From assembly GCA_964389675.1 (NCBI GenBank), contig CAYMEV010000003.1, forward strand, positions 65,109-129,108: 64,000 nucleotides of DNA. The letters run 5' to 3'. This stretch comes from an uncultured Candidatus Sumerlaeota bacterium (GTDB taxonomy: Bacteria; CAYMEV01). A program made the position numbers and the translations under genes. This document shows, in pieces, positions 1-64,000 of this stretch; position 1 is the first letter of the stretch, and every line of letters starts with the position of its first letter. The notes beneath the pieces are model-generated. The model did no database searches and was not told where the DNA came from. It saw only the letters and a program-made list of their open reading frames with translations.

Positions 1-930
1 AGAGACGATACCCCTTCTGAAGAAGAGCTTAGCCACATATTAGAGGGCTACAGAGCTCAGAAGGCGATCATCAAGCCATTTGACGGCCCTGTTGATTCAG
101 ATACCATAATATACGGTGATTTAGTTGTCAGCAGTGTTGACAGCCCGGATAAGACCGAAACCCAGAATGATTTTTCAGTTGCCAGGGGTACTTTTGTTAT
201 AGGGGAGGCTATTTTTGAGGACCTGATAGGGAAAAAGGCAGGGGATGTCTTTGAAAAGGAACTGGAGCTCAGCGCAGCCTTTCTGTCATTTTCTGCAAAT
301 GAAAAGGTCAGTGTGAAATACACATTAAAAAGCCTGAAGAAACAGGAGCTTCCAGCTTTGGACGATAATCTTGCAAAGCAGATCGATGAGAATACAAAAA
401 CCATTCAGGAGCTTAAGGATAAGATAAAAAAGGATGTAGAAACACGTAAAAAAGAACAGAACAGGCAGAGGATGCTGAACGACATAGACAGCCATCTCAC
501 TGAAAAGCTTGATTTTACTCCTCCGCCGGCACTTGTCGAATTTGAGCTTTACAAGCTGCTGAATCACTACCAGGCCCAGATGGCACGTTATAATATTGGT
601 TTTAACAGCGAGGAAGAAAGAGAGAGCTTTATTGAAAAGAGAAAAGATGACGCGGCAAGACTGGCAAAGATTAAACTCATTCTTGATCACATAATAGAAA
701 AGGAAGCGATAGATGTTGAATTTAAGGATGTGAAAGACAGGATCAATGAAATAGTCAAGGACAGAGAGAATGCTTCAGAACTGAGAAAAGAATACCTTAA
801 GGATGAGAACTTCAAGTTCATAAAAGATGGACTGGTCAGGGATAAGCTGTATGACTTTATTATAGAAAATGCCGAGTTCACAGAAGGTGAAACAGAGGAA
901 AAGCCTGCTGAAAAGCCGGCAGACAAATAA
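1..930 (+). CDS. tig: Trigger factor, 5'-partial because it runs off the window start
   Basis: The frame is open from nt 1 with no stop. The upstream translation shows FKBP/PPIase-like motifs (GEAIFEDLIGKKAGDVFEKELE), followed by the trigger factor C-terminal domain. The listed ORF start at 313 is an internal Met. The tig-clpP adjacency is conserved across bacteria. Confidence 0.85.
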   Translation, partial: RDDTPSEEELSHILEGYRAQKAIIKPFDGPVDSDTIIYGDLVVSSVDSPDKTETQNDFSVARGTFVIGEAIFEDLIGKKAGDVFEKELELSAAFLSFSANEKVSVKYTLKSLKKQELPALDDNLAKQIDENTKTIQELKDKIKKDVETRKKEQNRQRMLNDIDSHLTEKLDFTPPPALVEFELYKLLNHYQAQMARYNIGFNSEEERESFIEKRKDDAARLAKIKLILDHIIEKEAIDVEFKDVKDRINEIVKDRENASELRKEYLKDENFKFIKDGLVRDKLYDFIIENAEFTEGETEEKPAEKPADK

Positions 931-945
931 AAGGAGCTGATTATT

Positions 946-1545
946 ATGTCATATCCACCAATTGTAATAGAACAGACAAAATGGGGAGAGAGGACCTACG
1001 ATATATATTCAAGACTGATGAAAGACAGGATAATATTTATTGGTGTCCCTATATCAGATGATATAGCAAACACCATTATTGCCCAGCTTTTATTTCTTGA
1101 GAGCGATGATCCCGACAGGGATATAAATATCTATATCAATTCGCCGGGCGGATCAATTACTGCAGGCCTGGCTATCTATGACACCATGCAGTATGTCAAG
1201 CCTGATATCATGACCATTTGCGTCGGACAGGCGGCATCCATGGGAGCAATACTTCTTATGGCAGGCACACATGGAAAGAGGTATGCACTGCCTTATTCCC
1301 GCATACTCCTTCATCAGCCTATCGGAGGTTATCAGGGGCAGGCAACGGATATCGATATTCATGCAAAAGAGATACTCAGGATCAAAAAGCTCATGCATGA
1401 GATCATCAATAAGCATACGGCCCAGACCGTTGACAGGATAAGCAAAGATACTGAAAGGGACTATATTATGACGGCAGATGAGGCCAGGCAGTATGGCATT
1501 GTTGATGAAGTCATACAATACAAGAAAATGAATATATCAAAATAA
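946..1545 (+). CDS. clpP: ATP-dependent Clp protease proteolytic subunit
   Basis: Carries the ClpP signature [21 protein letters not shown], the catalytic Ser in GQAASMGA and the LLHQP His region. RBS aaggag 9 nt upstream; the gene follows tig. Confidence 0.95.
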
Positions 1546-1565
1546 TTCTCCCGGGACTGTTAAAT

Positions 1566-3872
1566 TTGAAAAAGATGCATAAAAAAGATTACAGGGCAAA
1601 TTTTATCCCACTGAGAGACCTCTTTATTTTTCCAGGAGAGGCAAAGTCCATTATCGTTGGAAGGGCGCATTCTATCGCATCTCTCGAAGAGTCATTAAAA
1701 AACAGTGAGAATATTATCCTGATAACACAGATCAACCCTGAGATTGAAGATACGGAATTAGGCAGTTTTTATGATACAGGCGTGTCAGCCGGCATAAGGA
1801 AGGCCAATAAGAATATTGACGGTTCCTATGAGGTCATTTTCAAAGGGATTGAGAGAGTTTCCATCATAGATATATATTCTGAAAACAATATCAACAGATG
1901 CATTTATAAAAGCCTTGAGGACAAGGAAGACATATCTGATGATCATAAACTGCTCTATAAAGATACATTAAATCTCATAGAAAAATACCCTGAGATTAAG
2001 ATCAGGTACAACCTGACCCATTTAAGGGCAGATACAGCAGATATAACGGCTGTGATCGACCTTATAGCCTCAAAAATCCCATTGAGCCTGAAAGAAAAAC
2101 ATCAATTCATCAGGGAAAAGAACCGCAGAAAAAGACTGGAGCTTTTATACGGTTTTATTCTCAAGGAAGTTAAAAAGCATGAGCTTAATGAGAGCATAAA
2201 GCTCAGGATAAAGGAAAGGATAGAAAAAACTGAGAAAGAATACTTCATAAAACAGCAGATAATGGCCCTTAAGGAAGAATTGGGGCAGGATGCCGGTGCT
2301 GAGGATGAAAAGGAATCCCTGAAAGAGACCATAGAATCATCGCCTTTGCCGAAGGAAGCCAGGGAAAGAGCTCTAAAAGAATATAAAAGGCTGTCCGGCC
2401 TGCCATTTTTCTCGCCGGAAGTAGGGGTCATAAGGAACTATATTGACTGGCTTCTGGCACTTCCATGGGCTACTGCGGAGAAAAAAACCCTGGACATGGA
2501 TTATGCGGCAAGAGTACTTGAGAAACATCACTATGGCCTTGAAAAGATAAAGGAAAGAATTATAGAGCATTTGGCTGTCGAAAGGCTTTCAAAGAAATCC
2601 AGGCCAACGATTATATGCTTTGTAGGTGCACCGGGAACAGGAAAAACAAGCCTTGCAAAATCTATCGCTGAAGCTACCAACCGGGAATTTGTAAGGGTCT
2701 CACTCGGGGGAATAAGGGATGAGGCAGAGATACGAGGGCATAGAATGACCTATATCGGCAGTATGCCAGGCAGGATACTGCAGAGCATGAGAAAAGTCTC
2801 ATCCAATAACCCGGTTTTCCTTCTGGATGAGATAGATAAGCTTTCGACCGATTTCCGGGGTGATCCGGCCTCTGCCCTCCTTGAGGTTCTGGACCCGGAT
2901 CAGAACAGGCATTTCAGCGATAATTACCTCGAGGTCGAATATGATCTGAGCAATGTGATGTTTATCACAACAGCAAATACCCTTGATATACCGAAACCCC
3001 TGATGGACAGGATGGAGATAATCCAGCTCGAGGGGTATACAGATATAGAAAAGCTCAATATAGCAAAGCAGTTCCTGATCGACAGATCAATGGAATCCAT
3101 AGGCCTGGATAAAGACAGTATTCATTTTTCTGATGAAGCACTGCTGGAGATAATCCATAACTATACAAGAGAAGCGGGAGTAAGAAACCTCCAGAGAGAA
3201 ATTGAAAATATCCTCAGGAAGCTGGCTTTAAAAAAGGTCAGGGAGAAGAAAAGGATAAGAATTAAAATAAGCAGGAAAATGGTAGAGGAGTATCTTGGGA
3301 TACCAAGATACCACAAAAGCAGGACATTTTTGGGCAGGGCAGTAGGCGAAGCTACCGGCCTTGCATGGACACCGCAGGGCGGGGATGTGCTGAGCATTGA
3401 AGTTATTATTACCGCGGGAAAAGGGAATATAATCATGACGGGTGCACTGGGCGAGGTAATGAAAGAATCCGCGCAGACAGCCCTGAGTTTTGTCAAGAAC
3501 CGGGTAGGCAAAGAGCAAAAATTCAATTTTGATAAATATGACATACACCTTCATATACCAGAGGGAGCTGTTCCCAAAGAAGGGCCTTCTGCAGGGGTTA
3601 CCCTTGTTACTGCAATATATTCCGCTATATGTGAAAATTATGTGAACAAGGAAATTGCAATGACGGGGGAAATTACGCTGAAAGGCAGGATACTGCCTGT
3701 CGGAGGTATTAAGACAAAGCTTCTTGCTGCACACAGAAGGGGTATCTTTGAGGTAATAATACCATCCGAAAATAAAAGGGACCTTTCAGAACTTGATGGC
3801 TACATTAAGGAAAAAATGAAGATACACCTGTTTTCAAATGTTGAAGAAGTTTTTGGATTAGTAATGCAGTAA
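1566..3872 (+). CDS. lon: Lon protease (ATP-dependent, LonA type)
   Basis: Lon N-terminal domain, then AAA+ Walker [10 protein letters not shown] and LLDEIDK, then the Lon proteolytic domain with the catalytic Ser in [10 protein letters not shown]. 768 aa. Confidence 0.95.
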
Positions 3873-4462
3873 TGGAAATTGTAAAATATGATAAGGTCTT
3901 TGACATAAGCCATATACCGGAAAATTACAGCAGGCATATTGCTTTTGCCGGCAAAAGCAATGTTGGTAAAAGCAGCCTCTTAAATGCCCTTTTTAACAGG
4001 AAAAGGCTTGCGCCCACCAGTTCAAAGCCTGGAAAGACAAGGGGCCTGAACATTTATATTGCCGAGAAAAAATATATCATATGTGATCTGCCCGGATACG
4101 GTTATGCAGCATTCTCAAAGGCTCAGAGAGAACAGTTCCTTATCCTGTCGGCGGATTATTTCAGGGCGTTTTGCGACAGGCTTTTTCTTTTTATACTAAT
4201 TGACATAAGAAGGGATGTTTCGGAGCTTGATCTTTCACTCCTTAATTATGCATCAAGGTATAATATACCATATGGCATAGTACTGACCAAAACCGATAAG
4301 ATAAGCTCTAACAAAAGATCAGCTTCAATCAGCAGGATCAAGTCTGAGCTGAAAGATGCGGACATGGATGCCGATTGCATTTTTCCTGTTTCAGTGAAGT
4401 CGAAGGCAGGAATGGAAGAGCTGTCCGGTTTTATGAAAAACAGGCTTTTTCAATATTCATAG
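3872..4462 (+). CDS. engB: Ribosome biogenesis GTP-binding protein YihA/EngB
   Basis: G1 GKSNVGKSS, G3 DLPGYG and G4 TKTDK motifs. The start overlaps the lon stop as TAATG. A lon-engB pairing is also seen in Bacillus. Confidence 0.85.
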   Translation: MEIVKYDKVFDISHIPENYSRHIAFAGKSNVGKSSLLNALFNRKRLAPTSSKPGKTRGLNIYIAEKKYIICDLPGYGYAAFSKAQREQFLILSADYFRAFCDRLFLFILIDIRRDVSELDLSLLNYASRYNIPYGIVLTKTDKISSNKRSASISRIKSELKDADMDADCIFPVSVKSKAGMEELSGFMKNRLFQYS

Positions 4463-4473
4463 TAACAAATCCT

Positions 4474-4502
4474 TGACTAAACAGAAATCAAAATAATAAT
4501 AT
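4474..4502 (+). promoter_or_regulatory. Candidate sigma70 promoter for metH (TTGACT, 17-nt spacer, TAATAT)
   Basis: TTGACT at 4474-4479 and TAATAT at 4497-4502, about 50 nt upstream of the metH start. Confidence 0.3.
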
Positions 4503-4552
4503 CTGCTTTATAGGCTGCAGAATAAATTACCTTATAATTATCAGGGAAATTA

Positions 4553-7500
4553 ATGAAAAAGATTGAAGAAATCATCAGGAACAGATACTTAATATTTGAC
4601 GGAGCGATGGGGACAAGCCTCCAGAAGATGGATATGGCAGGGCTTGATTTCAGGAATAAGAAGAAGATGAATGAGCTGTTAAACATCTATTATCCTGAAT
4701 ATGTAAGCGCTGTCCACAGAGGGTTCATAGAAGCAGGGGCAGATATTATCGAAACAAATACATTTTCAGCGAGTGCAACAGTACTGAGCCGTTACGGTTT
4801 TTCTGAATTGACATGCCAGATAAACAGGGAGGCGGTAAGAATAGCCATAGAGTCTGCAAACAGCTATGACAGGGATATTTATGTAGCAGGGTCAGTAGGC
4901 CCTACTGACAAGCTTCCTTCATTAGGGCAGATAAGCTTTGATGATATGGTTGAGGGATACCAGCCCCAGATGGAGGGACTGATTTCTGGACGAGCTGATA
5001 TCGTTATTCTGGAGACCTTTCAGGATCCTCTCGGCATAAAAGCTGCCCTGAAAGCCCTTGAAAGATCTGCAAAAAAACACAATCATTTTCCTTATATAAT
5101 GGTATCAGTTACCTTTTCCGAAAATGGAAATATGCTCCTTGGGACCACCCCTGAAGCTGTGCTTTATATTCTTGAGCCATATGATCTGTTCTCGGTCGGC
5201 ATTAACTGCTCTCTGGGGCCATCCGGTCTTAGAAAGCCTCTTGAGGTATTTGCACGGCATTATAATGGATACATATCATTTATGCCTAATGCAGGGTTGC
5301 CTAAAAAAGAGAATCAGATACTCCACTATGACCTTAAAGCGGATGATTTTGCTCAAATAATGTCACAGTATGCCTCTGAACTTGGCATAGATATTATCGG
5401 AGGATGCTGCGGCACGGACAGTGAATATATAAGAAAGCTGAAAGAAGCATCAGAATCACTTGAGAAGAAGAGCAGGGAAATAGAACCATACAGCGGTGTT
5501 GCAAGCCTTTATAAAGGCTTTGAATATAAGCAGACCCCTGCCCCTTTTATAATCGGTGAAAGGACAAACATGGCAGGAAGCAGGAAGTTCTCAGCATTAG
5601 CCAGGGAAGGCGATATTGAAAAAACTGCAATGTTTTGCAGAGATTATTCTCTTTCAGGCATGCACGGGATAGACCTATTCCTGAAAAAAGGCGGTAATAT
5701 TGACGACGAATATACTGTTGATCTGGTCAGGAGGCTTTCATTACTGCTTAATGTTGCATTATGCTTTGACTCAAAAGACATAGGGCTTATTGAAAAAATA
5801 TTAAAGCATTATCCCGGAAGGATGATAATCAATTCTGCAAGCCTTAAGGACGGGGAGAAAAAGCTTCTGGAATATCTCAGGATTACCCGGATATACGGTG
5901 CCTCCATTGTTCTGCTTGCTATCGATGAAAAGGGGATGGCGGTAGGCCAGGGCGAAAAGATAAAAATTTTCAGGAGGATCCTGGAGTGTGCAAAAGAGTC
6001 AGGACTGAAAGACTCACAGATCATCCTGGACCCCCTCACTTTCAGCATAGTAAGCGGTGACAGGCAGTATGCTGATTCTGCCAGTGAATCCCTGAAAACA
6101 CTTAGGGAGATAAAAAGGCTTTTTCCAAGCATATCAACAGTTATGGGTGTATCAAATATCAGTTACGGAGTAAAAGGAGATCTAAGAAGGCTTATAAACA
6201 GCGTTTTTCTCTATGAGGCAGTAAGAAACGGACTTGATATGGCCATCATAAATGCCGGGGATATTCTTCCCATGAATCGGATAGATAAAGATATGGCTGA
6301 CTCTATAAAGGATCTTATACTTAACAGGAATAATGAGGGAAGTGAAATATTAAAAAGGCTTCTGAGCCTGACCTATCATTCAGCGGATATTACTGAAAAG
6401 GCATATGCATCCCCTGCTGACAGAATTAAAGCAGATATTATAAATGGAAATCAGCTGTATATAAAAGATCAGATATCTGACCTGTTGAGATCAGGCGAAA
6501 AGCCGGATTTTATTATTGAAAAAATCCTGCTTGAAGCGATCAGCGAAGTAGGAAGGCTGTTCAAAGAGGGTTATATCCCACTGCCCTTTGTCCTCCAGTC
6601 TGCCCGGGTGATGAAGGATGCATTCTCAGCAATTGCTGAAAAAATGCCCATAAATAATTCAAAAAAAGAAAAAAAGCTTATACTTGCCACGGTAAAAGGC
6701 GATATACATGATATTGGCAAGAACCTTGTTGACATAATAGTATCATCCCATGGTTATAATGTGGTCAACCTGGGCGTTGAGGTCGATATTAAAGATATTA
6801 TTGATACTGTAAGGAATAATGATAACTGTTATCTGGGTTTATCCGGGCTTATAAATGAATCCCTTGATGTAATGGAGGATTATGCTGCTAAACTGGTGAA
6901 AGCAGATGTGGATATTCCAGTGATATTTGGAGGGGCTGCAGTTTCAGAAGGATTTGTCAGGAATGTCCTTAGAAAAATATACAAAAGGGCTTTATATGGT
7001 AAGGACGCTTTTGATGCAGTCAGCATGCTGGAGGGGAAAAAGGGCAGAGATGCAATTGCCGGTATTCAATCAAATAAGCAGGATAAGGTTAAAAAACGTG
7101 GAGAAAAGGCAATAGAAAGAAAAAATACTGATTTAGTGTTCCGGGATAAAGACACTGTTCATTCCTTTCAGCTGGGCCTGAGTGATATAGTTCCGGGGAT
7201 GGATATAAAGAGGCTTTTCAGGGTCAGATGGACATATAAAATCAAAGAGGGGAGCGGTAAAATGCCTGATCTTAAGGAACTGAAAAGCAGGATGGATACA
7301 ATGCTGGATAAATTATATGAATCAAAAGCGGTCGCTCCTGCTGCAAATTACTGTTATGCAAGCGTTATAAGGGAAAAAAACAGGCTGCATATTCTAAAGA
7401 ATGGAAAATTTATGGATTTTCAGAGGGATGGATTTTCCTTTATTGATTATTTTCATGAAAAGAAGGAGGATACCATTATATTCTTTGCTGCAACAGCAGG

Positions 7501-7858
7501 TGAAAAAGCATGGACTGTTAAAAATTCCCTCCTTGACAGGGGTAACTATGCCGGGTACCATCTTATGAACGGGCTGATAAACGAGATTTTGGAGACATTC
7601 CTGAATCTTTTATCTAAACATATAGAAAATGAATGCGGCCTTTACAGGATAGAGGGCATCAAGCCTCTCAGGCTCGCATACGGTTATCCATACTGTCCCA
7701 GGCTGAGAGAGCAGGAGAAGGTATATGGCCTTCTTGATCTTGAAAGAATGGGCCTCAGGTTTACTGAACTTTATCAGATTATTCCGGAAGAAAGCTCTTC
7801 CGGCTTTATACTGCCTTTTGTGGCTCATAATAAATCTAAAACAGGAGGGCTGAAATGA
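4553..7858 (+). CDS. metH: Cobalamin-dependent methionine synthase
   Basis: Homocysteine S-methyltransferase domain at the N-terminus, a pterin-binding domain, the B12-binding DIHDIGKN (DxHxxG) motif with GGAAVS, and a C-terminal AdoMet reactivation domain. 1101 aa. Confidence 0.9.
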   Translation: MKKIEEIIRNRYLIFDGAMGTSLQKMDMAGLDFRNKKKMNELLNIYYPEYVSAVHRGFIEAGADIIETNTFSASATVLSRYGFSELTCQINREAVRIAIESANSYDRDIYVAGSVGPTDKLPSLGQISFDDMVEGYQPQMEGLISGRADIVILETFQDPLGIKAALKALERSAKKHNHFPYIMVSVTFSENGNMLLGTTPEAVLYILEPYDLFSVGINCSLGPSGLRKPLEVFARHYNGYISFMPNAGLPKKENQILHYDLKADDFAQIMSQYASELGIDIIGGCCGTDSEYIRKLKEASESLEKKSREIEPYSGVASLYKGFEYKQTPAPFIIGERTNMAGSRKFSALAREGDIEKTAMFCRDYSLSGMHGIDLFLKKGGNIDDEYTVDLVRRLSLLLNVALCFDSKDIGLIEKILKHYPGRMIINSASLKDGEKKLLEYLRITRIYGASIVLLAIDEKGMAVGQGEKIKIFRRILECAKESGLKDSQIILDPLTFSIVSGDRQYADSASESLKTLREIKRLFPSISTVMGVSNISYGVKGDLRRLINSVFLYEAVRNGLDMAIINAGDILPMNRIDKDMADSIKDLILNRNNEGSEILKRLLSLTYHSADITEKAYASPADRIKADIINGNQLYIKDQISDLLRSGEKPDFIIEKILLEAISEVGRLFKEGYIPLPFVLQSARVMKDAFSAIAEKMPINNSKKEKKLILATVKGDIHDIGKNLVDIIVSSHGYNVVNLGVEVDIKDIIDTVRNNDNCYLGLSGLINESLDVMEDYAAKLVKADVDIPVIFGGAAVSEGFVRNVLRKIYKRALYGKDAFDAVSMLEGKKGRDAIAGIQSNKQDKVKKRGEKAIERKNTDLVFRDKDTVHSFQLGLSDIVPGMDIKRLFRVRWTYKIKEGSGKMPDLKELKSRMDTMLDKLYESKAVAPAANYCYASVIREKNRLHILKNGKFMDFQRDGFSFIDYFHEKKEDTIIFFAATAGEKAWTVKNSLLDRGNYAGYHLMNGLINEILETFLNLLSKHIENECGLYRIEGIKPLRLAYGYPYCPRLREQEKVYGLLDLERMGLRFTELYQIIPEESSSGFILPFVAHNKSKTGGLK

Positions 7859-8679
7859 GATTATTCGTATCAATCGATCTTGAAGGGGCATCGGGTATCT
7901 TCCGCTGGGGAGATGAAAAAGAGGATGCAGGCAGGATGGTCAGGGACCTTAATATAGTGCTGAATACCATAAAAAATGATGATATATGGAAAGATATTGA
8001 AAGGATAGTGGTCGCGGACAGCCATGCCTTCGGAAAGAATATACATATATCGGAAATCGAAAATGACAAGACCTGGCTTATATCAGGAAGCCACCGGACA
8101 GATTATATGATGGAGGGTTTAAGCAGGGAATTTACAGCCTGCTTGTTTATAGGCTATCATTCAAGGGTTGGCGAGGCTGCAGCCATACTGGACCATACTT
8201 ATTCAGGAAGCACAGTAAAAGAGGTAAAAATTAACGGCCGGATATGCGGAGAAACAGAAATAAATGCATTTCTTGCAGGTTACTATGATGTACCGGTAAT
8301 TTTTGCCTCCGGCGATGACAAGCTTCAGAAACAGATATCAGATTTTTATGGTAATGAATTTCCCTATGCACTTGTTAAGTACGGTATAGCAAAGGATGCA
8401 GCAATGCTTTTATCAGAAGGGGACAGCAGGAAAAGCCTGGTGTCCGCGGCAGAGAAAGCAATAAAGATACTTAAGAGCGGTTCTCAGGACAGGTATATAA
8501 GAAAGGCAGAAAGCCCGGTGAAATTTTCAGTCAGGTTCAAGGATTCCCTTCATGCTTATAATGCATCAATTATTCCTTTTGTGGAATATGCAAGCGGTGA
8601 TACTCTGGAATTTACAATGAAGGATTACAGGGATGCATTCAGGCTGTTTGAGGCTCTTGTCTCTCTGGCCAGGGGGTAA
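7855..8679 (+). CDS. DppA-like D-aminopeptidase (peptidase M55 family)
   Basis: 274 aa, the same length as B. subtilis DppA. The N-terminus MRLFVSIDLEGASGI resembles MK.Y.S.DMEGISG, and YYDVPVIFASGDD matches YYDVPVLMVAGDD. Overlaps metH by 4 nt. Confidence 0.6.
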   Translation: MRLFVSIDLEGASGIFRWGDEKEDAGRMVRDLNIVLNTIKNDDIWKDIERIVVADSHAFGKNIHISEIENDKTWLISGSHRTDYMMEGLSREFTACLFIGYHSRVGEAAAILDHTYSGSTVKEVKINGRICGETEINAFLAGYYDVPVIFASGDDKLQKQISDFYGNEFPYALVKYGIAKDAAMLLSEGDSRKSLVSAAEKAIKILKSGSQDRYIRKAESPVKFSVRFKDSLHAYNASIIPFVEYASGDTLEFTMKDYRDAFRLFEALVSLARG

Positions 8680-8684
8680 TGCCT

Positions 8685-9257
8685 TTAAAATTTCCTGTAG
8701 TACTTTCTTAATATTACATAAACTGCTTCATCAGAGAAGCCTTTGCCTTCGACATAAACATATTCTCTGAGTATGCCTTCAAGCTTCATTGCAAATTTTT
8801 CTGCAATTGCCACTGAACCGGTGTTTTTTGGATTGCACCTCAGTTCACAGCGGTTAATGTCAAAATTCTCAAAGGCAAAATTAATAATGGGTGCAGTGAT
8901 TTCAGATGCAATTCCACGGCCCCAAAGCTTTCTATTAATATCAGCTCCAAGTTCAATCCTTCTGTTCTTTGGATGCCAGTTGTGCAAAGCAGCAGTGCCA
9001 ATAAGCGTGCGAGGCTCATCCCTGTTCACTACAGCCCAGCGGATGGATATTTTGTTCCGGAAATTATCGTTCCAGCTGTTTATTAGCTCTTTGCACTCTT
9101 GTACTGTTTTTGCAGGCATTCTTTCCATGTAAAGCATGCTGGCTGGATCGCCATAGATCTCAAACAGGTCTTCAGCAAATGAGATTTCAGGCCTGATAAG
9201 CAAAAACCGCTTTGTACTGATCACTGGGAATTTCCTGAAAATTTCCGGGTTAATCAT
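8685..9257 (-). CDS. GNAT family N-acetyltransferase (RimJ/RimL-like)
   Basis: GNAT acetyl-CoA-binding core: IGTAALHNWHPKNRRIELGADINRKLWGRGIASE. Confidence 0.7.
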   Translation of the reverse strand: MINPEIFRKFPVISTKRFLLIRPEISFAEDLFEIYGDPASMLYMERMPAKTVQECKELINSWNDNFRNKISIRWAVVNRDEPRTLIGTAALHNWHPKNRRIELGADINRKLWGRGIASEITAPIINFAFENFDINRCELRCNPKNTGSVAIAEKFAMKLEGILREYVYVEGKGFSDEAVYVILRKYYRKF

Positions 9258-9370
9258 TTACCTGCCTTATATAAAACCTGCTTAAGGTGTATTTTCTGAT
9301 TTATCGGTGAAAAAAAGCGAAGCAGAAATAAATCTGCTTCGCTTATGCTTATCCTGATAATGATTATTTA

Positions 9371-10831
9371 TTAAAAGTAATAGGTAAATCCGGCAAGAAT
9401 TATATGCTGGTTGTCAAACTCACGGTTTCCGCCGAATGGTATGCGCAGTTCAGCAAAGACTGTGCCCTTGTCCTGTATGACATCATATCCAAGTGTTACA
9501 ATTGCATCCATTCCGTCTTCCATGGGATCTCCATGCAGTACATCCAGGCTTTCCCTTTCCAGGTATTCAAGGTATTTCGTTGAATACCCGAGGCCTGCAC
9601 CTATAAAGAATTTATTGAAGTTCAGGTTCAGTGTAGCCCCTGCCATAAAGAAATTCTTAAATTTATCACTGTCGCAAAGGCCTGCGCCAACAGTTGCCTT
9701 TATGTCAAGTTTACGCGGAACAATGCGGTAAAGCAGACCAAAGCGGGCTGATGTGTAATAATGGTAAGTCCCGTAGGCAAGAGTGGGAGCAAGTTCTGCA
9801 AACCAGAGAAGGCGAGGCCTTACCTTTACAAGGACATTGCATGTATCAGATGTAGCATTGAAATCATCTGTGACAACCAGGTATATATTATAAAGCGATG
9901 GTTTGTCAAAGACTGGCTCCATTATATATGGTTCGCTGGTCAGTTTTTCCGTCATTACAAGGTTTTCATCCTCGTCAAAGAACTCAAAATTCAATTCAGT
10001 GAGGGTTCCGTCAACATCTCTGGAGCCTGATGCGTCCAGTACAAGCTTTTCTCCAAGGATTATCTCATCAGCAGATGCTTTCAGGTCACATACAGGTGGA
10101 TAATTTACATAAACCTTTGCTTCACATTCGCCTTCAACAGGCCAGGTATCAATTCCCCTGACCGTGGTTCTGAATGTATAATGGCCCGGTATGTCAAAGC
10201 TGGTCTCCATGACAGGGTTGTCTACCGAAAGATCCTTGCTTTCAAGCTCTATGCCCTCTTCATTAACTATCTTTACATGAATTTCACTTGCATTCTGGGT
10301 GTCGTTCATGTCAGCAACGACCTTATCATTAATGTTTACCTTCTGGGGAGTAACTGTAATCCCGCATACAAGGCGTGGAAGGTCCTCTGATTTATAAAAG
10401 GACAGGTTGCCGCATTTTTTGGGTACTATAAAATGATAGACAGTGCCCTCCTTTGTAATGGAAAAGGCAAAAACATCAAGGGGCTTTTTACCCATCCACT
10501 GGCCGTTTTCTATCAGCGAAAGCTTATTGCGTTTCTTGTAGATCATCCATGGTATAATTTCTCCGACCTGAAGCTCCCGTGCTTCTATCTCAGCCTCTCC
10601 AAACTGTTGCAGAAATGTCTCTACAAGGTCAGCATGACCGGCCATCTCGAGAGCTTCCCGCAATTCGACAGGGGATTTCTTAAAAGCTTCCCTCATCTGT
10701 TCAGGATCCTGGAACCCACCCTTAAATAATGGATTATCTCCGACCCTGGTGATCTCAACAGCATCCTGGGCATAGCAGAAGACGCTCAAGGCCAGGACTA
10801 GAAAAAGTGTATACACTATTCTGAGTTTCAT
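9371..10831 (-). CDS. Secreted or outer-membrane protein with a PKD-like domain and a C-terminal beta-barrel
   Basis: Signal peptide MKLRIVYTLFLVLALSVFCYAQ. A PKD-like DASGSRDVDGT segment. The C-terminal region alternates hydrophobic residues and ends in ...GFTYYF, a terminal Phe typical of proteins handled by the BAM outer-membrane insertion machinery. Confidence 0.5.
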   Translation of the reverse strand: MKLRIVYTLFLVLALSVFCYAQDAVEITRVGDNPLFKGGFQDPEQMREAFKKSPVELREALEMAGHADLVETFLQQFGEAEIEARELQVGEIIPWMIYKKRNKLSLIENGQWMGKKPLDVFAFSITKEGTVYHFIVPKKCGNLSFYKSEDLPRLVCGITVTPQKVNINDKVVADMNDTQNASEIHVKIVNEEGIELESKDLSVDNPVMETSFDIPGHYTFRTTVRGIDTWPVEGECEAKVYVNYPPVCDLKASADEIILGEKLVLDASGSRDVDGTLTELNFEFFDEDENLVMTEKLTSEPYIMEPVFDKPSLYNIYLVVTDDFNATSDTCNVLVKVRPRLLWFAELAPTLAYGTYHYYTSARFGLLYRIVPRKLDIKATVGAGLCDSDKFKNFFMAGATLNLNFNKFFIGAGLGYSTKYLEYLERESLDVLHGDPMEDGMDAIVTLGYDVIQDKGTVFAELRIPFGGNREFDNQHIILAGFTYYF

Positions 10832-11103
10832 AATAACCTCCTTAAGTTTTTTATATGAAATAAGATTCCTTTTGCCAAAAACTATCAGTACTTCTATATG
10901 ATAATTGTAGAACTTGATAATAAAAAATCAAGTAAAATTAATAAAAATGGCCAAATATTTTTTATTTAAGCAAAGATATATACTGGACAAACGACTGCCC
11001 TATTGCCTCATCAGTTCTGACTGAATAAAACAGGCATAAACAGGTAGATGCCAGGCTGACAACTGGATGAAATATTTAAGCTTTTTGCAGTGAATATCTT
11101 ATG

Positions 11104-11141
11104 AAAAAATTACAGTAAAGGGACAGGGTCAGCCCCTGTCC
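11104..11141 (-). terminator. Rho-independent terminator candidate downstream of the decarboxylase operon
   Basis: An 8-bp GC stem GGACAGGG/CCCTGTCC with a 5-nt loop at 11121-11141, followed on the minus strand by a T-rich tract (cttTacTgTaaTTTTTT). Confidence 0.4.
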
Positions 11142-11150
11142 TTCATCATT

Positions 11151-12275
11151 TTATGAAAATATGCTTAAAAGAACACCGGCTGCAATAGCGCTTCCGATCA
11201 CACCCGCTACATTGGGACCCATGGCATGCATTATAAGATAATTGGTAGGGTCTTCCTTTGCTCCGACATTCTGAACTACCCTTGCAGAAAGAGGCACAGC
11301 CGATACCCCTGCAGCCCCGATAAGCGGGTTCACCTTGTTTTTGCAGAAGATATTCATTATTTTTGCAAAGACCACTCCACTGGCTGTTGCAATAGAGAAT
11401 GCAATGGCACCCAGCAGTAATATCCCCAGAGAAGAAACGCTCAGGAACCTTCCTGCCTCTGTTGATGCTCCTACCGTAAAACCCAGCATTATGGTAACAG
11501 AGTCAATTAGAGCATTTCTGGCGGTATTTGCCAGTCGTTCAGTTACTCCCGATTCCTTCAGAAGGTTGCCGAAGAACAGCATACCTAAAAGCTCAAGTGA
11601 GGCCGGGACCATCAGAGTACAGACAATCAACCCGAGTATGGGGAAAAGTATCTTTTCAGTCTTTGAAACCTGCCTTAATGGTTTCATTCTGATCAGCCTC
11701 TCCTTCCTGGTAGTAAGGAGCTTCATTATAGGGGGCTGGATCACAGGGACAAGGGCCATATAAGAGTATGCAGCTATGGCGATTGCTCCAATAAGCTCCG
11801 GTGCCAGTTTTGATGACAGGAAGATAGCTGTTGGCCCGTCTGCACCGCCTATTATGCCTATTGAGCTTGCTTCCAGAGGGTTGAACCCCAGAAAAAGGCC
11901 GCCTATTAATGTAATGAATATACCTATCTGAGCTGCTGCGCCAAGCAGAAAGAGCTTCGGGTTTGACAGCAGGGCTGTAAAATCAGTCATTGCACCCAGG
12001 CCCAGAAATATAATAGGTGGGAATATACCCTTTTTTACGCCGAAATAGATATAATTTAATACCGATCCTTCATCCCCTATGCCGATTGCCAGTTCTTTCG
12101 GATATGGGATATTCCCGACTATTATTCCAAGGCCTATCGGGATCAGAAGAAGGGGTTCAAAGCCCTTTTTTATAGCAAGATAGACTAGAACAAGCCCGAT
12201 AATTATCATTATTGTCCGGTCCAGAGTCAGGAGAGAGAATCCTGTCGATCGCAAAAAACCGAATATCATGTCCAT
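11151..12275 (-). CDS. Na+-translocating decarboxylase beta subunit (OadB/MmdB/GcdB family)
   Basis: Polytopic membrane protein with the family-typical N-terminus MDMIFGFLRSTGF..LTLDR..MIIIGLVLVYLAIKK and a conserved ...AMGPNVAGVIGSAIAAG tail. Confidence 0.9.
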   Translation of the reverse strand: MDMIFGFLRSTGFSLLTLDRTIMIIIGLVLVYLAIKKGFEPLLLIPIGLGIIVGNIPYPKELAIGIGDEGSVLNYIYFGVKKGIFPPIIFLGLGAMTDFTALLSNPKLFLLGAAAQIGIFITLIGGLFLGFNPLEASSIGIIGGADGPTAIFLSSKLAPELIGAIAIAAYSYMALVPVIQPPIMKLLTTRKERLIRMKPLRQVSKTEKILFPILGLIVCTLMVPASLELLGMLFFGNLLKESGVTERLANTARNALIDSVTIMLGFTVGASTEAGRFLSVSSLGILLLGAIAFSIATASGVVFAKIMNIFCKNKVNPLIGAAGVSAVPLSARVVQNVGAKEDPTNYLIMHAMGPNVAGVIGSAIAAGVLLSIFS

Positions 12276-12277
12276 AT

Positions 12278-12718
12278 TTATTCTCCTCCAATCTCAAACA
12301 GCGGATCGGATTCCAGGACATTCTGCCCTTCCCTGACATGTATCTTTTTTACCCTGCCATTAATAGGGGTTTGTATCTCATTTTCCATCTTCATTGCTTC
12401 CATCAGCAGGATACATTGTCCCGCCTTAACCTTTGCCCCTTCTTTTTCAGCTATTCTGGTTATGACTCCTGGTATCGGGGCCTTAATGACATTAAATGAG
12501 TGGGATGTCTTTGGAGATTCGGTCTTCTTTGCCTGCTCAAAGGCTGTGGAGATTGCCGGCTTAGTCCTGACCGATGTGATATCGACTGCCTGAGACTCCT
12601 TTTCAATGTTTACAGTATATTCAACGCCATTAACGATTATATCAGCTTTTTCTTCCGTTATGGATTTTATCTTAACCTCGTATGGATTTCCATTTATTAT
12701 TAGCTTATAATTTGACAT
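12278..12718 (-). CDS. Biotin carboxyl carrier subunit of the decarboxylase
   Basis: Biotinyl domain with the EAMKM motif (CILLMEAMKMENEIQ) near the C-terminus. Confidence 0.85.
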   Translation of the reverse strand: MSNYKLIINGNPYEVKIKSITEEKADIIVNGVEYTVNIEKESQAVDITSVRTKPAISTAFEQAKKTESPKTSHSFNVIKAPIPGVITRIAEKEGAKVKAGQCILLMEAMKMENEIQTPINGRVKKIHVREGQNVLESDPLFEIGGE

Positions 12719-12740
12719 CTGTTTACCCCTTCTATTATAT

Positions 12741-13427
12741 TTATCTGTTTTTTTGGTTTATTGACAATCTTCCGCTCATATTCCAGGGAGAGAACCTTCT
12801 GAATCTTCTGTCCCAGGTGAGGATCTGTTTCTGCTCCTCCTGGTAAACATTCAGGTGTATATATAATGCAGTTGAAATTGCGCTGATTAATTCGCCGGTT
12901 AAAGGAGCAGATGAAATTTCCTTATGAGTCTTACTGAATATCTTTTTCTTTCCAAAATCGAGAGTAACAGGCACCAGGGAGAATATTGCCGCAAGAAGGA
13001 TAAGCCCTGCAAAAACTGTAGATACTCCAATAGATGTCACGATAAAACCATCAACAGTGGAAATTTCTGCGAGAGCCTTTACATTCCTGGTTACATTATC
13101 ATCGGCTTTCATCTTCTTGAGGTCCCTGTAAATAGCCTTTACCTTCTCATGGTAAAGCATCCAGTTGTCGTCATAGGTTTTTGTGTCTTCCGAAAGCAGT
13201 TTACTTGTTTTATCAAGTACCTCAGTGATAAGGATGCGGATATTGTCAGGCAGTGATGATGTTCTGCTGAGATAATCCTTAAGGTTTGAGACTGCCGGAT
13301 TGATCTTTTTCTCTGCCCGGGCCCTGGCATGGAATTCCTCCTGTTCTTCCTCTGCAGATATTGACATGCCCGCTGTTAATACCAGTGCCAGCAATAAACA
13401 AGCTGTTATTATTCTGTTAATATTCAT
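12741..13427 (-). CDS. OadG-like small membrane subunit (delta/gamma) with an about 130-aa N-terminal signal-peptide extension
   Basis: The C-terminal 100 aa (DGFIVTSIGVSTVFAGLILLAAIFSL...ISAISTALYIHLN) resemble the OadG anchor subunit. The N-terminal half carries a signal peptide. The true start and the odd C-terminal tail are uncertain. Confidence 0.4.
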   Translation of the reverse strand: MNINRIITACLLLALVLTAGMSISAEEEQEEFHARARAEKKINPAVSNLKDYLSRTSSLPDNIRILITEVLDKTSKLLSEDTKTYDDNWMLYHEKVKAIYRDLKKMKADDNVTRNVKALAEISTVDGFIVTSIGVSTVFAGLILLAAIFSLVPVTLDFGKKKIFSKTHKEISSAPLTGELISAISTALYIHLNVYQEEQKQILTWDRRFRRFSPWNMSGRLSINQKNR

Positions 13428-13438
13428 ATTGTTTTCTC

Positions 13439-14989
13439 CTAAAGAGGGATATTGCCGTGCTTTTTCGGGGGATTTGAGTCCTTCTTGGATTCCAGGAGCT
13501 CAAATGCCCTGATAACCCGGAACCTTGTTTTGGATGGTATGATTATATCATCGATATATCCTCTTTCTGCAGCCGGGTATGGAGTTGCAAACATATCGCG
13601 GAATTCCTGCTCTTTCTGGGCTGTTAATTCTTCCTTGTTCTCACTTTTTGAGATATCCTTTGCATAAAGGATCTCTACAGCGCCCTTTGGCCCCATTACT
13701 GCTATTTCCGCTGCCGGCCAGGCATAGTTGATATCACCCCTGAGATGCTTGGAGCTCATGACGCAATAAGCACCGCCATAAGCCTTTCTTGTAATTATTG
13801 TAACTTTTGGGACCGTAGCTTCTGCATATGCGTATAAGATCTTTGCTCCATGGATTATTATCCCGTTATGCTCCTGGTTTGTACCTGGCATAAAGCCCGG
13901 GACATCAACAAGCGTCAGGATAGGTATATTAAAGGAATCGCAGAATCTTACGAACCTGGCGGCTTTCCTTGATGCATTTATATCCAGGACGCCTGCAAGA
14001 TACTTTGGCTGATTGGCTACAATCCCTACACTTTTGCCATGAAACCTGGCAAAACCGCATACAATATTGGGTGCAAATGTTTCGTGTATTTCAAGAAAAT
14101 CTGCTTCATCAGAAATCAGCCTGATTATCTCCTTCATATCATATGGTTTATTCGGATTATCAGGGACAATTTCATTCAGTTTTTCTTCTGCCCTGTCAAC
14201 AGGGTCTTTGCAGGGGATTATCGGCGGTTCCTCCAGATTGTTCTGCGGCAGATAGGACAACAGCTTCTTTATTATTGAGATGCCCTGAAGTTCATCATCT
14301 GCAAGTATATGCGAGACCCCGCTTTTTGAGCCGTGTATCATCGGGCCGCCAAGATAATCAGATGTCACATCTTCAGCGGTAACGGTCTTTACTACCTTTG
14401 GCCCTGTTACGAACATATATGAGGTATCCTTGCTCATGATTATGAAGTCTGTTATTGCAGGAGAATATACTGCACCTCCTGCACAGGGCCCGAAGATTGC
14501 GGATATCTGCGGGATTACACCTGATGAAGTAACATTCCTTAAGAATATATCAGCATATCCTGCAAGCGATTCCACTCCCTCCTGGATTCTGGCTCCGCCG
14601 GAATCGTTAATGCCTATTATAGGTACCCCCATTTTCAATGCCATTTCCTGTACCTTTATAATTTTTTCAGCAAAGGTCTCGGATAAGCTTCCTCCGAATA
14701 CTGTAAAATCCTGGCTGTATAGAAAAACAGGCCTCCCGTTGATGGTGCCGAATCCTGTGACAACTCCATCTGTCAGGATCTTCTGTTTTTCAAGGCCAAA
14801 ATTTGTACACCTGTGAGATTTGAACATATCAAATTCTTCAAAACTGTCTTCATCGACCAGTGCCTCGATTCTTTCTCTTGCTGTCAGTTTTCCTTTCTCA
14901 TGCTGTTTATCGATCCTCTTCTGGCCGCCCCCAAGCCTTGCAATTTCTCTCTTTTGCTGAAGCTCCAAAAGCTTTGACCTTATGTCCAT
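13439..14989 (-). CDS. Acyl-CoA carboxyltransferase alpha subunit (methylmalonyl-CoA decarboxylase MmdA / PccB-like)
   Basis: Close match to the MmdA/PccB family: [54 protein letters not shown]... and [12 protein letters not shown]. 516 aa. Confidence 0.9.
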
Positions 14990-15167
14990 AAAATTGCTCC
15001 TTTTATATAATTATAAAACGATTTAATTACTCTGGTTTTAATATAAATAAGTTTTGTTAAATCTATAAATAATTCTTGATGTTTTGTCAAAATTATTTTA
15101 CTTTAGGAGGCATTAATATCTTTAATATCTTGAAACTAACTGGAACTGGACCTCAGATGGCTATATT

Positions 15168-17168
15168 ATGAGTATTGTATTAATATTCCCTCCGACATGG
15201 GATGTCAGCCTGCCATACCTTTCTCTGCCATGCCTTTCAGCATACCTGAAAAAACTTGGGGTTGAAGTATGTTCCATTGATGCAAATATAGAATCCTTTT
15301 ATTTTCTTCTGGAAACGTCTAACCTGGAAGAAGTGAAGGAATATATAACCGGAAAGATCAGAAACCCGCTGGATAAAAAGCATGAGGTCTTCATAAGGAG
15401 AGCCCTTGCAACATGTGATTTTATCATTGAAAAAAAGGATGAAGCTCTTGATTTCTTCAGGATCCCGGAAAACCTCAATAATTATCAGGGGCTCCTGTGG
15501 GCCAGCGATATCATTGAACAGACAATGGACCTCTATACGGCAAGGTATTACCCTATGTATTTCACCCTGTACGGGATTATAAACATGGTGAAAAAGTTTA
15601 ATCCTGATGAGATCATTGACTTTGCTGAAAACCCTTCCTATCCACTGGCAGTGTTCTACCGGGACAGGCTTCTGCCCCGGATAGAGGCTGAAAAGCCATC
15701 AATTGTGGGCTTTTCCGCTATATCAAGGGACCAGATGCTGCATTCCGTCTATCTTGCAAATCTGATAAAGGGGCATTTTCCTGAAATCCATACCACTATC
15801 GGGGGTTGTTTTATCAATGTGATCTCAGAGAAGATAAAAAGGGATTTCTATCCTCTGGGCAAGTATTTTGATACTGTTATCTTCGGCCAGGGCGAGATTC
15901 CGCTCTATAATCTGTACAGAATTATAAATGAAAAGAGTGATTATGAGAAAGACAGGAGAAATATACTCTCTCTCAGCGGGAAAGAAACTCCCATGAAGCA
16001 CTGCAATCTTTCATCCGAATATAAGGATTTTCCAGTCCCTGACTTCAGCGATTTTCCACTTGATAAATATATCTCAAATGACATTATGCTTCCATATCAG
16101 ATGGCAAGCGGCTGTTATTATGGCAAATGTGCTTTTTGCAACAGCAAAAGCGCAACAGTGCCGGATTATACTGCCAAGAATCCATCGAAGGTATACCAGG
16201 ACCTTAAGGAACTGCAGAGCAGGTATAACTGCAGTATATTTCATATTAACGATGAAGCCCTGAACATCAATCTCTTCAGCAGTATTGCCGGGGACCTGTC
16301 AGGCCTTGGCCTGACTGTCTTTACTCAGGCACGTTTTGAGAAAGGGCTTGACAAGGAAAAACTGCTGAAACTTAAAAAGGCCGGAATAAAGAAGATAGCA
16401 TTCGGGTTTGAATCTGGGAATGAACGGGTGCTTGGCCTGATGGAAAAGGGTTATGACCTGAAAGATGCAGGGATCATACTTGAAAACTGCCATAGACTGG
16501 GAATAGAAGTCCATCTCTTTGGGATTATAGCCTTCCCTGGTGAAACAGATAAGGAAAGGGAAGACACTGTAAAATTTGTCAAGAATCTTTCATCTTATAG
16601 AAAATCTCTTATGTTCGGTTATTTTTTCCATACATTTCTAATGGAGTACAATTCAAAGGTCTACAGGAACCCTTCTGATTATGGCATAGCGGAGATAATT
16701 GACAGGGAAAAGTTTAATTTTTATGCTGATTACCGCCTGAAGGATGAAAAAGAGATAATTGACGGCGAGACATTTCTTGAAATTAGGGATAAAATCCATA
16801 AGGAACTCTACGACAGCAAACCGGTGTCATGCAGGACACCATTTTTCAGTGATATTGTCTATCTGCATCACTTTGAACGAAGGCAGTATACCGATATCAT
16901 TGGTAATAATGAAATGCCCTATGAAAAGAGGTTCATAACAAAGACAGTAATATCCGGAAAGGATGGGAATGCTCAGGACTACATATTCGATCTGCAGAAT
17001 AAGAACCTGTTTTCCGTTGACAGAACTATGCAGGATATTTTCAATGCCTTGTTAAAAAATAGTTCCGGGGATCTGTCTTTTATAGCTCAGGAACTGGGTA
17101 TTCCTAAAATAATAGTAAAGCAGAAGATCCGTGATCACGGCTTTGAGTTTCTGTTTGAAAAAGCCTGA
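15168..17168 (+). CDS. B12-binding radical SAM protein (class B) with a C-terminal extension
   Basis: N-terminal B12-binding-like segments (IVLIFPP...LPYLSLPCLSAYLKKLGVEVCSID and IVGFSAIS...TTIGGCF). A radical SAM cysteine cluster C-YYGK-C-AF-C, which is CX4CX2C rather than the usual CX3CX2C. The C-terminal about 90 aa are PqqD-like (FDLQNKNLFSVDRTMQDIFNALLKNSSGDLSFIAQELGIP). 666 aa. Confidence 0.8.
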   Translation: MSIVLIFPPTWDVSLPYLSLPCLSAYLKKLGVEVCSIDANIESFYFLLETSNLEEVKEYITGKIRNPLDKKHEVFIRRALATCDFIIEKKDEALDFFRIPENLNNYQGLLWASDIIEQTMDLYTARYYPMYFTLYGIINMVKKFNPDEIIDFAENPSYPLAVFYRDRLLPRIEAEKPSIVGFSAISRDQMLHSVYLANLIKGHFPEIHTTIGGCFINVISEKIKRDFYPLGKYFDTVIFGQGEIPLYNLYRIINEKSDYEKDRRNILSLSGKETPMKHCNLSSEYKDFPVPDFSDFPLDKYISNDIMLPYQMASGCYYGKCAFCNSKSATVPDYTAKNPSKVYQDLKELQSRYNCSIFHINDEALNINLFSSIAGDLSGLGLTVFTQARFEKGLDKEKLLKLKKAGIKKIAFGFESGNERVLGLMEKGYDLKDAGIILENCHRLGIEVHLFGIIAFPGETDKEREDTVKFVKNLSSYRKSLMFGYFFHTFLMEYNSKVYRNPSDYGIAEIIDREKFNFYADYRLKDEKEIIDGETFLEIRDKIHKELYDSKPVSCRTPFFSDIVYLHHFERRQYTDIIGNNEMPYEKRFITKTVISGKDGNAQDYIFDLQNKNLFSVDRTMQDIFNALLKNSSGDLSFIAQELGIPKIIVKQKIRDHGFEFLFEKA

Positions 17169-17232
17169 ATTATTAGATAATGATGAATATTAAAAGAGGA
17201 TATAGAATTATGAGGGGAATGAGCAGAAGAAA

Positions 17233-17817
17233 ATGAAATGCCCTGAATGCAGTGCGCAGATATATATTCATCCTTCTGCCCTTATGGCATACTGTGAATC
17301 ATGCAGCAGCATTATTGCAAATGATGGCAAGCTGATGGCTGGCCAGAAACTGGCCCATATTGCAAAGACCCCGACCCGGTTTTTAATTGGAAGAAAGATC
17401 AGCATTGATGGCATCATCTATGATATTTGCGGCTGTTCGAGGTTTGGGCATAAGCTTGGATTCTGGGATGAATGGCATCTGTTATCCGGTGATTCAGACC
17501 CCTCCCTGATAATAGAGAATGAGGGCCTGCATGTCATTTGCAGGAAAACAGAGGTTCTGCCTTTATTTAAATTTCAGCCTGTGAATAGATATGAAAGGGC
17601 AAATCTGGCAGGCTACGATACATTTGTCCAGGAGGCCGGCAAAGCAGTACTGATCGGTATGAAGGGCAATATTTTTGAAAAACTGCTGCCGGTATCTGAA
17701 TTTTATTTTATAAAAGGGCTGAGCGGTGATAAAGTAATCAATATGTCATTCTTTGATGACAGGACTGCTGTCAAGGAAGGCAGTCCCCTGAAGTATGACC
17801 AGATAAAAATAGAATAA
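17233..17817 (+). CDS. Zinc-ribbon protein, DUF4178-like
   Basis: N-terminal CPEC...CESC zinc ribbon. Paralog of the ORF at 18186. Found in a DUF350 context. Confidence 0.35.
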   Translation: MKCPECSAQIYIHPSALMAYCESCSSIIANDGKLMAGQKLAHIAKTPTRFLIGRKISIDGIIYDICGCSRFGHKLGFWDEWHLLSGDSDPSLIIENEGLHVICRKTEVLPLFKFQPVNRYERANLAGYDTFVQEAGKAVLIGMKGNIFEKLLPVSEFYFIKGLSGDKVINMSFFDDRTAVKEGSPLKYDQIKIE

Positions 17818-17833
17818 TGAAGGAGGAGCTATT

Positions 17834-18175
17834 ATGAAAAAATATGCTGCATATTTTCTGATCTTGCTTTTTATGTTTTTCAGCTTCAGTAATCTTTTAT
17901 TTGCCGAGAACGGCGGCAGGGATATCGGCAGTATGATACAGAGGGCTGACAGGAACAGGTCTAATCTTTCATCATTTATAAGGGAACTTGTTTCAAGCAT
18001 GATCTTCGGCCTGATAGGAATTCTTCTTGCTATCATAGGGTATAAGCTGTTTGACATAGTAACACCCTTTTCCCTGGCAAAAGAACTTGCTGAAGACCAG
18101 AATATTGCTGTTGGAATAGTTGTCGGAGCGATAATTATAGGTATCTCAATAATAGTATCAAAAGCGATCATTTAG
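17834..18175 (+). CDS. DUF350 family small membrane protein
   Basis: Signal or TM segment, then the DUF350-like pattern GLIGILLAIIGYKLFDIVTPFSLAKELAEDQNIAVGIVVGAIIIGISIIV. RBS ggagg upstream. Confidence 0.5.
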   Translation: MKKYAAYFLILLFMFFSFSNLLFAENGGRDIGSMIQRADRNRSNLSSFIRELVSSMIFGLIGILLAIIGYKLFDIVTPFSLAKELAEDQNIAVGIVVGAIIIGISIIVSKAII

Positions 18176-18185
18176 AAAAAACCTG

Positions 18186-18830
18186 ATGATGCCTGTTTTA
18201 GAAAATGTCGTCTGCACGGTATGCGGAGCTTATAATAAGCTGTGCAATCCCAGGTCCATGTCTGTTGTCTGCCGCAGCTGCAGGTCTCTTATCGACCTTA
18301 AAGGCGATGCCTGTCAGATTATTGGAAGATTCCCCGGGCATTTCCATAAACTGCCCCTTCATACAGGCTGGGAAGGAGTATATGCCGGGGAGAGCGTAAA
18401 GGTGGCAGGCAGGCTCAGATATGTTCTTGGCCTTAAGAAAAGAGATGATTATTATATCCTTTCTGAAGGGGGAAGGAACCTTCTGCTCATGGCCTGCGAC
18501 GGCAAACCGGCTTTCTATGAATTAATCATGCCGATTGAGGCCATAGATCCGTATGATATAAAGAAAAGTCTTGTGATTGATAATAAAGAACAGGCCATAA
18601 TTTCCAGCGGGATGGGAAGAATAGTACAGGCTGACGGTGAGGTCATCTGGAAAATAAGCAGGAATGATTACCTGGGATGGGTAGAGACAGCTGACTATGC
18701 GATCAGGTTCAGCAGGTATAATGTACGATACTATCGGTGCCTTGGCAGGAGCTGGATCGGTATCAGGGACATATTCGGCAGCCTTGACAGGACACCATAT
18801 ACTGAAGTATTTCTCAAAAGTGGCCTTTAA
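18186..18830 (+). CDS. Zinc-ribbon protein, DUF4178-like (paralog of 17233)
   Basis: N-terminal CTVC...CRSC zinc ribbon. Shares the downstream architecture of 17233, including the LSEGGRNLLLMACDG segment versus IENEGLHVICRK. Confidence 0.35.
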   Translation: MMPVLENVVCTVCGAYNKLCNPRSMSVVCRSCRSLIDLKGDACQIIGRFPGHFHKLPLHTGWEGVYAGESVKVAGRLRYVLGLKKRDDYYILSEGGRNLLLMACDGKPAFYELIMPIEAIDPYDIKKSLVIDNKEQAIISSGMGRIVQADGEVIWKISRNDYLGWVETADYAIRFSRYNVRYYRCLGRSWIGIRDIFGSLDRTPYTEVFLKSGL

Positions 18831-18983
18831 CAGCAATTCTGAAATGGGCAGGGGCATGTGCAGGGTATTATAATAAAACTTTGCCGGGAAAACTGGAAAT
18901 ATGGTTTTCTTACACAGGGTTCTCTGCAGGGGTATAAAAAAATTGTTAATCAGTAACAGATATGATACCATTGATCAGCTGAA

Positions 18984-19967
18984 ATGAAAGAGTCAAAAAA
19001 ACCTGACAAGAAGAAACTGCTTAAAGAGCTGGTCGAGACCAATATAGAGAACAGGAAATCCCCCAAAAGAAAAGGCATGTACCGAAGGCAATCCTCCTCC
19101 GGAGTTATTACTGATACCCTGAACATAGAATCATTTATCATTTCCTTTTTCATAATACTGCTTCTGGGAGTTTTCCTCTACAACTCGAACATTTTCCCTG
19201 AAAGGACTGAATCTGAGAATGACCTTTACAGATTTAACGCTGATATTGTCAGAAAAAACCATGAGCAGTTTACTATCAGTGACCTGTTTAAATTCGGTGT
19301 TTCAACAATAATCATAGACCCTGGCCATGGGGGCAGGGATCCGGGGACTGTCTCATCCTCCGGCCTGCAGGAAAAGGATATAGTGCTTGACATTGCTCTA
19401 TACCTCAAAGAAATACTGATTAAAAATACCCCTTTTAATATAATCATGACAAGGGATTCTGATGAAACATTAAGCCTGAGCAAAAGAGCGGCAATTGCAA
19501 ATTCTGCCAACGGCGACCTTTTCATATCAATTCATCTGAATTATTCTTCCTATACATGGTTTTCAGGCATAGAAACCTATGTTCTTGGAATTGCGGATGA
19601 TACGGATGCATTGGAAACAGCATCCCTTGAGAACTTTTCCGAAAATCTGACGGTATCCGAGATGAATGATATTCTGGAAAGGATAAAAAAGGATTTCATA
19701 TCCCAGGAGAGCAGCAGGTTTGCAGGTTTTATGCAGAAAAACCTTGTAGAATCACTTAAAAGCTATAATAATAAGCTTAAGAACATAGGAGTTAAAAAGG
19801 CCCCTTTTGTTGTCCTTGCAAAGGTAAAGATGCCCAGTTCGCTGATCGAAGTTGCGTTTTTATCAAGCAAAAAGGATGAGAAGCTCCTGAAAGACCCTTT
19901 ATATCTCAGAGATATTGCAGAGGGGATATACAGGGGTATTATTGAGTATCTGGAAAATGAGGATTAA
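18984..19967 (+). CDS. N-acetylmuramoyl-L-alanine amidase (Amidase_3, AmiC-like), membrane anchored
   Basis: N-terminal TM segment, then the Amidase_3 core IIIDPGHGGRDPGT...DLFISIHLN. Confidence 0.85.
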   Translation: MKESKKPDKKKLLKELVETNIENRKSPKRKGMYRRQSSSGVITDTLNIESFIISFFIILLLGVFLYNSNIFPERTESENDLYRFNADIVRKNHEQFTISDLFKFGVSTIIIDPGHGGRDPGTVSSSGLQEKDIVLDIALYLKEILIKNTPFNIIMTRDSDETLSLSKRAAIANSANGDLFISIHLNYSSYTWFSGIETYVLGIADDTDALETASLENFSENLTVSEMNDILERIKKDFISQESSRFAGFMQKNLVESLKSYNNKLKNIGVKKAPFVVLAKVKMPSSLIEVAFLSSKKDEKLLKDPLYLRDIAEGIYRGIIEYLENED

Positions 19968-20038
19968 AAAACTATTGCAAAAGATTTAATTATTTAGTAT
20001 AAAATCTTTTAGAGTGTTATTAAATTAGGAGATGAAAA

Positions 20039-21106
20039 ATGACCGATTCTAAAAACAGCAGTACCAAGAAGAAATCGCCTGAAACTCTCGATACAGTCTT
20101 TATTGGTATCGACCTGGGGACATCAAGAAGCGCTATTGTCACTAACAGCGGTTCCCAGCAATGGGTAAGGTCTATTATAGGCTGGCCGAAGGATTTTGTA
20201 TCAAAGAAGCTTCTTAAAAAACCTGTCCTTATAGGTGATGAGGTTTTTGAACATAAGCTTGCCCTTGATATTTACAGACCCCTTGAGAGAGGTATTATAA
20301 AAACAGGCAGTGATAAAAGCGAGGAATCTGCATTATTACTGGTAAAACATCTTGTCAGCAGCGGCCTTGAAGCCATCAAGGAATATCAAAAAGCCTTTGC
20401 AGTAGTAGGAGTACCTTCAATGGCTTCAGAAGCCAACAGGGACTCGATAAAGCACTCACTCAAAGGACTCGTGAACGGCCTTATGATCGTAACTGAGCCT
20501 TTTGCTGTTGCATACAATGAAGACAGCCTGTCAAACAGCATCATAATAGATATCGGGGCCGGAACATGTGATTTCTGCATTATGCATGGTACCATTCCCG
20601 GAGATGATGATCAGGTAACCATCTATGAAGCTGGCGATTATATTGATGACCAGCTTTTTGACAGCCTTCTGGAAACATATCCGGAAGCACAGTTCACCAA
20701 GCACATGGCAACAATGTGGAAGGAAAAATACTCTTTTGTAGGAGACCCTCCAGAGCCAGTAAAGGTAACAATGCCGGTAAAAGGAAAACCTGTGACTTTT
20801 GACATCACCGATAATATAAGAAAATCCTGTGAATCCATAGTACCGTCCATAGTGGAAGTAATAAAAGACCTTATTGCGAATTTTGACCCTGAATTCCAGG
20901 AGGAAGCCAGAAATAATATTATAATTGCAGGGGGATGCAGTTCTATACGGGGATTACCGGAATACATAGAGGACAATCTGAGTGAGATTGGCGGTGCCAA
21001 GGTCAGGACAGTAAAGGACCCTCTTTACTGCGGTGCCACGGGAGCCCGTATGATAGCAGAGGATACCCCTATGGAAGACTGGGCAAAGCTTGCAAAATCA
21101 AAATGA
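20039..21106 (+). CDS. MamK-family actin-like ATPase
   Basis: Recalled sequence similarity along the whole length to Magnetospirillum MamK: GIDLGTSRSAIV, GWPKDF...GDEVFE...DIYRPLERGII, IIIDIGAGTCDF, KEKYSFVGDP, AGGCSSIRGLPEYIEDNL and VKDPLYCGATGA. Confidence 0.75.
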   Translation: MTDSKNSSTKKKSPETLDTVFIGIDLGTSRSAIVTNSGSQQWVRSIIGWPKDFVSKKLLKKPVLIGDEVFEHKLALDIYRPLERGIIKTGSDKSEESALLLVKHLVSSGLEAIKEYQKAFAVVGVPSMASEANRDSIKHSLKGLVNGLMIVTEPFAVAYNEDSLSNSIIIDIGAGTCDFCIMHGTIPGDDDQVTIYEAGDYIDDQLFDSLLETYPEAQFTKHMATMWKEKYSFVGDPPEPVKVTMPVKGKPVTFDITDNIRKSCESIVPSIVEVIKDLIANFDPEFQEEARNNIIIAGGCSSIRGLPEYIEDNLSEIGGAKVRTVKDPLYCGATGARMIAEDTPMEDWAKLAKSK

Positions 21107-21826
21107 GGGAGCTGTAATCAGTATCTCAGCGCTTTTCAGGGAAATGGTTGAATTTCCTGATCTTACATAAAGCGTGCCATCATTGCTGATATCTAATATC
21201 CTGCCTGTCACAGGTTCATCGCAAAAGGGCTTTATTATCTGTATATCATGATCCGGCCTGTAGAGCAGGTTCCTGTACATCTCTGTCATTTCCTGTAAAC
21301 CTGTCTTTTTGTCATAAGACTCTATATTTTCAAGAAGCAGGGATAATGCATCTTCAACTGCTATCTTCCTGTCAGAATACCTCTCAAGGCAGGTGTAATT
21401 CTCTATATCTTTGCAGGACTCGTCATAATATATATTTATTCCAATACCCATAATATATAATACATCATTTTCAACGGGGATACCTTCATTGAGGATACCG
21501 CATACCTTTTTGCTTTCAATAAGTATATCGTTTGGCCATTTGATTCTTATATCATTGCAATTTATAAGCGATCTGATAGTATCAAATGCCGAGAGGGATG
21601 ATATCAGCATAAGCCTGAATGCAAGGCCCTGAATGCTTCCGGCCAGATTGCCATAGCTCAGGTATATCCCTTTATTTCTTGGTGATGCCCAGAATCTCCT
21701 GTTCCTGCCCTTTCCTCCTGACTGAGCCTCGGCAGCTACTGCCAGGGGAGTCAGCCCATCTGCCTTATAAAGGCGTTTGAGCTCTTCATTGGTGGAATCA
21801 AGCTCTTTATACCGTTTGATCAGCAT
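21098..21826 (-). CDS. birA: Biotin--[acetyl-CoA-carboxylase] ligase (group I BirA, no HTH)
   Basis: LDSTNEELKR...AEAQSGGKGRNRRFWASPRNKGIYLS matches the BirA catalytic core. 242 aa. Confidence 0.75.
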   Translation of the reverse strand: MLIKRYKELDSTNEELKRLYKADGLTPLAVAAEAQSGGKGRNRRFWASPRNKGIYLSYGNLAGSIQGLAFRLMLISSLSAFDTIRSLINCNDIRIKWPNDILIESKKVCGILNEGIPVENDVLYIMGIGINIYYDESCKDIENYTCLERYSDRKIAVEDALSLLLENIESYDKKTGLQEMTEMYRNLLYRPDHDIQIIKPFCDEPVTGRILDISNDGTLYVRSGNSTISLKSAEILITAPSF

Positions 21827-21836
21827 TTATTCAGTA

Positions 21837-22688
21837 TTATTCAATATTGTCAAGAAGGAGGCTTATGTCTACAGCTGTTGATTTCATGATAAGGGAGGAG
21901 CTTGACAGGAAATCTATCTTCAGGTCCTTATATTCATCTATATTGTTCATGTTAATGCCACCTGAAACCTCAATCAATACTTTTCCATGAGAGAAATCGA
22001 CAACCTCTTTAAGACGGTCTCCTGACAGATTGTCGATCAGAATGATATCTGCATTGCTGTCAATAGCTTCCTTTGCCTGCTCAAGGCTTCCTACCTCAAC
22101 TTCTATGGTATAGGCAGGGGGGACTGAATCGCGCACTTTCTGGATAGTTTTTGATATTGAACCGACAGCGCTGATGTGGTTTTCTTTTATCAGGATCCCC
22201 GATTCAAGGTTATACCTGTGGTTATACCCTCCGCCATGTTTTACGGCCCATTTTTGAAAGATCCTTAGTCCCGGAAGGGTTTTTCTTGTATCAAGGAGCT
22301 TGATACCCGTTCCTTTAAGCTTATCCGCCATTTTTCTTGTATATGTTGCAATTCCGGATAGATGGGAAAGGAGGTTTAAGGCAACCCTTTCTGCGGACAG
22401 TATTGAAGCTGTAAAACCGTTAATTGTTATCAGTTTTGTCCCCCTGGAGATGAATGCGCCATTCTTGAAAGGAGAGAAGATGCTTATATTGGCGTCAAGC
22501 TTCTTAAAGCATCTCTCGAATATCACTATGCCCGATATAATAAAATCCTGTTTTGCAATTACAAAGGCTGATGATTTTTTTCCCGGCGAGACAGTGCTTC
22601 GTGTGGTGATATCATTAAATGCCCTGTCTTCGATCAGGCTGTCTTCAATTATCTTGTCTATCAAAAATAAATCTTCATTTCTTACCAT
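21837..22688 (-). CDS. nadC: Nicotinate-nucleotide pyrophosphorylase (quinolinate phosphoribosyltransferase)
   Basis: Conserved NadC blocks IKENHI, IEVEV.SLEQA, ADIILIDN and IEVSGGIN. Confidence 0.85.
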   Translation of the reverse strand: MVRNEDLFLIDKIIEDSLIEDRAFNDITTRSTVSPGKKSSAFVIAKQDFIISGIVIFERCFKKLDANISIFSPFKNGAFISRGTKLITINGFTASILSAERVALNLLSHLSGIATYTRKMADKLKGTGIKLLDTRKTLPGLRIFQKWAVKHGGGYNHRYNLESGILIKENHISAVGSISKTIQKVRDSVPPAYTIEVEVGSLEQAKEAIDSNADIILIDNLSGDRLKEVVDFSHGKVLIEVSGGINMNNIDEYKDLKIDFLSSSSLIMKSTAVDISLLLDNIE

Positions 22689-22728
22689 AAAAAATCCTCC
22701 TGGACAGCTTTTTAATACTTGTGTAATA

Positions 22729-23175
22729 CTATATTATTTTTTCATCCTTAAGTACCTGGATGACATATTCATAAGCTTCTTTGCCTTCTTTGTCCTTATT
22801 CCCATTCTTGTCAAATACAATGAAATGAGGTATCGAACTAAGCCTGAACTGTTTTACAACCGGGCTTTCCCAGTCGATCCTCTTTATTCCCGGCCTGTTG
22901 ATGTCTATCTTTATTACTGCTATATCATCTCTCTTATCCTGGAGTTTGGCAAGAAGAGGTGATATTCTGACGCAGGGAGGGCAATATTCCGAGTAGAAGT
23001 CAATTATGTTTATTTTGCCCCTGTGCAGCATGGATTCAATATCTATCTCCTGATTGCCTGCAGGATTATCAAGAATTCTGCCCTTATCAGGTTCAGCCTC
23101 TTTTTTGCAGTTGATGCTGGCCATAAGCAGGAATAATGCAATTGCTACAAGTAATAATCTGTTTATCTGTTTCAT
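22729..23175 (-). CDS. Thioredoxin-like lipoprotein (CPPC active site)
   Basis: Signal peptide with lipobox ...ASINC. Thioredoxin fold motif FYSEYCPPCV. Confidence 0.6.
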   Translation of the reverse strand: MKQINRLLLVAIALFLLMASINCKKEAEPDKGRILDNPAGNQEIDIESMLHRGKINIIDFYSEYCPPCVRISPLLAKLQDKRDDIAVIKIDINRPGIKRIDWESPVVKQFRLSSIPHFIVFDKNGNKDKEGKEAYEYVIQVLKDEKII

Positions 23176-23202
23176 CCTGAAAATTAATATCCTCCATATT
23201 TT

Positions 23203-24045
23203 TTATTTAGCTTTTTCTATCAGTTCATCAAGCATCAGATCTATCTGGAATTCTTCCAGTATGCTGTTTTCAATATTGTCAATTATCCTGGTTTCGAGCT
23301 TGGGCAGGTACAGGCTGTCTGAAAAGCCTTCTCTTTTCAGCAGGTCCTCATAGCCATTTCTTAGTTTGACAGCCAGTGATTTCCTGTCGAAAAGGTCGCT
23401 GAAATTGGATATTATGCAAAGGAATATGTTTTCAGAGACCTGAGAAGCAAAATAATCCTTATCTGGAACATGGGTTTTAAGAATATCGGAAATTCCGAAA
23501 AGGATTGACAATGCATCATCAGGGCCTGAGTTTGCACTGAAAAGGATAAGGTTGTGCAGGGTAAAAATATATACAAGGAACCTTGAATTTAATGAAACAA
23601 GGTTTTTCAGGTGATCTGAAGCGTCATGATATCCCGGTAATTCCGTGAACATGTTAAAATATTCATACGGGTCATGTTTATGAAGGTGGAATTTGAGCCA
23701 TGCAGTTATTTCTTCCCTGTGAAAGGGCTTTTCAATATAATAATCAACTCCGCATTTAATCGCTTTGATCTTTGTTTTTATGCAGTTCTCACCGGAAAGC
23801 AGGATAATTACAATATTCCTGGTAGAAGGCAGGGCTTTTAATCTCCTGCACATATCAAAGCAATCAGTGTTGCCGGGATCAATCTCAGCGATAATTGCAG
23901 CCGGTTTTGTTTCCTGTATGAGATTAAGTATATCCATGCAGCCTTTGTGTAATACAGGCATAAAATCAAGACTTCTGATGCTTCCTTCCAGCAGGCTTTT
24001 CAGTTCAGGATTATCATGAATTATCAGGATTACATTTTTTGCCAT
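23203..24045 (-). CDS. Response regulator receiver domain fused to a degenerate GGDEF-like domain
   Basis: REC domain ILIIHDNPELKSL...IIAEIDPGNTD...KPF. The C-terminal region has GGDEF-like spacing (ELPGY..., ...SGPDDA...) but lacks the GG[DE]EF motif. Confidence 0.5.
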   Translation of the reverse strand: MAKNVILIIHDNPELKSLLEGSIRSLDFMPVLHKGCMDILNLIQETKPAAIIAEIDPGNTDCFDMCRRLKALPSTRNIVIILLSGENCIKTKIKAIKCGVDYYIEKPFHREEITAWLKFHLHKHDPYEYFNMFTELPGYHDASDHLKNLVSLNSRFLVYIFTLHNLILFSANSGPDDALSILFGISDILKTHVPDKDYFASQVSENIFLCIISNFSDLFDRKSLAVKLRNGYEDLLKREGFSDSLYLPKLETRIIDNIENSILEEFQIDLMLDELIEKAK

Positions 24046-24136
24046 TTCCTATTTTTTTCCTTAATCCAGCAAAATTATCAGGCTTATATTATAATCCTGG
24101 GTCCTGTCCGCGTCAAATTAATTTAATTATGGCCGG

Positions 24137-24748
24137 TTAGCGGAGTTTAGCAAGGATCTTATCCCAGTTAATGCTTCCAGATTCAGCATCATAGCTCCAG
24201 TATGTAAGGAGGCCTCGCCCTTTCACGTAATCCAGGGGGACAAATCCCCAGTATCTGCTGTCATAGCTGTTATCCCTGTTATCTCCCAGCACGAAAATAT
24301 GATCTTCAGGGACTGTGAATTCTTCAATATTGGATGTTCCGGAAGCCATCCTGTTCAGAGGGTTCGTTGAAATGACATATGGTTCTTCAAGCATCTGCCC
24401 GTTTACATACACCTTATTATTCCTGATCTTTATCCGATCCCCCGGAAGGCCTATCAGTCTCTTTATAAAGTCCTTTTTCGGGTCTTCAGGGAATTTAAAT
24501 ACAACTATCTCCTGCCTCTTAAGGTCTCTGTGATACAGGGGGAATATGCCCTTCCAGTAAATGAATCTTAAGAAAAATATCCTGTCCCCCTGCTGTATAG
24601 TGTTCAGCATTGAACCTGTGGGTATTTTTGATGTTTGTATAATAAAAGCCTGAAATATCAGTGCCAGGATTACAGCTGTGACAAATGCTTCAAGATAGTC
24701 CCTGAAGAGTGACAGTTTACGCTTTGGTTCCTTGTTTTTTCCCTTCAT
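24137..24748 (-). CDS. lepB: Signal peptidase I
   Basis: The S26 boxes are present: IPTGSMLNTIQQGDRIF, GLPGDRI and GDNRDNSYDSRYWGFVP. Confidence 0.85.
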   Translation of the reverse strand: MKGKNKEPKRKLSLFRDYLEAFVTAVILALIFQAFIIQTSKIPTGSMLNTIQQGDRIFFLRFIYWKGIFPLYHRDLKRQEIVVFKFPEDPKKDFIKRLIGLPGDRIKIRNNKVYVNGQMLEEPYVISTNPLNRMASGTSNIEEFTVPEDHIFVLGDNRDNSYDSRYWGFVPLDYVKGRGLLTYWSYDAESGSINWDKILAKLR

Positions 24749-24795
24749 TGCATGCTCCTGAATATTATCTCTTAAATCAGATTACGGCCATTATA

Positions 24796-25755
24796 TTAAT
24801 AAAGAATAAAATTATCAAGTTCTTTTCTATTAAATACAAGACAGCATCCAGAAAAGTGCCTCATATCTGAATCTTTGCTTATATCAATGGTTACATCGCT
24901 GAATGTTGCAGAATAGCTGTGTATTTCAAGCTCTTCGAAAAATACCTTTTCAAAGAGGTCAAAAGACCTTGATATTTTTCCTCCGAATACTATGACCTGG
25001 GGATTGAATAAATTTAATACAGATCCCATCCCTCTTCCGAGGTATTTGCCCAGCCGGTCGAAAAGGCCCTTTGCAACCGGTTCGTTTTTGCGTGCAAGTT
25101 CGGCGATATCGCTTATTTCAATACTTTCAGAGACAGGGTTATTGTTCTCAATACATTCCGAGATATAAAACCTTTTGAGGTTGAAACCTCCACAGAAAGA
25201 TTCAAGACAGCCGGACCTTCCGCAGCTGCAAACAGGCCCGGGAGATTCTATGTTCATATGCCCTACCTCAAAACCATAGCCCCTGTAGCCGATAAATGGC
25301 CTCTGATCTATTATGACACCCCCACCTATGCCAGTGCCAAGTGTTATGCCTATAAAAGGCGAAGTCCTTCTGTCATACCTTGAGTATTCACCTAGTGTAA
25401 AGCTTAATGCATCATTCATGATCGAAAGGGGGCAATCAAAGTTATCGCTTATGTCCCTCAGCAGGTTCTTGCCGTTTAAGGATGGAAGATTCGGCGACTG
25501 TGCAATTGTGAAATCGCGGTTGTCTATAAGGCCTGCAAGGGATATTCCCAGTCCCGATGGCAGTACAGGATGAAACTGGTCTTTGATCTTTTTTGCAAGG
25601 AAGTTTATTATTGCTGTTATCTTTGAGTAGGTAAATGTATTTTCAACCTTTTCGTACAGTATCTCAAAATTATCCATCAGTTTCAGGTCTGAAACGTTCA
25701 GGGCAGCAGCTTTAACAGAACTCCCGCCTACATCCAGGGCAATGTAATAATCCAT
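24796..25755 (-). CDS. ROK family sugar kinase (glucokinase or N-acetylglucosamine kinase-like)
   Basis: LDVGGSSVKAA N-terminal ATP-binding motif and the ROK zinc-binding motif CSCGRSGCLESFCGG. Confidence 0.8.
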   Translation of the reverse strand: MDYYIALDVGGSSVKAAALNVSDLKLMDNFEILYEKVENTFTYSKITAIINFLAKKIKDQFHPVLPSGLGISLAGLIDNRDFTIAQSPNLPSLNGKNLLRDISDNFDCPLSIMNDALSFTLGEYSRYDRRTSPFIGITLGTGIGGGVIIDQRPFIGYRGYGFEVGHMNIESPGPVCSCGRSGCLESFCGGFNLKRFYISECIENNNPVSESIEISDIAELARKNEPVAKGLFDRLGKYLGRGMGSVLNLFNPQVIVFGGKISRSFDLFEKVFFEELEIHSYSATFSDVTIDISKDSDMRHFSGCCLVFNRKELDNFILY

Positions 25756-25987
25756 GGCATCTCTCTCTGTTTTTTAGTAATTTATAACTATTACTTATAA
25801 ACCAGGCATTGATAATTATCAAGCAAGATTTTATTGATTATAATAAATTATTATATACTCTATTCATAAAATAATTTGAAATTTTATTAAATTATTTGCA
25901 TAATCTTTTTTTCTTGAAAAATGGATGCTAAAAATATAAGAACTTCAAAATAGGATAATATACTAAAAAAACTAAACGGAGGAAGAT

Positions 25988-27067
25988 ATGGCCATTGTAA
26001 ATGCATTAAAATTTGATAGATCTTCTGTCGGGATCATTGCTGATGAAGAATACTGGTTTCTTGGAAGGAGGAAAAGCTATTTCCAGGATACACTTCAGCA
26101 TCTTACAGACGAAGAAATAATAGAGAAAACGGGTATTGTAGCCGTTTATGGGGGAACAGGCACCCCTTCATTTCATTGGGATATTATCAAAAAAAGCAGG
26201 GCAAAGATAAAGGAGGAATTCTCAAACAGAGCTAAAAATATCAAGACCATATATGATATCAGCAAAATTGTTCTTGATGTTCTGCAGGATGTAAAAAGAG
26301 ATAGAATAAACCAGAAACTGAGATTTATGTACGGCTTTACGATTGATGATATAAACAGGGGGTTTTTTGAATTTGAGGGTAAAAAATACGATATAAAGCA
26401 AAAAAAGATAAAGGATAAATCACTGGGACTGGTCATGGGAAGCGATAAATCTCACCTTACCAAGCCCATACTTGAGAACAAGGCGGTAATATGCGGTTAT
26501 GACCAGAAGGACGGCATATCAATGTACTACCTGAACTCTGAAAACTCTGTTATGTCATTTACTTCCGGGGGATACGAAGCTATCGGTCCTGGCAAATATG
26601 CATCAGGCCTTGCATTTGCGGAATTTTTCCAGGGAATGCCGTTATATAAGAGAAGAGAGGGGTTTTCAAGGATAGAGGGGATGATACAGCTGATAAATTC
26701 GGCTATCATGGCTGCTGACTATTATAATGAAGTTGGCGGGCTTTTTAATATAATATTCATTGATGGAGAAAAGAAAAATCCCAAAGAAAGGGTTATAGAA
26801 GTCTTTGATAATAAAGGCAAACTTGCAAGCGAGATAGTGAGAAGCTTTAAATGGGGCATGATAACAAAGGAAGAGACTGCAAAATTTATCGATGAGCTGA
26901 TATTTAAGCAGTCTTCTGTAGATGCCCTTGAGGATAAACTTTATAAAGCATCAAAGGATCCAGAAAAGCTTGAACTTCTTTTAAGGGGATACAAGGAAAT
27001 GGAGCTTTGCGAACAGGCCAGCGGGAAGCAGACAAAAGAAAAATCAAAGAAGGCAAAAGGAGAGTAG
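25988..27067 (+). CDS. Hypothetical protein with an HslV/proteasome-beta-like (Ntn hydrolase) N-terminal region; Ala2 in place of the nucleophile
   Basis: MAIVNALKFDRSSVGIIADEEY resembles TTIVGVKYDGGVVLAADTR. VAVYGGTGTPSF resembles the HslV segment VIAGFAGGTADAF. AIGPGKYASGLAFAEF resembles AIGSGGPYAQAAARAL. Tandem paralog of 27069. Confidence 0.3.
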   Translation: MAIVNALKFDRSSVGIIADEEYWFLGRRKSYFQDTLQHLTDEEIIEKTGIVAVYGGTGTPSFHWDIIKKSRAKIKEEFSNRAKNIKTIYDISKIVLDVLQDVKRDRINQKLRFMYGFTIDDINRGFFEFEGKKYDIKQKKIKDKSLGLVMGSDKSHLTKPILENKAVICGYDQKDGISMYYLNSENSVMSFTSGGYEAIGPGKYASGLAFAEFFQGMPLYKRREGFSRIEGMIQLINSAIMAADYYNEVGGLFNIIFIDGEKKNPKERVIEVFDNKGKLASEIVRSFKWGMITKEETAKFIDELIFKQSSVDALEDKLYKASKDPEKLELLLRGYKEMELCEQASGKQTKEKSKKAKGE

Positions 27068-27068
27068 T

Positions 27069-28112
27069 ATGACATCAATTAATGCTATGAAGTTTAATGA
27101 AAAGCAAGGTATATTGATCTGTGACGAATCACGAGGCTGGAATCCGGAAGCAATGAAGCTTCAGACCTCTGATAAGATAAAACCTGTCGTTGAACCTGAG
27201 ATTACCAAAGATACCGGACTGGTAGCCTATTATGGAAATACCGGGACCTCATCAATAGGGGACGAGCTTAAATTCTCAATAAAGCAGGCAATCTCAAAAA
27301 GATTTGAGGAAGAAACCTCAAAAAGGCTGTCATTGCCTAAGGATTTTCTTACCATAGAGCAGATAGCCTCTCTTGCATATGATATACAGATTAATATGAA
27401 AAGGGAGCACATTGATGAGACGCTTCTCGGAAGATACGGCTTTTCCGCAAAGGATTTTATCTCAGGGGGATACACCAGGGATGGCCAGAAGATAGAAATA
27501 AAATCAGAAGAGATAATAAATACGGTTGCTGATGATTTAATATGGAACGGGAGAAAGGGCGAGCCGACCCCCATATTTCTTAATGCAGGGATTATTGCAG
27601 GCTATGAGCCTAAAGAGGGGTTCCGCATCTTCCATCTAAGCCTGATCGATTTCAGCTGTGAGCCCGTCCAGGAGCTCTTTTTAGGAGATGGATCGGGAAG
27701 GGATATGACCACAGTGGTATTTACTGAGCACTCCAATAAAAAGACTGTTCCTGAAAAGAGAGGAAATATTGATGTCACAGAGGGGCTTTTTATTGCTATT
27801 AAAGCAGTAAATGCAGCAGCAAGGCATGACCTGGGTGTCGGAGGTCAGTTTTCAATAATGTATATTGACGGAAATCAGAAAGACAATCTCAAAAAGACAA
27901 AAGAAATGTCAGATATGAGGATTAAACTTCTTTCAGAACTTGTTGAGGCAAATTATTATGAGGTCGTCAACAGGGATGTCTGTTACTTTGCCATAGAAAA
28001 GATAATACTTGAAGATCAGGACTTCTATACAACCTATGAGCAGGTAAAGGGCAAAATAAAGGATTTCAGGAAGTTTTCAAGATTCCTCAGAGGCTACAAG
28101 TTTAAGATGTAA
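27069..28112 (+). CDS. Hypothetical HslV/proteasome-beta-like protein retaining Thr2 (possible N-terminal nucleophile)
   Basis: MTSINAMKFNEKQGILICDES resembles MTTIVSVRRNGHVVIAGDG. Also carries the VAYYGNTGTSSI motif. Paralog of 25988, separated from it by 1 nt. Confidence 0.3.
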   Translation: MTSINAMKFNEKQGILICDESRGWNPEAMKLQTSDKIKPVVEPEITKDTGLVAYYGNTGTSSIGDELKFSIKQAISKRFEEETSKRLSLPKDFLTIEQIASLAYDIQINMKREHIDETLLGRYGFSAKDFISGGYTRDGQKIEIKSEEIINTVADDLIWNGRKGEPTPIFLNAGIIAGYEPKEGFRIFHLSLIDFSCEPVQELFLGDGSGRDMTTVVFTEHSNKKTVPEKRGNIDVTEGLFIAIKAVNAAARHDLGVGGQFSIMYIDGNQKDNLKKTKEMSDMRIKLLSELVEANYYEVVNRDVCYFAIEKIILEDQDFYTTYEQVKGKIKDFRKFSRFLRGYKFKM

Positions 28113-28202
28113 CAATACTAAGGGGCACTGATAAGGTGCCCTTTCTATTTTTCACTTATTGAACCACTTTATTTTATATCCCTGGAAAATGGTCTGATCA
28201 AT

Positions 28203-29579
28203 ATGGCTTTAAGGAATAAGATCCGTATTTATGCGTTCTGGTTTTTTTTCGTATTATCCGCTTTGTCTTTTCTCTTTTTAATACTTAATCTTATTGCCGG
28301 GGCTAAACAGCTGGATTTCCTCTTATTCAGGCTCAGCTTCAGGAATACAGGGAAACTCATACAAAATCTGCTCATTATCACTTTTATTGCATATTTGGCC
28401 GATCGCCTTGAGTTTAAGAAGCAGTTAAAAAGATGCAGGCCCATGATTGTAATTATCCTGATGGCGCTTCTTGCCTTTATTCCTGCGAAAATACTTTTCA
28501 GCAATTATTCTCCATATAATAAATTTACCTCACTGATAAATTTCGGGCAGGAACAGTTTAAAGACGCATTGCCGGAAATCCGCGGATCATATCCTGCTGT
28601 TGCTTCAAAATGGGGCTATGACGGTCAGTACTATGCTCAGCTGTCTGCCGACCCGCTCCTGAGAAGTGATAAGCTTCCCAAAGCTCTTGATCTGCCTCAT
28701 TACAGAGCAAGGCGTATTGGACTGCCGTTCCTGGCTTTTTTGCTTGGAATGGGGAAAACATCCCGGGTCCTGAATGTTTATTCAGTCCTGAATGCAGCAT
28801 TCTGGATCCTTCTCCTGGCAATTATTATAGTGCATACAGGCTGCAGGAGGTACAGGGACTTCCTGCTGGCGGCCTCAATGCTGTGGGCTACGGGGACTCT
28901 GGTCTCAGTTGAGAGGGCATTGACAGACCTTCCTGCAGCTGTAATGGGGGTTGCAGCCGTTTTTACGCGCAGTTCATGGATAGCTGCTGCAGTGCTTCTT
29001 AGCTGTGCAGGTCTTATCAAGGAAACCTCAATACTGAGCTTTACTGCTGTTCCTGTCGAACCGGGGTCAAAGCATGAAAGAAGAAAAAGACTGCTGGCAA
29101 CATTGTTTATCTGCCTTCTGCCTGTTCTTGCATGGGCTTTATATGTTCATCTTGTTTTTAAAAATATGGCCGGAATGGGGGGCAATAACTTTAATCTGCC
29201 ATTTTTTGGAATCTTCATGAAATTTCAATCAGCCATATCAGGGCTGATAACAGGTAAAGCGGGAATATTGGGACACCAGCTGTTATTTGAACTTCTATGC
29301 CCTTTTTCTCTTCTGGTTCAGGCATTATACCTTGCAGTATGTTTCCGTCCGGATTCAAAAGAATGGAGATTAGGAGTTGGATTTGCTTTTCTTCTTTTAT
29401 TTCTGGGCTCTGATGTGTGGGCTGAACAGCATGCATATTCGAGAGTCCTTCTTCCTATGACATTTTCCTTCAACCTTCTCCTGCACAGATTTGAAAAGGG
29501 ATATAAATACGCTATTTTATATATATTGGGTAATACCGGAATGTTCTGGGCAGTATTCTGGCATTTCCAGCAGGCCTGA
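28203..29579 (+). CDS. Polytopic integral membrane protein of unknown function
   Basis: More than 10 predicted TM helices. Co-oriented with a downstream GT-C-like gene. Confidence 0.4.
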   Translation: MALRNKIRIYAFWFFFVLSALSFLFLILNLIAGAKQLDFLLFRLSFRNTGKLIQNLLIITFIAYLADRLEFKKQLKRCRPMIVIILMALLAFIPAKILFSNYSPYNKFTSLINFGQEQFKDALPEIRGSYPAVASKWGYDGQYYAQLSADPLLRSDKLPKALDLPHYRARRIGLPFLAFLLGMGKTSRVLNVYSVLNAAFWILLLAIIIVHTGCRRYRDFLLAASMLWATGTLVSVERALTDLPAAVMGVAAVFTRSSWIAAAVLLSCAGLIKETSILSFTAVPVEPGSKHERRKRLLATLFICLLPVLAWALYVHLVFKNMAGMGGNNFNLPFFGIFMKFQSAISGLITGKAGILGHQLLFELLCPFSLLVQALYLAVCFRPDSKEWRLGVGFAFLLLFLGSDVWAEQHAYSRVLLPMTFSFNLLLHRFEKGYKYAILYILGNTGMFWAVFWHFQQA

Positions 29580-29620
29580 TGCCTGGAAAGGATTAAATTG
29601 ATATACCTGGATAAAGAGCT

Positions 29621-30988
29621 ATGTTCAGACTGCTGAAGAATAAGAGAAATATAGTATATCTGATCACAGGTTATGCTGCAGTATTGCTGATATCCTTTAT
29701 CTTTCATTATGCCTTTTATTACCCTGAGCATGAGATAAGGGTGGAGAGTGACGGGATAGGCTATTATTCCTACCTGAGGTCGGTCTTCTTTGACGGCGAT
29801 ATTGAGTTTTCAAATGAATTTGAAAGGCTCGGTTCCGATGATTTTGCCCTGCCTTCTCCGGATGACAGGACAGGTGAAGGCTATACCCCTAATCCATTCT
29901 CGATCGGGCCGGGAATACTCTGGAGCCCTTTCTATATCTGCGCCCATATGGCAGGGTATGCAATGAATATGCTCGGCGCTGATATTGTCCTTGATGGTTA
30001 CAGCGGAATTTATGTCTACTTTTGTGTTGCCGGGACAATCTTTTATGGATATCTGGGATTGTATCTTCTCTTCAAAATGCTGAGCATATTCTTTTCTAAA
30101 ACTATCTCTTTCTCTGTTACAGGATTTATTCTGTTCGGGAGCGCTCTGTTTTATTATATGATATCAGAATATTTCATGTCGCATGTTCATTCGTTCTTTG
30201 CAGTTACACTCCTTTTATACTTCATTTTCATCAGGCTTGACAGGGAAAGGGGCAGTGAGACAGACTGGTTTTTTGCCGGGCTTATTTCCGGGTTTGCCGG
30301 AATTATCAGGTGGCAGAACATAGGTTTTGCAATAGTGCCCGCTTTCCTGCTGATACTGAATACATGCAGAGAGTATAAAAAAGCAGGCAGGAAAAGAGTG
30401 TTTACAGGGCTTATAAGAAGGGCTTCCCTGTTTGGGGCAGGGTTTATTATCATCATTATCCCTCAAATGATTATTATAAAAATGATCTACGGGTTCTGGT
30501 TTGGAATACCGCAGGGGCAGGCTTTCTTCTCATTTGACATTTTAAGGATGTTCTATGTGCTCTTTTCACCGTATCACGGCCTTTTCCAGTGGCATCCCAT
30601 ACTGCTCTTCGGGTTTGCAGGGCTCATATTATCAGGGTTTAAATCCTTAAAGAACCTGTTTTTTCTTATGGCCTTTATTATACAGGTATATATAGTAAGC
30701 CTGCCTTATGACTGGTGGGCAGGGCATTCATTCGGCATGAGAAGGCTTCTGAACAGCAGCGCGCTTCTTGCTTTCGGCCTTTCGGGCATCCTGTATGCCT
30801 TATCCAGAAAGAACAGGGCTGTCTACAGGATCATCTATCTTGTTTTCATAGTATTTTGCCTGATAAACATCCTGATGTCATGTGCATATGTCAAATCTCT
30901 AATACCACATGATATTCCATGGTCCTACATTCAATCCCTTGAAAGCATAATCTTTCTGGTCAGGAAGATTATGCTCAAGCTGTTTTAG
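29621..30988 (+). CDS. GT-C fold membrane glycosyltransferase-like protein (ArnT/PMT-like)
   Basis: Multi-TM protein with a first-loop motif ESDGIGYYSYLRSVFFDGDIEF resembling the ArnT/PMT DE..Y..AR....GDW signature. Paralog of 58071. Confidence 0.45.
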   Translation: MFRLLKNKRNIVYLITGYAAVLLISFIFHYAFYYPEHEIRVESDGIGYYSYLRSVFFDGDIEFSNEFERLGSDDFALPSPDDRTGEGYTPNPFSIGPGILWSPFYICAHMAGYAMNMLGADIVLDGYSGIYVYFCVAGTIFYGYLGLYLLFKMLSIFFSKTISFSVTGFILFGSALFYYMISEYFMSHVHSFFAVTLLLYFIFIRLDRERGSETDWFFAGLISGFAGIIRWQNIGFAIVPAFLLILNTCREYKKAGRKRVFTGLIRRASLFGAGFIIIIIPQMIIIKMIYGFWFGIPQGQAFFSFDILRMFYVLFSPYHGLFQWHPILLFGFAGLILSGFKSLKNLFFLMAFIIQVYIVSLPYDWWAGHSFGMRRLLNSSALLAFGLSGILYALSRKNRAVYRIIYLVFIVFCLINILMSCAYVKSLIPHDIPWSYIQSLESIIFLVRKIMLKLF

Positions 30989-31001
30989 GAATTTAAAAAG
31001 G

Positions 31002-32009
31002 CTATTTCTTTTCTAATTGCAGTGAAAGGGTTTCATAAGCTTTTAAAAGCCTTTTAATTATCTTGATTGCTTTTGCTTTTATTTCCTTGTTTTCCAATTT
31101 TCTTATTTTATCAGGATGGAATTTATGGACAAGCTTATTATAGTTCTTATCAAGCTGTTTCTTTGTATAGGGATCCTTTATTCCCATCAGCTTAAAATCG
31201 TCTATTTTGCTCAGGTTTTTATAGAAAAATTCTATATTGGATATAATGCTGTCATCTTCTTTGGCGAATTTATAAAGCCTTTCAATTATACCGCAGGATA
31301 TAAACCCGAAAAGGGTCTTGTAGGTAAAGTAATCTGGAAGGTTTGAATGTGCACAGATCTGATCATTGGTATTCCTGCCGTTTATCAGCTCCAGGATCTG
31401 GAGTTCTTCCGAGTTAAGCTTAAGTTCCTGAAAACGGAAGATGGGGTTATGCGATATGCAGTAAACAGCATTCAGATCTCCGACTGCTTTCCTTATAGCA
31501 TCCCACTGTCCCATTCTTTTGACCCCGTTGAATATAAGGCTTCCGGTAGAAAGCTCTATCTTTATATTTTCACTTTGAATTTCCTTCTCGAAGAAGCTGT
31601 AATCTCCGTCAGAGAATGAAAACAGGCTGTAGATGATCTCTTCCAGGTGGCTCTGGACAGCTTTGACCAGTTCCTTTTCAGAGATCGCCCCCATATTCAG
31701 CAATGTTGTCCCGATACGGTCTTCATTCTGAACCTTCACTGATTTTTCCAGTTCTTTAAGCGTTATAAGAGAGCGCTTCAGGCAGTAAACGCCAATCCTG
31801 TCGTTAATATCGCTTGATATGGCAAATACTATGTGCCCATCCTGGAAAAGTACCTTTTTTATGGTGTTCTGCCTTATAATCTGCAGTATGCCTGTTTTCT
31901 GAGTCTGGTAAATAGACCTGAAAACAGCAGATATAGGGATATCGCTTAAAGAACCCTCTATTTTGTGCTCCATGGAAGTGATTTTCCATAAATTAAGAGT
32001 GATTGTCAA
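31002..32009 (-). CDS. DUF4388 (PATAN-like) domain protein with a C-terminal DnaJ J-domain
   Basis: N-terminal DUF4388 pattern (GSLSDIPISAVFRSIYQTQKTGILQI....VLFQDGHIVFA). C-terminal J-domain with the HPD motif (YNKLVHKFHPDK). Confidence 0.6.
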   Translation of the reverse strand: MTITLNLWKITSMEHKIEGSLSDIPISAVFRSIYQTQKTGILQIIRQNTIKKVLFQDGHIVFAISSDINDRIGVYCLKRSLITLKELEKSVKVQNEDRIGTTLLNMGAISEKELVKAVQSHLEEIIYSLFSFSDGDYSFFEKEIQSENIKIELSTGSLIFNGVKRMGQWDAIRKAVGDLNAVYCISHNPIFRFQELKLNSEELQILELINGRNTNDQICAHSNLPDYFTYKTLFGFISCGIIERLYKFAKEDDSIISNIEFFYKNLSKIDDFKLMGIKDPYTKKQLDKNYNKLVHKFHPDKIRKLENKEIKAKAIKIIKRLLKAYETLSLQLEKK

Positions 32010-32110
32010 TTAAAAAAGGCTATGCATGCTTTATCATTTTCTTATAAAATTATTCCATATTGCCTCTATCTGGAAAATTTTTGGATTTAATTCAAAGAAT
32101 TAAATGTTTC

Positions 32111-32139
32111 TTGCAAATATAATTTTCTTGTTTTATAAT
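32111..32139 (+). promoter_or_regulatory. Candidate sigma70 promoter (TTGCAA, 17-nt spacer, TATAAT) for the FHA/fliA/T3SS operon
   Basis: TTGCAA at 32111-32116 and a perfect TATAAT at 32134-32139, 59 nt upstream of the 32198 start. Confidence 0.45.
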
Positions 32140-32197
32140 TTTAGCTGTGAAGTTTATAAGATAGCCTCAATTATGATCTTAAAATGGAGTATATGAT

Positions 32198-33124
32198 ATG
32201 GCTGAAATTGTATACAGGGAAAACCAGGAAGAAAGGCTTATAACCCTTGATAAGGATTCATTTGTGATTGGCAGAAGCCCAAGCTGTGAAATTGCAATAA
32301 GCAGTGACACAATATCAAGAAGGCATGCAAAACTGGAAAAAAGGTCAAACCGGTATTATATTACTGACCTTGGAAGCAGGAATGGTGTTTTTGTCAATGA
32401 TGAAAAGATAGTTGAATCAGTACTGAAGGATGGAGATTTTATCAAGCTTGGTGTTTTTGAGTTTACCTTTCATGATAAAGAGCCTGTTATTGTAGACAGC
32501 AATAAGACAATACAGCAGGAGCAGAAGACCATTATGCTGGAAAACCCGCTTGAGAAATTCATATTAAAGGACCTTCCGGCATCTGAGGATACATATATTG
32601 AAAAAAAAGAAAAAGATAAAGTAATTGAAGATGATATAATTGCTGAAGACCGGCAGGAAAGTACGCCTGATGATGATGAAAGCGAAATTGAATCAGATGG
32701 ATACTTCCCCAACCTTCTGATCTTTCATGATGAAAAGGCATTCAGGGCTACCATAAAAAAGAACCGTAATACGATCGGAGGTTCTGCGATTTCTGATATA
32801 CCCATAAATCACGAAGGTTTTCCTGAATCAGCCTGTATTATCAGGAATGAAAAGGGCATTTTCTATTTAGTGGATGAATTTCAGACAGGGGAGATCATGT
32901 ATAATAATGTCCCTGTAATACATAAAAGACTGTTTGATAAGATGATATTTATGATTCAGGATGTGACTTTCCAGTTTATTTCCAATAAGAAGGGTGCTGA
33001 AGCAGTTTTTGAAAAAGTTTATGCTGTCTTCAGGATTTTTATTGAAAAACCTCTGATAGGCATGGCATTTGTTGCTGGAATTCTTATTCTGATCTCTCTT
33101 CTTCTTGTTATATTTTTATTATAA
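32198..33124 (+). CDS. FHA-domain protein (one clear and one probable FHA) with a C-terminal TM anchor; SctD-like cytoplasmic module
   Basis: FHA motif VIGRSP.CEIAI..DTISRRHAKL....YYITDLGSRNGVFVN. A second FHA-like block (NTIGGS...ACIIRNEKGIFYLVD). A C-terminal hydrophobic helix MAFVAGILILISLLLVIFLL. Confidence 0.65.
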   Translation: MAEIVYRENQEERLITLDKDSFVIGRSPSCEIAISSDTISRRHAKLEKRSNRYYITDLGSRNGVFVNDEKIVESVLKDGDFIKLGVFEFTFHDKEPVIVDSNKTIQQEQKTIMLENPLEKFILKDLPASEDTYIEKKEKDKVIEDDIIAEDRQESTPDDDESEIESDGYFPNLLIFHDEKAFRATIKKNRNTIGGSAISDIPINHEGFPESACIIRNEKGIFYLVDEFQTGEIMYNNVPVIHKRLFDKMIFMIQDVTFQFISNKKGAEAVFEKVYAVFRIFIEKPLIGMAFVAGILILISLLLVIFLL

Positions 33125-33140
33125 AAATTAAGGATATTTT

Positions 33141-33845
33141 ATGAGCCTGAGAAGCGAACCTTCTAATGAGCTGTCTGAAGAACTGATACAAAATTACCAG
33201 GATTATCTAAGAAAGATCGCATATTTTGTGAAGATTACGCTTCCTGATAATATTGAGATCGACGACCTGGTCCAGTATGGGGAGATCGGCCTGATAGAAG
33301 CAGCAAGAAAATTTGATCCGAAACTGGGTGTTTCGTTCAAGACATACAGCTATTACAGGATCAGGGGTGCTATATATGACGGGCTCAGGACCATGGGGCT
33401 TTTTAAGGCAAAACAGTATAAGAATCATGTAATGCGCCAGAAAATCAATGACCTGATGATGCAGGAAACAAATAATGTAAATATAAACAGCGATACCTGC
33501 AGAAATGATGACAGCGTTGAAAGACTGCGGGATATATTTTCCAGTGTTGCAACACTTATCACTCTTTCTTATGCATCTTATATGGACCATGAGGTACAGA
33601 ACGGCAATGATGATATAAATAAGGAGCTTATAACCGAGGAAACAAAATCCTTAATTATGAAGGCAATTGAACAGCTTTCCCATAAGGAAAGAAATGTTGT
33701 TAAGCTTTACTATTTTGATGAACTGACATTTGAAGACATCGGCAAAGAAATGGGGCTTTCAAAGAGCTGGATTTCACGTGTACATCTGCAGGCGATAAAT
33801 AAGCTTAAGCAGAAGCTTAAGCAAAGTAATATAACAACATATTGA
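33141..33845 (+). CDS. fliA: Sigma-28 (FliA/WhiG) family RNA polymerase sigma factor
   Basis: Sigma-70 region 2 (DLVQYGEIGLIEAARKFDPKLGVSFKTYSYYRIRGAI) and region 4 (LTFEDIGKEMGLSKSWISRVHLQAINKLK). 234 aa, typical of FliA. Confidence 0.8.
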   Translation: MSLRSEPSNELSEELIQNYQDYLRKIAYFVKITLPDNIEIDDLVQYGEIGLIEAARKFDPKLGVSFKTYSYYRIRGAIYDGLRTMGLFKAKQYKNHVMRQKINDLMMQETNNVNINSDTCRNDDSVERLRDIFSSVATLITLSYASYMDHEVQNGNDDINKELITEETKSLIMKAIEQLSHKERNVVKLYYFDELTFEDIGKEMGLSKSWISRVHLQAINKLKQKLKQSNITTY

Positions 33846-33897
33846 CAGATAGAATCGATAATCTATATGTAATGTTATATAAGGAGGTGTCGCAACT

Positions 33898-34359
33898 ATG
33901 GATCCTGTATCGTCAAAGACTGTAAAAAAAAGCATTAGCAATATTGCTGAGAAGAATATTCAGAATGAGATGAATAAAAATCTTCCGACAAATCCAGATA
34001 AACCTTCCAGCTTTGAGCAGCTTCGGCTTGATAAGGTAAATGAAATACCAAAGGATGCTGAACTTAAGGTTAACGAGGTTGGAAAGCAAAAAGATATGGA
34101 TATATCAAGCACGCAGAAAGTCCAGGACAATAATCCCATAGACGGCTTGAAAAACCTGACCGATAACCTTGAGAAAAGCAATGTAGAGCTTGATAATCTC
34201 ATCAAGAGTGTTATGCAGGATGGCAGGTCATTTTCACCGTCTGAACTGATGGCAATGCAAGCTCAGATATATCAGCTTACCAGGGAGATAGAACTTACCA
34301 GCAAGGTTGTTGAACAGGCCAACCAGGGCATAAAGACCATGCTGAATCAGCAAGTATAA
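33898..34359 (+). CDS. FliE-like or T3SS inner-rod-like protein
   Basis: The C-terminus (SELMAMQAQIYQLTREIELTSKVVEQANQGIKTMLNQQV) resembles the FliE C-terminus (...MQ...KLV.AYQEVMSMQV). Sits in the fliE position before the MS-ring gene. Confidence 0.35.
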   Translation: MDPVSSKTVKKSISNIAEKNIQNEMNKNLPTNPDKPSSFEQLRLDKVNEIPKDAELKVNEVGKQKDMDISSTQKVQDNNPIDGLKNLTDNLEKSNVELDNLIKSVMQDGRSFSPSELMAMQAQIYQLTREIELTSKVVEQANQGIKTMLNQQV

Positions 34360-34370
34360 GGAGAAACTGC

Positions 34371-35171
34371 TTGAAAAAAATAAAAATCTTTTTAACCATG
34401 TCTATTTTACTTATGATGTTCGTATCCTGCGGGAATACAGTTCTGTACCACGGGCTCTCGGAAAGGGGAGCAAATGAGATACTGGTCATACTTGAACAGA
34501 ATGGGATAGCGGGGGAAAAAGTACTGGATGAAACTCAAAAAAAGATCATGCTCTTTAATATTGTCGTGGCAAAAAGCGATAAGAACCAGGCTCTGGAAAT
34601 CCTGAAAGAGAAAGGCCTTCCAAGGATAAACCCGGTTGGCATGAATGAGATGTTCAGCGGGTCCAGCCTTATTCCCACCATTACAGAAGAAAAAGCCAAA
34701 TATCAGATAGCAATGCAGGGTGAGATCGAAAAAACCCTTCTGCAGATGCAGAATGTTATTTCAGCAAGGGTCCATCTTGTTATTCCGGATGCAGATAATG
34801 TCGAACAGCAGAATGAACCTGCGATAGCCAAGGCCTCTGTATTTTTGAAATACTACCAGGGCCTGCAGCAGACACCAATGTTTACGGAAAAGGATGTGCA
34901 GAATATTGTTGCAGGGGCAGTGCTTGAGCTGACTCCAGGCAATGTTACTGTAGTGCTTCAAAGGATACAGCCTGTCGAGGTATCCCAATCATCGCCAAAA
35001 TATACCAGTTTCATGTTCTATAATATCGCGCCTGAATCAAAAAAGAGCATGCAGATAACACTTGTTATTATCTTATCAGTGGTTTTTATACTTTTATTTG
35101 CTATAGTTATAATGTTCCTGAAGATCAAGGATTTGAAAACATCCCTAAGCATTATAAAAACAAAAAAATAA
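34371..35171 (+). CDS. SctJ/YscJ-like lipoprotein (truncated FliF-family MS-ring protein)
   Basis: Lipoprotein signal MSILLMMFVSC. CGNTVLYHGLSERGANEILVILEQNGIAGEKV resembles YscJ/EscJ C.EQLYTGLT.KEANQM.ALLQSNGI.AEK. ISARVHLVIPDADNVEQQNEPAIAKASVFL resembles both the FliF and SctJ ring-building motif. One C-terminal TM. 266 aa, versus about 550 for FliF. Confidence 0.7.
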   Translation: MKKIKIFLTMSILLMMFVSCGNTVLYHGLSERGANEILVILEQNGIAGEKVLDETQKKIMLFNIVVAKSDKNQALEILKEKGLPRINPVGMNEMFSGSSLIPTITEEKAKYQIAMQGEIEKTLLQMQNVISARVHLVIPDADNVEQQNEPAIAKASVFLKYYQGLQQTPMFTEKDVQNIVAGAVLELTPGNVTVVLQRIQPVEVSQSSPKYTSFMFYNIAPESKKSMQITLVIILSVVFILLFAIVIMFLKIKDLKTSLSIIKTKK

Positions 35172-35175
35172 TAAT

Positions 35176-36123
35176 ATGCAGGAAATTAAGACATTTGTAA
35201 GTCTTCTGGCCTTCCAGGATATAGACAGGAAGGATGACCTGCTTGAGTATCTCTGCAATGACTGTAAAGAGATCTGCGCGCAATACCTGCAGGAATTTGA
35301 AGGGAAAACTCAGGAAGAAATACATAAATTATCCCTGATTGAGCTTAAAGAGGATATCGCAAAAAATTTTCTGAAAATATACAGTTCTTTCCATTTCAGC
35401 TGGCTTGAAGATTTTTTCAGGAATGAAAGCCGGGAAACAATATCAACAGTCCTCAAATTCGTCCCTCTTGAGATGTCCGGCGCTATTCTCGGGTTATTTT
35501 CCGAGGAGGAAAGAAATGAGATCCTGCAGACAATACCAAGCTCATTTGTTAGCAGGGAGATAATGGAGATTCTTAAATTCAGCATTATTGAAAGGTACGG
35601 AGCGATTCCAGCTGATGCGGACCAGATTATCCGGAGTGACCAGATACTCAAGTTTCTTATGCAGAATGATGTTGATCTTACCAGCTTTCTTTCCTTTATA
35701 TATTCTTATGAAATATATGCTCTTTTAAGCAAGACAGTTTCTGCTGATAACAGAGCACAGATATGCTCTGAGATGAGTACGGAAAAAGATATAAATGCAC
35801 AGGTTGAATGGTTTAACAGGGCACATGCTTCAATTGATTTTGATTATACTGTATTTTCCAGAGCATGTGATTTCAGGATCTCTGTCAATAAGGGATACCT
35901 TATAATCCCCTTTATCAGGATTTTTACCTGCCTGCAGTCAAAGAACCTTATAAAAAGTGCTGCAAGGGCTATTTCATACAGGATGGAGATGTCAGCGGGG
36001 AATGATTTTCTGCTTTTTTGCGAGGACAATGAAAAAACAGCAAATCCAGTCAATGCAGAGATGAATTCAAAGAGACTGTCAGAAATAATACATAGCTATA
36101 AGTTATTTAAAAGCGAGGCTTAA
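35176..36123 (+). CDS. FliG/MgtE-N-like domain protein in the fliG position
   Basis: SRETISTVLKFVPLEMSGAILGLFSEEERNEILQTIPSSFVSREIMEIL resembles the FliG middle-domain pattern HPQTIALILSYL.PDQAAEIL..LPEELQAEVV.RIA. The C-terminal torque-helix motifs are not evident. Confidence 0.35.
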   Translation: MQEIKTFVSLLAFQDIDRKDDLLEYLCNDCKEICAQYLQEFEGKTQEEIHKLSLIELKEDIAKNFLKIYSSFHFSWLEDFFRNESRETISTVLKFVPLEMSGAILGLFSEEERNEILQTIPSSFVSREIMEILKFSIIERYGAIPADADQIIRSDQILKFLMQNDVDLTSFLSFIYSYEIYALLSKTVSADNRAQICSEMSTEKDINAQVEWFNRAHASIDFDYTVFSRACDFRISVNKGYLIIPFIRIFTCLQSKNLIKSAARAISYRMEMSAGNDFLLFCEDNEKTANPVNAEMNSKRLSEIIHSYKLFKSEA

Positions 36124-36125
36124 AA

Positions 36126-36770
36126 ATGTCATTTTCAGACGATACCAAAAAGGTGGTTATTCAGAAAAGTTCGGACGATATCATCGGCCCGCCTCCTGAG
36201 AGGAAGATCCTTACCAAACAGGAAATTGATGCATCAAAAATGGCTCAGACGATTATCGAAGAGGCAAAGAAGAAGGCTGAGGAGATAATAGGGGAAAAGG
36301 AAAAAATAGTAGAGGAAGCCAAAAATGAGGCTTACAATGAGGGTTATAAAAGCGGGCTTGAAAGTATCAATAAGATTCTTCTGGAGCTTAAGGACCTGAG
36401 GAACAATACAATTGTGGCCATGGAGTCTGAGATAGTAAAACTGGCTTTCAGGATAGCGAGGAAGATACTCGGATATGAAATGCAAAGGGACGATACAACG
36501 GTGTTGTCCATCGTTAAAGAGGTATTAAAGGCTTCAAGGCACCAGAAGTCTATTAAGCTGTCTGTAAACCCTGATGATTATAAAATAATAAAGCAGAACA
36601 GGGAGAGCCTTGTTGCTGTTCTTACAAAATGCGAAAGTTTCCTGATAGAGCCGAATGAACATATTTCAAAGGGAGGCTGTGAGATTGAGACGGAGATAGG
36701 AAATGTATCAGCAAACCTCGATACGCAGCTTGAGGTTCTGGAATCACTGCTCTTGAACAAGGAGGTATGA
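36126..36770 (+). CDS. FliH/SctL family T3SS ATPase stator-regulator
   Basis: Charged coiled-coil N-terminus ([35 protein letters not shown]) followed by a FliH-type C-terminal domain. Immediately precedes the ATPase gene. Confidence 0.6.
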
Positions 36771-38101
36771 AATTGGCTTCATCCCCCATTAAACTGGATA
36801 AGTACCTTAAACTGCTTGATACAGCAAGCACTGTAAAGGTAAGAGGGCGGGTAATTGAGCTTACCGGGCTTATTATAAAGGCTTCAGTACCCGGTGTCAG
36901 GATCGGCGAAACATGTTATATCGAGTCATATAACCGCGTATCGCCTCTTAAAGCAGAGGTAGTCGGATTCAAGGGAGATAATGTAATGCTTATGCCGCTT
37001 GGTGACCTGACAGGCATAGGGCCTGACAGCCAGGTGATACCCACAGGCAAATCCTTCAGCATAAGAATAGGGGACCAGCTTCTCGGCCATGTGCTCGATG
37101 GACTGGGACAGCCTCTGGATATAAGCGAGGAAGAGTTTCAAGGCTTTGATCTCGATACATATTCCGTTAATTCCGATCCCCCGGATCCCCTTAAGCGCAG
37201 AAGGATACTTGATTACCTGTCAATAGGGATCAGGGCAATTGACGGCCTGCTTACTGTCGGAGAAGGGCAGAGGATGGGCCTTTTTGCAGCAGCTGGTGTA
37301 GGCAAGTCAACCACAATGGGAATGATAGCCCGCAATACTGAAGCTGAAGTGAACGTTATTTCATTGATAGGGGAAAGAGGAAGAGAAGTAAGGGATTTTA
37401 TGGAAGAAAGCCTTGGAGAGGAAGGTTTGAAGAAATCAATTGTCGTTGTGGCCACATCTGATAAACCATCTCTTGTAAGGCTTAAATCAGCATTTGTTGC
37501 CACGGCCATAGCGGAATATTTCCGTGATAAAGGCAGAAAAGTGATGCTTATGATGGACAGTGTCACAAGGTTTGCAAGAGCACAGAGGGAAGTTGGGCTG
37601 GCCCTGGGTGAACCGCCTGCAAGGCAGGGATACCCCCCGTCTGTCTTCTATATGCTTCCCAAACTCCTTGAGAGGACAGGGAATTCAGACAGGGGATCAA
37701 TTACGGCTTTCTATACTGTCCTGGTCGCGGGGGATGATATGACAGAACCTATTGCAGATGAGGTAAGGTCCATACTTGACGGGCATGTTATCCTTTCACG
37801 CGAAATGGCATCAAGGAATCATTATCCTGCTATAGATGTGCTAAGAAGCGTCAGCAGGGTAATGACTGCGGTAGTGGACAAGGAGCATATAGAGTTTGCG
37901 GGCAGAATGCGTGACCTTCTGGCTACATACGAGAAACAGAAAGACCTTATACTAATCGGAGCATATAAGAAAGGCTCTGATGAAAAGGTAGACAAGGCAG
38001 TTGAAATGATTGACAGGATCAACGAGTTCCTGAAACAGGGGCTTTATGAGAAGTGCTATATTGATGAAACGATTGAGAAACTGAAAGAGATGTTTGCATG
38101 A
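36767..38101 (+). CDS. Type III secretion ATPase (FliI/SctN)
   Basis: Walker A AAGVGKST, a Walker B region and full-length F1-like architecture. 444 aa. Overlaps the fliH-like stop by 4 nt. Confidence 0.9.
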
Positions 38102-38601
38102 GCGGCAGGATAGTATACAGGCTTGAACCGGTCCTTAACCAGAAGGAAGAAGAGAAGAACGAAGCTACCCGGAATCTTGCCTTTGCACAGAAGAAGCTTG
38201 AAGATATCAGGGAAGAGATCAGGGGGCTTGAGAACCTTGTAATAAAAAGGGTTGAAGAGAAAAAGCAGGCGGAGCTTGCTCACTTTGAAAAACTCAGTAC
38301 AGAGGGGATGGCTGCAAAGTCTATTCAAGGACACCAGGCTGAAATGAAAGCCATTGATATATCAGTTGAGGAGATAAAGGAAAAGATAAGCTTAAAAAAA
38401 ATAGAGGAAAAGAATGCCGAACAGGATCTCAATACTGCTAAGGACAGGCTGGTTGAAGCAACCAAGGAATACAAGACCATGGCGAAACACAAAGAAAATT
38501 TCATCAGGGAACAAAGGGCCATTCTCAGCAAAAAAGAACAGAAGGAAATGGACGAAATTTCCAGTTTGATATATAATTTCAAGGGGAAAGGAGATGAATG
38601 A
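38098..38601 (+). CDS. FliJ/SctO-like coiled-coil chaperone-escort protein
   Basis: 167 aa, predicted all-helical and charged. In the position that follows the ATPase in T3SS operons. Confidence 0.45.
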
Positions 38602-39259
38602 TATGGAAAAGGTATCGACCACAACACAGAAAACAAAAGCAGCACCCAGCGATACCAAGCAGACAAAAGACGCAAAACAGCCATCAGAAAAGTCTTTTGC
38701 AAAGGTATTTCACCGAAAGGGTGAAGATCTGTCAATGCATGACTCAAAGAAGGATATAAATAAGCAGTTAAGGAAGGATATAATACTGGGTGAAGACACA
38801 GAGAAGAAAGAGAAAGGAAAGGAAGGAAGTGAAGAAAAGCTTGATGGATTCATGATCCCGAGACTCATTTCAGAAAAATCAGGTGCTGAAGGCATAAAGG
38901 AATCCATTAAGGTCGGGGAAGCGAAAGTAAAGCTTGACGAGAATCTTATAAACAGGATTGTTGAATCTGCCAGGATCGTGAGAAAAGGTGATACAGCTTC
39001 AATGGAGATCAATATCAAATCGGATGTTTTTGAAAACCTTAAGCTTATTGTCACAGCTGAGGGTAATGCAGTTAAAACAGAGTTCATTACGGACAACCCA
39101 ATGCTTAAGGGGCTTATTAAGGATTCAATGGTCGATCTTGAGCAGAGCCTCGTTGCAAGAGGCCTTGAGGTTCTTGATATTGTTGTCAGGGATGAGCCTC
39201 CTAAGTCTGAAAGCCAGAAACAATACGATGAGTACAGGAGAATAAATGAGCAGAAGTAG
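38594..39259 (+). CDS. FliK/SctP-like length-control / substrate-specificity-switch protein
   Basis: Lys/Glu-rich low-complexity N-terminus. The C-terminal about 100 aa (ENLINRIVESARIVRKGDTASMEINIKSDVFENLKLIVTAEGNAVKTEFITDNPMLKGLI) are T3S4-like. In the fliK position. Confidence 0.4.
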   Translation: MNDMEKVSTTTQKTKAAPSDTKQTKDAKQPSEKSFAKVFHRKGEDLSMHDSKKDINKQLRKDIILGEDTEKKEKGKEGSEEKLDGFMIPRLISEKSGAEGIKESIKVGEAKVKLDENLINRIVESARIVRKGDTASMEINIKSDVFENLKLIVTAEGNAVKTEFITDNPMLKGLIKDSMVDLEQSLVARGLEVLDIVVRDEPPKSESQKQYDEYRRINEQK

Positions 39260-40709
39260 CCTACCAGTCAATATCAGGTCTGTATCTGAGCTGGAGCATA
39301 AAATGAAAATTATTGCAAATCAGCTTGAATCAGACCTTATCTATGAATTCAGCCAGGAGATTGAGAACCTGTTTAAGGATAAGCACATACTTATCAGGTT
39401 CCAGGATAAAGTTGAATTGTCCATGTTTGACAAAGAAACTGATCGTGTTGAAGAAATCTTTTCATACTCAATGGATAAAGGGGAGATAACTCTTGGAAAA
39501 GCCCCAAGCAATGATATCGTCATTATTGAAAGGTATATAAGCAGAGAGCATGCCTTTTTCAAGCTGACTGACAAAGGGGTCTTCCTTACTGACAACGGAT
39601 CAACAAATGGTACTTATATTAATGGAGTAAAAATGAATCCGAATGACCCCCAGCAGCTGAATAATGAAGATATACTGCATTTTGGGGCGCAGAAGATCAA
39701 GTTCTGCATAAAGAAAGAGGCTTCAGATGATATAAGGCTTAAATCCTCCTGTTCCGTAAGCATTGAAAGGAACAGCCCCATTATAAAACCGATCTATAAG
39801 TCTCCGATAATGATCTGCAGATTTATCAAGAGCAATAAAAAAGTAATATTTGAGACAGACCGCTATTTTTTCTATGATATAATAAATTCGCTTCTTGGTT
39901 TTGGCGAAACTGAGGGATTTGTCTATGAAAAACCTGTAACAGAGATCGAAGAGGGCGTTTTCCTGTATCTGTTTGCACTGGTTCTTGATAAAATCAACAG
40001 GATTCTGATACCTGAAGAGGATATTCTGGTATTTGAAAAAAAGGGCACCGGGGATGACCTTATTATCAGCGGAGAATATCTCCAGCTGGGGTTGTGTATT
40101 AATGCAAACAGGAATAAATACGGCATCAGGATATATATTGAAGGTGATTCTTTAGGCATAAAATCAAGCGTCAATAACGGATTCAGGCCTGAAATACTCG
40201 GCATACTTTCTGCTGAACCTGTAAGCCTTGACCTGCATGCAGGCAAGGCAAGCCTTTCATACGATGAACTCAAATCCATTAATAATCAGTCCATACTTAT
40301 AATAGATAAATGGTATCTTAATTCGAGAACTCCCCAGGCGGACGATGTGATTGTCGTAAGCCAGCCTGATACGGGCATATGCTTCAGGGGGCGGGTATCA
40401 GATAATAAGAGTAAATTTCAGGTTATTATCGATCAAATATTCAAAAAGGAGAATCTATCTATGGATGAATTTGATACGGAGAAAGATAAGGTTATCGGCA
40501 ATCTTGATACAGAAATATATGTGGTGCTTGCATCAAAGAAGATTGCACTTTCTGAGCTTTCAAAGATAAAAAAGGGAGATATTCTGGATTTTGAGGGTAA
40601 AATTGATAATAAGGTGAGCCTTGTTGTCAATAAAAGCGTTTTCGCAAAGGGAGAGCTCATTGAATATGAAGGAAAGATAGGCGTTGAGATTACCGATGTC
40701 CTTTATTAA
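39246..40709 (+). CDS. FHA domain fused to a FliM-like middle domain and a FliN/SpoA C-terminal domain (SctQ-like C-ring protein)
   Basis: FHA: ITLGKAPSNDIVIIERYISREHAFFKLTDKGVFLTDNGSTNGTYING. FliM-like block IINSLLGFGE....TEIEEGVFLYLFALVLDKI, resembling IDRLLGG.G....LTEIE. SpoA/FliN C-terminus VVLASKKIALSELSKIKKGDILDFEG...SLVVNKSVFAKGELIEYEGKIGVEITDV. Confidence 0.7.
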   Translation: MSRSSLPVNIRSVSELEHKMKIIANQLESDLIYEFSQEIENLFKDKHILIRFQDKVELSMFDKETDRVEEIFSYSMDKGEITLGKAPSNDIVIIERYISREHAFFKLTDKGVFLTDNGSTNGTYINGVKMNPNDPQQLNNEDILHFGAQKIKFCIKKEASDDIRLKSSCSVSIERNSPIIKPIYKSPIMICRFIKSNKKVIFETDRYFFYDIINSLLGFGETEGFVYEKPVTEIEEGVFLYLFALVLDKINRILIPEEDILVFEKKGTGDDLIISGEYLQLGLCINANRNKYGIRIYIEGDSLGIKSSVNNGFRPEILGILSAEPVSLDLHAGKASLSYDELKSINNQSILIIDKWYLNSRTPQADDVIVVSQPDTGICFRGRVSDNKSKFQVIIDQIFKKENLSMDEFDTEKDKVIGNLDTEIYVVLASKKIALSELSKIKKGDILDFEGKIDNKVSLVVNKSVFAKGELIEYEGKIGVEITDVLY

Positions 40710-49552: not shown

Positions 49553-51541
49553 ATGGAAAACGAAAGATTCAAGGGATATATACTTTTCGAAAAATTCAGG
49601 AAGACTGAACTTATCGAGAGTTACAGGGGTGTAATGCCCAGTGCAAACCCTGCGCATGACCAGATTGACCTGCTGAATACTCAGCTGAGTTCCAATGCAA
49701 AATTCTGCAATATTCTTTCTGAGCACATGGAGAAGATAAAAAGAAATACCGACCTTCAGGGTATTTTTAAGATCAAGGAATCTGGCACCTTTGATGACCA
49801 TTTCTATGTTGTGAAGGATTATAAGAAAGCAAAAAGCCTGAAAGATATAATCACTGAGTCAAATGAGCAATACTTTCCGATCAATCTCGACCATTCAGTT
49901 TATATAGTCAGACAGCTCTCTGCCTTTTTCCAGTATATCCTTGCCAATGTGGACAAAGGGACTGTCCTTTATTTTATTGATCCCGAGGATATAATAATTA
50001 CCTTTGAGGGAGAGATTTTCCAGGATAATCTTTATCTTGCCGATGCTATCACCCAGACATTCGGTAAAAGCATTCCCAGATTCGGGAATTCAGTGTCCTA
50101 TTTTGCCCCTGAATACATAAGCAAAGGAATAATCAGCGAAAAGAACATTATTTTTTCTCTTGGGGCGGTCTTCTATGAGATATTAAGCAATAAAAGGCTT
50201 ATGCCTGATAATATTGATGAATTTAAGAAATCCCTGGATTCTTTTTCATACCCTGAAGAAAGTGATTTTGAGGAGACAATTGACCAGCAGCTTCTGGATA
50301 TTCTGACCAAGATGATACAGATAGACCCCGATGAGAGGTATGAAGACCTGAATGCCCTTCAGGCAGACCTTGATGAGTATATAGAGGAAGGTGATTTTTC
50401 ACCGACGACCTTCCATTTTGTATTCTTTCTTGAGACGCTTTTCAGGGAATATACCGAGAAGCTTCCGAAGGTTATGGAGCAGGAGATAGAAGAAGCCAAG
50501 CACCTTGAGCTGGAAGCAATAAGGGAATCTGAAGAGGAAATGCTTCAGCAGAAGATGGAAGAAACAAAGAAAGAGAGCAAATTCCCTGTACTTCCAGTGG
50601 TCATAGTGCTTCTTTTTATCGGCCTTATTATAGTGGGCCTTACATTGCCGAGAGCATGGAAAGATGAGGCTGAGGCCATGCTTGAGGAGAAGAAGAAGGA
50701 ACTTGAAAAGGCACAGACATATGACCAGACAGAACCTGCAGAAGTCCCTGCAGAAGTGGATACTGAGCCTGCAGAGCCCGATGAGGATTCAGGCCAGACA
50801 GAGCCTGTTGTTACTGAGCCCCCTGTACAGCCTGAAGACATAACAGAAGAGCCTCCGGTACAGGATGATGCGGAACAGAGGAGGCTGGAAGCAGAAAGGG
50901 CTGAAAGAGAGAGGATCGAACGGGAAAGAAGGGAACAGGAGAGGCTTGCTCAGGAGCAGGCGGAGAAGGATCAGGCTGAAAAGGATAGGCTTGACCGTGA
51001 AGAAAAACAGAAACTGGAAAGGATAGATAATCTGGTACAGACTGCACAGTCACAAATAGCAGATAAGAATATTGATGAAGCAAAAAAATCTGTTTCCAGC
51101 ATACTGGAGATCGATCCGGAGAACGAAAAGGCAAATGATCTCAGCATTGAGATTGATAAGATAGAAAGAGACCTGTCCAAACAGCGCAGGGCAGAGCTTG
51201 TAAAAATCCCTATCAACATATCAGAGGCAGATACAGAACCGACTCTTATAAACAGTCCCCGCATAGACCTGCGGCAGGTCGAGGGGCGAATACCCCGGGA
51301 TATCCTCAGGGACCTTAAGAACAGGGTAAACAGAATAACTGTAAGGATGCTTGTATCAGAAAATGGGGATGTAGAGTCTGTTGAGGAAATATTTGTGCAG
51401 AAGTCTGTTTATGGGACATTTGAGAGGACAGGATTGATCGCGGAGATCGATAAGCAGATAAGGTCAGCGAAATATACACCTGCTATTAAGGATGGGATGA
51501 AAAGGAAGTGTTATGTGACACTGACATTTCCCTGGAATTAA
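49553..51541 (+). CDS. TonB-like membrane protein with a cytoplasmic Ser/Thr-kinase-like (pseudokinase) domain
   Basis: Kinase-fold remnants: YFAPEYI matches the APE motif; NIIFSLGAVFYEILS matches subdomain IX. No G-loop, HRD or DFG. One TM helix (FPVLPVVIVLLFIGLIIVGLTL). An acidic Pro/Glu-rich and ER-repeat linker. A C-terminal TonB_C-like domain (ITVRMLVSENGDVESVEEIFV...AKYTPAIKDGMKRKCYVTLTFPW). GGAGGG SD 7 nt before ATG 49553. Confidence 0.55.
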   Translation: MENERFKGYILFEKFRKTELIESYRGVMPSANPAHDQIDLLNTQLSSNAKFCNILSEHMEKIKRNTDLQGIFKIKESGTFDDHFYVVKDYKKAKSLKDIITESNEQYFPINLDHSVYIVRQLSAFFQYILANVDKGTVLYFIDPEDIIITFEGEIFQDNLYLADAITQTFGKSIPRFGNSVSYFAPEYISKGIISEKNIIFSLGAVFYEILSNKRLMPDNIDEFKKSLDSFSYPEESDFEETIDQQLLDILTKMIQIDPDERYEDLNALQADLDEYIEEGDFSPTTFHFVFFLETLFREYTEKLPKVMEQEIEEAKHLELEAIRESEEEMLQQKMEETKKESKFPVLPVVIVLLFIGLIIVGLTLPRAWKDEAEAMLEEKKKELEKAQTYDQTEPAEVPAEVDTEPAEPDEDSGQTEPVVTEPPVQPEDITEEPPVQDDAEQRRLEAERAERERIERERREQERLAQEQAEKDQAEKDRLDREEKQKLERIDNLVQTAQSQIADKNIDEAKKSVSSILEIDPENEKANDLSIEIDKIERDLSKQRRAELVKIPINISEADTEPTLINSPRIDLRQVEGRIPRDILRDLKNRVNRITVRMLVSENGDVESVEEIFVQKSVYGTFERTGLIAEIDKQIRSAKYTPAIKDGMKRKCYVTLTFPWN

Positions 51542-52029
51542 GGCTTAGAGTCTATAGGATGTATTTTCCAGTCCTTTTCAGGATAATACTCTTCAACAGG
51601 ATTATCCTTATATTTTAATACAACCCTTGTTATGCCGGCATTGGCGATGTTTGCCCTGCATTGGTTGCATATGCTGTGGTGCCCGCATATATAGATGGTC
51701 GTTCCCTTAGTTGAGTGCCCGTTTCTTGCGGCAAGCGAAATTGCATTTGATTCGGCATGAGAGCCTACAGCCCGGCACCTTTCCAGCTGAGTCCCGGAGG
51801 GTATCTTATGACGATCTCTGTAGCAGTACCCAATTTCCAGGCAGTTTTTCTGATATTGAGGGGCTCCATTGTAGCCTGTAGAAATAATATCCTTATTGTT
51901 CACTATAATTGCCCCGACCTTATTTCTGAAACATGATGATCTCGAACCCACAAGCCGGGCAATGCTCAGGAAATATTCGTCCCATGTCGGCCTTTTATCC
52001 AGTGAGGCTTTATTTTGTTTATCTTCCAT
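51538..52029 (-). CDS. Deoxycytidylate (dCMP) deaminase, ComEB-like
   Basis: CMP/dCMP deaminase zinc motifs HAESNAI and ...C..C (ICNQC). Confidence 0.8.
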   Translation of the reverse strand: MEDKQNKASLDKRPTWDEYFLSIARLVGSRSSCFRNKVGAIIVNNKDIISTGYNGAPQYQKNCLEIGYCYRDRHKIPSGTQLERCRAVGSHAESNAISLAARNGHSTKGTTIYICGHHSICNQCRANIANAGITRVVLKYKDNPVEEYYPEKDWKIHPIDSKP

Positions 52030-52135
52030 TTAATAAAGGATACCAGCATTCAGTTATTAGTCAAAAATTAAATATTTATTGCAATAAATATAATTTGCTG
52101 TATCCTAAAAAACAGATAATTATCGGAGGTTATAA

Positions 52136-52990
52136 TTGGAACAGCATACCTACAGCTATGCCATGCTTTCACGGCTGAAGAATATTCCGACGCTTCCGAT
52201 GATCATCGATAAGCTTCTGGAGATCCCTTCAATTGACTATTCCATAAAGGATATAATTAAGGTTATTGAGATAGACCAGTCCATTGCCTCAAAGATCCTT
52301 AAATTATCCAATTCTGTCTTTTTCGGTTTTTCAAGGAAGATATCCAGCCTGGCGGAAGCTGTCAGCCTTATGGGTATTGATACAATAAAGGCAATTGCCC
52401 TTGCTACACCTATATTTGATAATGAAAGCTTCGAAAAATTCAGCAGGGATAATATTGAGATCCGGAAGCTCTGGCTTCATACTTCAGTATGTGCATTTTT
52501 AGCAAGGCATATCTGGAACAGGATCGGCATAAGGGAATTTGACTCAGGCACTGTTTTTGCATCTGCCTTGTTTCACGATATAGGTAAATTCTTCTTTTTG
52601 CTGATGTATCCTGAGGAATATCCGAAAATACTGCTTGACTCAGATGCTGAAAAAAAGAACACAAAGTTCTATGAAGAGGAAAGGCTGGGCATTGACCATG
52701 CATTGCTGACATCAATGATATTTGATAAATGGAACTTTCCGCATTCACTGTTCGTTCCGATAAAATTCCATCATAACCTCAATAATATACCAAATATCTA
52801 CCAGAAGGTAGCGATAGTTATTAATGCATGTGATAAGCTTTCCTGGAATACAGGCTATGGATTCATGGGAAGCTGTGACGATGATCAGGAGTCATTAAAA
52901 GAGATAGGAGAACAGACCCTGCAGGATGCGATCCTTTATCTGGAAAATAATATAGAGGATATCAGAGGGATATCTGATTTCATATCATAG
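52136..52990 (+). CDS. HDOD domain signalling protein
   Basis: HDOD pattern: IKDIIKVIEIDQSIASKILKLSNSVFFGFSRKISSLAEAVSLMGIDTIKAIAL...LWLHTSVCAFLARHIW...ASALFHDIGK. Confidence 0.75.
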   Translation: MEQHTYSYAMLSRLKNIPTLPMIIDKLLEIPSIDYSIKDIIKVIEIDQSIASKILKLSNSVFFGFSRKISSLAEAVSLMGIDTIKAIALATPIFDNESFEKFSRDNIEIRKLWLHTSVCAFLARHIWNRIGIREFDSGTVFASALFHDIGKFFFLLMYPEEYPKILLDSDAEKKNTKFYEEERLGIDHALLTSMIFDKWNFPHSLFVPIKFHHNLNNIPNIYQKVAIVINACDKLSWNTGYGFMGSCDDDQESLKEIGEQTLQDAILYLENNIEDIRGISDFIS

Positions 52991-52997
52991 AAAAATA

Positions 52998-54575
52998 ATG
53001 GATACAAAAAAAATTATGAATAACGAAACAAAACAGATCGTATTTGAAGACCTTTATTCAATGGTAAGCTCATTGCCTGCCGGTCAGATCTCATTCCCTG
53101 AAATTGCATTGAATATAATTAATATATTCGTTGACAAGGGTATTGCTGAAAATTCATCGATATACCTGAAAGATGAGGAAAGCAATAAGCTGTACCTTGT
53201 GGCAGCGCGCGACAAAAGCAGGCGTGCTTTTACTGCAAGCAATATAAAGCTTTACAGCGGTGCAAGAGACCTCCCCTTCAAATGGTTCTTTGAAGAAGGC
53301 GAAGGTATTGCGGGTTCGGCGCATGTAAACAAGAAAGCTGTATATGTCCCTGACCTGGACAAGGACAGGAGGTTTGTCGGCAGTGTAACCGCAAGAAAGA
53401 AGCTGCTTGTCCTTCCCCTTCTTATAGGCAAGGAATCAATAGGGATAATGAATATATCAACAACGGGGCAGGGTCTGTCTGATCCATCCGTCAGGGACTC
53501 AATTGAAAAATTAAGCAGATTCTATGCTCTGCTGATTCACTTTTCAAAGGTCTATTCAAAGTACCTTACTGCATCTTTCCTGCTTTCATCACTGATCCAG
53601 TATACTGACAAGGCTATCCTGATGCTGGACAAGGAGGACAGGATCATAGATTTTAATAATACCGCCTCCAATATATTTCCGGTAAAATCCAATGACCTTT
53701 TAGGAATGAGAACATCCTCTTTCAATCCCAAAAGTGAAGAAAAGCTTAAAGACTATATCAGGGATGTCTTTGGGTCCAAGACCCTTCTTTGTGATAAGAT
53801 ACTGTCGAACAAGGGGATTATTTCACAGATACCTTTTGATGACCTTGATAACAAGGTCATTATAAAGGCAATAAAGGAGTTTCCTGACGGTAAATTTATA
53901 ATATTTGATATTGTCAGGCTTAAGGTCATTAACAAGAGTGAAGAATCAATCGGCAGTGTTGAAATATGGAGTACCTATCAAAAGGAGGCTGATCAGAAAA
54001 AATCAACTATACCGCTTGTTGACAGCGGGAAAATAAACAGGATCATCAGCAGGATGAATCTGATCAAAAATGAGATTGAAGCGGGGAAGGTCAACAGGGA
54101 ATTCCTTCTGAAGCATATCAATACATCTGCATTAGAGATGAAAGGAATACTGGAGCCGGGTAGTTACAGGAACCTGAACACACTTATCAATACATCTTTC
54201 AGGATCTATAATGACCATAATAACCTGGGGATGACATATTTTTCAAATATCCCTCATACAGTAAGCATGGAATATCTTCCATACAAGATCATACAGCTCT
54301 TTTACCTGATTATTGATATTGTCGTTCAGTTCGGCAACCCTTCCAAGCCTGTAAACATTAAATACCTTATGCAGGATTCCAAACACGATACTCCCCAGAT
54401 TATGCTGATCATTTCTAATGATGACCTGCATATCCCAAAAAGATTCATGAATGAATTCAGCATAACGCATAGAGAACTGCGAAGCCTCCTTGAGGAACTG
54501 AATGCAGATATAGATATAGTAAAGAATGAAGAATTATCGTCCGTTTCGCTAAGCTTTGGAAATAATCAGTATTAA
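52998..54575 (+). CDS. GAF domain sensor protein with a possible divergent HATPase-like C-terminus
   Basis: GAF core EGEGIAGSAHVNKKAVYVPDLDKDRRF....LLVLPLLIGKESIGIMNI. A C-terminal block (LIIDIVVQFGNP...IMLIISNDDLHIPKRFMNEF) resembles the N box region of histidine-kinase ATPases, but the G boxes are unclear. Confidence 0.5.
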   Translation: MDTKKIMNNETKQIVFEDLYSMVSSLPAGQISFPEIALNIINIFVDKGIAENSSIYLKDEESNKLYLVAARDKSRRAFTASNIKLYSGARDLPFKWFFEEGEGIAGSAHVNKKAVYVPDLDKDRRFVGSVTARKKLLVLPLLIGKESIGIMNISTTGQGLSDPSVRDSIEKLSRFYALLIHFSKVYSKYLTASFLLSSLIQYTDKAILMLDKEDRIIDFNNTASNIFPVKSNDLLGMRTSSFNPKSEEKLKDYIRDVFGSKTLLCDKILSNKGIISQIPFDDLDNKVIIKAIKEFPDGKFIIFDIVRLKVINKSEESIGSVEIWSTYQKEADQKKSTIPLVDSGKINRIISRMNLIKNEIEAGKVNREFLLKHINTSALEMKGILEPGSYRNLNTLINTSFRIYNDHNNLGMTYFSNIPHTVSMEYLPYKIIQLFYLIIDIVVQFGNPSKPVNIKYLMQDSKHDTPQIMLIISNDDLHIPKRFMNEFSITHRELRSLLEELNADIDIVKNEELSSVSLSFGNNQY

Positions 54576-54583
54576 GAAGCTAT

Positions 54584-55390
54584 ATGAATTATACAGTGCA
54601 TCTGATGTCATTTTATCTTGATATCTTCTTTCCCCCGATATTAAAAGAAACTGTTGATAACAGATTATCCAGTTTCCGGAAGGATGTCAGCAGCAGTGAC
54701 AATAGAATAACAGTTGAACTTGAGCTTCAGGAGGAGAGACTGCCTGTTCAGTCATTGATCCCGTATGCTCTGATTAGAAACGGCAGAATAGAGTTTTTCC
54801 GCTATGATATGGAAGGGCACATCAGTATTCCTGATAGATATCTTCACCTGAAGCTGCTGAACAATATATACAGCTTCGATACTGCACTCAGGGTCATATT
54901 CTCGCTTCTTCTCATTCAGAATGGAGGGTTTCTGATCCATTCAAGCTCTGTTTCAGTGGGGCAGAAAGGAATTCTTTTTATCGGAGTGTCTGGATCGGGC
55001 AAAACGACAATTGCCCATCTGAACAGGGAAAATAAGATCCTTAGTGATGAGATATCAGCAGTTGTGAAAGAAGGAGGAAAATACTACCTGTACGGAAATA
55101 CCTTTTTCAGCGATCTTGAGGAAATAGGGCATGACTGTTCTGCAGAACTGAAGCAGATATATTTCCTGAATAAAGCGCCCTATGATGATATAAAGCCTAT
55201 AGTTAAAGCTGATGCACTAAAAATGATCTTAAGGAATGTCATGAATTTTTCAAAAGAGGCTGCTTTCTCTGAGATGATCCTGAACAATGCCTTAAGTATA
55301 CTCCGTTCAGCAGGTGCTGACAATATATATTTTCTGCCTCACAGGGAGATATATAAGAAAATTTATGAACATTTATCAATTGAAAACTGA
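54584..55390 (+). CDS. HprK-related P-loop kinase-like protein
   Basis: GGFLIHSSSVSVGQKGILFIGVSGSGKTTIA resembles the HPr kinase C-domain pattern LHG..V...G.GVL..G.SG.GKS..A. Confidence 0.4.
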   Translation: MNYTVHLMSFYLDIFFPPILKETVDNRLSSFRKDVSSSDNRITVELELQEERLPVQSLIPYALIRNGRIEFFRYDMEGHISIPDRYLHLKLLNNIYSFDTALRVIFSLLLIQNGGFLIHSSSVSVGQKGILFIGVSGSGKTTIAHLNRENKILSDEISAVVKEGGKYYLYGNTFFSDLEEIGHDCSAELKQIYFLNKAPYDDIKPIVKADALKMILRNVMNFSKEAAFSEMILNNALSILRSAGADNIYFLPHREIYKKIYEHLSIEN

Positions 55391-55406
55391 ATAATATATA
55401 AAACAA

Positions 55407-56579
55407 ATGGAGGTTATAACTGTGAAAAGGAACATTATCCTGATCTTTATCGTGCTTTCTTTTGCATCTGCCATGTTCAGCCAGGATGCAGCCCTGTCAG
55501 ACAGATACTCTGATTTTCAGGCTAAGATGAACGATGAGTATGCAAATATAAAAAGCCAGGAAGAATACTCGGTCTTTGTGGATAATTACAAGAAAGGGCT
55601 TTCCCAGCTTATTAAGGATACTGATTATAAAAAGCTTGATACCGGGGATTATTTAACATATCTGGAAATTAAAATGATACTTGAAAAATATGAGGGCATG
55701 AATGATATAATCATATATGGAGAGAAAAAATATCCTGACACCTTAAACGAGATATTGCTCGTTAAAGCTGACCTGATGGCTAATACCGGAGAACCCGGAA
55801 AAGCGGTCTTAATAATCGATGATATCAAAAAGAGGGACATGGATTTTATTAAAAGCAACCTTGATGATATATTTGACATAATGTCAGTACTTTCCTCAGA
55901 GGAATTTTATGAAGAAGCCTATAAGCTCAGGGATTATTTTCTCCTGGGAAAGCTGACAGACAGATACCAGTATTATATGTCAGGCATGATAAGCTCTGTT
56001 TTCCTCAGCCTGGACAAGATTGAAGAAGCAAAGGCCTATCTGGAGAAGCTTAAAGGCATTTATGAAGATGATGCAGTAAAAAAGGTCATAGATAATGAGA
56101 TCAGCCAGATCTCTCTTATAGGGAAAATGCCGCCTTCAATTGGCCTCGCAGGCAATATAAACGGTGATTCATCCCTCGAGAAGCACAAGGGCAAGGTCAT
56201 AATCGTTGATTTCTGGGCGCCATGGTGTAATCCCTGCAGGAAGGCAATACCTCATCTTGTTGAGATCTATAATGAGTACAGGGAAAAAGGGGTTACAGTA
56301 ATTGGAATTACACAGCTGTACGGATCATATAATGATGGCAAAACAGCCAGGAAGGATATTGCACCAGAGGAAGAAACCAGCCTGATCAAGGGCTATATAA
56401 CCGATAATAATATTGTATATCCAAACGGTATAGCTTCAGGCAGGAGTGAGATAGATAAATATCATGTCATGGGTATTCCGCACCTTGTATTCATAGACAG
56501 GGAATTTAAGATAAGGCATATTAAGGTCGGCTATATGGAAAAAGAAGCTGTTGTGAAGATAATTGAAGGGCTCTTATAG
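55407..56579 (+). CDS. Secreted TPR-like / thiol-disulfide oxidoreductase (TlpA/ResA family)
   Basis: Signal peptide, a helical repeat region, and a C-terminal thioredoxin fold with WAPWCNPC. Confidence 0.7.
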   Translation: MEVITVKRNIILIFIVLSFASAMFSQDAALSDRYSDFQAKMNDEYANIKSQEEYSVFVDNYKKGLSQLIKDTDYKKLDTGDYLTYLEIKMILEKYEGMNDIIIYGEKKYPDTLNEILLVKADLMANTGEPGKAVLIIDDIKKRDMDFIKSNLDDIFDIMSVLSSEEFYEEAYKLRDYFLLGKLTDRYQYYMSGMISSVFLSLDKIEEAKAYLEKLKGIYEDDAVKKVIDNEISQISLIGKMPPSIGLAGNINGDSSLEKHKGKVIIVDFWAPWCNPCRKAIPHLVEIYNEYREKGVTVIGITQLYGSYNDGKTARKDIAPEEETSLIKGYITDNNIVYPNGIASGRSEIDKYHVMGIPHLVFIDREFKIRHIKVGYMEKEAVVKIIEGLL

Positions 56580-56648
56580 AAAGGATATACCTGCACAGAG
56601 CATCTATATTGCTCGATATTTCGAAAGAAAGCCCGGGAAAGGCATCTT

Positions 56649-57059
56649 TTATTCAGGGTAATACCTGGATTTTGCGGATATTATCTCATCATTGATCCTC
56701 TTCAGCTCTTCCCATTCCTTCTGTAGACCTTCATGGTTGTACAGGTCAAAATCGGGATGATTTTCTATAAAAGTAGCTTCTTCAGCAGAGAAAAGCTCAG
56801 CAGAGCTCAGAAAAGACTTGAATAATTCATCAAATGCTTCAGTATCCTCACTGTCCAGGGCTTCTATGCTGGCCAGAATATTCTTTGAGTATTCTATCCA
56901 GTGTTTGAGCATCTGGCGGGCCTCTTTTAGATTATCGGGTTCAATGGCCGATACCTCAGGGATGTCAGGTATGTTCTTTTCAGCGGGGGGGCTCTTCCTG
57001 TTGCATTGGGCAGAAATGAGAAGAAGGGATAAGAGAAGGATTATCATCCATTTATTCAT
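56649..57059 (-). CDS. Hypothetical lipoprotein
   Basis: Signal peptide with lipobox LLLISAQC. 136 aa, acidic. Confidence 0.4.
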   Translation of the reverse strand: MNKWMIILLLSLLLISAQCNRKSPPAEKNIPDIPEVSAIEPDNLKEARQMLKHWIEYSKNILASIEALDSEDTEAFDELFKSFLSSAELFSAEEATFIENHPDFDLYNHEGLQKEWEELKRINDEIISAKSRYYPE

Positions 57060-57164
57060 AATTATCCTCCTTGAAAATAAATGTTGAAAAAAGCCATTAC
57101 AAATATAATACCATAAAATTTTTAAAATAAAATAATTTGTTTTTGAAATATGATTTTAATGGGA

Positions 57165-57926
57165 CTATTTTTTAATAAACCAGTACTGGCTTGAGTAAAA
57201 ACAAAAACCGCTATTTTTGGTGACACGCTGTGATAAAAAATTGTCATGCGCAATATAGCAGTGAGGAGCCCAGCCCCGGTCCCTTGCCGATTTGACCATT
57301 TCTGCTGTTAATATCTTTGCCAGGCCCATGTTCCGGTATTCCGGGAGCGTTCGGAGCATTCCCATTGATCCGTTTTCCCTGAAAAGGGCATAAGATGCGA
57401 TTTTATCATCTATGTATATGGCAAATGTGTTCCTGTTCTGTATCTGTTTTCTGATAAATTGTGAAACCTTGCCCCTGCCGAAAGCCCAGTTGTCATTTAC
57501 TTCCCTTATGTCCGATTCCCTTATCTGTTCAACTTTGTATCCCCCTGGGAAGTTCAGGCCAATAGGGGAATCATCATCAATATACCATAGGCCGAATGAT
57601 TCAAAATCCTCTATCTTCCACGGCTTTTTGACATAATTGAATATCGGCTGAGGGACGCATCTGAAATGAAGAGGGGTCCGGTATATGAAGTTTGCCAGGA
57701 AACTGTAATCCTCTGATGAACCATTCATGTATAAGAGCGCATTCTCCCTGTCATCGAAGCCAGACTCCTTAAGTAACACTACAGCTGATTCCATTTCATC
57801 TGAAGATGTATGTATCTTATCAATGCTTTCCCTTGAATGCTTTAAGAAGAATACTAGCCTCGAATATTCGACAGGGTCTGATATACACTCTAAAAATGAT
57901 TGATATCTGCTTTCTTCCAGGATCAT
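57165..57926 (-). CDS. Putative GNAT-fold acetyltransferase
   Basis: The C-terminal half has a GNAT-like motif A/B arrangement (AIYIDDKIASYALF...GMLRTLPEYRNMGLAKILTAEMV). Confidence 0.4.
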   Translation of the reverse strand: MILEESRYQSFLECISDPVEYSRLVFFLKHSRESIDKIHTSSDEMESAVVLLKESGFDDRENALLYMNGSSEDYSFLANFIYRTPLHFRCVPQPIFNYVKKPWKIEDFESFGLWYIDDDSPIGLNFPGGYKVEQIRESDIREVNDNWAFGRGKVSQFIRKQIQNRNTFAIYIDDKIASYALFRENGSMGMLRTLPEYRNMGLAKILTAEMVKSARDRGWAPHCYIAHDNFLSQRVTKNSGFCFYSSQYWFIKK

Positions 57927-58070
57927 GGCTTCATTTTAGCAATTCGGTATGAGGATGTCAATTAAATGTGGATATTGCCTGCTGTCCATGCATCATCAGG
58001 CCAATAACAGCAAGGAAAGCAAATTGTTATTGACATATGGTGAATTTATTTAAAGATAACAGGGGAACTA

Positions 58071-59966
58071 ATGAAAAGATTTAACTTTATTATATTAATA
58101 CTTATCATAAATACTCTTCTTCTGCTGTATTACGGCAAGCCTGTTATTGAGAGCGACGGGCTGACATATTACATTATAGCAAGGAGTTTTGCCGAAGACG
58201 GCGATTTCAATATCTCAGAAAAGAACTATTACCCTGATAGAAGATTCTTCCACTATATACTCAATAAAGAAAAAAACAGGATTGGAGTAACATTTTCAGG
58301 CGGTTATGCCATACTGGTATCACCGTTTATCAGACTGACAAGATTTATTGGTTCTTTCTGTCCTTATATAAATAATCTTTCTCCTTATTATGAGTGGCCG
58401 CCATTCATTGATTGCATAGCCATACTGCTGGCAAACTTTTTCTACCTGAATCTGATGTTCATAATCCTGTACAGGTTTTTAATATCAATATTCAGCCCGT
58501 TAACAGCTTTCTGCTCCATATATACTGCATTTTTAGGCACTCCTTTAATATACTACACATTTACAGCGCCAGCTTTTTCACAGTTTGCAGATACATTTGC
58601 TTTTGCCATGTTCTTTGTCTCATCCATGATGTATTTTCAGAACAGGGCAAAAGGATCGGGGATGATGTACCTGTTTCTCTCCGGGCTATGTCTGGGGCTT
58701 TCTGTATTCATAAGGAATAATAATTTTGTTTTTTTTATTCCATATGCTGTTTTTATACTGCTATATTCCATAAAGGAAAAAATAAGCATCAAGGGTATAC
58801 TGCTCAGATATCTGGTATTATCTGCAAGCGCTGTGCCTTTTGCTGTCCTTTTGCTCATCTATAACCTGGTGCAGTATGGCGACCCTTTTGTTACCGGTTA
58901 TTCGCTCCACGGGAATTTTATCTTCAGAAGCACATTATTATATCAGCTTTTCCACCCTGTGAGGGGGCTTTTTATATATACGCCCCTGGCCGCTGTTGTC
59001 ATCGGCGGCCTGTTATTTGCAAAAAGGCATAAACTGCAGAGAATGCTGAGTATATGGTATGTGATCGCCTTTTTTGCACTATGCCAGTTCTTTCACTATT
59101 GGCGTGGAGGTATCAGCTACGGGCACAGATTTTCTGTTCATTTATACCCTGTTTATGCCTTTGCTCTTGCCCTTATTTTTTCAGCAGGTTTAAAGGGGTA
59201 CAGGAAAGTACTGGTATATGCCCTTATATTGATTTTTACCGCCTATGCATTTGCGCATTACAATCTTTATGTATATGCTTCAGCTACACAGAATTCCAGG
59301 AACTACCTTTTCCGAAACAATGACAAGTATGATATAATTGATATTGCAAGATCAGCAAATATTGCCCTTGATGATGTTAAAAAATGGAGGAAGACCGGCA
59401 CCAGGGGAGGCCTTTACTACCTCAACCTGTACCACTATGCCCCCTCCCTTCTTTTCCTGCCGATAAACAATATACACAGGAATTTTCTTACCTTCCTTAA
59501 GGGTATAAGCATTTCTGAAAAAGGGGAAAACCTGAGCGTTGATATCACATTAAGGTCTTTTGACGGAGGTATCTGGCATCCGAGGATATTTATATGCCAG
59601 TTTGATAAGAGGGGGCATTATCTTGACCAGAGGCTGATCCTATTATCCACCCCGTCATGCGGTATCAAATTTGAAAAGGGGATTAATATCCTGAGATACA
59701 GCATAAGCCCTGAAATGAAATTCAGCATATTCCTGAACGAAAAAATGATCCAGGACGAGAAAGAAATGGAAAAGGCGGATAACTGGATAGAGAGATTGAA
59801 TAATGAGGAAAAAATAGCAATAGTATTATATTATGCTTCTGCTGAAATCCGCGATGGCAAGCCGAAGGTAAATAAATACTACAGGAATTCCGAGGTGTTT
59901 GATGCAGCTCTTTTCAGGGGTCTTATTGCAGAGAATGGATATCCTCTCGATCAAATTCAAAACTGA
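58071..59966 (+). CDS. GT-C fold membrane glycosyltransferase-like protein (paralog of 29621)
   Basis: The first-loop motif ESDGLTYYIIARSFAEDGDF matches ESDGIGYYSYLRSVFFDGDIEF of 29621. About 12 TM helices plus a C-terminal soluble domain. Confidence 0.45.
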   Translation: MKRFNFIILILIINTLLLLYYGKPVIESDGLTYYIIARSFAEDGDFNISEKNYYPDRRFFHYILNKEKNRIGVTFSGGYAILVSPFIRLTRFIGSFCPYINNLSPYYEWPPFIDCIAILLANFFYLNLMFIILYRFLISIFSPLTAFCSIYTAFLGTPLIYYTFTAPAFSQFADTFAFAMFFVSSMMYFQNRAKGSGMMYLFLSGLCLGLSVFIRNNNFVFFIPYAVFILLYSIKEKISIKGILLRYLVLSASAVPFAVLLLIYNLVQYGDPFVTGYSLHGNFIFRSTLLYQLFHPVRGLFIYTPLAAVVIGGLLFAKRHKLQRMLSIWYVIAFFALCQFFHYWRGGISYGHRFSVHLYPVYAFALALIFSAGLKGYRKVLVYALILIFTAYAFAHYNLYVYASATQNSRNYLFRNNDKYDIIDIARSANIALDDVKKWRKTGTRGGLYYLNLYHYAPSLLFLPINNIHRNFLTFLKGISISEKGENLSVDITLRSFDGGIWHPRIFICQFDKRGHYLDQRLILLSTPSCGIKFEKGINILRYSISPEMKFSIFLNEKMIQDEKEMEKADNWIERLNNEEKIAIVLYYASAEIRDGKPKVNKYYRNSEVFDAALFRGLIAENGYPLDQIQN

Positions 59967-60073
59967 GATGTATGCCCAGGGATAATTATTGAAGGCTTGA
60001 TATTTTTTAATTACTGTGTATAGTAATAAATCTAACTGCATTTTATGCAGTATAATTTACGGAGGCTGGAATA

Positions 60074-63000
60074 TTGGAAAAGCCTGATGTTTTCAAACGC
60101 TACAGTATCGGCGAGAAAATTGACTTTGAAAGATATGAAACATATATAGTCTATGATAACCTGTTTGAAAGGAACAAGAGGCTTACCTTTCTAACCCAGG
60201 AAAATCTGAGGAAAACAAATATCAAAAATCTCCTGAATCTTTATATCCTGTTTTCCAACCATAATATAAAGAGTATGGAATATCTTTTTGAGTGGGGCAG
60301 ATTATCTGATAACAGCTATTATTTTGTCAGGGACGCAAGAAGCCTTCTGAAAATCAAACAGCATTCCTTTCTTATTGAGGACCTGAAGCTTTTGATGCTT
60401 GATATACTCATAGCCCTGTACGGGATACACAGAAACGGCAGATACTACGGCAAGGTTCATGAAAACAGCATATATTACTGCTTTAACAGGTATGACAGCC
60501 AGAGAAACATACATTATGTCCTGTCAGCATTATCAGACAATATGAAATATAATGAGCAGCAGCTGGCGCTGGCACAGAAGTGGGATATAATGAGCTTCGG
60601 GATCACTATCCTGAAGCTTCTTTCAAAGGATAATTCAGATGCCCTTCTGAATGAGAATGATTATTCAAGGCTCTCTGAAAAGCTCACAGAGTACAATATT
60701 GACAGCGAGACCAGGGAGATCCTGATAGAACTGCTGGATGCAAATGAAGATGTACTTTATTATATAAAGAAGATCCTGAGCAATGATGAAATGGACAGGG
60801 ATCCCCAGCTTAGGGCTGTATACAACGGCCTGCTCTTTTCACGGTTTCCAAAAAACCATATAGGCATATCAAATATAAAAGAACTGGACGACCCTGATAA
60901 AAGGCTGTTCATTCTGGAGGGAAGCGAGGGAGCTGGAAAAACCGAGCTTCTGAATTTGCAGAGCCAGATCCTCAGGCAGAAAGGGCATTCCATAATAAGG
61001 ATAGAGTCCCTTTCTGAGACAAATACCAGGATAAGCATCTACAACAATTTGCTTAATTATATCAGGAATTTCCTCAGTGATAATGATTCAAAGAGCCAGG
61101 GGAGCAGTCCCGGCTTCAGCGAGCATCATCTTCTTTATGGCCTTTCAATGCTCAGGGACAGAACCAGCCCGGTACTGATGATCGATGACCTGGAGTATGC
61201 TGAGACTGACATATACAACCTAATAGGCATGTTTATCAGTTCTGATATTCCAGTATATGTATCGCACAGGGCCAGTACAGATGGTAATGATCTGATGCAT
61301 GAACTTGTAAGAAGTACAGGCAGTGCAGATATTAAATATTTCAGCCTTGATGACTGGAACAGGGGCCAGATCGAAGAACTGCTGAGAATAGCATTTCCTT
61401 CATACAGAAAAGATGTTTTTGAATTCATGCTCAGCAAACTCTGCAGTTATGGCATTGACAAGCCAAAGGATATAATGAGGATACTGTTCCAGATAAATAC
61501 CTATGCAGGGCTTGATGAGATAGAGACCGGAAAGCTTTTAAGGATTATTACAGGCATAATATCCAAAAATCTTATCCGTAAGCCATTTTACAGTGAGATC
61601 TCAGATATACAGAAGGAGATCCTTATAATCCTCTTTCTATATCCTGGCGGGCTAAAAAGGCTTGCTGATATAATACCTCTTTCTGAAGAAGATGTCTCTG
61701 GTATTATTGAGCCGATGATGAAGGAGGGGTATATTTATGAGAAAAACGGTATCTACAGTGTAAATCGCGAATTAATCAGCAATAATTTAATTTTGGATGA
61801 GAATCCCAGATATATCAGGAAGGTTCATAAAAAGATAGCCAATTTCCTGATCCAGGAAGCAAAAAAGACAAAAAAATACTCTCCCCTTATAATTGCGGAG
61901 CATTTATTCAACAGCGGAAATAAATCCGAAGCAGCACCCTTCTATTTTAATGCTGCTATTAATTTTGAAAAGAGCTATAACTTCGATCAGGCTATAAAGT
62001 ACTATAATATTGCTTTATCAGTTTATAGAAGCTTCAAGAAAACCTTATCACTGGAAAAACAGAGGAAGATCTACCTGAGCCTTTTTGATCTTTATATGAA
62101 ACGGGGGAATCTTTCAAATGCCCTTCAATCACTGAAGAATATGCAGACAGCTTTCAGCAATGACTTTGAATATTATAAAAGATATTCGTATTATTACAGG
62201 AAGAAAGGCGATTATAAAAAAGCGATCACATATATAAACAGGGCTGCTGAGATTATTGCAGGGAAAAAGGATAAGAAGAAGAGACTGGAGATTCAGGCAG
62301 ACCTTATCAATATCCTGATTGAGGTCGGCAAATTTGAAAAAGCCTATAAGCTCATTAACGAATCGCTTGCCTATCAGAAAGATAACGGTCTGCTTGACAA
62401 CAGGGGATATCTGCTTAATCTGCTGGGTATTGTCTATCTGCAGTTCGGTGCTTATGATAAAGCCGAGAAATGCCTGATCGAGGCATCCGAGCTGGAGATG
62501 ACAACAAAGAACTATCTTGTGCTCCCTCTCATATTCAATAACCTCGGGATAATCTACCTTGAAAAGGGTGAATTTAAACGCTCATTATCCTATTATTCAA
62601 AGGGCCTGGATATCTGCCTGAAGGTTAATGATATTATAGGCATCAGCAGGGGCTATCACAATATTGGCGTACTCTGCAAGAACAGCGGACAGCTTTCCGA
62701 GGCCGAGAAATATTTTATGAAGGCAAAGATATACCACGAGAGGTCAAATCTAAGGTATGGCTATTCCAAGGACCTCCAGCAGCTTGGGAACCTGTATACA
62801 ATGAAGGGTGAGCTGAACAGGGCTTTCAGTCTGCTGAAGGAATCCATGAGAGCAAGCGACAGGCTCTATGATAAGGACAGCTCGGCGGAAACTCTTGAAT
62901 ACCTTGGCATTCTTTATTTTTTCCTCGGATCCTACCAGGAATCCATACAGAGCCTTAAAGAAGGAAAAGAAAAGGCAATGAAAACCAGGAACATGAACCT

Positions 63001-63784
63001 TATAATATCCATCAACACTCACCTGTCACTTATAAACATAGACCTTGGAGACTTTGAATCCTGCCTGAAGCATGCAGGGCATGCACTCAATGAACTGAGA
63101 AAGATAAGCTATACTAAAAATATTTTCCTGAATAACTCATTATGCGATATATGCGCAAAATATATTGATATGCAGAAGAATGGCCCTGAAGTGATCCAAG
63201 TCCAGCTGGCCTGCGCTTCTGATCCGGGCTGTAATTATCCTGAAGACATAAAGAAGTCCATAGAGGCGGAAACATTACCCATTTCAAAATTCAGGCTTGC
63301 CAAAATTTACCTTGACTACTTTCTTTCAATTCACTATTTAAGAGAAGAAACGGGAAAGCTGGATAAAACCCTGTCCGGCAGGATACTGGATACGATCCTG
63401 TATCTGTCTGATATTATGAAAGACCTGAACATAACAAAGAATTCCAGGTATTACGACCTGTACTACCGTTTCTATGACTGCCTGATCCAGGCTGATATAA
63501 AAAAGGATGAGAGCTTTATAGCAAATCTGCTGAAAAAATCAATTGAATCACTTGATACATGTATCAATAAGGACTACAGTGAACTGATATGGAGATGGGA
63601 GTTCCTGACAGGGCTGTGCTACCATTTATTCTCTAACAGAGAAAAGGCAAAGGAGCATTTCCGAAATACATGTTCAAGGCTTGAAAGCACAGGGGAGAGC
63701 CTTCCGGAGCCATACAATGAATATTACCTGAAAGTACCCTTCCGGAAAGCTGTCTATAACAGATCTAAGAGTTATTGCCGATAA
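60074..63784 (+). CDS. STAND-type regulator: pseudokinase-like N-terminal domain, P-loop NTPase and TPR repeats
   Basis: N-terminal kinase-fold remnants: IHRNGRYYGKVHENSI has HRN in place of HRD, and WDIMSFGITILKLL matches subdomain IX. Paralogous to the N-terminus of 49553. Walker A LEGSEGAGKTELL. Multiple C-terminal TPR-like repeats. 1236 aa. Confidence 0.65.
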   Translation: MEKPDVFKRYSIGEKIDFERYETYIVYDNLFERNKRLTFLTQENLRKTNIKNLLNLYILFSNHNIKSMEYLFEWGRLSDNSYYFVRDARSLLKIKQHSFLIEDLKLLMLDILIALYGIHRNGRYYGKVHENSIYYCFNRYDSQRNIHYVLSALSDNMKYNEQQLALAQKWDIMSFGITILKLLSKDNSDALLNENDYSRLSEKLTEYNIDSETREILIELLDANEDVLYYIKKILSNDEMDRDPQLRAVYNGLLFSRFPKNHIGISNIKELDDPDKRLFILEGSEGAGKTELLNLQSQILRQKGHSIIRIESLSETNTRISIYNNLLNYIRNFLSDNDSKSQGSSPGFSEHHLLYGLSMLRDRTSPVLMIDDLEYAETDIYNLIGMFISSDIPVYVSHRASTDGNDLMHELVRSTGSADIKYFSLDDWNRGQIEELLRIAFPSYRKDVFEFMLSKLCSYGIDKPKDIMRILFQINTYAGLDEIETGKLLRIITGIISKNLIRKPFYSEISDIQKEILIILFLYPGGLKRLADIIPLSEEDVSGIIEPMMKEGYIYEKNGIYSVNRELISNNLILDENPRYIRKVHKKIANFLIQEAKKTKKYSPLIIAEHLFNSGNKSEAAPFYFNAAINFEKSYNFDQAIKYYNIALSVYRSFKKTLSLEKQRKIYLSLFDLYMKRGNLSNALQSLKNMQTAFSNDFEYYKRYSYYYRKKGDYKKAITYINRAAEIIAGKKDKKKRLEIQADLINILIEVGKFEKAYKLINESLAYQKDNGLLDNRGYLLNLLGIVYLQFGAYDKAEKCLIEASELEMTTKNYLVLPLIFNNLGIIYLEKGEFKRSLSYYSKGLDICLKVNDIIGISRGYHNIGVLCKNSGQLSEAEKYFMKAKIYHERSNLRYGYSKDLQQLGNLYTMKGELNRAFSLLKESMRASDRLYDKDSSAETLEYLGILYFFLGSYQESIQSLKEGKEKAMKTRNMNLIISINTHLSLINIDLGDFESCLKHAGHALNELRKISYTKNIFLNNSLCDICAKYIDMQKNGPEVIQVQLACASDPGCNYPEDIKKSIEAETLPISKFRLAKIYLDYFLSIHYLREETGKLDKTLSGRILDTILYLSDIMKDLNITKNSRYYDLYYRFYDCLIQADIKKDESFIANLLKKSIESLDTCINKDYSELIWRWEFLTGLCYHLFSNREKAKEHFRNTCSRLESTGESLPEPYNEYYLKVPFRKAVYNRSKSYCR

Positions 63785-63887
63785 ATAAAGACTTTTATTT
63801 ATATTCCTTGACAATATATCTGATACAGTTAATTTCTTAATTTGGTATCCTGAACAGAATAACCTAAAGTTTGAAAGGAGCAGAAAC

Positions 63888-64000
63888 TTGGAAAAATCAA
63901 ATGAACTTTCTATAGATAAGATCTTTGAAGAATTATTATCTGATGACGATACAGCGAAAGAAAAAGCCCTCAGGTTTCTTGAGAGCTTTGAAGATGAATT
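63888..64000 (+). CDS. 5' end of a gene truncated by the window edge; probable TTG start
   Basis: Frame open from TTG 63888 to the window end. AAAGGAG SD 8 nt upstream. No in-frame ATG. Confidence 0.25.
   Translation, partial: MEKSNELSIDKIFEELLSDDDTAKEKALRFLESFEDE

Follow-up and report, generated by a model that had tools for sequence, protein, structure and literature searches.

A class-B-type radical SAM gene with a predicted RRE-like C-terminus lies beside the core of a known DUF350/DUF4178 module in one bacterial lineage

In the 64-kb stretch of DNA analysed here (the window), a radical SAM gene stands directly upstream of three co-oriented genes, in which two zinc-ribbon proteins (a and b) flank a DUF350 membrane protein. 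The question raised by this locus is whether the enzyme modifies one of the three neighbouring proteins, as the preliminary description had suggested, or whether two independent units lie side by side. The features considered below are the following:

15063..15100, no strand assigned: promoter-like block of 38 nt, conserved, CTATAAATAATTCTTGATGTTTTGTCAAAATTATTTTA, intergenic between the radical SAM gene (+ strand) and the divergently oriented oxaloacetate-decarboxylase operon (− strand)
15168..17168, + strand: class-B-type radical SAM enzyme, 666 aa (PF04055, PF02310, AlphaFold, Foldseek)
16113..16139, + strand: CX4CX2C [4Fe-4S]/SAM cluster motif, C316/C321/C324 (alignments)
16920..17165, + strand: predicted C-terminal RRE-like (degenerate PqqD-like) winged-helix domain, residues ~585–666 (predicted fold, position)
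17233..17817, + strand: zinc-ribbon and DUF4178 protein a, 194 aa (homology, CxxC pairs)
17834..18175, + strand: DUF350 (YjfL-type) membrane protein, 113 aa (PF03994)
18186..18830, + strand: zinc-ribbon and DUF4178 protein b, 214 aa, paralogue of a (homology)
18984..19967, + strand: N-acetylmuramoyl-L-alanine amidase, Amidase_3 (PF01520, 177.8 bits)
20039..21106, + strand: MamK-family actin-like protein, the last co-oriented gene of the string (NCBIfam NF040964)

The four + strand ORFs of 666, 194, 113 and 214 aa are separated by successive gaps of 64, 16 and 10 nt; this is the layout of the preliminary description, except that the first gap had been given as 65 nt. They are genuine genes and not chance ORFs, because orthologues with 35–64% identity were found in at least five independent metagenome-derived assemblies, with all four ORFs kept, and because the structure model is confident. 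The window shares the 38-nt block upstream of the enzyme gene, letter for letter, with the loci L001 and L002, and the block can still be made out in L003 and L088, while the intergenic DNA around it differs. TTGACA occurs in it on the − strand and TTGATG/TTGTCA on the + strand; the block may represent a promoter or an operator. At the other end of the string, the amidase gene comes after protein b in all relatives, its start overlapping the end of b in L002, and it probably belongs to one transcription unit with the upstream genes. The MamK-like protein passes NF040964 (407.7 bits against a curated cutoff of 400) and is 59–89% identical in relatives; in L088, its gene and the amidase gene share 11 nt.

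The 666-aa protein passes the Pfam model Radical_SAM (PF04055; 61.8 bits against a threshold of 29.5) and, marginally, the B12-binding model (PF02310; 35.2 bits against 32.1). Its AlphaFold model (pLDDT 89.3, pTM 0.89) consists of an N-terminal Rossmann-like domain with a helical insert of ~125 aa, a radical SAM barrel and a C-terminal domain, in this order, and the best solved match found by Foldseek is OxsB (5ul4; E = 7e-14), followed by TsrM, MgmA, CysS and AprD4. Judged from the two profile scores and the OxsB-like predicted fold, the protein is a class-B-type radical SAM enzyme, that is, one with a B12 domain, as had been stated previously. It would presumably bind cobalamin. AprD4 has a B12 domain but does without cobalamin. 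The window carries a MetH gene (4553–7858), and the organism therefore uses this cofactor. Among the NCBIfam models, the best match is TIGR03975 (residues 166–513, E = 5e-37), which leads by ~57 bits (127.7 versus 70.3 bits for PhpK), the score being below the TIGR03975 cutoff of 281.85 bits. The same model ranks first in nine of ten further clade members, and the tested orthologues and clade members score 118–154 bits, all below the cutoff.

The cysteine motif of the enzyme reads C316-YYGK-C321-AF-C324, and thus has the spacing CX4CX2C in place of the canonical CX3CX2C. The spacing itself had been recognised correctly, but it is not unusual, contrary to the first impression: C316, C321 and C324 are the only invariant cysteines in alignments of 18 and 55 sequences reaching 23–28% identity, the pattern CY[WY][GTN][RK]CxFC occurs in at least 587 relatives from species-representative genomes, and the spacing is shared by OxsB (PMC9204698). 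CX4CX2C is a documented variant, which is also found in RadicalSAM.org Megacluster-4-11. The clade to which the enzyme belongs is large and uncharacterised and has no curated family model; its hundreds of species include Nitrospira, Nitrospina, anammox bacteria and Methanoperedens. Most members (Nitrospira, Nitrospina, anammox bacteria) are 590–635 aa in length and end without a C-terminal domain; the genes of these short members stand alone or in tandem, in varied surroundings that are not of the RiPP kind. The C-terminally extended members take basal positions in a rough NJ tree.

In the full-length AlphaFold model, the C-terminal domain is composed of strands at residues 589–596, 601–608 and 613–617, and then helices at 619–631, 636–643 and 647–656, with a pLDDT of about 88–96. 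Modelled alone (pLDDT 90.9), it shows the same three-strand/three-helix winged-helix topology. When the isolated domain was compared with the PDB by Foldseek, the top seven matches were all RREs (TbiB1, CteB, lasso B1), although these matches (E = 0.05–0.3, probability up to 0.91, TM-scores 0.37–0.49) are not significant by themselves. The C-terminus had been described as PqqD-like. At the level of the profile this fails, because neither the window C-terminus nor those of five orthologues match PF05402 (PqqD) even at E ≤ 10; six of six archaeal-type homologues match it. The resemblance is supported by fold and position: the domain aligns where homologues of 28–30% identity carry a true PF05402 domain. 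For the domain, hhalign gave E = 5e-4 at a probability of 32%, and in an exhaustive profile search the helices resembled generic HTH motifs. A diverged RRE (PqqD-like) fold is thus partly supported by the models. As for a substrate, the small-ORF search agreed with the preliminary description, which had seen no precursor ORF in the flanks: no conserved small ORF was found in either gap or within about 10 kb of the locus, nor was a precursor-like ORF found beside the PqqD-bearing homologues inspected.

The 113-aa protein passes PF03994 (DUF350) with 50.3 bits against a threshold of 26. From its sequence, it would have a signal-peptide-like N-terminus and two transmembrane helices around the near-invariant loop TPFSLAKELAEDQN; this loop is conserved over 18 homologues, and residues 59–103 are invariant among three orthologues. 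With PF13785 (DUF4178), protein a gives a sub-threshold score (14.5 bits against 25, E = 0.041) and protein b gives no match. Both are nevertheless clear DUF4178 homologues as judged by sequence comparison: a 268-aa protein of L088 that passes PF13785 at 55.1 bits shares 39% identity with protein b (E = 1e-50), and protein a is 27% identical (E = 1e-20) to a PF13785-carrying protein of L090, a locus free of radical SAM genes. Orthologues of protein a were found in L001, L002, L086, L088 and L090, and protein b is orthologous to the 310-aa protein of L090 (E = 3e-12). The two proteins are paralogous (BLASTP E = 0.003; profile HMM cross-matches of 2.4e-7 and 9e-6), and each has N-terminal CxxC...CxxC ribbons that are conserved in all orthologues, with the pairs at residues 3–6 and 21–24 in protein a. 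The view that paralogous zinc-ribbon DUF4178 proteins flank the DUF350 protein is accordingly upheld. In the window, protein b is devoid of the C-terminal transmembrane/Gly-Ser tail found in its relatives.

Operons of SpeE-like, YjfL (DUF350) and DUF4178 genes have been associated with PspA in a comparative-genomics study of the PSP system, in which the beta-rich DUF4178 proteins were predicted to be intracellular (PMC11237479). In our metagenome scan, at least 25 of 55 DUF350 loci had a SpeE-like gene beside DUF350 and/or DUF4178 upstream; where a SpeE-like neighbour is present, it is directly downstream of DUF350 in nearly all loci. That the DUF350/DUF4178 pairing is recurrent, as initially stated, is borne out by both sources. 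In L088, a transmembrane (7TM-fused) SpeE-like gene (122.4 bits on PF01564) occupies the expected place after protein b. The gene order in L136 is AdoMetDC, fused double DUF4178, DUF350, SpeE and amine oxidase, and that in L090 is Band-7, K+ channel, DUF4178, DUF350 and DUF4178, with no radical SAM gene. No SpeE-like gene was found by tblastn in the whole window, and no gene for PspA, a CesT-like chaperone or a lipoprotein is present in the annotated neighbourhood of the triad. The triad is the core of an already described, widespread module, the last gene of which is usually membrane-fused and spermidine-synthase-like.

The linkage of the enzyme gene to the triad has two sides. One is that, within the lineage, the radical SAM gene is co-oriented and directly upstream of the triad in five of five members, even at 35% identity of the radical SAM proteins, with gaps of 64, 58, 15 and 65 nt in which nothing resembles a terminator; the genome carrying P0004 has a gap of about 240 nt with an inverted repeat in it. 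The other is that none of 80 distant radical SAM loci carries a DUF350, DUF4178 or SpeE-like gene, and that among the DUF350 loci scanned, many of them on contigs too short to reveal an upstream radical SAM gene, this gene was found only in L088/L089 and never outside the lineage. Moreover, the lineage shares a syntenic block of 12–13 genes that includes housekeeping genes (OAD, BirA, NadC), and since these are unrelated to the enzyme and the triad, the adjacency is uninformative on coupling. The proposal that the enzyme modifies a triad protein is unsupported: outside the immediate orthologue group, the distant loci show the lack of co-occurrence that the preliminary description had named as refuting it, and within the group the adjacency is inseparable from block synteny. 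The adjacency is a lineage-specific arrangement and no general partnership. The short-gap co-orientation fits an operon and real coupling could exist; a working link between the enzyme and the triad is unproven.

The explanation that we favour, with about even confidence, is that a B12-type peptide- or protein-modifying radical SAM enzyme and the core of the known membrane module are two independent units lying side by side, their functional independence being suggested by the distributions above. The RRE-like C-terminal domain would dock a peptide or an exposed protein segment, on which the enzyme would then carry out a radical modification, most probably the B12-dependent methylation of an unactivated carbon; the substrate may be encoded elsewhere or be unrecognisable at the locus. 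In its usual form, the module goes on to a membrane-fused spermidine-synthase-like protein, and some lineages add partners such as PspA, Band-7, amine oxidase or AdoMet decarboxylase; in the sub-lineage of the window, the SpeE-like gene may have been lost from the locus. The cytoplasmic DUF4178 paralogues probably act as a pair, since a single polypeptide unites them elsewhere, and probably pair up on the cytoplasmic loop of DUF350.

Three other readings have to be weighed. In one, in which the triad plays no part, the enzyme would be a RiPP maturase, a class-B C-methyltransferase of the TIGR03975/PoyC type whose precursor gene lies elsewhere in the genome; we consider this unlikely. TIGR03975 is clearly the best curated match, here and in the further clade members, the C-terminal fold is RRE-like, and homologues carrying PF05402 are annotated as 'PqqD family peptide modification chaperone'; yet all scores are far below the model's cutoff, precursor-like ORFs are missing both within about 10 kb and beside the inspected PqqD-bearing homologues, no protease, transporter, cyclase or other RiPP gene is nearby, and the block in which the gene resides is conserved and housekeeping-like, unlike a variable biosynthetic island. 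Less likely still is action on a small molecule or a lipid, the winged helix then being structural, oligomerising or DNA-binding. OxsB, HpnJ/HpnR, BchE, PhpK and ladderane-type enzymes have such substrates, the best solved match, OxsB, is a small-molecule enzyme with the same CX4CX2C, most clade members have no C-terminal domain and stand in non-RiPP contexts, and the HTH-like C-terminal helices match no PqqD model. Against this, DNA-binding domains of the Fis or MarR type do not have the order of three strands and then three helices, which is that of an RRE; leader-peptide-bound RREs lead the structural matches, and in homologues this position is taken by a genuine PqqD domain.

The third reading couples the units: the enzyme would be a lineage-specific catalytic part of the module, its RRE docking on DUF4178a, DUF4178b or the pre-export N-terminus of DUF350 for modification of the protein, which we regard as unlikely. 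The fuller version, in which a class-B enzyme was recruited as the first gene of the module and its degenerate RRE docks on a module protein that is modified post-translationally, e.g., by methylation, seems to us the least probable of all. For coupling speak the invariant, tightly spaced arrangement in all five lineage members, the lack of a terminator-like site between the genes and of a peptide precursor nearby, and MgmA among the structural matches, which, like Mmp10, is a class-B enzyme that modifies a full-size protein. In addition, an AdoMet decarboxylase gene lies directly upstream of DUF4178 in L136, and the slot therefore accepts SAM-chemistry partners. However, the module is widespread without the enzyme and the enzyme clade without the module, the conserved block also holds unrelated housekeeping genes, the genome carrying P0004 has the long gap with its inverted repeat, and we know of no RRE that recognises a folded zinc-ribbon protein.

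If the units are independent, as is most likely, the finding records a large CX4CX2C class-B clade without a characterised member or curated model, in which the RRE or PqqD domains of some members suggest peptide or protein substrates, and the DUF4178 a/b pair, fused elsewhere, should help the reconstitution of the SpeE-like/DUF350 module. If the enzyme did act on the module, it would offer an experimental entry point, the first enzymatic handle on a widespread envelope-associated system, and a new example of an RRE steering a radical SAM enzyme to a full-size protein.

Compared with known systems, the enzyme shares a B12 domain and a radical SAM core with the RiPP maturation C-methyltransferases of TIGR03975 (rSAM_ocin_1), and both plausibly act on peptide substrates; unlike in those systems, no leader-peptide gene was found adjoining it. 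With OxsB of oxetanocin A biosynthesis (PDB 5UL4), it shares the B12-type Rossmann domain and the radical SAM barrel at 13% identity, with no sequence-level PDB match. OxsB acts on a nucleotide and is without the RRE-like C-terminal domain of the window enzyme, whose B12-type domain in turn bears the helical insert. The RREs of TbiB1 (5V1U/5V1V), CteB (N-terminal RRE, 5WHY) and lasso B1 (6JX3) consist of a three-stranded sheet and then three helices, as predicted for the window domain; the RRE is N-terminal in CteB, whereas in the window enzyme it would be C-terminal to the catalytic domain.

The PqqD-fused homologues of the clade (about 711–729 aa, e.g., from Methanoperedens/Methanosarcinales), annotated as noted above, are 28–30% identical to the window enzyme over about 80% of the length and share the CX4CX2C motif and the position of the C-terminal domain. 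Their domain passes PF05402 (26–40 bits), whereas that of the window does not; the latter has a second helix shorter by 4 residues and an HTH-like 'ELGIPKxxVKxKIxxxGF' signature. Unlike the window enzyme, these homologues are unlinked to DUF350 or DUF4178. Finally, the DUF350 and DUF4178 genes are adjacent both in the published module and in the window, where, in contrast to that module, DUF4178 is split into two zinc-ribbon paralogues flanking DUF350, with the radical SAM gene upstream and the amidase and MamK-like genes downstream.

The preliminary description placed four co-oriented ORFs at 15168-18830, and the gene call agrees with these positions. The radical SAM gene, the three genes directly downstream of it (the triad) and the neighboring features are as follows.

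15063-15100: conserved promoter-like block of 38 nt, CTATAAATAATTCTTGATGTTTTGTCAAAATTATTTTA, found by comparison of the divergent intergenic regions
15168-17168, + strand: radical SAM gene (666 aa)
17233-17817, + strand: DUF4178a gene (194 aa)
17834-18175, + strand: DUF350 gene (113 aa)
18186-18830, + strand: DUF4178b gene (214 aa)
18984-19967, co-oriented with the triad: Amidase_3 cell-wall amidase gene (Pfam)
20039-21106, co-oriented with the triad: MamK-family actin-like gene (NCBIfam MamK, 407.7 bits versus a cutoff of 400)

The four ORFs from the radical SAM gene to DUF4178b are spaced by 64, 16 and 10 nt, and a terminator scan between the radical SAM and triad genes found no terminator-like site. 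In every relative, an Amidase_3 gene and then a MamK-like gene lie 3′ of the triad (L088 10703-12746; L002 4426-6538), and genes overlap in two of these loci (b and the amidase in L002, the amidase and MamK in L088). Because of this constant gene order and these overlaps, a single transcription unit may span the region from the radical SAM gene through MamK. No magnetosome genes are evident near the MamK-like gene. A simple longest-ORF gene call chose an antisense ORF (17746-18171, − strand, 141 aa), whose overlap with the real DUF350 gene is complete, in place of that gene; since the conservation is in the DUF350 frame, this ORF is almost certainly spurious. Further downstream, two paralogous neighbors without a Pfam match (25988-27067, 359 aa; 27069-28112, 347 aa) are retained together in L001, L002 and L086. 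Neither the radical SAM enzyme nor the triad matched a defence system in PADLOC, and an Rfam search of the whole window returned no element, hence no cobalamin or SAM riboswitch.

Upstream of the radical SAM gene, across a gap of 178 nt, lies a four-gene oxaloacetate decarboxylase (OAD)-type operon on the opposite strand. The 38-nt block in this gap is 100% identical among the window, L001 and L002 and is recognizable in L003 and L088, while the remaining intergenic DNA differs. Overlapping −35-like hexamers are present on its two strands, and the block probably serves both the OAD operon and the radical SAM gene string, as an overlapping divergent promoter pair or as an operator. The earlier statement that the flanks hold no precursor ORF was borne out by a small-ORF search of both gaps and by a comparison of every intergenic ORF of 20-110 aa with the orthologous loci, in which none was conserved as a protein. 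Two candidates were rejected: a 31-aa ORF (15076-15171) is conserved just where the promoter DNA is and then diverges, and an 18-aa ORF in the 64 nt between the radical SAM gene and DUF4178a is missing from L002, where these genes are 15 nt apart.

The 666-aa protein matches the Pfam families Radical_SAM (61.8 bits) and B12-binding (35.2 bits; cutoff 32.1). A cobalamin-dependent MetH is encoded at 4553-7858 of the window, so that the organism uses B12. The radical SAM enzyme itself is a putative cobalamin-binding protein. Its cluster motif is C316-YYGK-C321-AF-C324 (CX4CX2C), and no other cysteine is invariant in the two alignments, of 18 and of 55 homologues, which reach down to 23-28% identity; thus, there is no auxiliary-cluster domain. 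The spacing had been called unusual; it is instead a trait of a clade, as the pattern CY[WY][GTN][RK]CxFC occurs in at least 587 relatives in species-representative genomes, the matches listed including Nitrospira, Nitrospina, anammox Brocadiales, Planctomycetota, Myxococcota, Chloroflexota and Methanoperedens. CX4CX2C is also found in OxsB, a solved class-B enzyme (PMC9204698), and a CX4CX2C megacluster is catalogued by RadicalSAM.org (PMC9477430). A PDB sequence search with the full protein gave no match. The AlphaFold model of the full enzyme, built from 55 sequences (pLDDT 89.3, pTM 0.89), has OxsB as its best solved structural neighbor (E=7e-14), further ones being TsrM, MgmA, CysS and AprD4. 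Among curated families, the enzyme comes closest to TIGR03975 (RiPP radical SAM C-methyltransferases), with 127.7 bits versus a cutoff of 281.85; the orthologues and ten other clade members score 118-154 bits, all below it. Since all tested members are far below this cutoff, the clade lies outside any curated family and has, as far as we found, no characterised member.

The C-terminal domain (residues ~585-666) had been likened to PqqD. This likeness failed in sequence: PF05402 (PqqD) matched neither the window C-terminus nor five orthologue C-termini at E≤10. When the domain profile was run exhaustively against 1.84 billion proteins, it recovered only its own cluster, proteins made of generic HTH repeats and a single Rho_N protein, with no evidence of PqqD, and the final two helices (ELGIPKIIVKQKIRDHGF) resemble an ordinary helix-turn-helix in sequence. 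Fold, position and descent do speak for it. Residues 589-656 are modeled as three strands followed by three helices (pLDDT about 88-96), and the isolated domain gives the same fold (pLDDT 90.9). Its seven best PDB structural matches are all RiPP recognition elements (RREs), from leader-bound TbiB1, CteB and lasso B1, and these matches are statistically weak (E=0.05-0.3, TM 0.37-0.49). A true PqqD domain (26-40 bits) occurs in the homologues P0006-P0009, P0015, P0025 and P0027 (711-729 aa, 28-30% identity), and in the full-length alignment it falls on the last ~80 residues of the window protein; when the C-termini of the two groups were compared as profiles, E was 5e-4 with a probability of just 32%. 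In a rough NJ tree built on the catalytic core, the C-terminally extended members are basal, which fits an ancestral extension later lost in the compact groups of 590-635 aa. The domain is therefore regarded as a diverged RRE-type winged helix on the basis of modeled topology, position and descent, not of a sequence model.

Two paralogous zinc-ribbon DUF4178 proteins around a DUF350 protein had been proposed for the triad, and this composition is supported. The 113-aa small membrane protein matches DUF350 (Pfam, 50.3 bits). For DUF4178, Pfam gave just E=0.041 for protein a and no match for protein b, and a word-indexed homologue search with a returned the query alone. Proteins a and b are paralogous (BLASTP E=0.003; HMM cross-matches of 2.4e-7 and 9e-6), and N-terminal CxxC...CxxC ribbons are conserved in both. 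Because b shares 39% identity (E=1e-50) with an L088 protein scoring 55.1 bits on PF13785, and a shares 27% (E=1e-20) with an L090 protein that carries PF13785, the DUF4178 assignment of both holds by transitive homology. The b-type proteins of L088 (8347-9153), L090 (8329-9261) and L002 (3731-4429) close with a transmembrane helix, to which those of L088 and L090 add a Gly/Ser-rich tail (e.g., GGGISGGSYSGGRSSFGSSFGGK); protein b of the window and L001 is without this C-terminal transmembrane/Gly-Ser tail.

That the DUF350/DUF4178 pairing is recurrent agrees with both the literature and our metagenome scan. A comparative-genomics study of the PSP system described DUF350 adjoining DUF4178, in operons of a 7TM-fused spermine/spermidine-synthase-like (SpeE-like) protein, YjfL (DUF350) and a beta-rich DUF4178, with PspA, Band-7 or polyamine enzymes as partners (PMC11237479). 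Among 55 metagenome loci collected by the DUF350 profile, at least 25 carry a SpeE-like gene beside DUF350 and/or DUF4178 upstream, and where it lies beside DUF350 it is directly downstream in nearly all cases. In L088, which belongs to the window's lineage but is more distant, b is directly followed by a 529-aa transmembrane SpeE-like gene (9095-10684); L091 and L092 also carry one after DUF4178b. In the 64-kb window, tblastn found none. None follows b in the window, L001, L002 or L086, the window keeping a gap of 153 nt (18831-18983), and the gene looks cleanly lost within this sub-lineage. The module varies elsewhere. L090 has the order Band-7/SHOCT, TPR, a-type DUF4178, K+ channel, DUF350 and b-type DUF4178, and no radical SAM gene. 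In L136 (5065-13644), an ECF sigma factor gene is followed by genes for a 782-aa protein whose C-terminal part is an AdoMet-decarboxylase domain, a single 538-aa chain in which two zinc-ribbon DUF4178 units are joined, DUF350, a transmembrane SpeE-like protein and a flavin amine oxidase, an explicit SAM/polyamine enzyme set. Such a fused protein suggests that a acts together with b.

The radical SAM gene and the triad occur together in all five known members of the lineage: the window, L001, L002, the P0004 genome and L088, the identity of the radical SAM enzyme to that of the window being 64%, 51%, 48% and 35% in the last four. The P0004 genome is represented by contigs from related samples, L004 (3′ end) and L086 (5′ start), which overlap by 20 nt. 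When joined, they give a spacer of ~240 nt between the radical SAM gene and DUF4178a with an inverted repeat (GCCTTCGCAAAAAG ... CTTTTTGCGAAGCC). This repeat is the probable reason why the assembly broke here, and it may represent a terminator or a small inserted element. The lineage genomes have a 12-13-gene block in common (four OAD genes, radical SAM, the triad, amidase, MamK, BirA and NadC, with SpeE in L088 only), and the genes flanking it differ. Since the whole block is shared, the adjacency within the lineage is not informative.

Outside the lineage, HMMs for DUF4178a, DUF4178b, DUF350 and SpeE found no match in 80 radical SAM clade loci, each scanned together with as much as 10 kb of flank per side. 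Conversely, among the DUF350 loci, many of them on short contigs, the radical SAM HMM matched in L088 and L089 alone, and the long contigs L090, L102, L110, L135 and L136 have no radical SAM gene. Conserved partners were also sought across the wider clade; the contexts are heterogeneous and none is informative for the window enzyme. P0005, the closest non-orthologous homologue, has an unrelated context, and that of Nitrospina includes TPR, methyltransferase, NHL and Lcl genes. The neighbors of the PqqD-bearing homologues inspected include no obvious precursor and no module genes; in a Methanoperedens locus and a Dehalococcoidales locus (L075 8867-9532; L009 5801-6460), a candidate HAD-type hydrolase gene (~220 aa, N-terminus xAVIFDMDG, by motif alone) adjoins such a homologue. 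Nitrospira/Nitrospirales loci (L010, L014, L017, L023 and others), from nitrite oxidisers, show a conserved cluster in which a tandem CX4CX2C radical SAM pair (~632 and ~653 aa) precedes a 412-aa CX3CX2C protein without a Pfam match, a PhzF-family protein, and ~343-aa and ~144-aa proteins.

Most likely, then, the window holds two neighboring units, an orphan class-B-type radical SAM enzyme and a reduced DUF4178/DUF350 module. The former, which belongs to an uncharacterised CX4CX2C clade and would bear a degenerate RRE, probably acts on a peptide or protein encoded away from the locus, B12-dependent methylation being the most plausible reaction. The triad would be a reduced copy of the known module. 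The preliminary suggestion that the enzyme modifies a triad protein is possible, given an operon-like arrangement invariant within the lineage, but adjacency is all its support, and none of the 80 clade loci outside the lineage carries module genes. Action on a small molecule or lipid is also possible and is retained because most clade members are without the C-terminal domain and the nearest solved structure is OxsB.

As compared with known systems, the motif, the enzyme class, the PqqD-fused relatives and the DUF350/DUF4178 module are already on record. The new elements are modest: a divergent group of orthologues whose RRE is degenerate, the lineage-specific placement of a radical SAM gene at the head of a DUF4178/DUF350 module, and the pairing and fusion of DUF4178 a and b.

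What the first reader, a model, noticed from the sequence alone, without database searches (positions are those of the whole stretch)
20039..21106. MamK-family actin beside a cell-wall amidase, with no magnetosome genes in the window
The protein aligns along its whole length with magnetosome-filament actin MamK, and not merely with generic MreB/ParM motifs. Yet the neighbours are an AmiC-type amidase upstream and the convergent birA. No mamA/B/E/M/O/P/Q-like genes are nearby. Either the organism is magnetotactic with its magnetosome island elsewhere, or this is a MamK-like cytoskeletal filament with another role, perhaps linked to septal peptidoglycan hydrolysis.
Basis: partly seen in the sequence, partly recalled or inferred. 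Interest (0 to 1): 0.6.

Follow-up and report, generated by a model that had tools for sequence, protein, structure and literature searches.

The report
Actin-like filament gene paired with wall amidase
This MamK-like bacterial actin is not a magnetosome gene: it belongs to a widespread, undescribed two-gene unit in which the actin is always encoded just after a membrane-anchored cell-wall amidase, suggesting a cytoskeletal filament that positions or controls a wall-cutting enzyme.

Summary
ORF 20039-21106 encodes a 355-aa actin that is 41% identical to Magnetospirillum MamK over its full length. It just passes NCBI's MamK model (407.7 bits, cutoff 400). The 64-kb window has no magnetosome genes.

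The gene is not a magnetosome MamK. In 132 of 132 related loci with room upstream, an Amidase_3 gene sits immediately upstream on the same strand, usually overlapping. These loci span many phyla (GC 38-74%) whose names indicate no magnetotactic group. None of 27 other MamK-like actins has the amidase. MamKs in magnetosome clusters form separate clades.

The partner amidase has:
- a conserved N-terminal cytoplasmic peptide, [KR]xx[ILM]L[RK]x[VLA][YV][ED][ED]N[LIV], in 58 of 60 full-length copies;
- one transmembrane helix;
- an AmiA/B/C-type catalytic domain with the regulatory-helix insertion;
- no AMIN domain.

One subclade adds a receiver-TM-SPOR gene directly downstream (38 loci).

Best explanation (inferred, not shown): the filament binds the amidase's cytoplasmic tail and so positions or regulates peptidoglycan cleavage, probably at the septum.

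No paper in the searched library describes this pairing. Two caveats apply: the trees are neighbour-joining only, with 60% support under broad sampling, and the organism is an unnamed deep lineage.

The parts
18845..18874 (+). Promoter-like site (TGGGCA-18-TATAAT) in the 153-nt gap upstream of the amidase gene. It is a possible operon promoter.
   Evidence: Consensus scan only, 10/12 match. This is weak evidence. No terminator-like site lies between the amidase and the actin.
18984..19967 (+). Gene for a bitopic, membrane-anchored N-acetylmuramoyl-L-alanine amidase (327 aa), the conserved partner of the actin.
   Evidence: Pfam Amidase_3 2.5e-52. Best PDB match is AmiB 3NE8, followed by AmiC 4BIN and AmiA 8C2O. 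A homolog lies immediately upstream of the actin in 86/86 genome loci and 46/46 metagenome loci of the clade.
19008..19046 (+). Conserved N-terminal cytoplasmic peptide of the amidase (aa 9-21, KKKLLKELVETNI). It is the proposed actin-binding tail.
   Evidence: The motif [ILMV][ILVM]xx[LAIVG][VIYFAH]xxN[..] occurs in 58/60 full-length partner amidases, with two further near-matches. Asn at +8 and K/R at -3 are identical in all 58. Controls: 7/750 other proteins and 79/3000 shuffled N-termini. A low-confidence AF2 model predicts a helix at 9-22.
19125..19181 (+). Single transmembrane helix of the amidase (aa 48-66, IESFIISFFIILLLGVFLY), preceded by a basic stretch.
   Evidence: Kyte-Doolittle 19-residue mean is 2.44. 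A comparable segment was detected in 59/67 partner amidases, about 17 residues after the motif.
19308..19943 (+). Periplasmic Amidase_3 catalytic domain (aa 109-320), including a roughly 50-aa insertion (aa ~207-257, nt 19602-19754) that corresponds to the regulatory (autoinhibitory) helix of AmiA/B/C.
   Evidence: The alignment with AmiB, AmiC and AmiA is contiguous over 109-324. Unregulated amidases (4RN7, 5EMI, CwlV) align in two pieces that skip 207-257. The DPGHGG, EKD, SIH and IEV motifs align with those of AmiB.
20027..20031 (+). AGGAG ribosome-binding site of the actin gene.
   Evidence: Read directly from the sequence, 7 nt before the ATG at 20039.
20039..21106 (+). Gene for a MamK-superfamily actin-like ATPase (355 aa) belonging to the amidase-linked clade.
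   Evidence: Searches give family and fold. Searches give clade placement. The nucleotide-binding motifs DLGTS, EPF, DIGAGT and AGG are invariant in alignment A1.

Best explanation
The gene encodes a member of a distinct, phylogenetically widespread branch of the MamK superfamily. This branch is encoded as an operon with a membrane-anchored peptidoglycan amidase and has nothing to do with magnetosomes.

Proposed mechanism:
1. The actin polymerises in the cytoplasm in an ATP-dependent way, like MamK.
2. The amidase is a bitopic protein. Its short, conserved N-terminal peptide lies in the cytoplasm and docks on the filament.
3. Its regulated, AmiA/B/C-type catalytic domain lies in the periplasm.
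4. The filament therefore clusters, positions or moves the amidase along the membrane, and possibly helps switch it on. This determines where stem peptides are removed from the cell wall, most plausibly during septum splitting and daughter-cell separation.

Shown: family placement, the strictly conserved gene pairing, the amidase architecture, the conserved tail motif, and the accessory SPOR gene in one subclade.

Inferred: physical contact between tail and filament, the positioning role, and the septal site of action.
For: (1) Gene pairing. An Amidase_3 gene lies immediately upstream on the same strand in 86/86 loci from species-representative genomes with room upstream. The same holds in 46/46 independent metagenome loci whose actin is at least 58% identical to clade references. 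Gaps are mostly -58 to +32 nt. All other neighbours differ between phyla. GC content spans 38-74%.

(2) Specificity. None of 27 MamK-like actins outside the clade has the amidase. Their neighbours are magnetosome genes or heterogeneous genes.

(3) Phylogeny. Amidase-linked sequences form one clade. Bootstrap is 90 with two-query sampling and 60 with broad context-labelled sampling. This clade is separate from proteobacterial magnetosome MamK (98) and from divergent magnetosome-cluster MamKs (97-100).

(4) Amidase tail. A conserved cytoplasmic N-terminal motif with Asn and K/R identical in all 58 matches is present in 58/60 copies. Controls give 0.9% and 2.6%. It is followed by one TM helix.

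(5) Amidase type. The catalytic domain carries the AmiA/B/C regulatory insertion and aligned metal-ligand motifs.

(6) Accessory genes. A receiver-TM-SPOR protein is encoded directly downstream in 38 loci, and a PilZ-TM protein with a weak AMIN match nearby in about 6. Established knowledge: SPOR domains bind amidase-denuded glycan at septa.

(7) The actin keeps its ATPase motifs and a MamK-like predicted fold.

(8) Precedents. FtsA binds the cytoplasmic tail of bitopic FtsN (PMC7613929). MreB isologues control the autolysins LytE and CwlO (PMC3817527).
Against: - No direct evidence of contact between the amidase tail and the actin. A complex prediction could not be run.
- A search for actin residues specific to the clade gave only one position, G90, so no binding patch is identified.
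- Conserved operons can reflect co-regulation without physical interaction.
- Clade monophyly has only 60% NJ bootstrap once the whole superfamily is sampled, and the superfamily backbone is unresolved.
- The SPOR and PilZ accessory genes are absent from the window's own lineage.
- The amidase model is low confidence (pLDDT 40).
- The septal site of action is a guess based on the amidase type and the SPOR link.
Confidence: 0.6

Rival explanations
1. It is a genuine magnetosome MamK. The organism is magnetotactic and its magnetosome gene cluster lies elsewhere in the genome. The amidase neighbour is incidental.
For: The protein passes the NCBIfam MamK cutoff (407.7 vs 400). MamK is the best solved-structure match. 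The rest of the 224-kb contig and the assembly could not be searched. MamK-like copies outside the island are reported for M. magneticum (title of reference 20 as listed in PMC10653835).
Against: - 132/132 clade members carry the amidase, and none of their flanks (up to 10 kb each side) holds a mam gene apart from one ArsB-type permease.
- Locus titles name lineages such as Thermoanaerobaculia, Holophagales, Gemmatimonadota, Rokubacteria, Aminicenantes, Schekmanbacteria and Candidatus Sulfobium. That these are not known to be magnetotactic is my own knowledge.
- MamKs confirmed in magnetosome clusters form other clades.
- The hit set is much larger for the window actin (5505 proteins at E<=1e-10) than for AMB-1 MamK (866).
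Confidence: 0.03
2. The two genes are co-transcribed and act in the same envelope process, but the filament does not touch the amidase. The conserved amidase tail binds something else, such as the membrane, a divisome protein or a signalling protein. The actin organises a different cargo.
For: No contact is demonstrated. No clade-specific surface patch was found on the actin. The accessory proteins carry cytoplasmic receiver or PilZ domains that could be the real partners of either protein.
Against: - The only universally co-inherited cytoplasmic elements of the module are the actin and the amidase tail.
- The accessory genes are lineage-specific.
- Translational coupling or overlap is typical of subunits that interact.
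- A conserved Asn within an amphipathic motif argues for a specific protein contact rather than generic membrane binding.
Confidence: 0.2
3. The actin is mainly an ATP-driven switch rather than a track. Polymerisation on the amidase tails clusters them and relieves the periplasmic autoinhibitory helix across the membrane. This would be functionally analogous to FtsEX-EnvC control of amidases.
For: The amidase has the regulatory insertion but no LytM activator gene was seen in the window. ATPase motifs are intact. There is precedent for cytoplasmic ATPases controlling periplasmic autolysins (FtsEX-CwlO, PMC3817527).
Against: A single TM helix and a long, poorly conserved periplasmic linker (45-110 aa) make an unlikely conduit for a conformational signal. 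LytM activators may be encoded elsewhere. This rival overlaps with, rather than excludes, the positioning model.
Confidence: 0.12
4. The pair is a mobile or phage-derived cassette, for example a lysis amidase plus a segregation actin or a defence system, rather than a housekeeping cell-wall module.
For: The amidase catalytic domain hits phage endolysin families, and the actin hits a phage partition-protein family. The pair appears in unrelated genomic contexts across phyla.
Against: - The PHROG hits are generic to the domain and, for the amidase, split in two pieces.
- There is no significant PADLOC match.
- Flanks are housekeeping genes with conserved synteny in the window's lineage.
- No phage, integrase or plasmid genes were seen.
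- The actin tree groups loci largely by the taxon named in their titles: Desulfobulbaceae-type, Nitrospirota-type and Acidobacteriota-type groups.
- The amidase is of the regulated cell-separation type, with a TM anchor.
Confidence: 0.03

Closest known systems
MamK (magnetosome-chain actin of magnetotactic bacteria)
   Same: Same superfamily and fold. 41% identity over the full length. Passes the NCBIfam MamK subfamily cutoff. Best structural match is 5LJV. ATPase motifs are conserved. It likely forms similar filaments (inferred).
   Different: It is not encoded in a magnetosome gene cluster and lies in a separate clade. It is invariably paired with an amidase, which the examined magnetosome-cluster MamKs never are. 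Its clade occurs mostly in lineages not known to be magnetotactic (for the names; the rest is my own knowledge).
BeeR (MamK-related tubular actin of Verrucomicrobiota, PMC11929497)
   Same: Another MamK-related actin reported in non-magnetotactic bacteria and presumed to have a different function. It is the second-best structural match (8R2N).
   Different: Only 29% identical. NCBIfam BeeR scores 199.8 against a cutoff of 530. It forms a separate clade (bootstrap 92). BeeR has a disordered N-terminal domain, and the paper does not mention operon or genomic context.
FtsA-FtsN (divisome actin binding the cytoplasmic tail of a bitopic SPOR protein, PMC7613929)
   Same: Closest mechanistic analogue. 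A cytoplasmic actin-like filament engages a short N-terminal cytoplasmic peptide of a single-pass protein, whose periplasmic part acts on septal peptidoglycan. The SPOR domain recurs in the module's accessory gene.
   Different: The actin belongs to a different family (FtsA score 19.9 vs cutoff 175.85). The tethered protein here is itself a hydrolase. The interaction here is inferred, not shown.
MreB isologues controlling the autolysins LytE and CwlO in Bacillus subtilis (PMC3817527)
   Same: Precedent for bacterial actins governing where and when cell-wall hydrolases act.
   Different: The B. subtilis hydrolases are endopeptidases encoded apart from the actin genes (my own knowledge). Here a dedicated actin and a membrane-tethered amidase are co-encoded.
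AmiA/AmiB/AmiC cell-separation amidases (3NE8, 4BIN, 8C2O)
   Same: Amidase_3 catalytic domain with aligned metal-ligand motifs and the regulatory-helix insertion.
   Different: There is no AMIN targeting domain and no matching of the NCBIfam equivalog cutoffs. Instead there is a conserved cytoplasmic peptide and a TM anchor. That AmiA/B/C are normally exported as soluble periplasmic enzymes is my own knowledge.

Membership tests
MamK (magnetosome actin), functional sense | Sequence scores above the curated NCBIfam NF040964 cutoff | tested here: met
   407.7 bits against a cutoff of 400, a marginal pass.
MamK (magnetosome actin), functional sense | Encoded within or beside a magnetosome gene cluster (mamI/E/M/O/P/Q/B etc.) | tested here: not met
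   No such Pfam families occur in the 64-kb window. tblastn with 21 Mam proteins gave no hit in the window or in 89 related loci, apart from MamK itself and one ArsB-type permease. Reference MamKs P0147 and P0189 do sit in such clusters.
MamK (magnetosome actin), functional sense | Groups phylogenetically with MamKs of known magnetotactic bacteria | tested here: not met
   The proteobacterial MamK clade (bootstrap 98) and the divergent magnetosome-cluster MamK clade (97-100) both exclude it. It falls in the amidase-linked clade, with bootstrap 90 or 60. The trees are NJ only.
MamK (magnetosome actin), functional sense | MamK-like actin fold | tested here: met
   AF2 model has pLDDT 79.9. Foldseek's best hit is 5LJV with TM 0.78/0.85.
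MamK (magnetosome actin), functional sense | Organism makes magnetosomes, and the filament aligns them | not testable with these tools
The organism is an unnamed lineage.
Amidase-linked MamK-like actin clade (defined here) | Amidase_3 gene immediately upstream on the same strand | tested here: met
   In the window, the amidase is at 18984-19967 and the actin at 20039-21106, a 71-nt gap. Across the clade the count is 132/132.
Amidase-linked MamK-like actin clade (defined here) | Partner amidase has the N-terminal cytoplasmic motif plus a single TM helix | tested here: met
   The window amidase has KKKLLKELVETNI at aa 9-21 and a TM helix at aa 48-66.
AmiA/B/C-type regulated cell-separation amidase | Amidase_3 catalytic domain with conserved metal-ligand and catalytic residues | tested here: met
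   Pfam 2.5e-52. DPGHGG, EKD, SIH and IEV align with AmiB 3NE8.
AmiA/B/C-type regulated cell-separation amidase | Regulatory (autoinhibitory) helix insertion in the catalytic domain | tested here: met
   The alignment with AmiB, AmiC and AmiA is contiguous. Unregulated amidases skip residues 207-257. Whether the insertion actually occludes the active site is not testable here.
AmiA/B/C-type regulated cell-separation amidase | N-terminal AMIN targeting domain (AmiB/AmiC) and equivalog-level score | tested here: not met
   There is no AMIN Pfam hit. NCBIfam scores are AmiC 99.7/700, AmiA 103.2/400 and AmiB 83/532.
BeeR | NCBIfam NF053558 cutoff | tested here: not met
   199.8 bits against 530. 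BeeR forms a separate clade.
MreB | NCBIfam MreB cutoffs | tested here: not met
   63 bits against 293, and 55 against 365.75. PDB MreB matches have E 5e-11 and 21-22% identity.

The most novel reading that the evidence does not exclude
A previously unrecognised functional class of bacterial actin. It would be a dedicated cytoplasmic filament that directly tethers a regulated peptidoglycan amidase through a conserved about 13-residue cytoplasmic peptide. It is present across Acidobacteriota, Nitrospirota, Desulfobacterota, Gemmatimonadota, Rokubacteria and other phyla. It may also represent the ancestral, housekeeping function from which the magnetosome actin MamK was later recruited.
Probability: 0.35. 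Interest if true: 0.85.

Novelty: new variant of a known kind. Interest (0 to 1): 0.72.

Why it matters
1. It would add a new, widely distributed job to the short list of bacterial actin functions (shape, division, plasmid segregation, magnetosome alignment). The job is direct tethering of a cell-wall hydrolase. It would also offer a new answer to how bacteria that lack AMIN-targeted amidases place septal hydrolysis.

2. It bears on the origin of magnetosome genes. MamK's nearest relatives include a large housekeeping clade. This clade gave more database hits than Magnetospirillum MamK did (5505 vs 866 at E<=1e-10).

3. It has a practical consequence. Members of this clade are already labelled 'MamK family actin-like protein' in public records (P0044, P0091 and P0097). 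[quoted passage not shown] A MamK-family hit on its own is therefore not evidence of magnetotaxis. The upstream amidase is a simple discriminator.

Tried and rejected
- Looking up the window's own contig by exact protein failed, although the protein is in the collection. The rest of the 224-kb contig could not be searched for mam genes.
- A Lon-based taxonomy probe showed only an unnamed lineage: 58-75% identity, then 49% or less to mixed phyla.
- I suspected amidase-actin fusion proteins among the long representatives. Pfam showed none. The extensions are coiled-coil or disordered, and one protein is an FtsZ-actin fusion.
It worked with 4 sequences.
- My first motif regular expression had the wrong spacing and found almost nothing.
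- My first ORF caller failed in high-GC loci. I fixed it with an anchor and a GC3 filter.
- The scan for clade-specific actin residues gave a single position, so there is no binding patch.
- The single-sequence AF2 model of the amidase was low confidence, so I used it only weakly.
- I initially took identity to Magnetospirillum MamK to be about 50%. BLASTP gives 41%.
- With all 50%-cluster representatives included, the NJ backbone is unresolved. I therefore make no claim about the branching order of the clades.
- The upstream DUF4178-DUF350-DUF4178 and rSAM genes were considered as parts of the module and rejected. They are conserved only in the window's own lineage.
Full report
**1. The observation**

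The ORF is real and lies at the stated coordinates: 20039-21106 (+), 355 aa, ATG start. An AGGAG ribosome-binding site sits 7 nt upstream.

It resembles MamK along its whole length:
- BLASTP against Magnetospirillum MamK (sequence recovered from PDB 5LJW) gives 137/334 identities (41%), 65% positives, 2 gap positions and E 5e-99.
- In a search of PDB sequences, the MamK entries score E about 1e-86. The BeeR filament protein scores 1e-39 and MreB 5e-11.
- The NCBIfam 'MamK family' model is passed, but only just: 407.7 bits against a cutoff of 400. BeeR (199.8/530) and MreB (63/293) fail.
- An AlphaFold model built on 17 homologs (pLDDT 79.9) matches the MamK filament structure 5LJV best, at TM 0.78/0.85. 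BeeR and MreB follow.

The neighbours are as described. An Amidase_3 gene lies at 18984-19967 (+). A convergent birA at 21098-21826 (-) overlaps the actin's 3' end by 9 nt.

Pfam scans of essentially all large ORFs in the window show housekeeping genes (tig, clpP, lon, metH and others) and a type-III-secretion-like cluster. They show no CDF transporter, magnetochrome protease, LemA, MamI or similar gene.

**2. The amidase is not an incidental neighbour**

Close relatives of the actin (58-89% identity) keep the whole local gene order. That alone says little.

The decisive result came from 80 loci in species-representative genomes whose actins are 46-51% identical to the window protein. By their record titles they come from:
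- Thermoanaerobaculia, Holophagales and other Acidobacteriota;
- Nitrospirota, including Thermodesulfovibrionales and Candidatus Sulfobium;
- Desulfobulbaceae, Syntrophobacteraceae and other 'delta' lineages;
- Gemmatimonadota, Rokubacteria, Schekmanbacteria and Aminicenantes;
- some Gammaproteobacteria.

GC content in these loci ranges from 38 to 74%.

tblastn with the window's neighbours showed an Amidase_3 homolog immediately upstream on the same strand in 86 of 89 loci. In the three exceptions the actin gene sits at the contig edge. birA, nadC, DUF4178, DUF350 and the radical-SAM gene recur only in the window's own lineage. The amidase and actin genes mostly overlap or lie a few bases apart.

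**3. Independent test and specificity**

A separate scan of metagenome contigs was seeded with a different MamK-like clade and returned a mixture of actins.
- Every actin at least 58% identical to a clade reference, with room upstream, had the amidase (46/46).
- None of the 27 actins outside the clade did.
- Four of those 27 (L153, L154, L159, L165) are flanked by MamB/E/M/P/T homologs. They are therefore MamKs from divergent magnetosome clusters. They are 37-39% identical to Magnetospirillum MamK and 41-42% identical to the window protein.
- The remainder have heterogeneous neighbours.

Two members of the Magnetospirillum-type clade sit in canonical clusters with MamI, MamE, MamM, MamO, MamP, MamQ, MamB and MamS/X and no amidase. 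These are Magnetospira QH-2 and an abundant gammaproteobacterial lineage.

tblastn with 21 Mam proteins from those clusters found nothing in the window or in the 89 clade loci. The only exceptions were MamK itself and one ArsB-type permease.

**4. Phylogeny**

All trees are neighbour-joining, with Kimura distances, and rooted on MreB.

| Sampling | Amidase-linked clade | Other clades |
|---|---|---|
| Top 120 hits of the window protein and of Magnetospirillum MamK | 203 sequences, bootstrap 90; holds every amidase-linked actin and no sequence from a named magnetotactic organism | 121 sequences, bootstrap 98; holds PDB MamK and all 25 sequences named from magnetotactic taxa |
| Only sequences of known context (86 amidase-linked, 36 others) | All 86 fall in one clade with no other sequence; bootstrap 60% (119/200) | Proteobacterial MamK 98%; divergent magnetosome-cluster MamKs 97-100%; 'clade C' 100% |

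When all 50%-identity representatives of the superfamily are added, the backbone is unresolved. I therefore make no claim about which clade is ancestral.

The superfamily is large and diverse. At the 50% clustering level, 144 representatives score E<=1e-30. The window protein has 5505 hits at E<=1e-10, against 866 for Magnetospirillum MamK.

**5. The partner amidase**

Its catalytic domain aligns contiguously with AmiB (3NE8), AmiC (4BIN) and AmiA (8C2O). The alignment includes a roughly 50-residue insertion (aa ~207-257) that unregulated amidases such as CwlV, 4RN7 and 5EMI lack. This corresponds to the regulatory helix of the cell-separation amidases. The DPGHGG, EKD, SIH and IEV motifs are conserved.

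Unlike AmiB and AmiC it has no AMIN domain. Instead, across phyla, the protein has this layout:
1. A conserved N-terminal peptide, consensus [KR]xx[ILM]L[RK]x[VLA][YV][ED][ED]N[LIV]. In the window it reads KKKLLKELVETNI (aa 9-21).
2. A basic stretch of about 17 residues.
3. One transmembrane helix (window aa 48-66).
4. A variable linker.
5. The catalytic domain.

The motif is present in 58 of 60 full-length partner amidases, and the other two are near-matches. The Asn, and a K/R three residues before the motif, are identical in all 58. It occurs in 7/750 other neighbouring proteins and in 79/3000 shuffled N-termini.

Basic residues before the helix, together with a periplasmic enzyme domain, imply an N-in topology. 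This is an inference. On that reading the motif is cytoplasmic, in the same compartment as the actin.

**6. Accessory genes**

In the Nitrospirota-type subclade, the gene directly after the actin encodes a receiver domain, a TM helix and a SPOR domain. It lies 8-180 nt away on the same strand in 38 loci. Pfam scores for SPOR are 1e-13 to 1e-16.

In a Holophagales-type subclade, a PilZ-TM protein with a weak AMIN match lies upstream in about six loci.

Established knowledge: SPOR domains bind glycan strands stripped of peptides by amidases, and AMIN domains target amidases to septa. These lineage-specific additions tie the module to peptidoglycan, and probably to the septum. Neither is present in the window.

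**7. Mechanism**

The best-supported model has these parts:
- The actin forms ATP-dependent cytoplasmic filaments. Its nucleotide-binding motifs are invariant and its predicted fold is MamK-like.
- The amidase's cytoplasmic peptide docks on the filament.
- The periplasmic, autoinhibited amidase is thereby clustered, positioned or moved, and possibly activated.

The closest worked example is FtsA binding the cytoplasmic tail of bitopic FtsN (PMC7613929). Control of the autolysins LytE and CwlO by MreB isologues is a looser precedent (PMC3817527).

The contact itself, the positioning role and the site of action are all inferred. I could not run a complex prediction, and a scan for clade-specific actin residues found only G90.

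Rival explanations:
- Co-transcription without contact.
- A switch-like, FtsEX-type activation.
- A true MamK with its island elsewhere (unlikely).
- A phage or defence cassette (unlikely). PADLOC gave no significant match, and the PHROG hits are generic.

**8. Known or new**

Full-text searches found no paper that links a MamK-family actin to an amidase:
- 'MamK' with 'amidase';
- 'MamK-like' with 'non-magnetotactic';
- 'MamK', 'homologs', 'actin-like';
- 'actin-like', 'amidase', 'SPOR'.

The BeeR paper describes a different MamK-related family, at 25-30% identity, in non-magnetotactic Verrucomicrobiota. [quoted passage not shown] Public records already name clade members 'MamK family actin-like protein'.

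The components belong to known families. The coupled module and the conserved tail motif appear undescribed within the searched library.

**9. Limits**

Its Lon protease has relatives at 58-75% identity in a few unnamed contigs, then 49% or less to mixed phyla.
- The rest of the assembly could not be searched.
- The trees are neighbour-joining only.
- All loci are from metagenome-assembled genomes or metagenomes, with some redundancy. There are 39 clade actins at below 80% mutual identity.

Noticed in passing
window 32198-43957: A type-III-secretion or flagellar-type export cluster. It includes FHA proteins, a sigma-70 family factor, a YscI-like rod protein, YscJ/FliF, FliG-like, FliH/YscL, the ATPase, YscO/FliJ, FliK-like, an FHA-FliN fusion, FliP, FliR and FlhB. 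A GGDEF-FHA protein and a Ser/Thr kinase lie downstream. No flagellin or hook genes were seen in the window, so it may be a non-flagellar T3SS in an unnamed lineage.
   Followed up: partly
window 15168-18830; L007:3636-9000: Upstream of the amidase lies a B12/radical-SAM protein, then DUF4178, DUF350 and DUF4178 genes. In the 58% relative a spermine-synthase-like gene lies between these and the amidase. This block is conserved only in the window's own lineage, not with the amidase-actin pair elsewhere.
   Followed up: partly
window 25988-30988: Four consecutive ORFs (359, 347, 458 and 455 aa) have no Pfam hit. At least the first three are conserved in the same position in relatives (L001-L004).
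   Followed up: no
P0369, P0373, P0374, P0376, P0378-P0380, P0382-P0387, P0389: A strongly supported clade (bootstrap 100) of MamK-like actins carries N-terminal extensions of 200-900 aa. The extensions are coiled-coil or disordered and rich in K, S and E. They have no Pfam domain and no TM helix. Their context and function are unknown.
   Followed up: partly
P0399: A 768-aa protein fuses a complete FtsZ (Tubulin plus FtsZ_C) to a C-terminal MamK-like actin domain.
   Followed up: no
L093-L108: Another MamK-like clade ('clade C', bootstrap 100) has neither an upstream amidase nor magnetosome genes. Its neighbours include GFO_IDH_MocA oxidoreductases, TPR proteins and ParB.
   Followed up: partly
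L011:3496-4770, L030:2099-3322, L051:11022-12398 and 35 further loci: A receiver-TM-SPOR protein is encoded directly after the actin in the Nitrospirota-type subclade. A PilZ-TM protein with a weak AMIN match (L064:7320-8849) lies upstream in a Holophagales-type subclade. Both pair a cytoplasmic signalling domain with a periplasmic peptidoglycan-binding domain.
   Followed up: partly
P0044, P0091, P0097: Public records label amidase-linked clade members from Thermodesulfovibrionales, Nitrospirota and Thermodesulfobacteriota as 'MamK family actin-like protein'. The NCBIfam cutoff (400 bits) does not separate this clade from magnetosome MamKs. The window protein scores 407.7.
   Followed up: partly
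window 1569-3872 (Lon) and whole window: The organism appears to belong to a sparsely sampled deep lineage. Lon has relatives at 58-75% identity in a handful of unnamed contigs, and then 49% or less to Acidobacteriota, Desulfobacterota, Binatia and Firmicutes alike.
   Followed up: partly

Follow-up and report, generated by a model that had tools for sequence, protein, structure and literature searches.

Two adjacent genes from an uncultured Candidatus Sumerlaeota bacterium, lying within the 64,000-nucleotide stretch of contig CAYMEV010000003.1 that was analysed (the window), probably make up a bicistronic operon that encodes a heteromeric Thr1 Ntn-hydrolase, in which the product of the second gene (B) is the catalytic subunit and that of the first (A) is a pseudoenzyme partner. 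The pairing is reminiscent of the way tasks are divided in the proteasome, and it appears both to have a separate origin and not to have been studied previously.

The preliminary description of this sequence had presented A and B as tandem, diverged paralogs positioned 1 nt apart behind an AT-rich upstream region of ∼230 bp, and the closer analysis agrees on all three points. The two proteins align over their full length in BLASTP (27% identity, E=1e-35), which excludes a chance resemblance and identifies them as true diverged paralogs. A single base (27,068) separates the stop codon of A (TAG, 27,065–27,067) from the ATG of B, and neither open reading frame can be extended upstream, because in each case the start used is already the first to follow a stop codon. 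The AT-rich region contains the promoter-like hexamers TTGAAA-17-CATAAT at 25,876–25,904, a consensus match only, and 13 such promoter-like consensus matches were found where 8.1 were expected. A is preceded by the Shine-Dalgarno sequence GGAGGA (25,978–25,983), and the Shine-Dalgarno-like site of B is located inside the 3′ end of A, an arrangement that would fit translational coupling. The putative terminator downstream of B, a hairpin with a stem of 10 pairs (5 of them GC) followed by CTATTTTTCA, would mark the end of the A–B unit. Two polytopic membrane proteins, to which attention had also been drawn, are indeed encoded beyond it at 28,203–29,579 (6 TM-like segments) and 29,621–30,988 (8 TM-like segments). 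A link between them and the pair was rejected, however, since the terminator-like hairpin would place their genes in a separate unit and the neighbours differ in other genomes. The features of the locus are listed in the table.

Table. Features of the A–B locus, with positions counted from the first nucleotide of the window.
Feature	Positions	Strand	Detail	Source and assignment
Gene A	25,988–27,067	+	359 aa, starts MAIVNALKFD (Met-Ala)	ORF list; proteasome-like paralog, predicted inactive
Gene B	27,069–28,112	+	347 aa, starts MTSINAMKFN (Met-Thr)	ORF list; proteasome-like Ntn-hydrolase subunit, predicted active
Divergent intergenic region 5′ of A	25,756–25,987	+	232 bp, GC 20.7% vs 40.5% for the window	
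Shine-Dalgarno-like AAAGGAGAG for B	27,056–27,064	+	Within the last codons of A	
Intrinsic-terminator-like hairpin and T-run	28,120–28,154	+	Starts 8 nt past the B stop; hairpin at 28,120–28,144	
A Ala2 codon, nucleophile position	25,991–25,993	+	A-type relatives: A 41, G 8, S 6	
B Thr2 codon, predicted N-terminal nucleophile	27,072–27,074	+	Thr in 140/140 B-type	
B Lys36 codon (Lys33 equivalent)	27,174–27,176	+	Lys in 141/141 B-type, 0/70 A-type	
B Ser209 codon, G-S-G loop (Ser129 equivalent)	27,693–27,695	+	Ser in 140/141 B-type	

The catalytic residues of the proteasome can be located in B. Mapped by the order of secondary-structure elements and by motif position rather than by coordinate superposition, Thr2, Asp19, Lys36 and Gly56 of B are the equivalents of Thr1, Asp17, Lys33 and Gly47; Ser209 is the equivalent of Ser129, and its loop aligns with the GSG of T. 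acidophilum beta in a phmmer alignment. B therefore has the Thr/Ser nucleophile of the superfamily at the start of strand S1, together with Asp/Glu17, Lys33 and the Gly47 oxyanion hole. Conservation of these positions had been put forward as a check, and in B-type sequences they are virtually invariant, with Asp17 in 140 of 140 and Gly47 in 139 of 141 in addition to the columns given in the table. Among the first 120 homologs, 107 begin with MTS and 7 with MTT. At the equivalent of Asp166, Asn is commoner than Asp in B-type proteins (80 versus 41) and the equivalent of Ser169 is Val, so the extended active-site network is unlike that of the canonical proteasome.

In contrast to B, A has lost most of this set: Ala2 replaces Thr1, Thr35 replaces Lys33 and Pro201 replaces Ser129, with only Asp17 (Asp19 in A) retained among these four. 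A consequently lacks the nucleophile at the start of S1 as well as the lysine, and is a member of the superfamily by fold and descent only. The motif AIGPGKYA, previously likened to the HslV loop, does coincide in position with the G-S-G loop of the proteasome and HslV, although the serine is missing. Conserved residues of A include D19, R28, G58, P60, G200, G202, R222, E282, E315 and K336. Across 70 A-type sequences, Asp17 is found in 60 of 64 and Gly47 in 53 of 65, Ser129 is variable and Lys33 does not occur; the nucleophile column of the locus-derived A-type sequences includes one Thr (L022) and one Pro (L058). The active/inactive pairing that had been suggested for these two proteins thus recurs across phyla, with the catalytic set kept in B and lost in A, and this conservation beyond the window supports the prediction that B is catalytically active and A inactive.

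The proteins were modelled with AlphaFold2 (pLDDT 92.4 and pTM 0.89 for B; pLDDT 91.8 and pTM 0.89 for A) and the models were compared with the PDB using Foldseek. The B model gave 960 matches to proteasome-family chains at E≤1e-3, headed by 3hfa_X (E=2.3e-9, TM normalised to target 0.78), and the A model gave 1,179, headed by the M. tuberculosis proteasome chain 3hfa_V (E=3.1e-9, 0.81); top target-normalised TM values for the two were 0.78–0.82. Among the matches listed, the best were 20S subunits, mainly beta, with some alpha subunits and Anbu (5nyw, E=1.9e-8) in the case of A. Both models match the four-layer alpha-beta-beta-alpha architecture, with the core strands and H1–H4 in proteasome order, and no unrelated fold was found for either. 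The models thus indicate that A and B both carry a proteasome-like (Ntn-hydrolase) fold, in keeping with the proteasome/HslV-like similarity that had been read from their N-termini. A different layout had been proposed for the remainder of each protein, namely a core followed by an extension of ∼150 residues. Instead, the models distribute the extra ∼130–150 residues among lengthened H1 and H2 helices, an insertion of ∼45 residues after H2 composed of a helix, a beta-hairpin and further helices (B residues ∼127–170), a small insertion between H3 and H4, and a C-terminal extension of ∼50 residues forming three helices. The S3/S4 element of the B model is a short helix of only ∼7 residues. A and B share an LRGYK motif near the C-terminus, the last ∼20 residues of A form a Lys-rich tail of low model confidence, and the A model begins at strand S1 (E4–8), with no helix or N-terminal H0 extension ahead of it.

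Similarity in sequence is faint and would not by itself suffice to establish homology to the proteasome. B matched the archaeal proteasome beta model TIGR03634 with E=7.6e-5, a score of 22.4 bits against a cutoff of 224, and the phage 'peptidase HslV family' PHROG phrog_1040 with E=7.9e-6. The Pfam Proteasome family PF00227, the sole recurrent Pfam family, matched 8 of 57 B relatives (best E=0.005) and none of 57 A relatives, and a Pfam scan of the A and B proteins of the window returned no match at E≤1. Neither protein matches PF00227 or TIGR03634 above cutoff, and the A/B family lies outside the curated models, being covered by no Pfam or NCBIfam family. Against PDB sequences, the B-type and A-type profiles gave marginal best matches to proteasome beta-type-6 (E=0.15) and alpha-type-5 (E=0.04), respectively. 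A role in defence or in phage is unsupported, as A and B matched no PADLOC defence model, no relatives turned up among IMG/VR viral contigs, and structural matches in BFVD were weaker than those to cellular proteasomes.

Gene A is not a decaying copy. Compared with the closest GTDB representative, a MAG (L006), it has a pN of 0.060 and a pS of 0.713; A is under strong purifying selection, and B too is under purifying selection. Conservation of A-type proteins extends along the whole sequence in different phyla, and they form a monophyletic group in a neighbour-joining tree. The pair is also a conserved unit, as the co-occurrence analysis called for at the outset now shows: A is directly upstream of B on the same strand at 63 of 70 loci. 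The distance from the A stop to the B start at these 63 loci is an overlap in 33 and 0–15 nt in 18, giving 51 at ≤15 nt. Among the families beside the pair at 66 loci, the paralog is the only conserved neighbour, and no other gene family recurs there beyond lineage-level synteny or at a fixed position. AAA+ families, including HslU, are absent from the recurring neighbours of the 66 loci and from the annotated neighbourhoods examined, and no conserved candidate substrate gene was found near the pair. A Ser/Thr-kinase family near the pair at 17 loci was judged to be a chance neighbour, since it occupies variable positions on both strands and belongs to a large paralogous family.

A and B have co-diverged. 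Pairwise identities among A proteins correlate with those among B proteins (24 pairs, r=0.84), a value reached by 0 of 2,000 Mantel permutations, and in genomes with two or three pairs the A and B subfamilies match up cognately. In each of the 276 comparisons, B shows the higher conservation of the two. Aligned with hhalign, the A and B profiles match over 343 columns (E=4e-75, 26% identity); they are closer to each other than to alpha or beta subunits (E>0.01), which implies a duplication internal to the family.

The family is rare: of 185,579 species genomes, 37 carry it, at 64 loci in total, and all 37 are MAGs of candidate phyla. A–B adjacency is maintained in at least six candidate phyla while the other flanking genes change, and carriers include CSSED10-310, Vulcanimicrobiota, Wallbacteria, Muiribacteriota and Schekmanbacteria, with as many as three cognate pairs in one genome. 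Genes of the active type are also found by themselves, both in an 'orphan B' subfamily without A (L035, L036 and L038) and in a sister clade of single-gene C-type proteins from Woesearchaeota (DPANN archaea; for example L070), so an inactive partner is no general requirement of the fold. The diversity of A-type proteins and the C-type clade came from an exhaustive HMMER search; word-indexed searching with the A-type profile contributed few more.

The family differs from each of the known proteasome-like systems. In HslV (ClpQ), a bacterial Thr1 peptidase with a G-S-G active-site loop, the nucleophile becomes free once Met1 is removed; the protein is compact (∼175 aa), lacks insertions and H5, assembles as a homo-dodecamer and is encoded with the AAA+ protein HslU. 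B likewise has Thr after Met1 and a G-S-G loop, and the weak phage 'HslV family' match noted above. However, A and B are proteins of 359 and 347 aa with insertions, the partner of B is an inactive paralog, and no AAA+ family is among the recurring neighbours at the 66 loci or in the annotated neighbourhoods examined. Anbu, which is among the best structural matches of A, is a proteasome-like protein of bacteria whose C-terminal helix is extended; its single active subunit of ∼240 aa forms homo-oligomeric helical or ring assemblies and is encoded in a conserved operon with ATP-grasp, alpha-E and transglutaminase-like genes. Anbu-type genes of these three kinds are absent from the flanks of the window genes and of annotated related loci. 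The 20S proteasome (PrcA/PrcB; MEROPS family T1) shares with the pair the alpha-beta-beta-alpha fold, the Thr1/Asp17/Lys33/Gly47/Ser129 set present in B and the encoding of active and inactive paralogs side by side. It is distinguished by a duplication independent of that of A and B, by the N-terminal gating helix that A lacks and the propeptide that B lacks, and by subunits ∼130–150 aa smaller, without the insertions described above for the A and B models, to which sequence similarity is marginal. None of the Pup, Mpa or AAA+ families recurs beside the A–B pair at the 66 loci.

In the positions of its insertions the family resembles some of the 22 subfamilies of Fuchs, Alva & Lupas 2021, which include PMI-1 to PMI-6, 'proteasome homologs with multiple insertions' (PMC8665760). 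These are uncharacterised prokaryotic proteins that retain the active-site residues and have neither a propeptide nor an AAA+ partner; their insertions follow H1/H2 in PMI-3 and PMI-4 and lie between H3 and H4 in PMI-2 to PMI-6 (PMC8665760). A and B are expanded at the same sites, a comparison made by described positions only. Unlike A and B, the PMI proteins are not described in that study as having an inactive partner or forming an obligate gene pair, and its Table 1 has no PMI group under 'Other Archaea' (PMC8665760), whereas the sister clade of A/B is from Woesearchaeota. A cluster look-up of 19 C-type proteins returned Woesearchaeota names only and no representative accession of Fuchs et al. 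(such as OGZ26396.1 or HDY66466.1). Connectase is a monomer confined to methanogens that has no H1/H2 and carries a lid of two helices at S3/S4 (PMC8665760). It resembles the family in its proteasome-like fold, N-terminal nucleophile, insertions and want of an unfoldase, indicating that homologs need not be degradative. It differs from A and B, which have long H1/H2 helices and a paralogous partner.

We propose that A and B are translated in a coupled manner from one bicistronic operon and supply the two subunits of one cytosolic proteasome-like enzyme. Methionine aminopeptidase would remove Met1 of B to expose Thr as the N-terminal nucleophile, no propeptide being involved, and this Thr would act with Asp19, Lys36, Gly56 and Ser209. 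A would have a single origin in the duplication of a B-like gene, with subsequent loss of the nucleophile, Lys33 and Ser129 and retention of the fold. Its product would co-assemble with B in a non-catalytic capacity, as scaffold, gate, substrate-recognition subunit or restraint on B, giving a split analogous to, but independent of, the 20S alpha/beta division. We infer the physical association of A with B and its stoichiometry indirectly, from the coupling of the genes and the co-divergence of the proteins, and a ring or other architecture, peptidase rather than ligase chemistry and the substrate are likewise presumptive. A 20S-like barrel is not assured, because the large insertion after H1/H2 occupies the site where insertions have been argued possibly to clash with ring assembly (Fuchs et al. 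2021, PMC8665760). A compartmentalised particle, with inactive A and active B in distinct positions, either as separate rings or alternating within rings, is a conceivable but doubtful form of the enzyme.

It is unlikely that the same fold and pairing serve, in place of a degradative, self-compartmentalising protease, a small connectase-like heterodimer in which B would be a sequence-specific transpeptidase or ligase, or an amidase acting on something other than protein, and A would confer specificity or regulation. Connectase does demonstrate that proteasome-like folds with insertions can act as specific ligases (PMC7980362; PMC8665760), the surroundings of A–B contain no conserved AAA+ unfoldase or other partner, and several cognate pairs per genome would suit a set of specificities. 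The H2 insertion and the S3/S4 helix are moreover at sites suggested to hinder rings or to cover the active site (PMC8665760). However, H1 and H2, missing from connectase, are long here, the two-helix S3/S4 insertion of connectase is matched by only ∼7 residues, and no candidate substrate gene is conserved nearby; the data do not themselves separate hydrolysis from transpeptidation.

The two paralogs might also no longer cooperate, B being a homo-oligomeric protease like HslV, BPH or Anbu, A having taken on some other, non-catalytic task and adjacency reflecting operon inertia. The active-type genes that occur without A and the faster evolution of A in every comparison would agree with this, but it is made quite improbable by the adjacency kept across at least six candidate phyla as other flanks change, by the overlap of start and stop at 33 of 63 loci, and by co-divergence and cognate pairing, a pattern typical of subunits in a fixed ratio. 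That the genes simply encode a canonical bacterial 20S proteasome that has diverged strongly, with alpha and beta subunits of the PrcA/PrcB type, or an HslV, is extremely improbable, even though M. tuberculosis 20S subunits are the best structural matches and the marginal PDB matches assign A-type to an alpha and B-type to a beta subunit. An inactive protein grouping with alpha, an active one with beta and an H0 extension on the alpha-type was not what we observed: the nearest relatives of A and B by a wide margin are each other, not any alpha or beta subunit, A has no H0, both are ∼350 aa with family-specific insertions and the shared LRGYK motif, the TIGR03634 score is a tenth of its cutoff, and neither HslU nor another AAA+ family is among the recurring neighbours of the pair or in the annotated neighbourhoods examined.

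How the proteasome came to be split between inactive alpha subunits that act as gatekeepers and active beta subunits is a matter of debate, and to our knowledge only one prokaryotic example of such an alpha/beta split has been recognised. As a heteromeric enzyme of an active B and an inactive A, the family would be an independent and evolutionarily younger case, with likely intermediates still extant in the solitary DPANN genes, the orphan active genes and the genomes with up to three cognate pairs. The steps from a homo-oligomer to an obligate hetero-oligomer could thus be reconstructed and tested biochemically. Were the compartmentalised particle to prove correct, uncultured bacterial phyla would have invented the alpha/beta division of labour a second time and independently, with the single-gene Woesearchaeota clade and orphan B representing the homo-oligomeric ancestral state. 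Connectase-like chemistry, if present, could be of biotechnological interest. The pair adds proteasome-like enzymes outside the curated models to poorly known candidate phyla, and A clearly exemplifies a pseudoenzyme partner that bacteria have conserved.

Two same-strand open reading frames, which a preliminary description of the sequence had taken for diverged tandem paralogues, lie exactly where it placed them, and the encoded proteins, here termed A and B, match each other over their full length with 27% identity (BLASTP, E 1e-35). As had been stated, the genes are 1 nt apart, with a single base between the TAG stop codon of A (27065-27067) and the ATG of B (27069), and an AT-rich region of about 230 bp precedes A. 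This region, the Shine-Dalgarno sites and the terminator-like hairpin past B make A-B look like a self-contained bicistronic unit. TM-like segments are absent from both A and B. The two large membrane proteins said to follow are present but do not belong to this unit; because the terminator intervenes and their genes are not conserved beside the pair elsewhere, they constitute a separate unit, probably for surface glycans and without relation to A-B. Upstream, the response-regulator gene adjoins those for signal peptidase I and a ROK-family kinase, the latter being divergent from gene A. A gene encoding a DUF4388/DnaJ protein sits between the membrane-protein genes and a type III secretion-like cluster, whose YscD, YscI and short-YscJ features suggest that it is injectisome-like rather than flagellar.

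Features of the A-B pair and its surroundings (window positions)
Feature	Position	Strand	Remarks
Response-regulator protein	23203-24045	-	receiver domain (residues 5-115), then ~165 aa without Pfam match
Signal peptidase I	24137-24748		
ROK-family kinase	24796-25755		divergent from A
Intergenic region 5' of A	25756-25987		232 bp, 20.7% GC (window 40.5%)
Shine-Dalgarno GGAGGA	upstream of A	+	sequence reading
A	25988-27067	+	359 aa, N-terminus MAIVNALKFD
Shine-Dalgarno AAAGGAGAG for B	within final codons of A	+	sequence reading
B	27069-28112	+	347 aa, N-terminus MTSINAMKFN
Terminator-like hairpin	28120-28144		10 pairs + T-run, 8 nt past B stop
Polytopic membrane protein, 458 aa	within 28203-30988	+	NF046093, AZOBR_p60025 cell-surface glycopolymer formation family, E 1e-35
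Polytopic membrane protein, 455 aa	within 28203-30988	+	LA_3751/LA_3752 putative glycosyltransferase family, E 5.5e-14
DUF4388/DnaJ protein	31002-32009	-	N-terminal DUF4388, C-terminal DnaJ (J) domain
Type III secretion-like cluster	32198-43957	+	
FHA/YscD-like	32198-33124	+	
Sigma-70 family factor	33141-33845	+	
YscI-like	33898-34359	+	
Short YscJ/FliF-family protein	34371-35171	+	266 aa
FliG-like, then FliH/SctL	between 35171 and 36767	+	
SctN/FliI ATPase	36767-38101	+	
FliK-like	between SctN/FliI ATPase and FHA + FliN_C fusion	+	
FHA + FliN_C fusion	39246-40709	+	
FliP, then FliR	between 40709 and 42905	+	
FlhB/YscU	42905-43957	+	

Curated sequence libraries barely detect A and B. Neither protein has a Pfam match at E≤1, the only NCBIfam match of B is the archaeal proteasome beta model TIGR03634 (E 7.6e-5; 22 bits, below the cutoff of 224), and a phmmer search of PDB sequences reaches Thermoplasma acidophilum beta at E 0.37. 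B also matches the PHROG 'peptidase HslV family' (E 7.9e-6), and PF00227 (Proteasome) is the only recurrent family among 57 relatives of B scanned singly (8 of 57, best E 0.005); it was found in none of 57 relatives of A. The structural evidence decides the question: AlphaFold2 models based on 57-sequence alignments (pLDDT 92.4 for B and 91.8 for A, pTM 0.89 for both) predict a proteasome-like fold for the two proteins, and Foldseek returned 960 PDB matches for B and 1179 for A at E≤1e-3. The best are 20S subunits from Mycobacterium tuberculosis, yeast, mammals and archaea (E 2e-9 to 3e-9; TM normalised to target 0.78-0.82), the list for A including alpha subunits and Anbu (5nyw, E 1.9e-8); the matches to proteasome/HslV-like phage models in BFVD are weaker.

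Both models run S1-S2-S3, a short helix, S4 and the long helices H1 and H2. An insertion of ~45 aa, made up of a helix, a beta-hairpin and then more helices, comes next and leads into four strands and H3; H4 follows after a small insert, and after it a pair of strands, H5 and another three helices at the C-terminus. The extra ~130-150 residues are thus placed as several distributed insertions and not, as first supposed, as one C-terminal extension of ~150 aa. The loop after S2 (residues 20-35; window 26045-26092 in A, 27126-27173 in B) has the lowest confidence in both models, and it covaries between partners in the window and in related loci L050, L053, L056, L059-L062, L066 and L069: 'DEEYWFLRRRK' in A accompanies 'CDEQRGWN' in B, 'D[QRK]ESW[FH]..RK' accompanies 'CDEQRHWN', and 'DESTWHLGFKYGYRR' accompanies 'DESIS/DESIT...'. 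The loop could mark a surface at which the partners meet, or a substrate site that they form together.

An initial search with B recovered 135 relatives, none of which has a Pfam domain or a name beyond 'hypothetical'; among the 120 matches listed, 107 start with MTS and 7 with MTT. Their alignment has invariant M1, T2, D19, K36, G56, T58, G59, N172, G208, G256, G259 and R341 and nearly invariant S209 and G210. Assigned from motif position and strand order, T2, D19, K36 and G56 correspond to Thr1, Asp17, Lys33 and Gly47 of the proteasome, and G208-S209-G210 to Gly128-Ser129-Gly130, an equivalence also directly visible in the HMMER alignment to T. acidophilum beta. Catalytic columns were counted in 141 relatives of B (B-type), 70 of A (A-type) and 48 members of a third group (C-type). 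Thr1 is kept in 140/140 B-type and 45/45 C-type sequences, Asp17 in 140/140 and 46/46, Lys33 in 141/141 and 44/45, and Ser129 in 140/141 and 46/48, respectively. The A-type proteins retain Asp17 (60/64), have a variable residue at the Ser129 column and never have Lys33 (0/70; N, S, H, T, C or P); at position 1 they carry Ala (41), Gly (8) or Ser (6), with a single Thr (L022) and a single Pro (L058) among the locus-derived sequences, both without Lys33. The active/inactive contrast proposed from Thr2 in the second copy and Ala2 in the first is therefore supported across phyla. The equivalents of Asp166 (Asn in 80 and Asp in 41 B-type sequences) and Ser169 (Val) depart from the extended network of canonical proteasomes. 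Methionine aminopeptidase can remove Met ahead of Thr, Ala, Gly or Ser at position 2, so B would expose Thr1 without a propeptide.

One genome per GTDB species (185,579 species) was scanned with peptide patterns, so that the resulting at least 64 loci in at least 37 genomes are a lower bound. All carriers are MAGs, from candidate division CSSED10-310, Vulcanimicrobiota, Muiribacteriota, Wallbacteria, Schekmanbacteria, Planctomycetota-labelled and unclassified bins, with up to three loci each. Together with five loci from encoding-contig look-ups and the window, 70 loci were compared, and in 63 of them B is immediately preceded by a same-strand A-type ORF, which overlaps the B start (-4 or -1) in 33 loci; the gap is 0-15 nt in 18, 16-100 nt in 9 and >100 nt in 3. 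Co-occurrence thus marks the pair as a conserved unit. Of the seven exceptions, three sit at the end of a contig (L018, L039, L040), one has an A-type ORF overlooked by the motif search (L063), and the last three, which make up an orphan B subfamily, have no A in their vicinity (L035, L036, L038). Flanking genes differ wholly from lineage to lineage; clustering of all flanking ORFs revealed no further family that travels with the pair, only lineage-level synteny in at most 12 loci. A Ser/Thr-kinase family near the pair in 17 loci has variable positions and was rejected as pair-linked. Tricorn_N/PD40 beta-propeller genes flank the pair in one Vulcanimicrobiota/Eremiobacterota lineage (L004:1163-2458 and 9179-10150, and their equivalents in L005), which may be coincidence. 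When 1.84 billion cluster representatives were searched exhaustively with HMMER, 353 proteins were recovered at E≤1e-3, 285 at ≤1e-10 and 132 at ≤1e-30, the C-type group among them; no relative was found in IMG/VR viral contigs and no PADLOC model matched.

Pairwise identities of A and B are correlated across 24 cognate pairs (r = 0.84; reached by 0 of 2000 Mantel permutations). The correlation is due in part to shared phylogeny, yet subfamilies also pair cognately inside single genomes. B is the more conserved in 276 of 276 comparisons (mean identity 40% versus 32%). A is nevertheless a maintained gene and both genes are under purifying selection: relative to the closest related locus, L006, pN and pS are 0.060 and 0.713 for A and 0.033 and 0.788 for B, giving A a dN/dS of ~0.03 that is only approximate because synonymous sites are saturated. 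A-type proteins align end to end across phyla, with conserved residues of their own (D19, R28, G58, P60, G200, G202, R222, E282, E315, K336), and group as one monophyletic clade in a neighbour-joining tree, which fits a single origin. The B and A profiles align over 343 columns (hhalign, probability 100, E 4e-75, 26% identity). Within a locus, A and B are invariably 23-31% identical (24 cognate pairs), so the duplication predates the spread across carrier phyla.

The C-type proteins, a sister clade (L070 and P0209-P0272; about 305-327 aa, start MTV[IV][SN]AMKF), retain Thr1, Asp17, Lys33 and Ser129 and share the insertion after H2 and a C-terminal LRGY[KR] motif. Their named sources are exclusively Candidatus Woesearchaeota MAGs (DPANN archaea), and in the one locus examined (L070:2431-3381) the gene is solitary, between Fic-domain and RIO-type kinase genes. 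The L-R-G-Y-K motif is conserved in all three types (A residues 332-336, window 26981-26995; B 340-344, 28086-28100; R341 invariant in B) and lies past the three-helix extension, followed by a variable tail. The orphan B proteins (L035:6001-7044, L036:5920-7035, L038:3355-4398) have complete catalytic residues, no A-type gene upstream and a conserved N-terminus, MTSINALRFNDYSGIM[IL]CDEQRSWNPE, with an additional MQN or MQI ahead of it in some ORFs as called; a convergent gene for a 246-248-aa protein is conserved just downstream, and the carrier genomes also have two full A-B pairs.

Of the characterised systems, the 20S alpha/beta pair, HslV, Anbu, BPH and connectase come closest. A canonical 20S was rejected since A and B are mutual nearest relatives, the A model lacks the H0 helix and the A/B profiles are only marginally similar to alpha and beta sequences; HslV and Anbu were rejected on size, insertions and the absence from the flanks of HslU and Anbu operon genes, respectively. 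Among proteins described but not characterised, the nearest are the 22 subfamilies that Fuchs, Alva and Lupas reported in 2021 (PMC8665760), above all the 'proteasome homologs with multiple insertions' (PMI), whose published descriptions place insertions at the same sites as in A/B. C-type cluster look-ups shared no accession with that study's subfamily representatives. Since that study chose candidates by conserved active-site residues and, by its own account, found no genomic context or co-occurrence pattern, and later papers citing it add nothing further on these families, the literature searched does not appear to describe the obligate inactive partner, genomes with several cognate pairs or the sister clade in Woesearchaeota, even if B falls in a described cluster.

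With fold, conservation and loss of catalytic residues, purifying selection on both genes, gene coupling and co-divergence in hand, the best-supported reading is that A and B would form one enzyme of two translationally coupled subunits, B being the Thr1 Ntn-hydrolase and A its pseudoenzyme partner; we infer that the two associate physically, and likewise the stoichiometry, architecture, chemistry and substrate. Because B has no propeptide, it is an attractive idea that assembly with A might govern when the active site of B is accessible or competent. A, B and C-type proteins all conserve the insertion after H1/H2, and at this site, as Fuchs et al. (PMC8665760) argue, added segments might obstruct the closing of a ring or serve as a cap; a barrel of the classical kind therefore cannot be taken for granted, and a serious alternative is a small heteromer whose chemistry is specific and connectase-like. 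The main risks are that part of the family may already be catalogued and that the heteromer is putative. The initial view of a proteasome-like active/inactive pair was thus essentially right: within the proteasome-like superfamily A-B is a variant, namely a conserved pairing of an active with an inactive gene that is confined to uncultured phyla, and it bears on proteasome evolution and pseudoenzyme biology.

Follow-up and report, generated by a model that had tools for sequence, protein, structure and literature searches.

An SctJ-type lipoprotein gene followed by a FliG-like gene in a non-flagellar type III secretion cluster of an uncultured bacterium

The window, i.e., the whole 64-kb stretch of DNA analyzed in this work, contains a run of about 16 tightly packed, co-oriented genes (positions 32198-44716, plus strand), arranged in the order FHA-FHA-TM protein, sigma-28-like factor, SctI/F-like protein, SctJ, FliG-like protein, SctL, SctN, SctO, SctP, FHA-SctQ, FliO-like protein, SctR, SctS, SctT, and SctU. 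The first gene (32198..33124) encodes a 308-aa SctD-like anchor in which a canonical FHA domain (FHA1, residues 15-94) is joined by an acidic linker to a degenerate FHA2-like domain (residues ~175-265), with a C-terminal TM (residues ~283-305); a conserved FHA1-FHA2-TM protein heads the operon in all relatives. The anchor matches Pfam FHA (7e-28) and Yop-YscD_cpl (5e-19), but TIGR02500 only at 0.059, and its PDB matches include the FHA domain of CT664 (3gqs, 1.5e-6). FHA1 is nearer to generic phosphothreonine (pThr)-binding FHA domains, such as that of GarA, than to SctD; the best PDB profile matches of FHA2 are FHA domains as well, with a marginal E-value of 0.03, and the alignment with the relatives L001, L003, and L004 revealed that this second domain and the terminal TM are conserved. 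With SctD proteins the anchor shares a cytoplasmic FHA domain and, after it, one TM. As it stops at the TM, both in the window and in the three relatives, it has no periplasmic domain, and since all periplasmic ring domains are missing, it does not qualify as an SctD proper.

The second gene (33141..33845) encodes a FliA/WhiG-type (sigma-28-like) sigma factor (NCBIfam TIGR02479, 2.6e-43, under the cutoff), which is syntenic in L001, L003, L004, and the Myxococcales locus L011. It is followed by a gene (33898..34359) for a 153-aa SctI/SctF-like protein of the rod or needle family with a conserved C-terminal helix. This protein matches Pfam T3SS_basalb_I (2.2e-6; 28.4 bits, the cutoff of 32.4 not being reached) and the NCBIfam SctI domain (6.4e-5), while its orthologues in the relatives have precomputed T3SS_needle_F matches.

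Downstream of sctJ and its FliG-like neighbor, both described below, the cluster encodes the SctL/FliH stator (36126..36770; Pfam FliH 5e-21, NCBIfam HrpE/YscL 5e-35, and SctL TIGR02499 with 87.1 bits, exceeding the cutoff of 78.7), the SctN/FliI ATPase (36767..38101; NCBIfam FliI_clade2 638.4 bits and SctN TIGR02546 636 bits, both over their cutoffs), the SctO/FliJ stalk (38098..38601; Pfam YscO-like 1.8e-14, FliJ 7.8e-9) and a weakly matching SctP/FliK-like length-control protein (38594..39259; Pfam Flg_hook 7.5e-7, 29.3 bits, just under the cutoff of 29.8). The next gene (39246..40709) encodes SctQ with an N-terminal fusion of a canonical FHA domain (residues 74-154; Pfam FHA 2.6e-19) and a SpoA/FliN_C domain at residues 418-486 (Pfam FliMN_C 6e-14, NCBIfam SpaO_YscQ 6e-13); the same architecture is kept in L001 and L004, and a sequence search of the SctQ middle domain against the PDB gave no FliM_M-like match. 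A small single-TM protein (40684..41067), weakly assigned, occupies the FliO position before sctR; it has no Pfam match, shows a weak match to a FliZ model (0.0025) and is syntenic in L001 and L004. The export gate is encoded by sctR (41048-41815; Pfam FliP 3e-71), sctS (41817-42086; Pfam Bac_export_3), sctT (42099-42905; Pfam Bac_export_1) and sctU (42905-43957; Pfam Bac_export_2 1.7e-112). The cluster is closed by a gene for a conserved 252-aa protein (43958..44716) assigned to no Pfam or NCBIfam family and syntenic in L001 and L004.

The window was also scanned for other elements. No rRNA, tRNA, or Rfam matches were found in it, and a generic promoter and terminator scan was uninformative. 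The sigma-28 promoter pattern TAAA-N13-17-CGATAA gave two matches (0.9 expected), neither of them suitably placed before sctI or sctJ.

The gene at 34371..35171 (plus strand) is a genuine sctJ of an injectisome-type, non-flagellar T3SS (NF-T3SS). It encodes a 266-aa inner-membrane ring lipoprotein, as indicated by Pfam, NCBIfam, PDB profile, and AF2 plus Foldseek analyses, and begins with a TTG codon preceded by AGGAG 7 nt upstream. In the database (gene P0001) the start is placed at an internal ATG, which gives a protein of 257 aa, but the relatives keep the extended N-terminus including the basic n-region. By sequence inspection, the signal peptide (residues 1-19) forms a lipoprotein signal, MKKIKIFLTMSILLMMFVS-C20-G, with a basic n-region, a hydrophobic core and a lipobox of the [LFV][VI][SA]C type. 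The lipobox cysteine, Cys20 (nt 34428-34430), does not vary among five close homologues and is almost invariant in an alignment of 26. The N-terminal region contains LLMMFVSC, ending at C20 and followed by GNTVLYHGLSERGANEILVILEQNGI, as quoted in the earlier note, which had also remarked on its closeness to the YscJ/EscJ N-terminus; PrgK aligns from the lipobox onward. Two ring-building domains follow, RBM1 (residues ~22-80) and RBM2 (residues ~104-199), and then a single C-terminal hydrophobic stretch (TM, residues ~228-250, nt 35052-35120). The earlier claim of one C-terminal TM without a cytoplasmic tail is slightly inaccurate in its second part, as residues 251-266 form a conserved basic tail of 16 aa, KIKDLKTSLSIIKTKK.

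The assignment to the SctJ family, rather than FliF, agrees with that of the earlier note, and the family alignment proposed there as a check points the same way. SctJ residues 23-198 match Pfam YscJ_FliF (PF01514) at 1e-26 (94.3 bits, cutoff 24.4). The NCBIfam SctJ model TIGR02544 gives 2e-46 and 158.1 bits, 3.9 bits under its equivalog cutoff of 161.95, whereas the next-best full-length model, FliF TIGR00206, gives 5e-11 and 42.2 bits (cutoff 129.75) and covers FliF positions 38-216 only. PrgK was found in the PDB by phmmer at 1.4e-14, with residues 5-204 in an alignment that extends from the lipobox through domain 2. The AF2 model (pLDDT 79.2) comprises RBM1, RBM2, and a helix at 224-265, and its best Foldseek matches are PrgK, MxiJ, and EscJ (E 4e-13 to 7e-12, TMt 0.62-0.74). 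The hallmarks of FliF were sought too: a lipobox takes the place of the N-terminal TM, RBM3 with its beta-collar (PF08345) is not matched in Pfam, and the FliG-binding tail of about 40 aa is absent.

The protein thus shares with PrgK, EscJ, MxiJ, and YscJ the lipobox cysteine, the L-x-x-GL-x-E-x-x-ANE N-terminus, two RBM domains, the C-terminal TM, and the place of its gene after sctI. It differs in scoring 3.9 bits below the equivalog cutoff, in its short, conserved basic tail, and in having an SctD-like partner without periplasmic ring domains; because of this last feature, SctJ may be the sole periplasmic inner-membrane ring of the machine. Members of the SctJ family assemble into a ring of about 24 subunits around the export gate. 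By homology to PrgK and EscJ, signal peptidase II would cut the window protein at Cys20, the two ring-building domains would form a ring that encircles the SctRSTU export gate in the periplasm, and this ring would be held in the membrane by the lipid anchor and the C-terminal TM. The nearest relatives of the protein are the SctJ of Myxococcales and Chlamydiota NF-T3SS, with 25-38% identity to the nearest named ones (Chlamydiota and Myxococcales MAGs); the best GTDB match is "uncultured bacterium SRP241341_co1_270" (70% identity).

The earlier note had raised a sequencing frameshift merging this ORF with its fliG-like neighbor into a full-length FliF-FliG; no such merger was found. The sctJ gene ends with a double stop, TAA TAA (35169-35174), and the next ATG (35176) lies in a different frame. 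The two genes are also separate in L001, L003, L004, and L010, with the same synteny at 45-70% identity, and this two-gene layout is repeated in independent assemblies (NCBI, Logan, ENA, GTDB MAG). Moreover, SctJ ends with a TM and a tail, just like PrgK, and the sequence downstream contains neither RBM3 nor a collar. We therefore reject a fusion with the downstream gene, and consider it extremely unlikely that the two ORFs are pieces of a FliF-FliG-like fusion, or of a full-length FliF, broken by a frameshift error in assembly or sequencing. The comparison with the relatives gave pN values of 0.17-0.39 against a pS saturated at about 0.7, and purifying selection acts on the two separate genes of these four relatives.

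The gene following sctJ (35176..36123, plus strand) encodes a FliG-like protein of 315 aa, located in the sctK position between sctJ and sctL, an arrangement found also in L007 and in SctJKL islands. The observation that a FliG-like gene comes after sctJ was correct. The protein matches Pfam FliG_M (PF14841) with 28.3 bits (cutoff 25), as do all eight members of its family (best 9.8e-11), and the ten best matches in the PDB profile search are all FliG (down to 1.7e-5), with residues 19-120 aligned to FliG 62-161. Its N-terminal 125 residues are confidently assigned to part of FliG_N and a FliG_M-like domain, and the C-terminal half is divergent and helical. The AF2 model has an overall pLDDT of 59.6 and is poor past residue 125, the C-terminal half falling below 50; in Foldseek its best matches are exclusively FliG, with FliG_M at TMt 0.71-0.73. 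Residue E84 is aligned to the glutamate of the FliG EHPQ segment, which we take to be the FliM-binding EHPQR motif; it is invariant in 71 sequences and is the sole EHPQR residue kept. The middle domain of FliG (ARM_M) binds FliM in flagella, while FliG_N is the FliF-binding part and FliG_C carries the torque helix and the MotA interface. Neither FliG_N (PF14842) nor FliG_C (PF01706) was detected by Pfam in the window protein, in which FliG_N is shortened by about 45 N-terminal residues (query residue 19 corresponds to FliG 62); both domains are matched in its Myxococcota relatives. No match to the SctK families of Pfam (YscK, OrgA_MxiK, HrpB4) was obtained at E<=1, and no SctK chain was present among the Foldseek matches of the model. 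Judged from its sequence, the gene after sctJ is a diverged fliG that has retained the middle domain and has no recognizable torque-generating C-terminal domain.

Profile comparisons connect this protein with two larger groups. In hhalign, the window family was linked to the Myxococcota post-SctJ family at 95% (E 3.4e-8), and the chlamydial post-SctJ family to the Myxococcota FliG-like family at 96.7% (E 3.7e-10), but the direct link between the window and chlamydial families reached only 73% (E 3e-5). In about 56 of 79 mostly chlamydial loci, an ORF of ~285 aa lies directly after sctJ; the encoded proteins did not reach the Pfam FliG_M threshold. The window version of the adaptor is very rare: an exhaustive HMMER search with its own family found four representative clusters among 1.84 billion (FliG itself being out of reach of this search at such a database size), and a word-indexed search with the single protein gave three matches.

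The resemblance to the chlamydial Cds T3SS (CdsJ-Ct560-CdsL) includes a protein of about 285 aa encoded directly after sctJ and profile-related to FliG-like families, as well as an anchor with two FHA domains, i.e., CdsD there and the FHA-FHA-TM protein here. The systems differ in that FliG_M is reached by the window protein and not by the chlamydial ones, and the link between them is 73% probable. The chlamydial system further has a secretin and a needle, and the periplasmic domain of its CdsD is large. Another known arrangement close to that of the window is the flagellar FliF-FliG MS-ring/C-ring junction. In both cases the ring protein belongs to the YscJ_FliF family, a FliG_M protein and then FliH, FliI, and FliJ homologues come after it, and the glutamate aligned to the FliG EHPQ segment is invariant; however, the ring protein of the window is devoid of the N-terminal TM, RBM3/collar and FliG-binding tail of ~40 aa, the FliG-like protein has no FliG_C/torque helix and a truncated FliG_N, and FliM and MotAB were not found in the window.

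The expectation of fliF at this place came from the view that the operon has a flagellar gene order, and it did not stand. The order I-J-(K)-L-N-O-P-Q-R-S-T-U is equally that of injectisomes, in which sctJ, and then sctK, belong at this place. In the canonical NF-T3SS locus L007, used for comparison, the order is X-SctJ-215aa-SctL-SctN-X-SctQ-R-S-T-U, and the window sctJ likewise lies between the sctI-like gene and the sctK/L slot; an SctJKL island is also shown in a recent preprint (10.1101/2025.03.14.643159). The cluster contains injectisome-type parts (SctI/F-like, YscO-like, FHA/YscD-cytoplasmic-type membrane protein, SctL, and SctQ), and the Pfam scans, which covered the window ORFs of at least 150 aa except five (a response-regulator-like protein, a signal peptidase, and three without expected bearing), revealed no flagellar rod, hook, filament, Mot (MotAB), FliM, FliF, or FlhA genes in the 64 kb. 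It is nevertheless conceivable that the operon is flagellar or flagellum-derived, its MS-ring gene having been replaced by or truncated to an SctJ-like form and FliG still serving as a rotor/switch component. The FliA/WhiG-type sigma factor, the FliG_M domain, the FliK-type Flg_hook match, the FliQ model scoring slightly over SctS, FliI_clade2 over its cutoff, and FliH_bacil at 4.5e-28 are in line with such an origin. We consider it very unlikely, given the lack of the above flagellar genes in the 64 kb, the equal or better scores of the SctI/F-like, YscO-like, SctL, and SctR models, the undetectable FliG_C (the MotA-interacting domain), and the Myxococcales and Chlamydiota NF-T3SS affiliation of the closest SctJ relatives.

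The same scans revealed no sctV, secretin, and clear needle or translocon genes in the 64 kb. Of the nine NF-T3SS core genes (PMC3459982), the window contains sctJ, sctN, sctQ, sctR, sctS, sctT, and sctU, and lacks the essential sctV as well as sctC; these two may be located in another part of the genome, and Myxo-type systems are known to do without SctC (PMC3459982). The absence of sctV, the secretin and the translocon from the window would fit a decaying T3SS relic with no present function, in which the gene arrangement is mechanistically meaningless, and similar Myxococcus loci were formerly annotated as relics (PMC3459982). This is, however, highly improbable: all ~16 genes are intact and tightly packed, synteny is kept across lineages down to 45% identity, pN is far under the saturated pS, and the needleless T3SS* of Myxococcus was experimentally found to function in prey lysis (PMC12075869).

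It is with the "Myxo" NF-T3SS (Abby & Rocha 2012, PMC3459982) and the needleless T3SS* of M. xanthus (PMC12075869) that the cluster shares the combination of SctI and SctJ with no secretin and needle found, and with the Myxococcales MAG locus L011 the order sigma-SctI-SctJ-FHA protein. For the export gate proteins SctR/S/T/U, the flagellar and NF models of NCBIfam are nearly equal in score, and such nearly alike scoring is consistent with a basal position, as in the Myxo systems. The differences are as follows: FliG is reportedly absent from the Myxo systems (PMC3459982), whereas here the gene after sctJ is FliG_M-positive; the window organism, whose GC content is ~40%, is not identified as a myxobacterium; the SctD-like protein has a tail anchor and SctQ an FHA fusion; and a Kil/Tad partner was not seen within the window. 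The cluster represents a deep-branching, apparently secretin-less T3SS related to the Myxococcales and Chlamydiota systems, whose machine may act in secretion.

The earlier note had found it unclear how FliG could dock without the FliF C-terminus. This puzzle has a conventional candidate answer, because the injectisome adaptor binds the FHA domain of SctD and an FHA-FHA-TM protein heads the operon. The adaptor was reported to bind SctD and not SctJ (10.1101/2025.03.14.643159; PMC9907115). [quoted passage not shown] Furthermore, Soto et al. found that the N-domain of SpaO resembles FliM_M, the FliG-binding domain (PMC9907115). By analogy with these systems and from the gene neighborhood, we infer the docking partner of the FliG-like protein as follows. 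The protein would be an SctK-type adaptor, one face of which would bind the FliM/SctQ-family pod protein, here FHA-fused, and the other may attach to the tail-anchored FHA-FHA-TM protein through the FHA domains that the latter has in the cytoplasm, in the way SctK docks on SctD. Were it to dock there, the FliF C-terminus would be unneeded.

Alternatively, docking could take place at the conserved tail of SctJ. The FliG-like protein would then bind the 16-residue cytoplasmic tail directly, as FliG_N binds the FliF C-terminus, and the FHA proteins would be regulatory, reading phospho-threonine, and not structural. In five homologues this tail is more conserved than the linker before it, it aligns with the conserved amphipathic tail AEAELASVRKAGR of Myxococcota SctJ-like proteins that are also paired with FliG-like proteins, and chlamydial SctJ tails have a conserved motif of their own immediately after the TM. 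A regulatory role of the FHA proteins is in agreement with the canonical pThr-binding-type sequences of FHA1 and the SctQ FHA domain, similar to GarA/OdhI, and with the Ser/Thr kinase and FHA-GGDEF protein encoded downstream. On the other hand, FliF uses about 40 residues for FliG binding and the SctJ tail has just 16, the FliG-like protein is some 45 N-terminal FliG_N residues short and has no FliG_N Pfam match, and the injectisome adaptor was reported on SctD rather than SctJ, which makes direct binding to the tail rather unlikely. We regard it as probable that SctJ of an injectisome-type T3SS is accompanied here by a FliG-like, SctK-type adaptor docking on an FHA protein, and not on a FliF tail.

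A further-reaching interpretation, which we put forward tentatively and with some doubt, is that the cluster is a living intermediate that stands between the export apparatus of the flagellum and the injectisome. SctK would then derive from FliG, and an FHA/adaptor junction would have taken the place of the FliF-tail/FliG_N junction. The SctJ lipoprotein ring, the SctI-type rod, and the FHA-based anchoring may represent the injectisome side of the cluster, while the sequence-recognizable FliG as a ring-to-pod adaptor, the sigma-28-type regulator, and the FliO-like gene may represent the flagellar one. The tail-anchored double-FHA protein may correspond to a pre-periplasmic stage of SctD or to a secondarily reduced SctD.

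The origin of the injectisome from the flagellum is still debated, and that of SctD and SctK is particularly obscure, as no flagellar counterpart has, to our knowledge, been accepted for either. What is unusual here is that the adaptor encoded beside sctJ is recognizably FliG-like in its sequence, and that it occurs in a rare, deep-branching machine; according to Abby & Rocha, FliG is absent even from the basal Myxococcales systems (PMC3459982). If the claim relating FliG to SctK fails, the cluster is a divergent NF-T3SS of an uncultured anaerobe and no more. Tied by profile to the chlamydial Ct560 family and to the large Myxococcota FliG-like family, the adaptor would provide a sequence bridge from FliG to the SctK slot, and the FHA-FHA-TM anchor, the FliG-like adaptor, and FHA-SctQ constitute a small three-protein system open to testing.

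The open reading frame at 34371..35171 (+), for which the earlier note had claimed a 266-aa, short SctJ-type lipoprotein, is indeed present, and it encodes SctJ, a new member of a known family. It starts with a TTG codon, with AGGAG 7 nt upstream, and terminates in two stop codons (TAA TAA). The public call of this ORF, P0001 (257 aa), begins at an internal ATG; the TTG is the better start, because the longer form, including a basic n-region, is shared by homologues that are 59-68% identical. The N-terminus reads MKKIKIFLTMSILLMMFVS-C20-GNTVLYHGLSERGANEILVILEQNGI, in agreement with the claimed lipobox Cys and the sequence quoted after it. Cys20 lies within a [LFV][VI][SA]C lipobox and is invariant in the 5 closest homologues and nearly invariant in 26. 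The single C-terminal transmembrane segment was also correctly recognized (a hydrophobic helix at about 228-250), but the claim that no cytoplasmic tail follows was slightly overstated, as the helix is succeeded by a conserved, basic 16-residue tail, KIKDLKTSLSIIKTKK.

The assignment to SctJ is supported by family models, PDB searches and structure prediction. Pfam YscJ_FliF matches residues 23-198 (1e-26), with no match to YscJ_FliF_C. The NCBIfam SctJ model gives 2e-46 and 158.1 bits, missing the equivalog cutoff by 3.9 bits, whereas the FliF model reaches only 5e-11, spanning FliF positions 38-216. The best PDB match found with phmmer is PrgK (1.4e-14), in an alignment spanning the signal peptide through domain 2. 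In an AlphaFold2 model built from 26 homologues (pLDDT 79.2), a pair of ring-building domains and a long C-terminal helix are seen. For this model Foldseek returned PrgK, MxiJ, and EscJ (E 4e-13 to 7e-12, TMt 0.62-0.74); FliF fragments mostly rank lower, although one FliF integrative model is third. The protein is thus an SctJ rather than a truncated FliF.

The surrounding genes (32198-44716) all point the same way, with almost no gaps between them. They encode, in order, an FHA protein with a C-terminal TM (32198-33124), a FliA/WhiG-type sigma factor, an SctI/F-like protein, SctJ, a FliG_M-positive protein (315 aa), SctL/FliH, SctN/FliI (SctN at 36767-38101), SctO (scoring higher as YscO-like than as FliJ), a FliK-C/SctP-like protein, an FHA-SctQ fusion (39246-40709), a small protein at the FliO position, SctR, SctS, SctT, and SctU (together 41048-43957), and a conserved protein without an assigned family. 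This order fits flagellar and injectisome order equally; a canonical NF-T3SS locus (L007) has X-SctJ-215aa-SctL-SctN-X-SctQ-R-S-T-U, and an SctJKL island is documented in a preprint (10.1101/2025.03.14.643159). Moreover, the remaining window ORFs of at least 150 aa were, five excepted, scanned with Pfam, and none of those scanned was recognized as a flagellar rod, hook, filament, FliM, MotAB, FlhA/SctV, or secretin gene. The expectation of fliF at this site was therefore not borne out: sctJ is the gene that belongs at this position, and the apparent MS-ring/FliG paradox arose because an injectisome-type operon was read as flagellar. Adjoining the cluster, and divergent from it, is a gene for a DUF4388 (PatA_N)-DnaJ protein (31002-32009, -), syntenic in the related loci L001, L003, and L004. 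Farther upstream, two adjacent paralogues of 359 and 347 aa (25988-27067 and 27069-28112), without any Pfam family, keep their synteny with the T3SS cluster in L001 and L003.

The gene directly after sctJ (35176-36123, +), at the sctK position, had been called FliG-like, and Pfam, a PDB profile search and Foldseek all confirm this. Its 315-aa product scores 28.3 bits against FliG_M (cutoff 25), a family matched by all eight aligned relatives (best 9.8e-11). With the 8-sequence profile, the ten best PDB matches are all FliG (top 1.7e-5). The alignment pairs query positions 19-120 with residues 62-161 of Salmonella FliG; compared with FliG, the protein starts about 45 residues late. The AlphaFold2 model has an overall pLDDT of 59.6, and only residues 1-125 are well modelled; Foldseek returns FliG structures, with middle-domain fragments superposing at TMt 0.71-0.73, and no SctK chain among its matches. 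W76, L77, E84, and P97 are invariant in a set of 71 sequences, E84 being aligned to the E of the FliG EHPQ segment. Neither FliG_N nor FliG_C is matched in Pfam, and sequence tests for SctK were likewise negative. The SctK-slot protein is demonstrably FliG-related. An exhaustive search yielded 4 representatives of its very small family among 1.84 billion; the only other match there, P0167 from outside the window, has 314 aa, carries FliG_M and FliG_C, and reaches E 9.8e-4 to this family.

The locus is not an artefact and is very unlikely to be a relic. A frameshift merging the two ORFs, as considered in the earlier note, was not found: sctJ ends with TAA TAA and its neighbour starts at 35176 in another frame. 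Both genes are likewise separate, in unchanged order, in four other assemblies (L001/L002, L003, L004, and L010; SctJ identity 45% to 70%). In comparisons among the window, L001, and L004, pS is saturated at about 0.7, and non-synonymous differences are far fewer, with pN values of 0.17-0.24 (SctJ), 0.29-0.39 (FliG-like gene), and 0.04-0.07 (SctN).

Related proteins occur after SctJ genes in other phyla. In Myxococcota, a full-length FliG-like protein of 337 aa (over 100 clusters, matching FliG_N, M, and C, and in many cases named FliG by JGI) is encoded directly after an SctJ-like lipoprotein gene in 3/3 fetched loci. These loci, from Myxococcota/'Deltaproteobacteria' MAGs (L005:10001-12932, L006:10001-12979, and L008:10001-12942), are orphan trios completed by a TrkA/Ion_trans_2 channel gene, with no other T3SS genes within 10 kb; their lipoprotein (292-306 aa) bears a conserved cytoplasmic tail of about 35 aa. 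In about 56 of 79 mostly chlamydial loci, an ORF of about 285 aa directly follows sctJ. The hhalign comparisons linked the chlamydial and Myxococcota families (96.7%, E 3.7e-10, 261 columns), the window and Myxococcota families (95%, E 3.4e-8, 99 columns), and the window and chlamydial families (73%, E 3e-5, 267 columns). Ct560, the chlamydial member, was found to bind CdsQ by yeast two-hybrid assay (PMC2734247). The 2025 preprint (10.1101/2025.03.14.643159) presents it as a putative SctK, structurally similar to the FliG, YscK, and OrgA families, with an AF3 complex comprising SctD FHA2 and the SctQ N-terminus.

By homology, SctJ would form a lipid-anchored periplasmic ring around SctRSTU, with the FliG-like protein most likely acting as the adaptor between ring and pod. 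Through its ARM_M face, this adaptor would contact SctQ in the way that FliG binds FliM. Soto et al. (PMC9907115) found the SpaO N-domain to be similar to FliM_M, which is the domain that binds FliG. The other face would contact the product of the operon's first gene, a 308-aa SctD-like anchor. The question of how FliG docks without the FliF C-terminus is thus most likely answered by analogy with injectisomes, where SctK binds the SctD FHA domain. The anchor has a conserved layout (canonical FHA1, acidic linker, degenerate FHA2, and a TM at the protein end), and the best PDB profile matches of FHA2 are FHA domains, at only E 0.03. It looks like the double-FHA CdsD with only the cytoplasmic half present and the ring-forming half missing; having no periplasmic domain, it falls outside SctD on that feature. 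The main mechanistic rival, in which the FliG-like protein binds the conserved SctJ tail directly, seems unlikely to us, although this tail aligns with the conserved tail of the Myxococcota SctJ-like proteins and chlamydial SctJ tails bear a conserved motif of their own. In Chlamydiota (L012-L089, e.g., L016:9944-10939) the cytoplasmic tails have 25-77 aa, with WK(I/V)xP(I/L)LKxxGG(F/I)KxLFHxxP immediately after the TM, which may be a docking site.

The FHA domains may have a regulatory role. In SctQ, a canonical FHA (residues 74-154) is fused N-terminally to the SpoA/FliN domain, a fusion kept in L001 and L004, which may serve to recognize phospho-threonine marks. A short way downstream, past the end of the cluster, are genes for an FHA-GGDEF diguanylate cyclase and a Ser/Thr protein kinase (45747-46703 and 49538-51541); together with three FHA proteins nearby, they suggest phospho-threonine and c-di-GMP control of the machine. 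The SctQ fusion and the anchor lacking a periplasmic domain depart from known systems, as do the adaptor's negative sequence tests for SctK and for the two terminal domains of FliG, and the lack of sctV and a secretin among the Pfam-scanned window ORFs.

The system is a rare, deep-branching variant. Its ATPase and export-gate proteins score nearly equally on flagellar and NF NCBIfam models: FliI_clade2 638.4 versus SctN 636-638 bits (above both cutoffs), FliP 214 versus SctR 223, FliQ 82.8 versus SctS 73.7, FliR 153.2 versus SctT 154.6, and FlhB 341.2 versus SctU 342.7. Beyond its own clade, a species-genome scan placed the nearest SctJ relatives in Myxococcales MAGs (38%) and many Chlamydiota (25-34%), and the Myxococcales MAG locus L011 shares the order sigma-SctI-SctJ-FHA protein. 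Secretin-less Myxococcales systems are placed at the base of NF-T3SS and are stated to lack FliG (Abby & Rocha, PMC3459982), and the needleless T3SS* of Myxococcus works in prey lysis (PMC12075869). A FliG-related protein in the SctK slot, for Chlamydia partly anticipated by the preprint, bears on the flagellum-to-injectisome transition.
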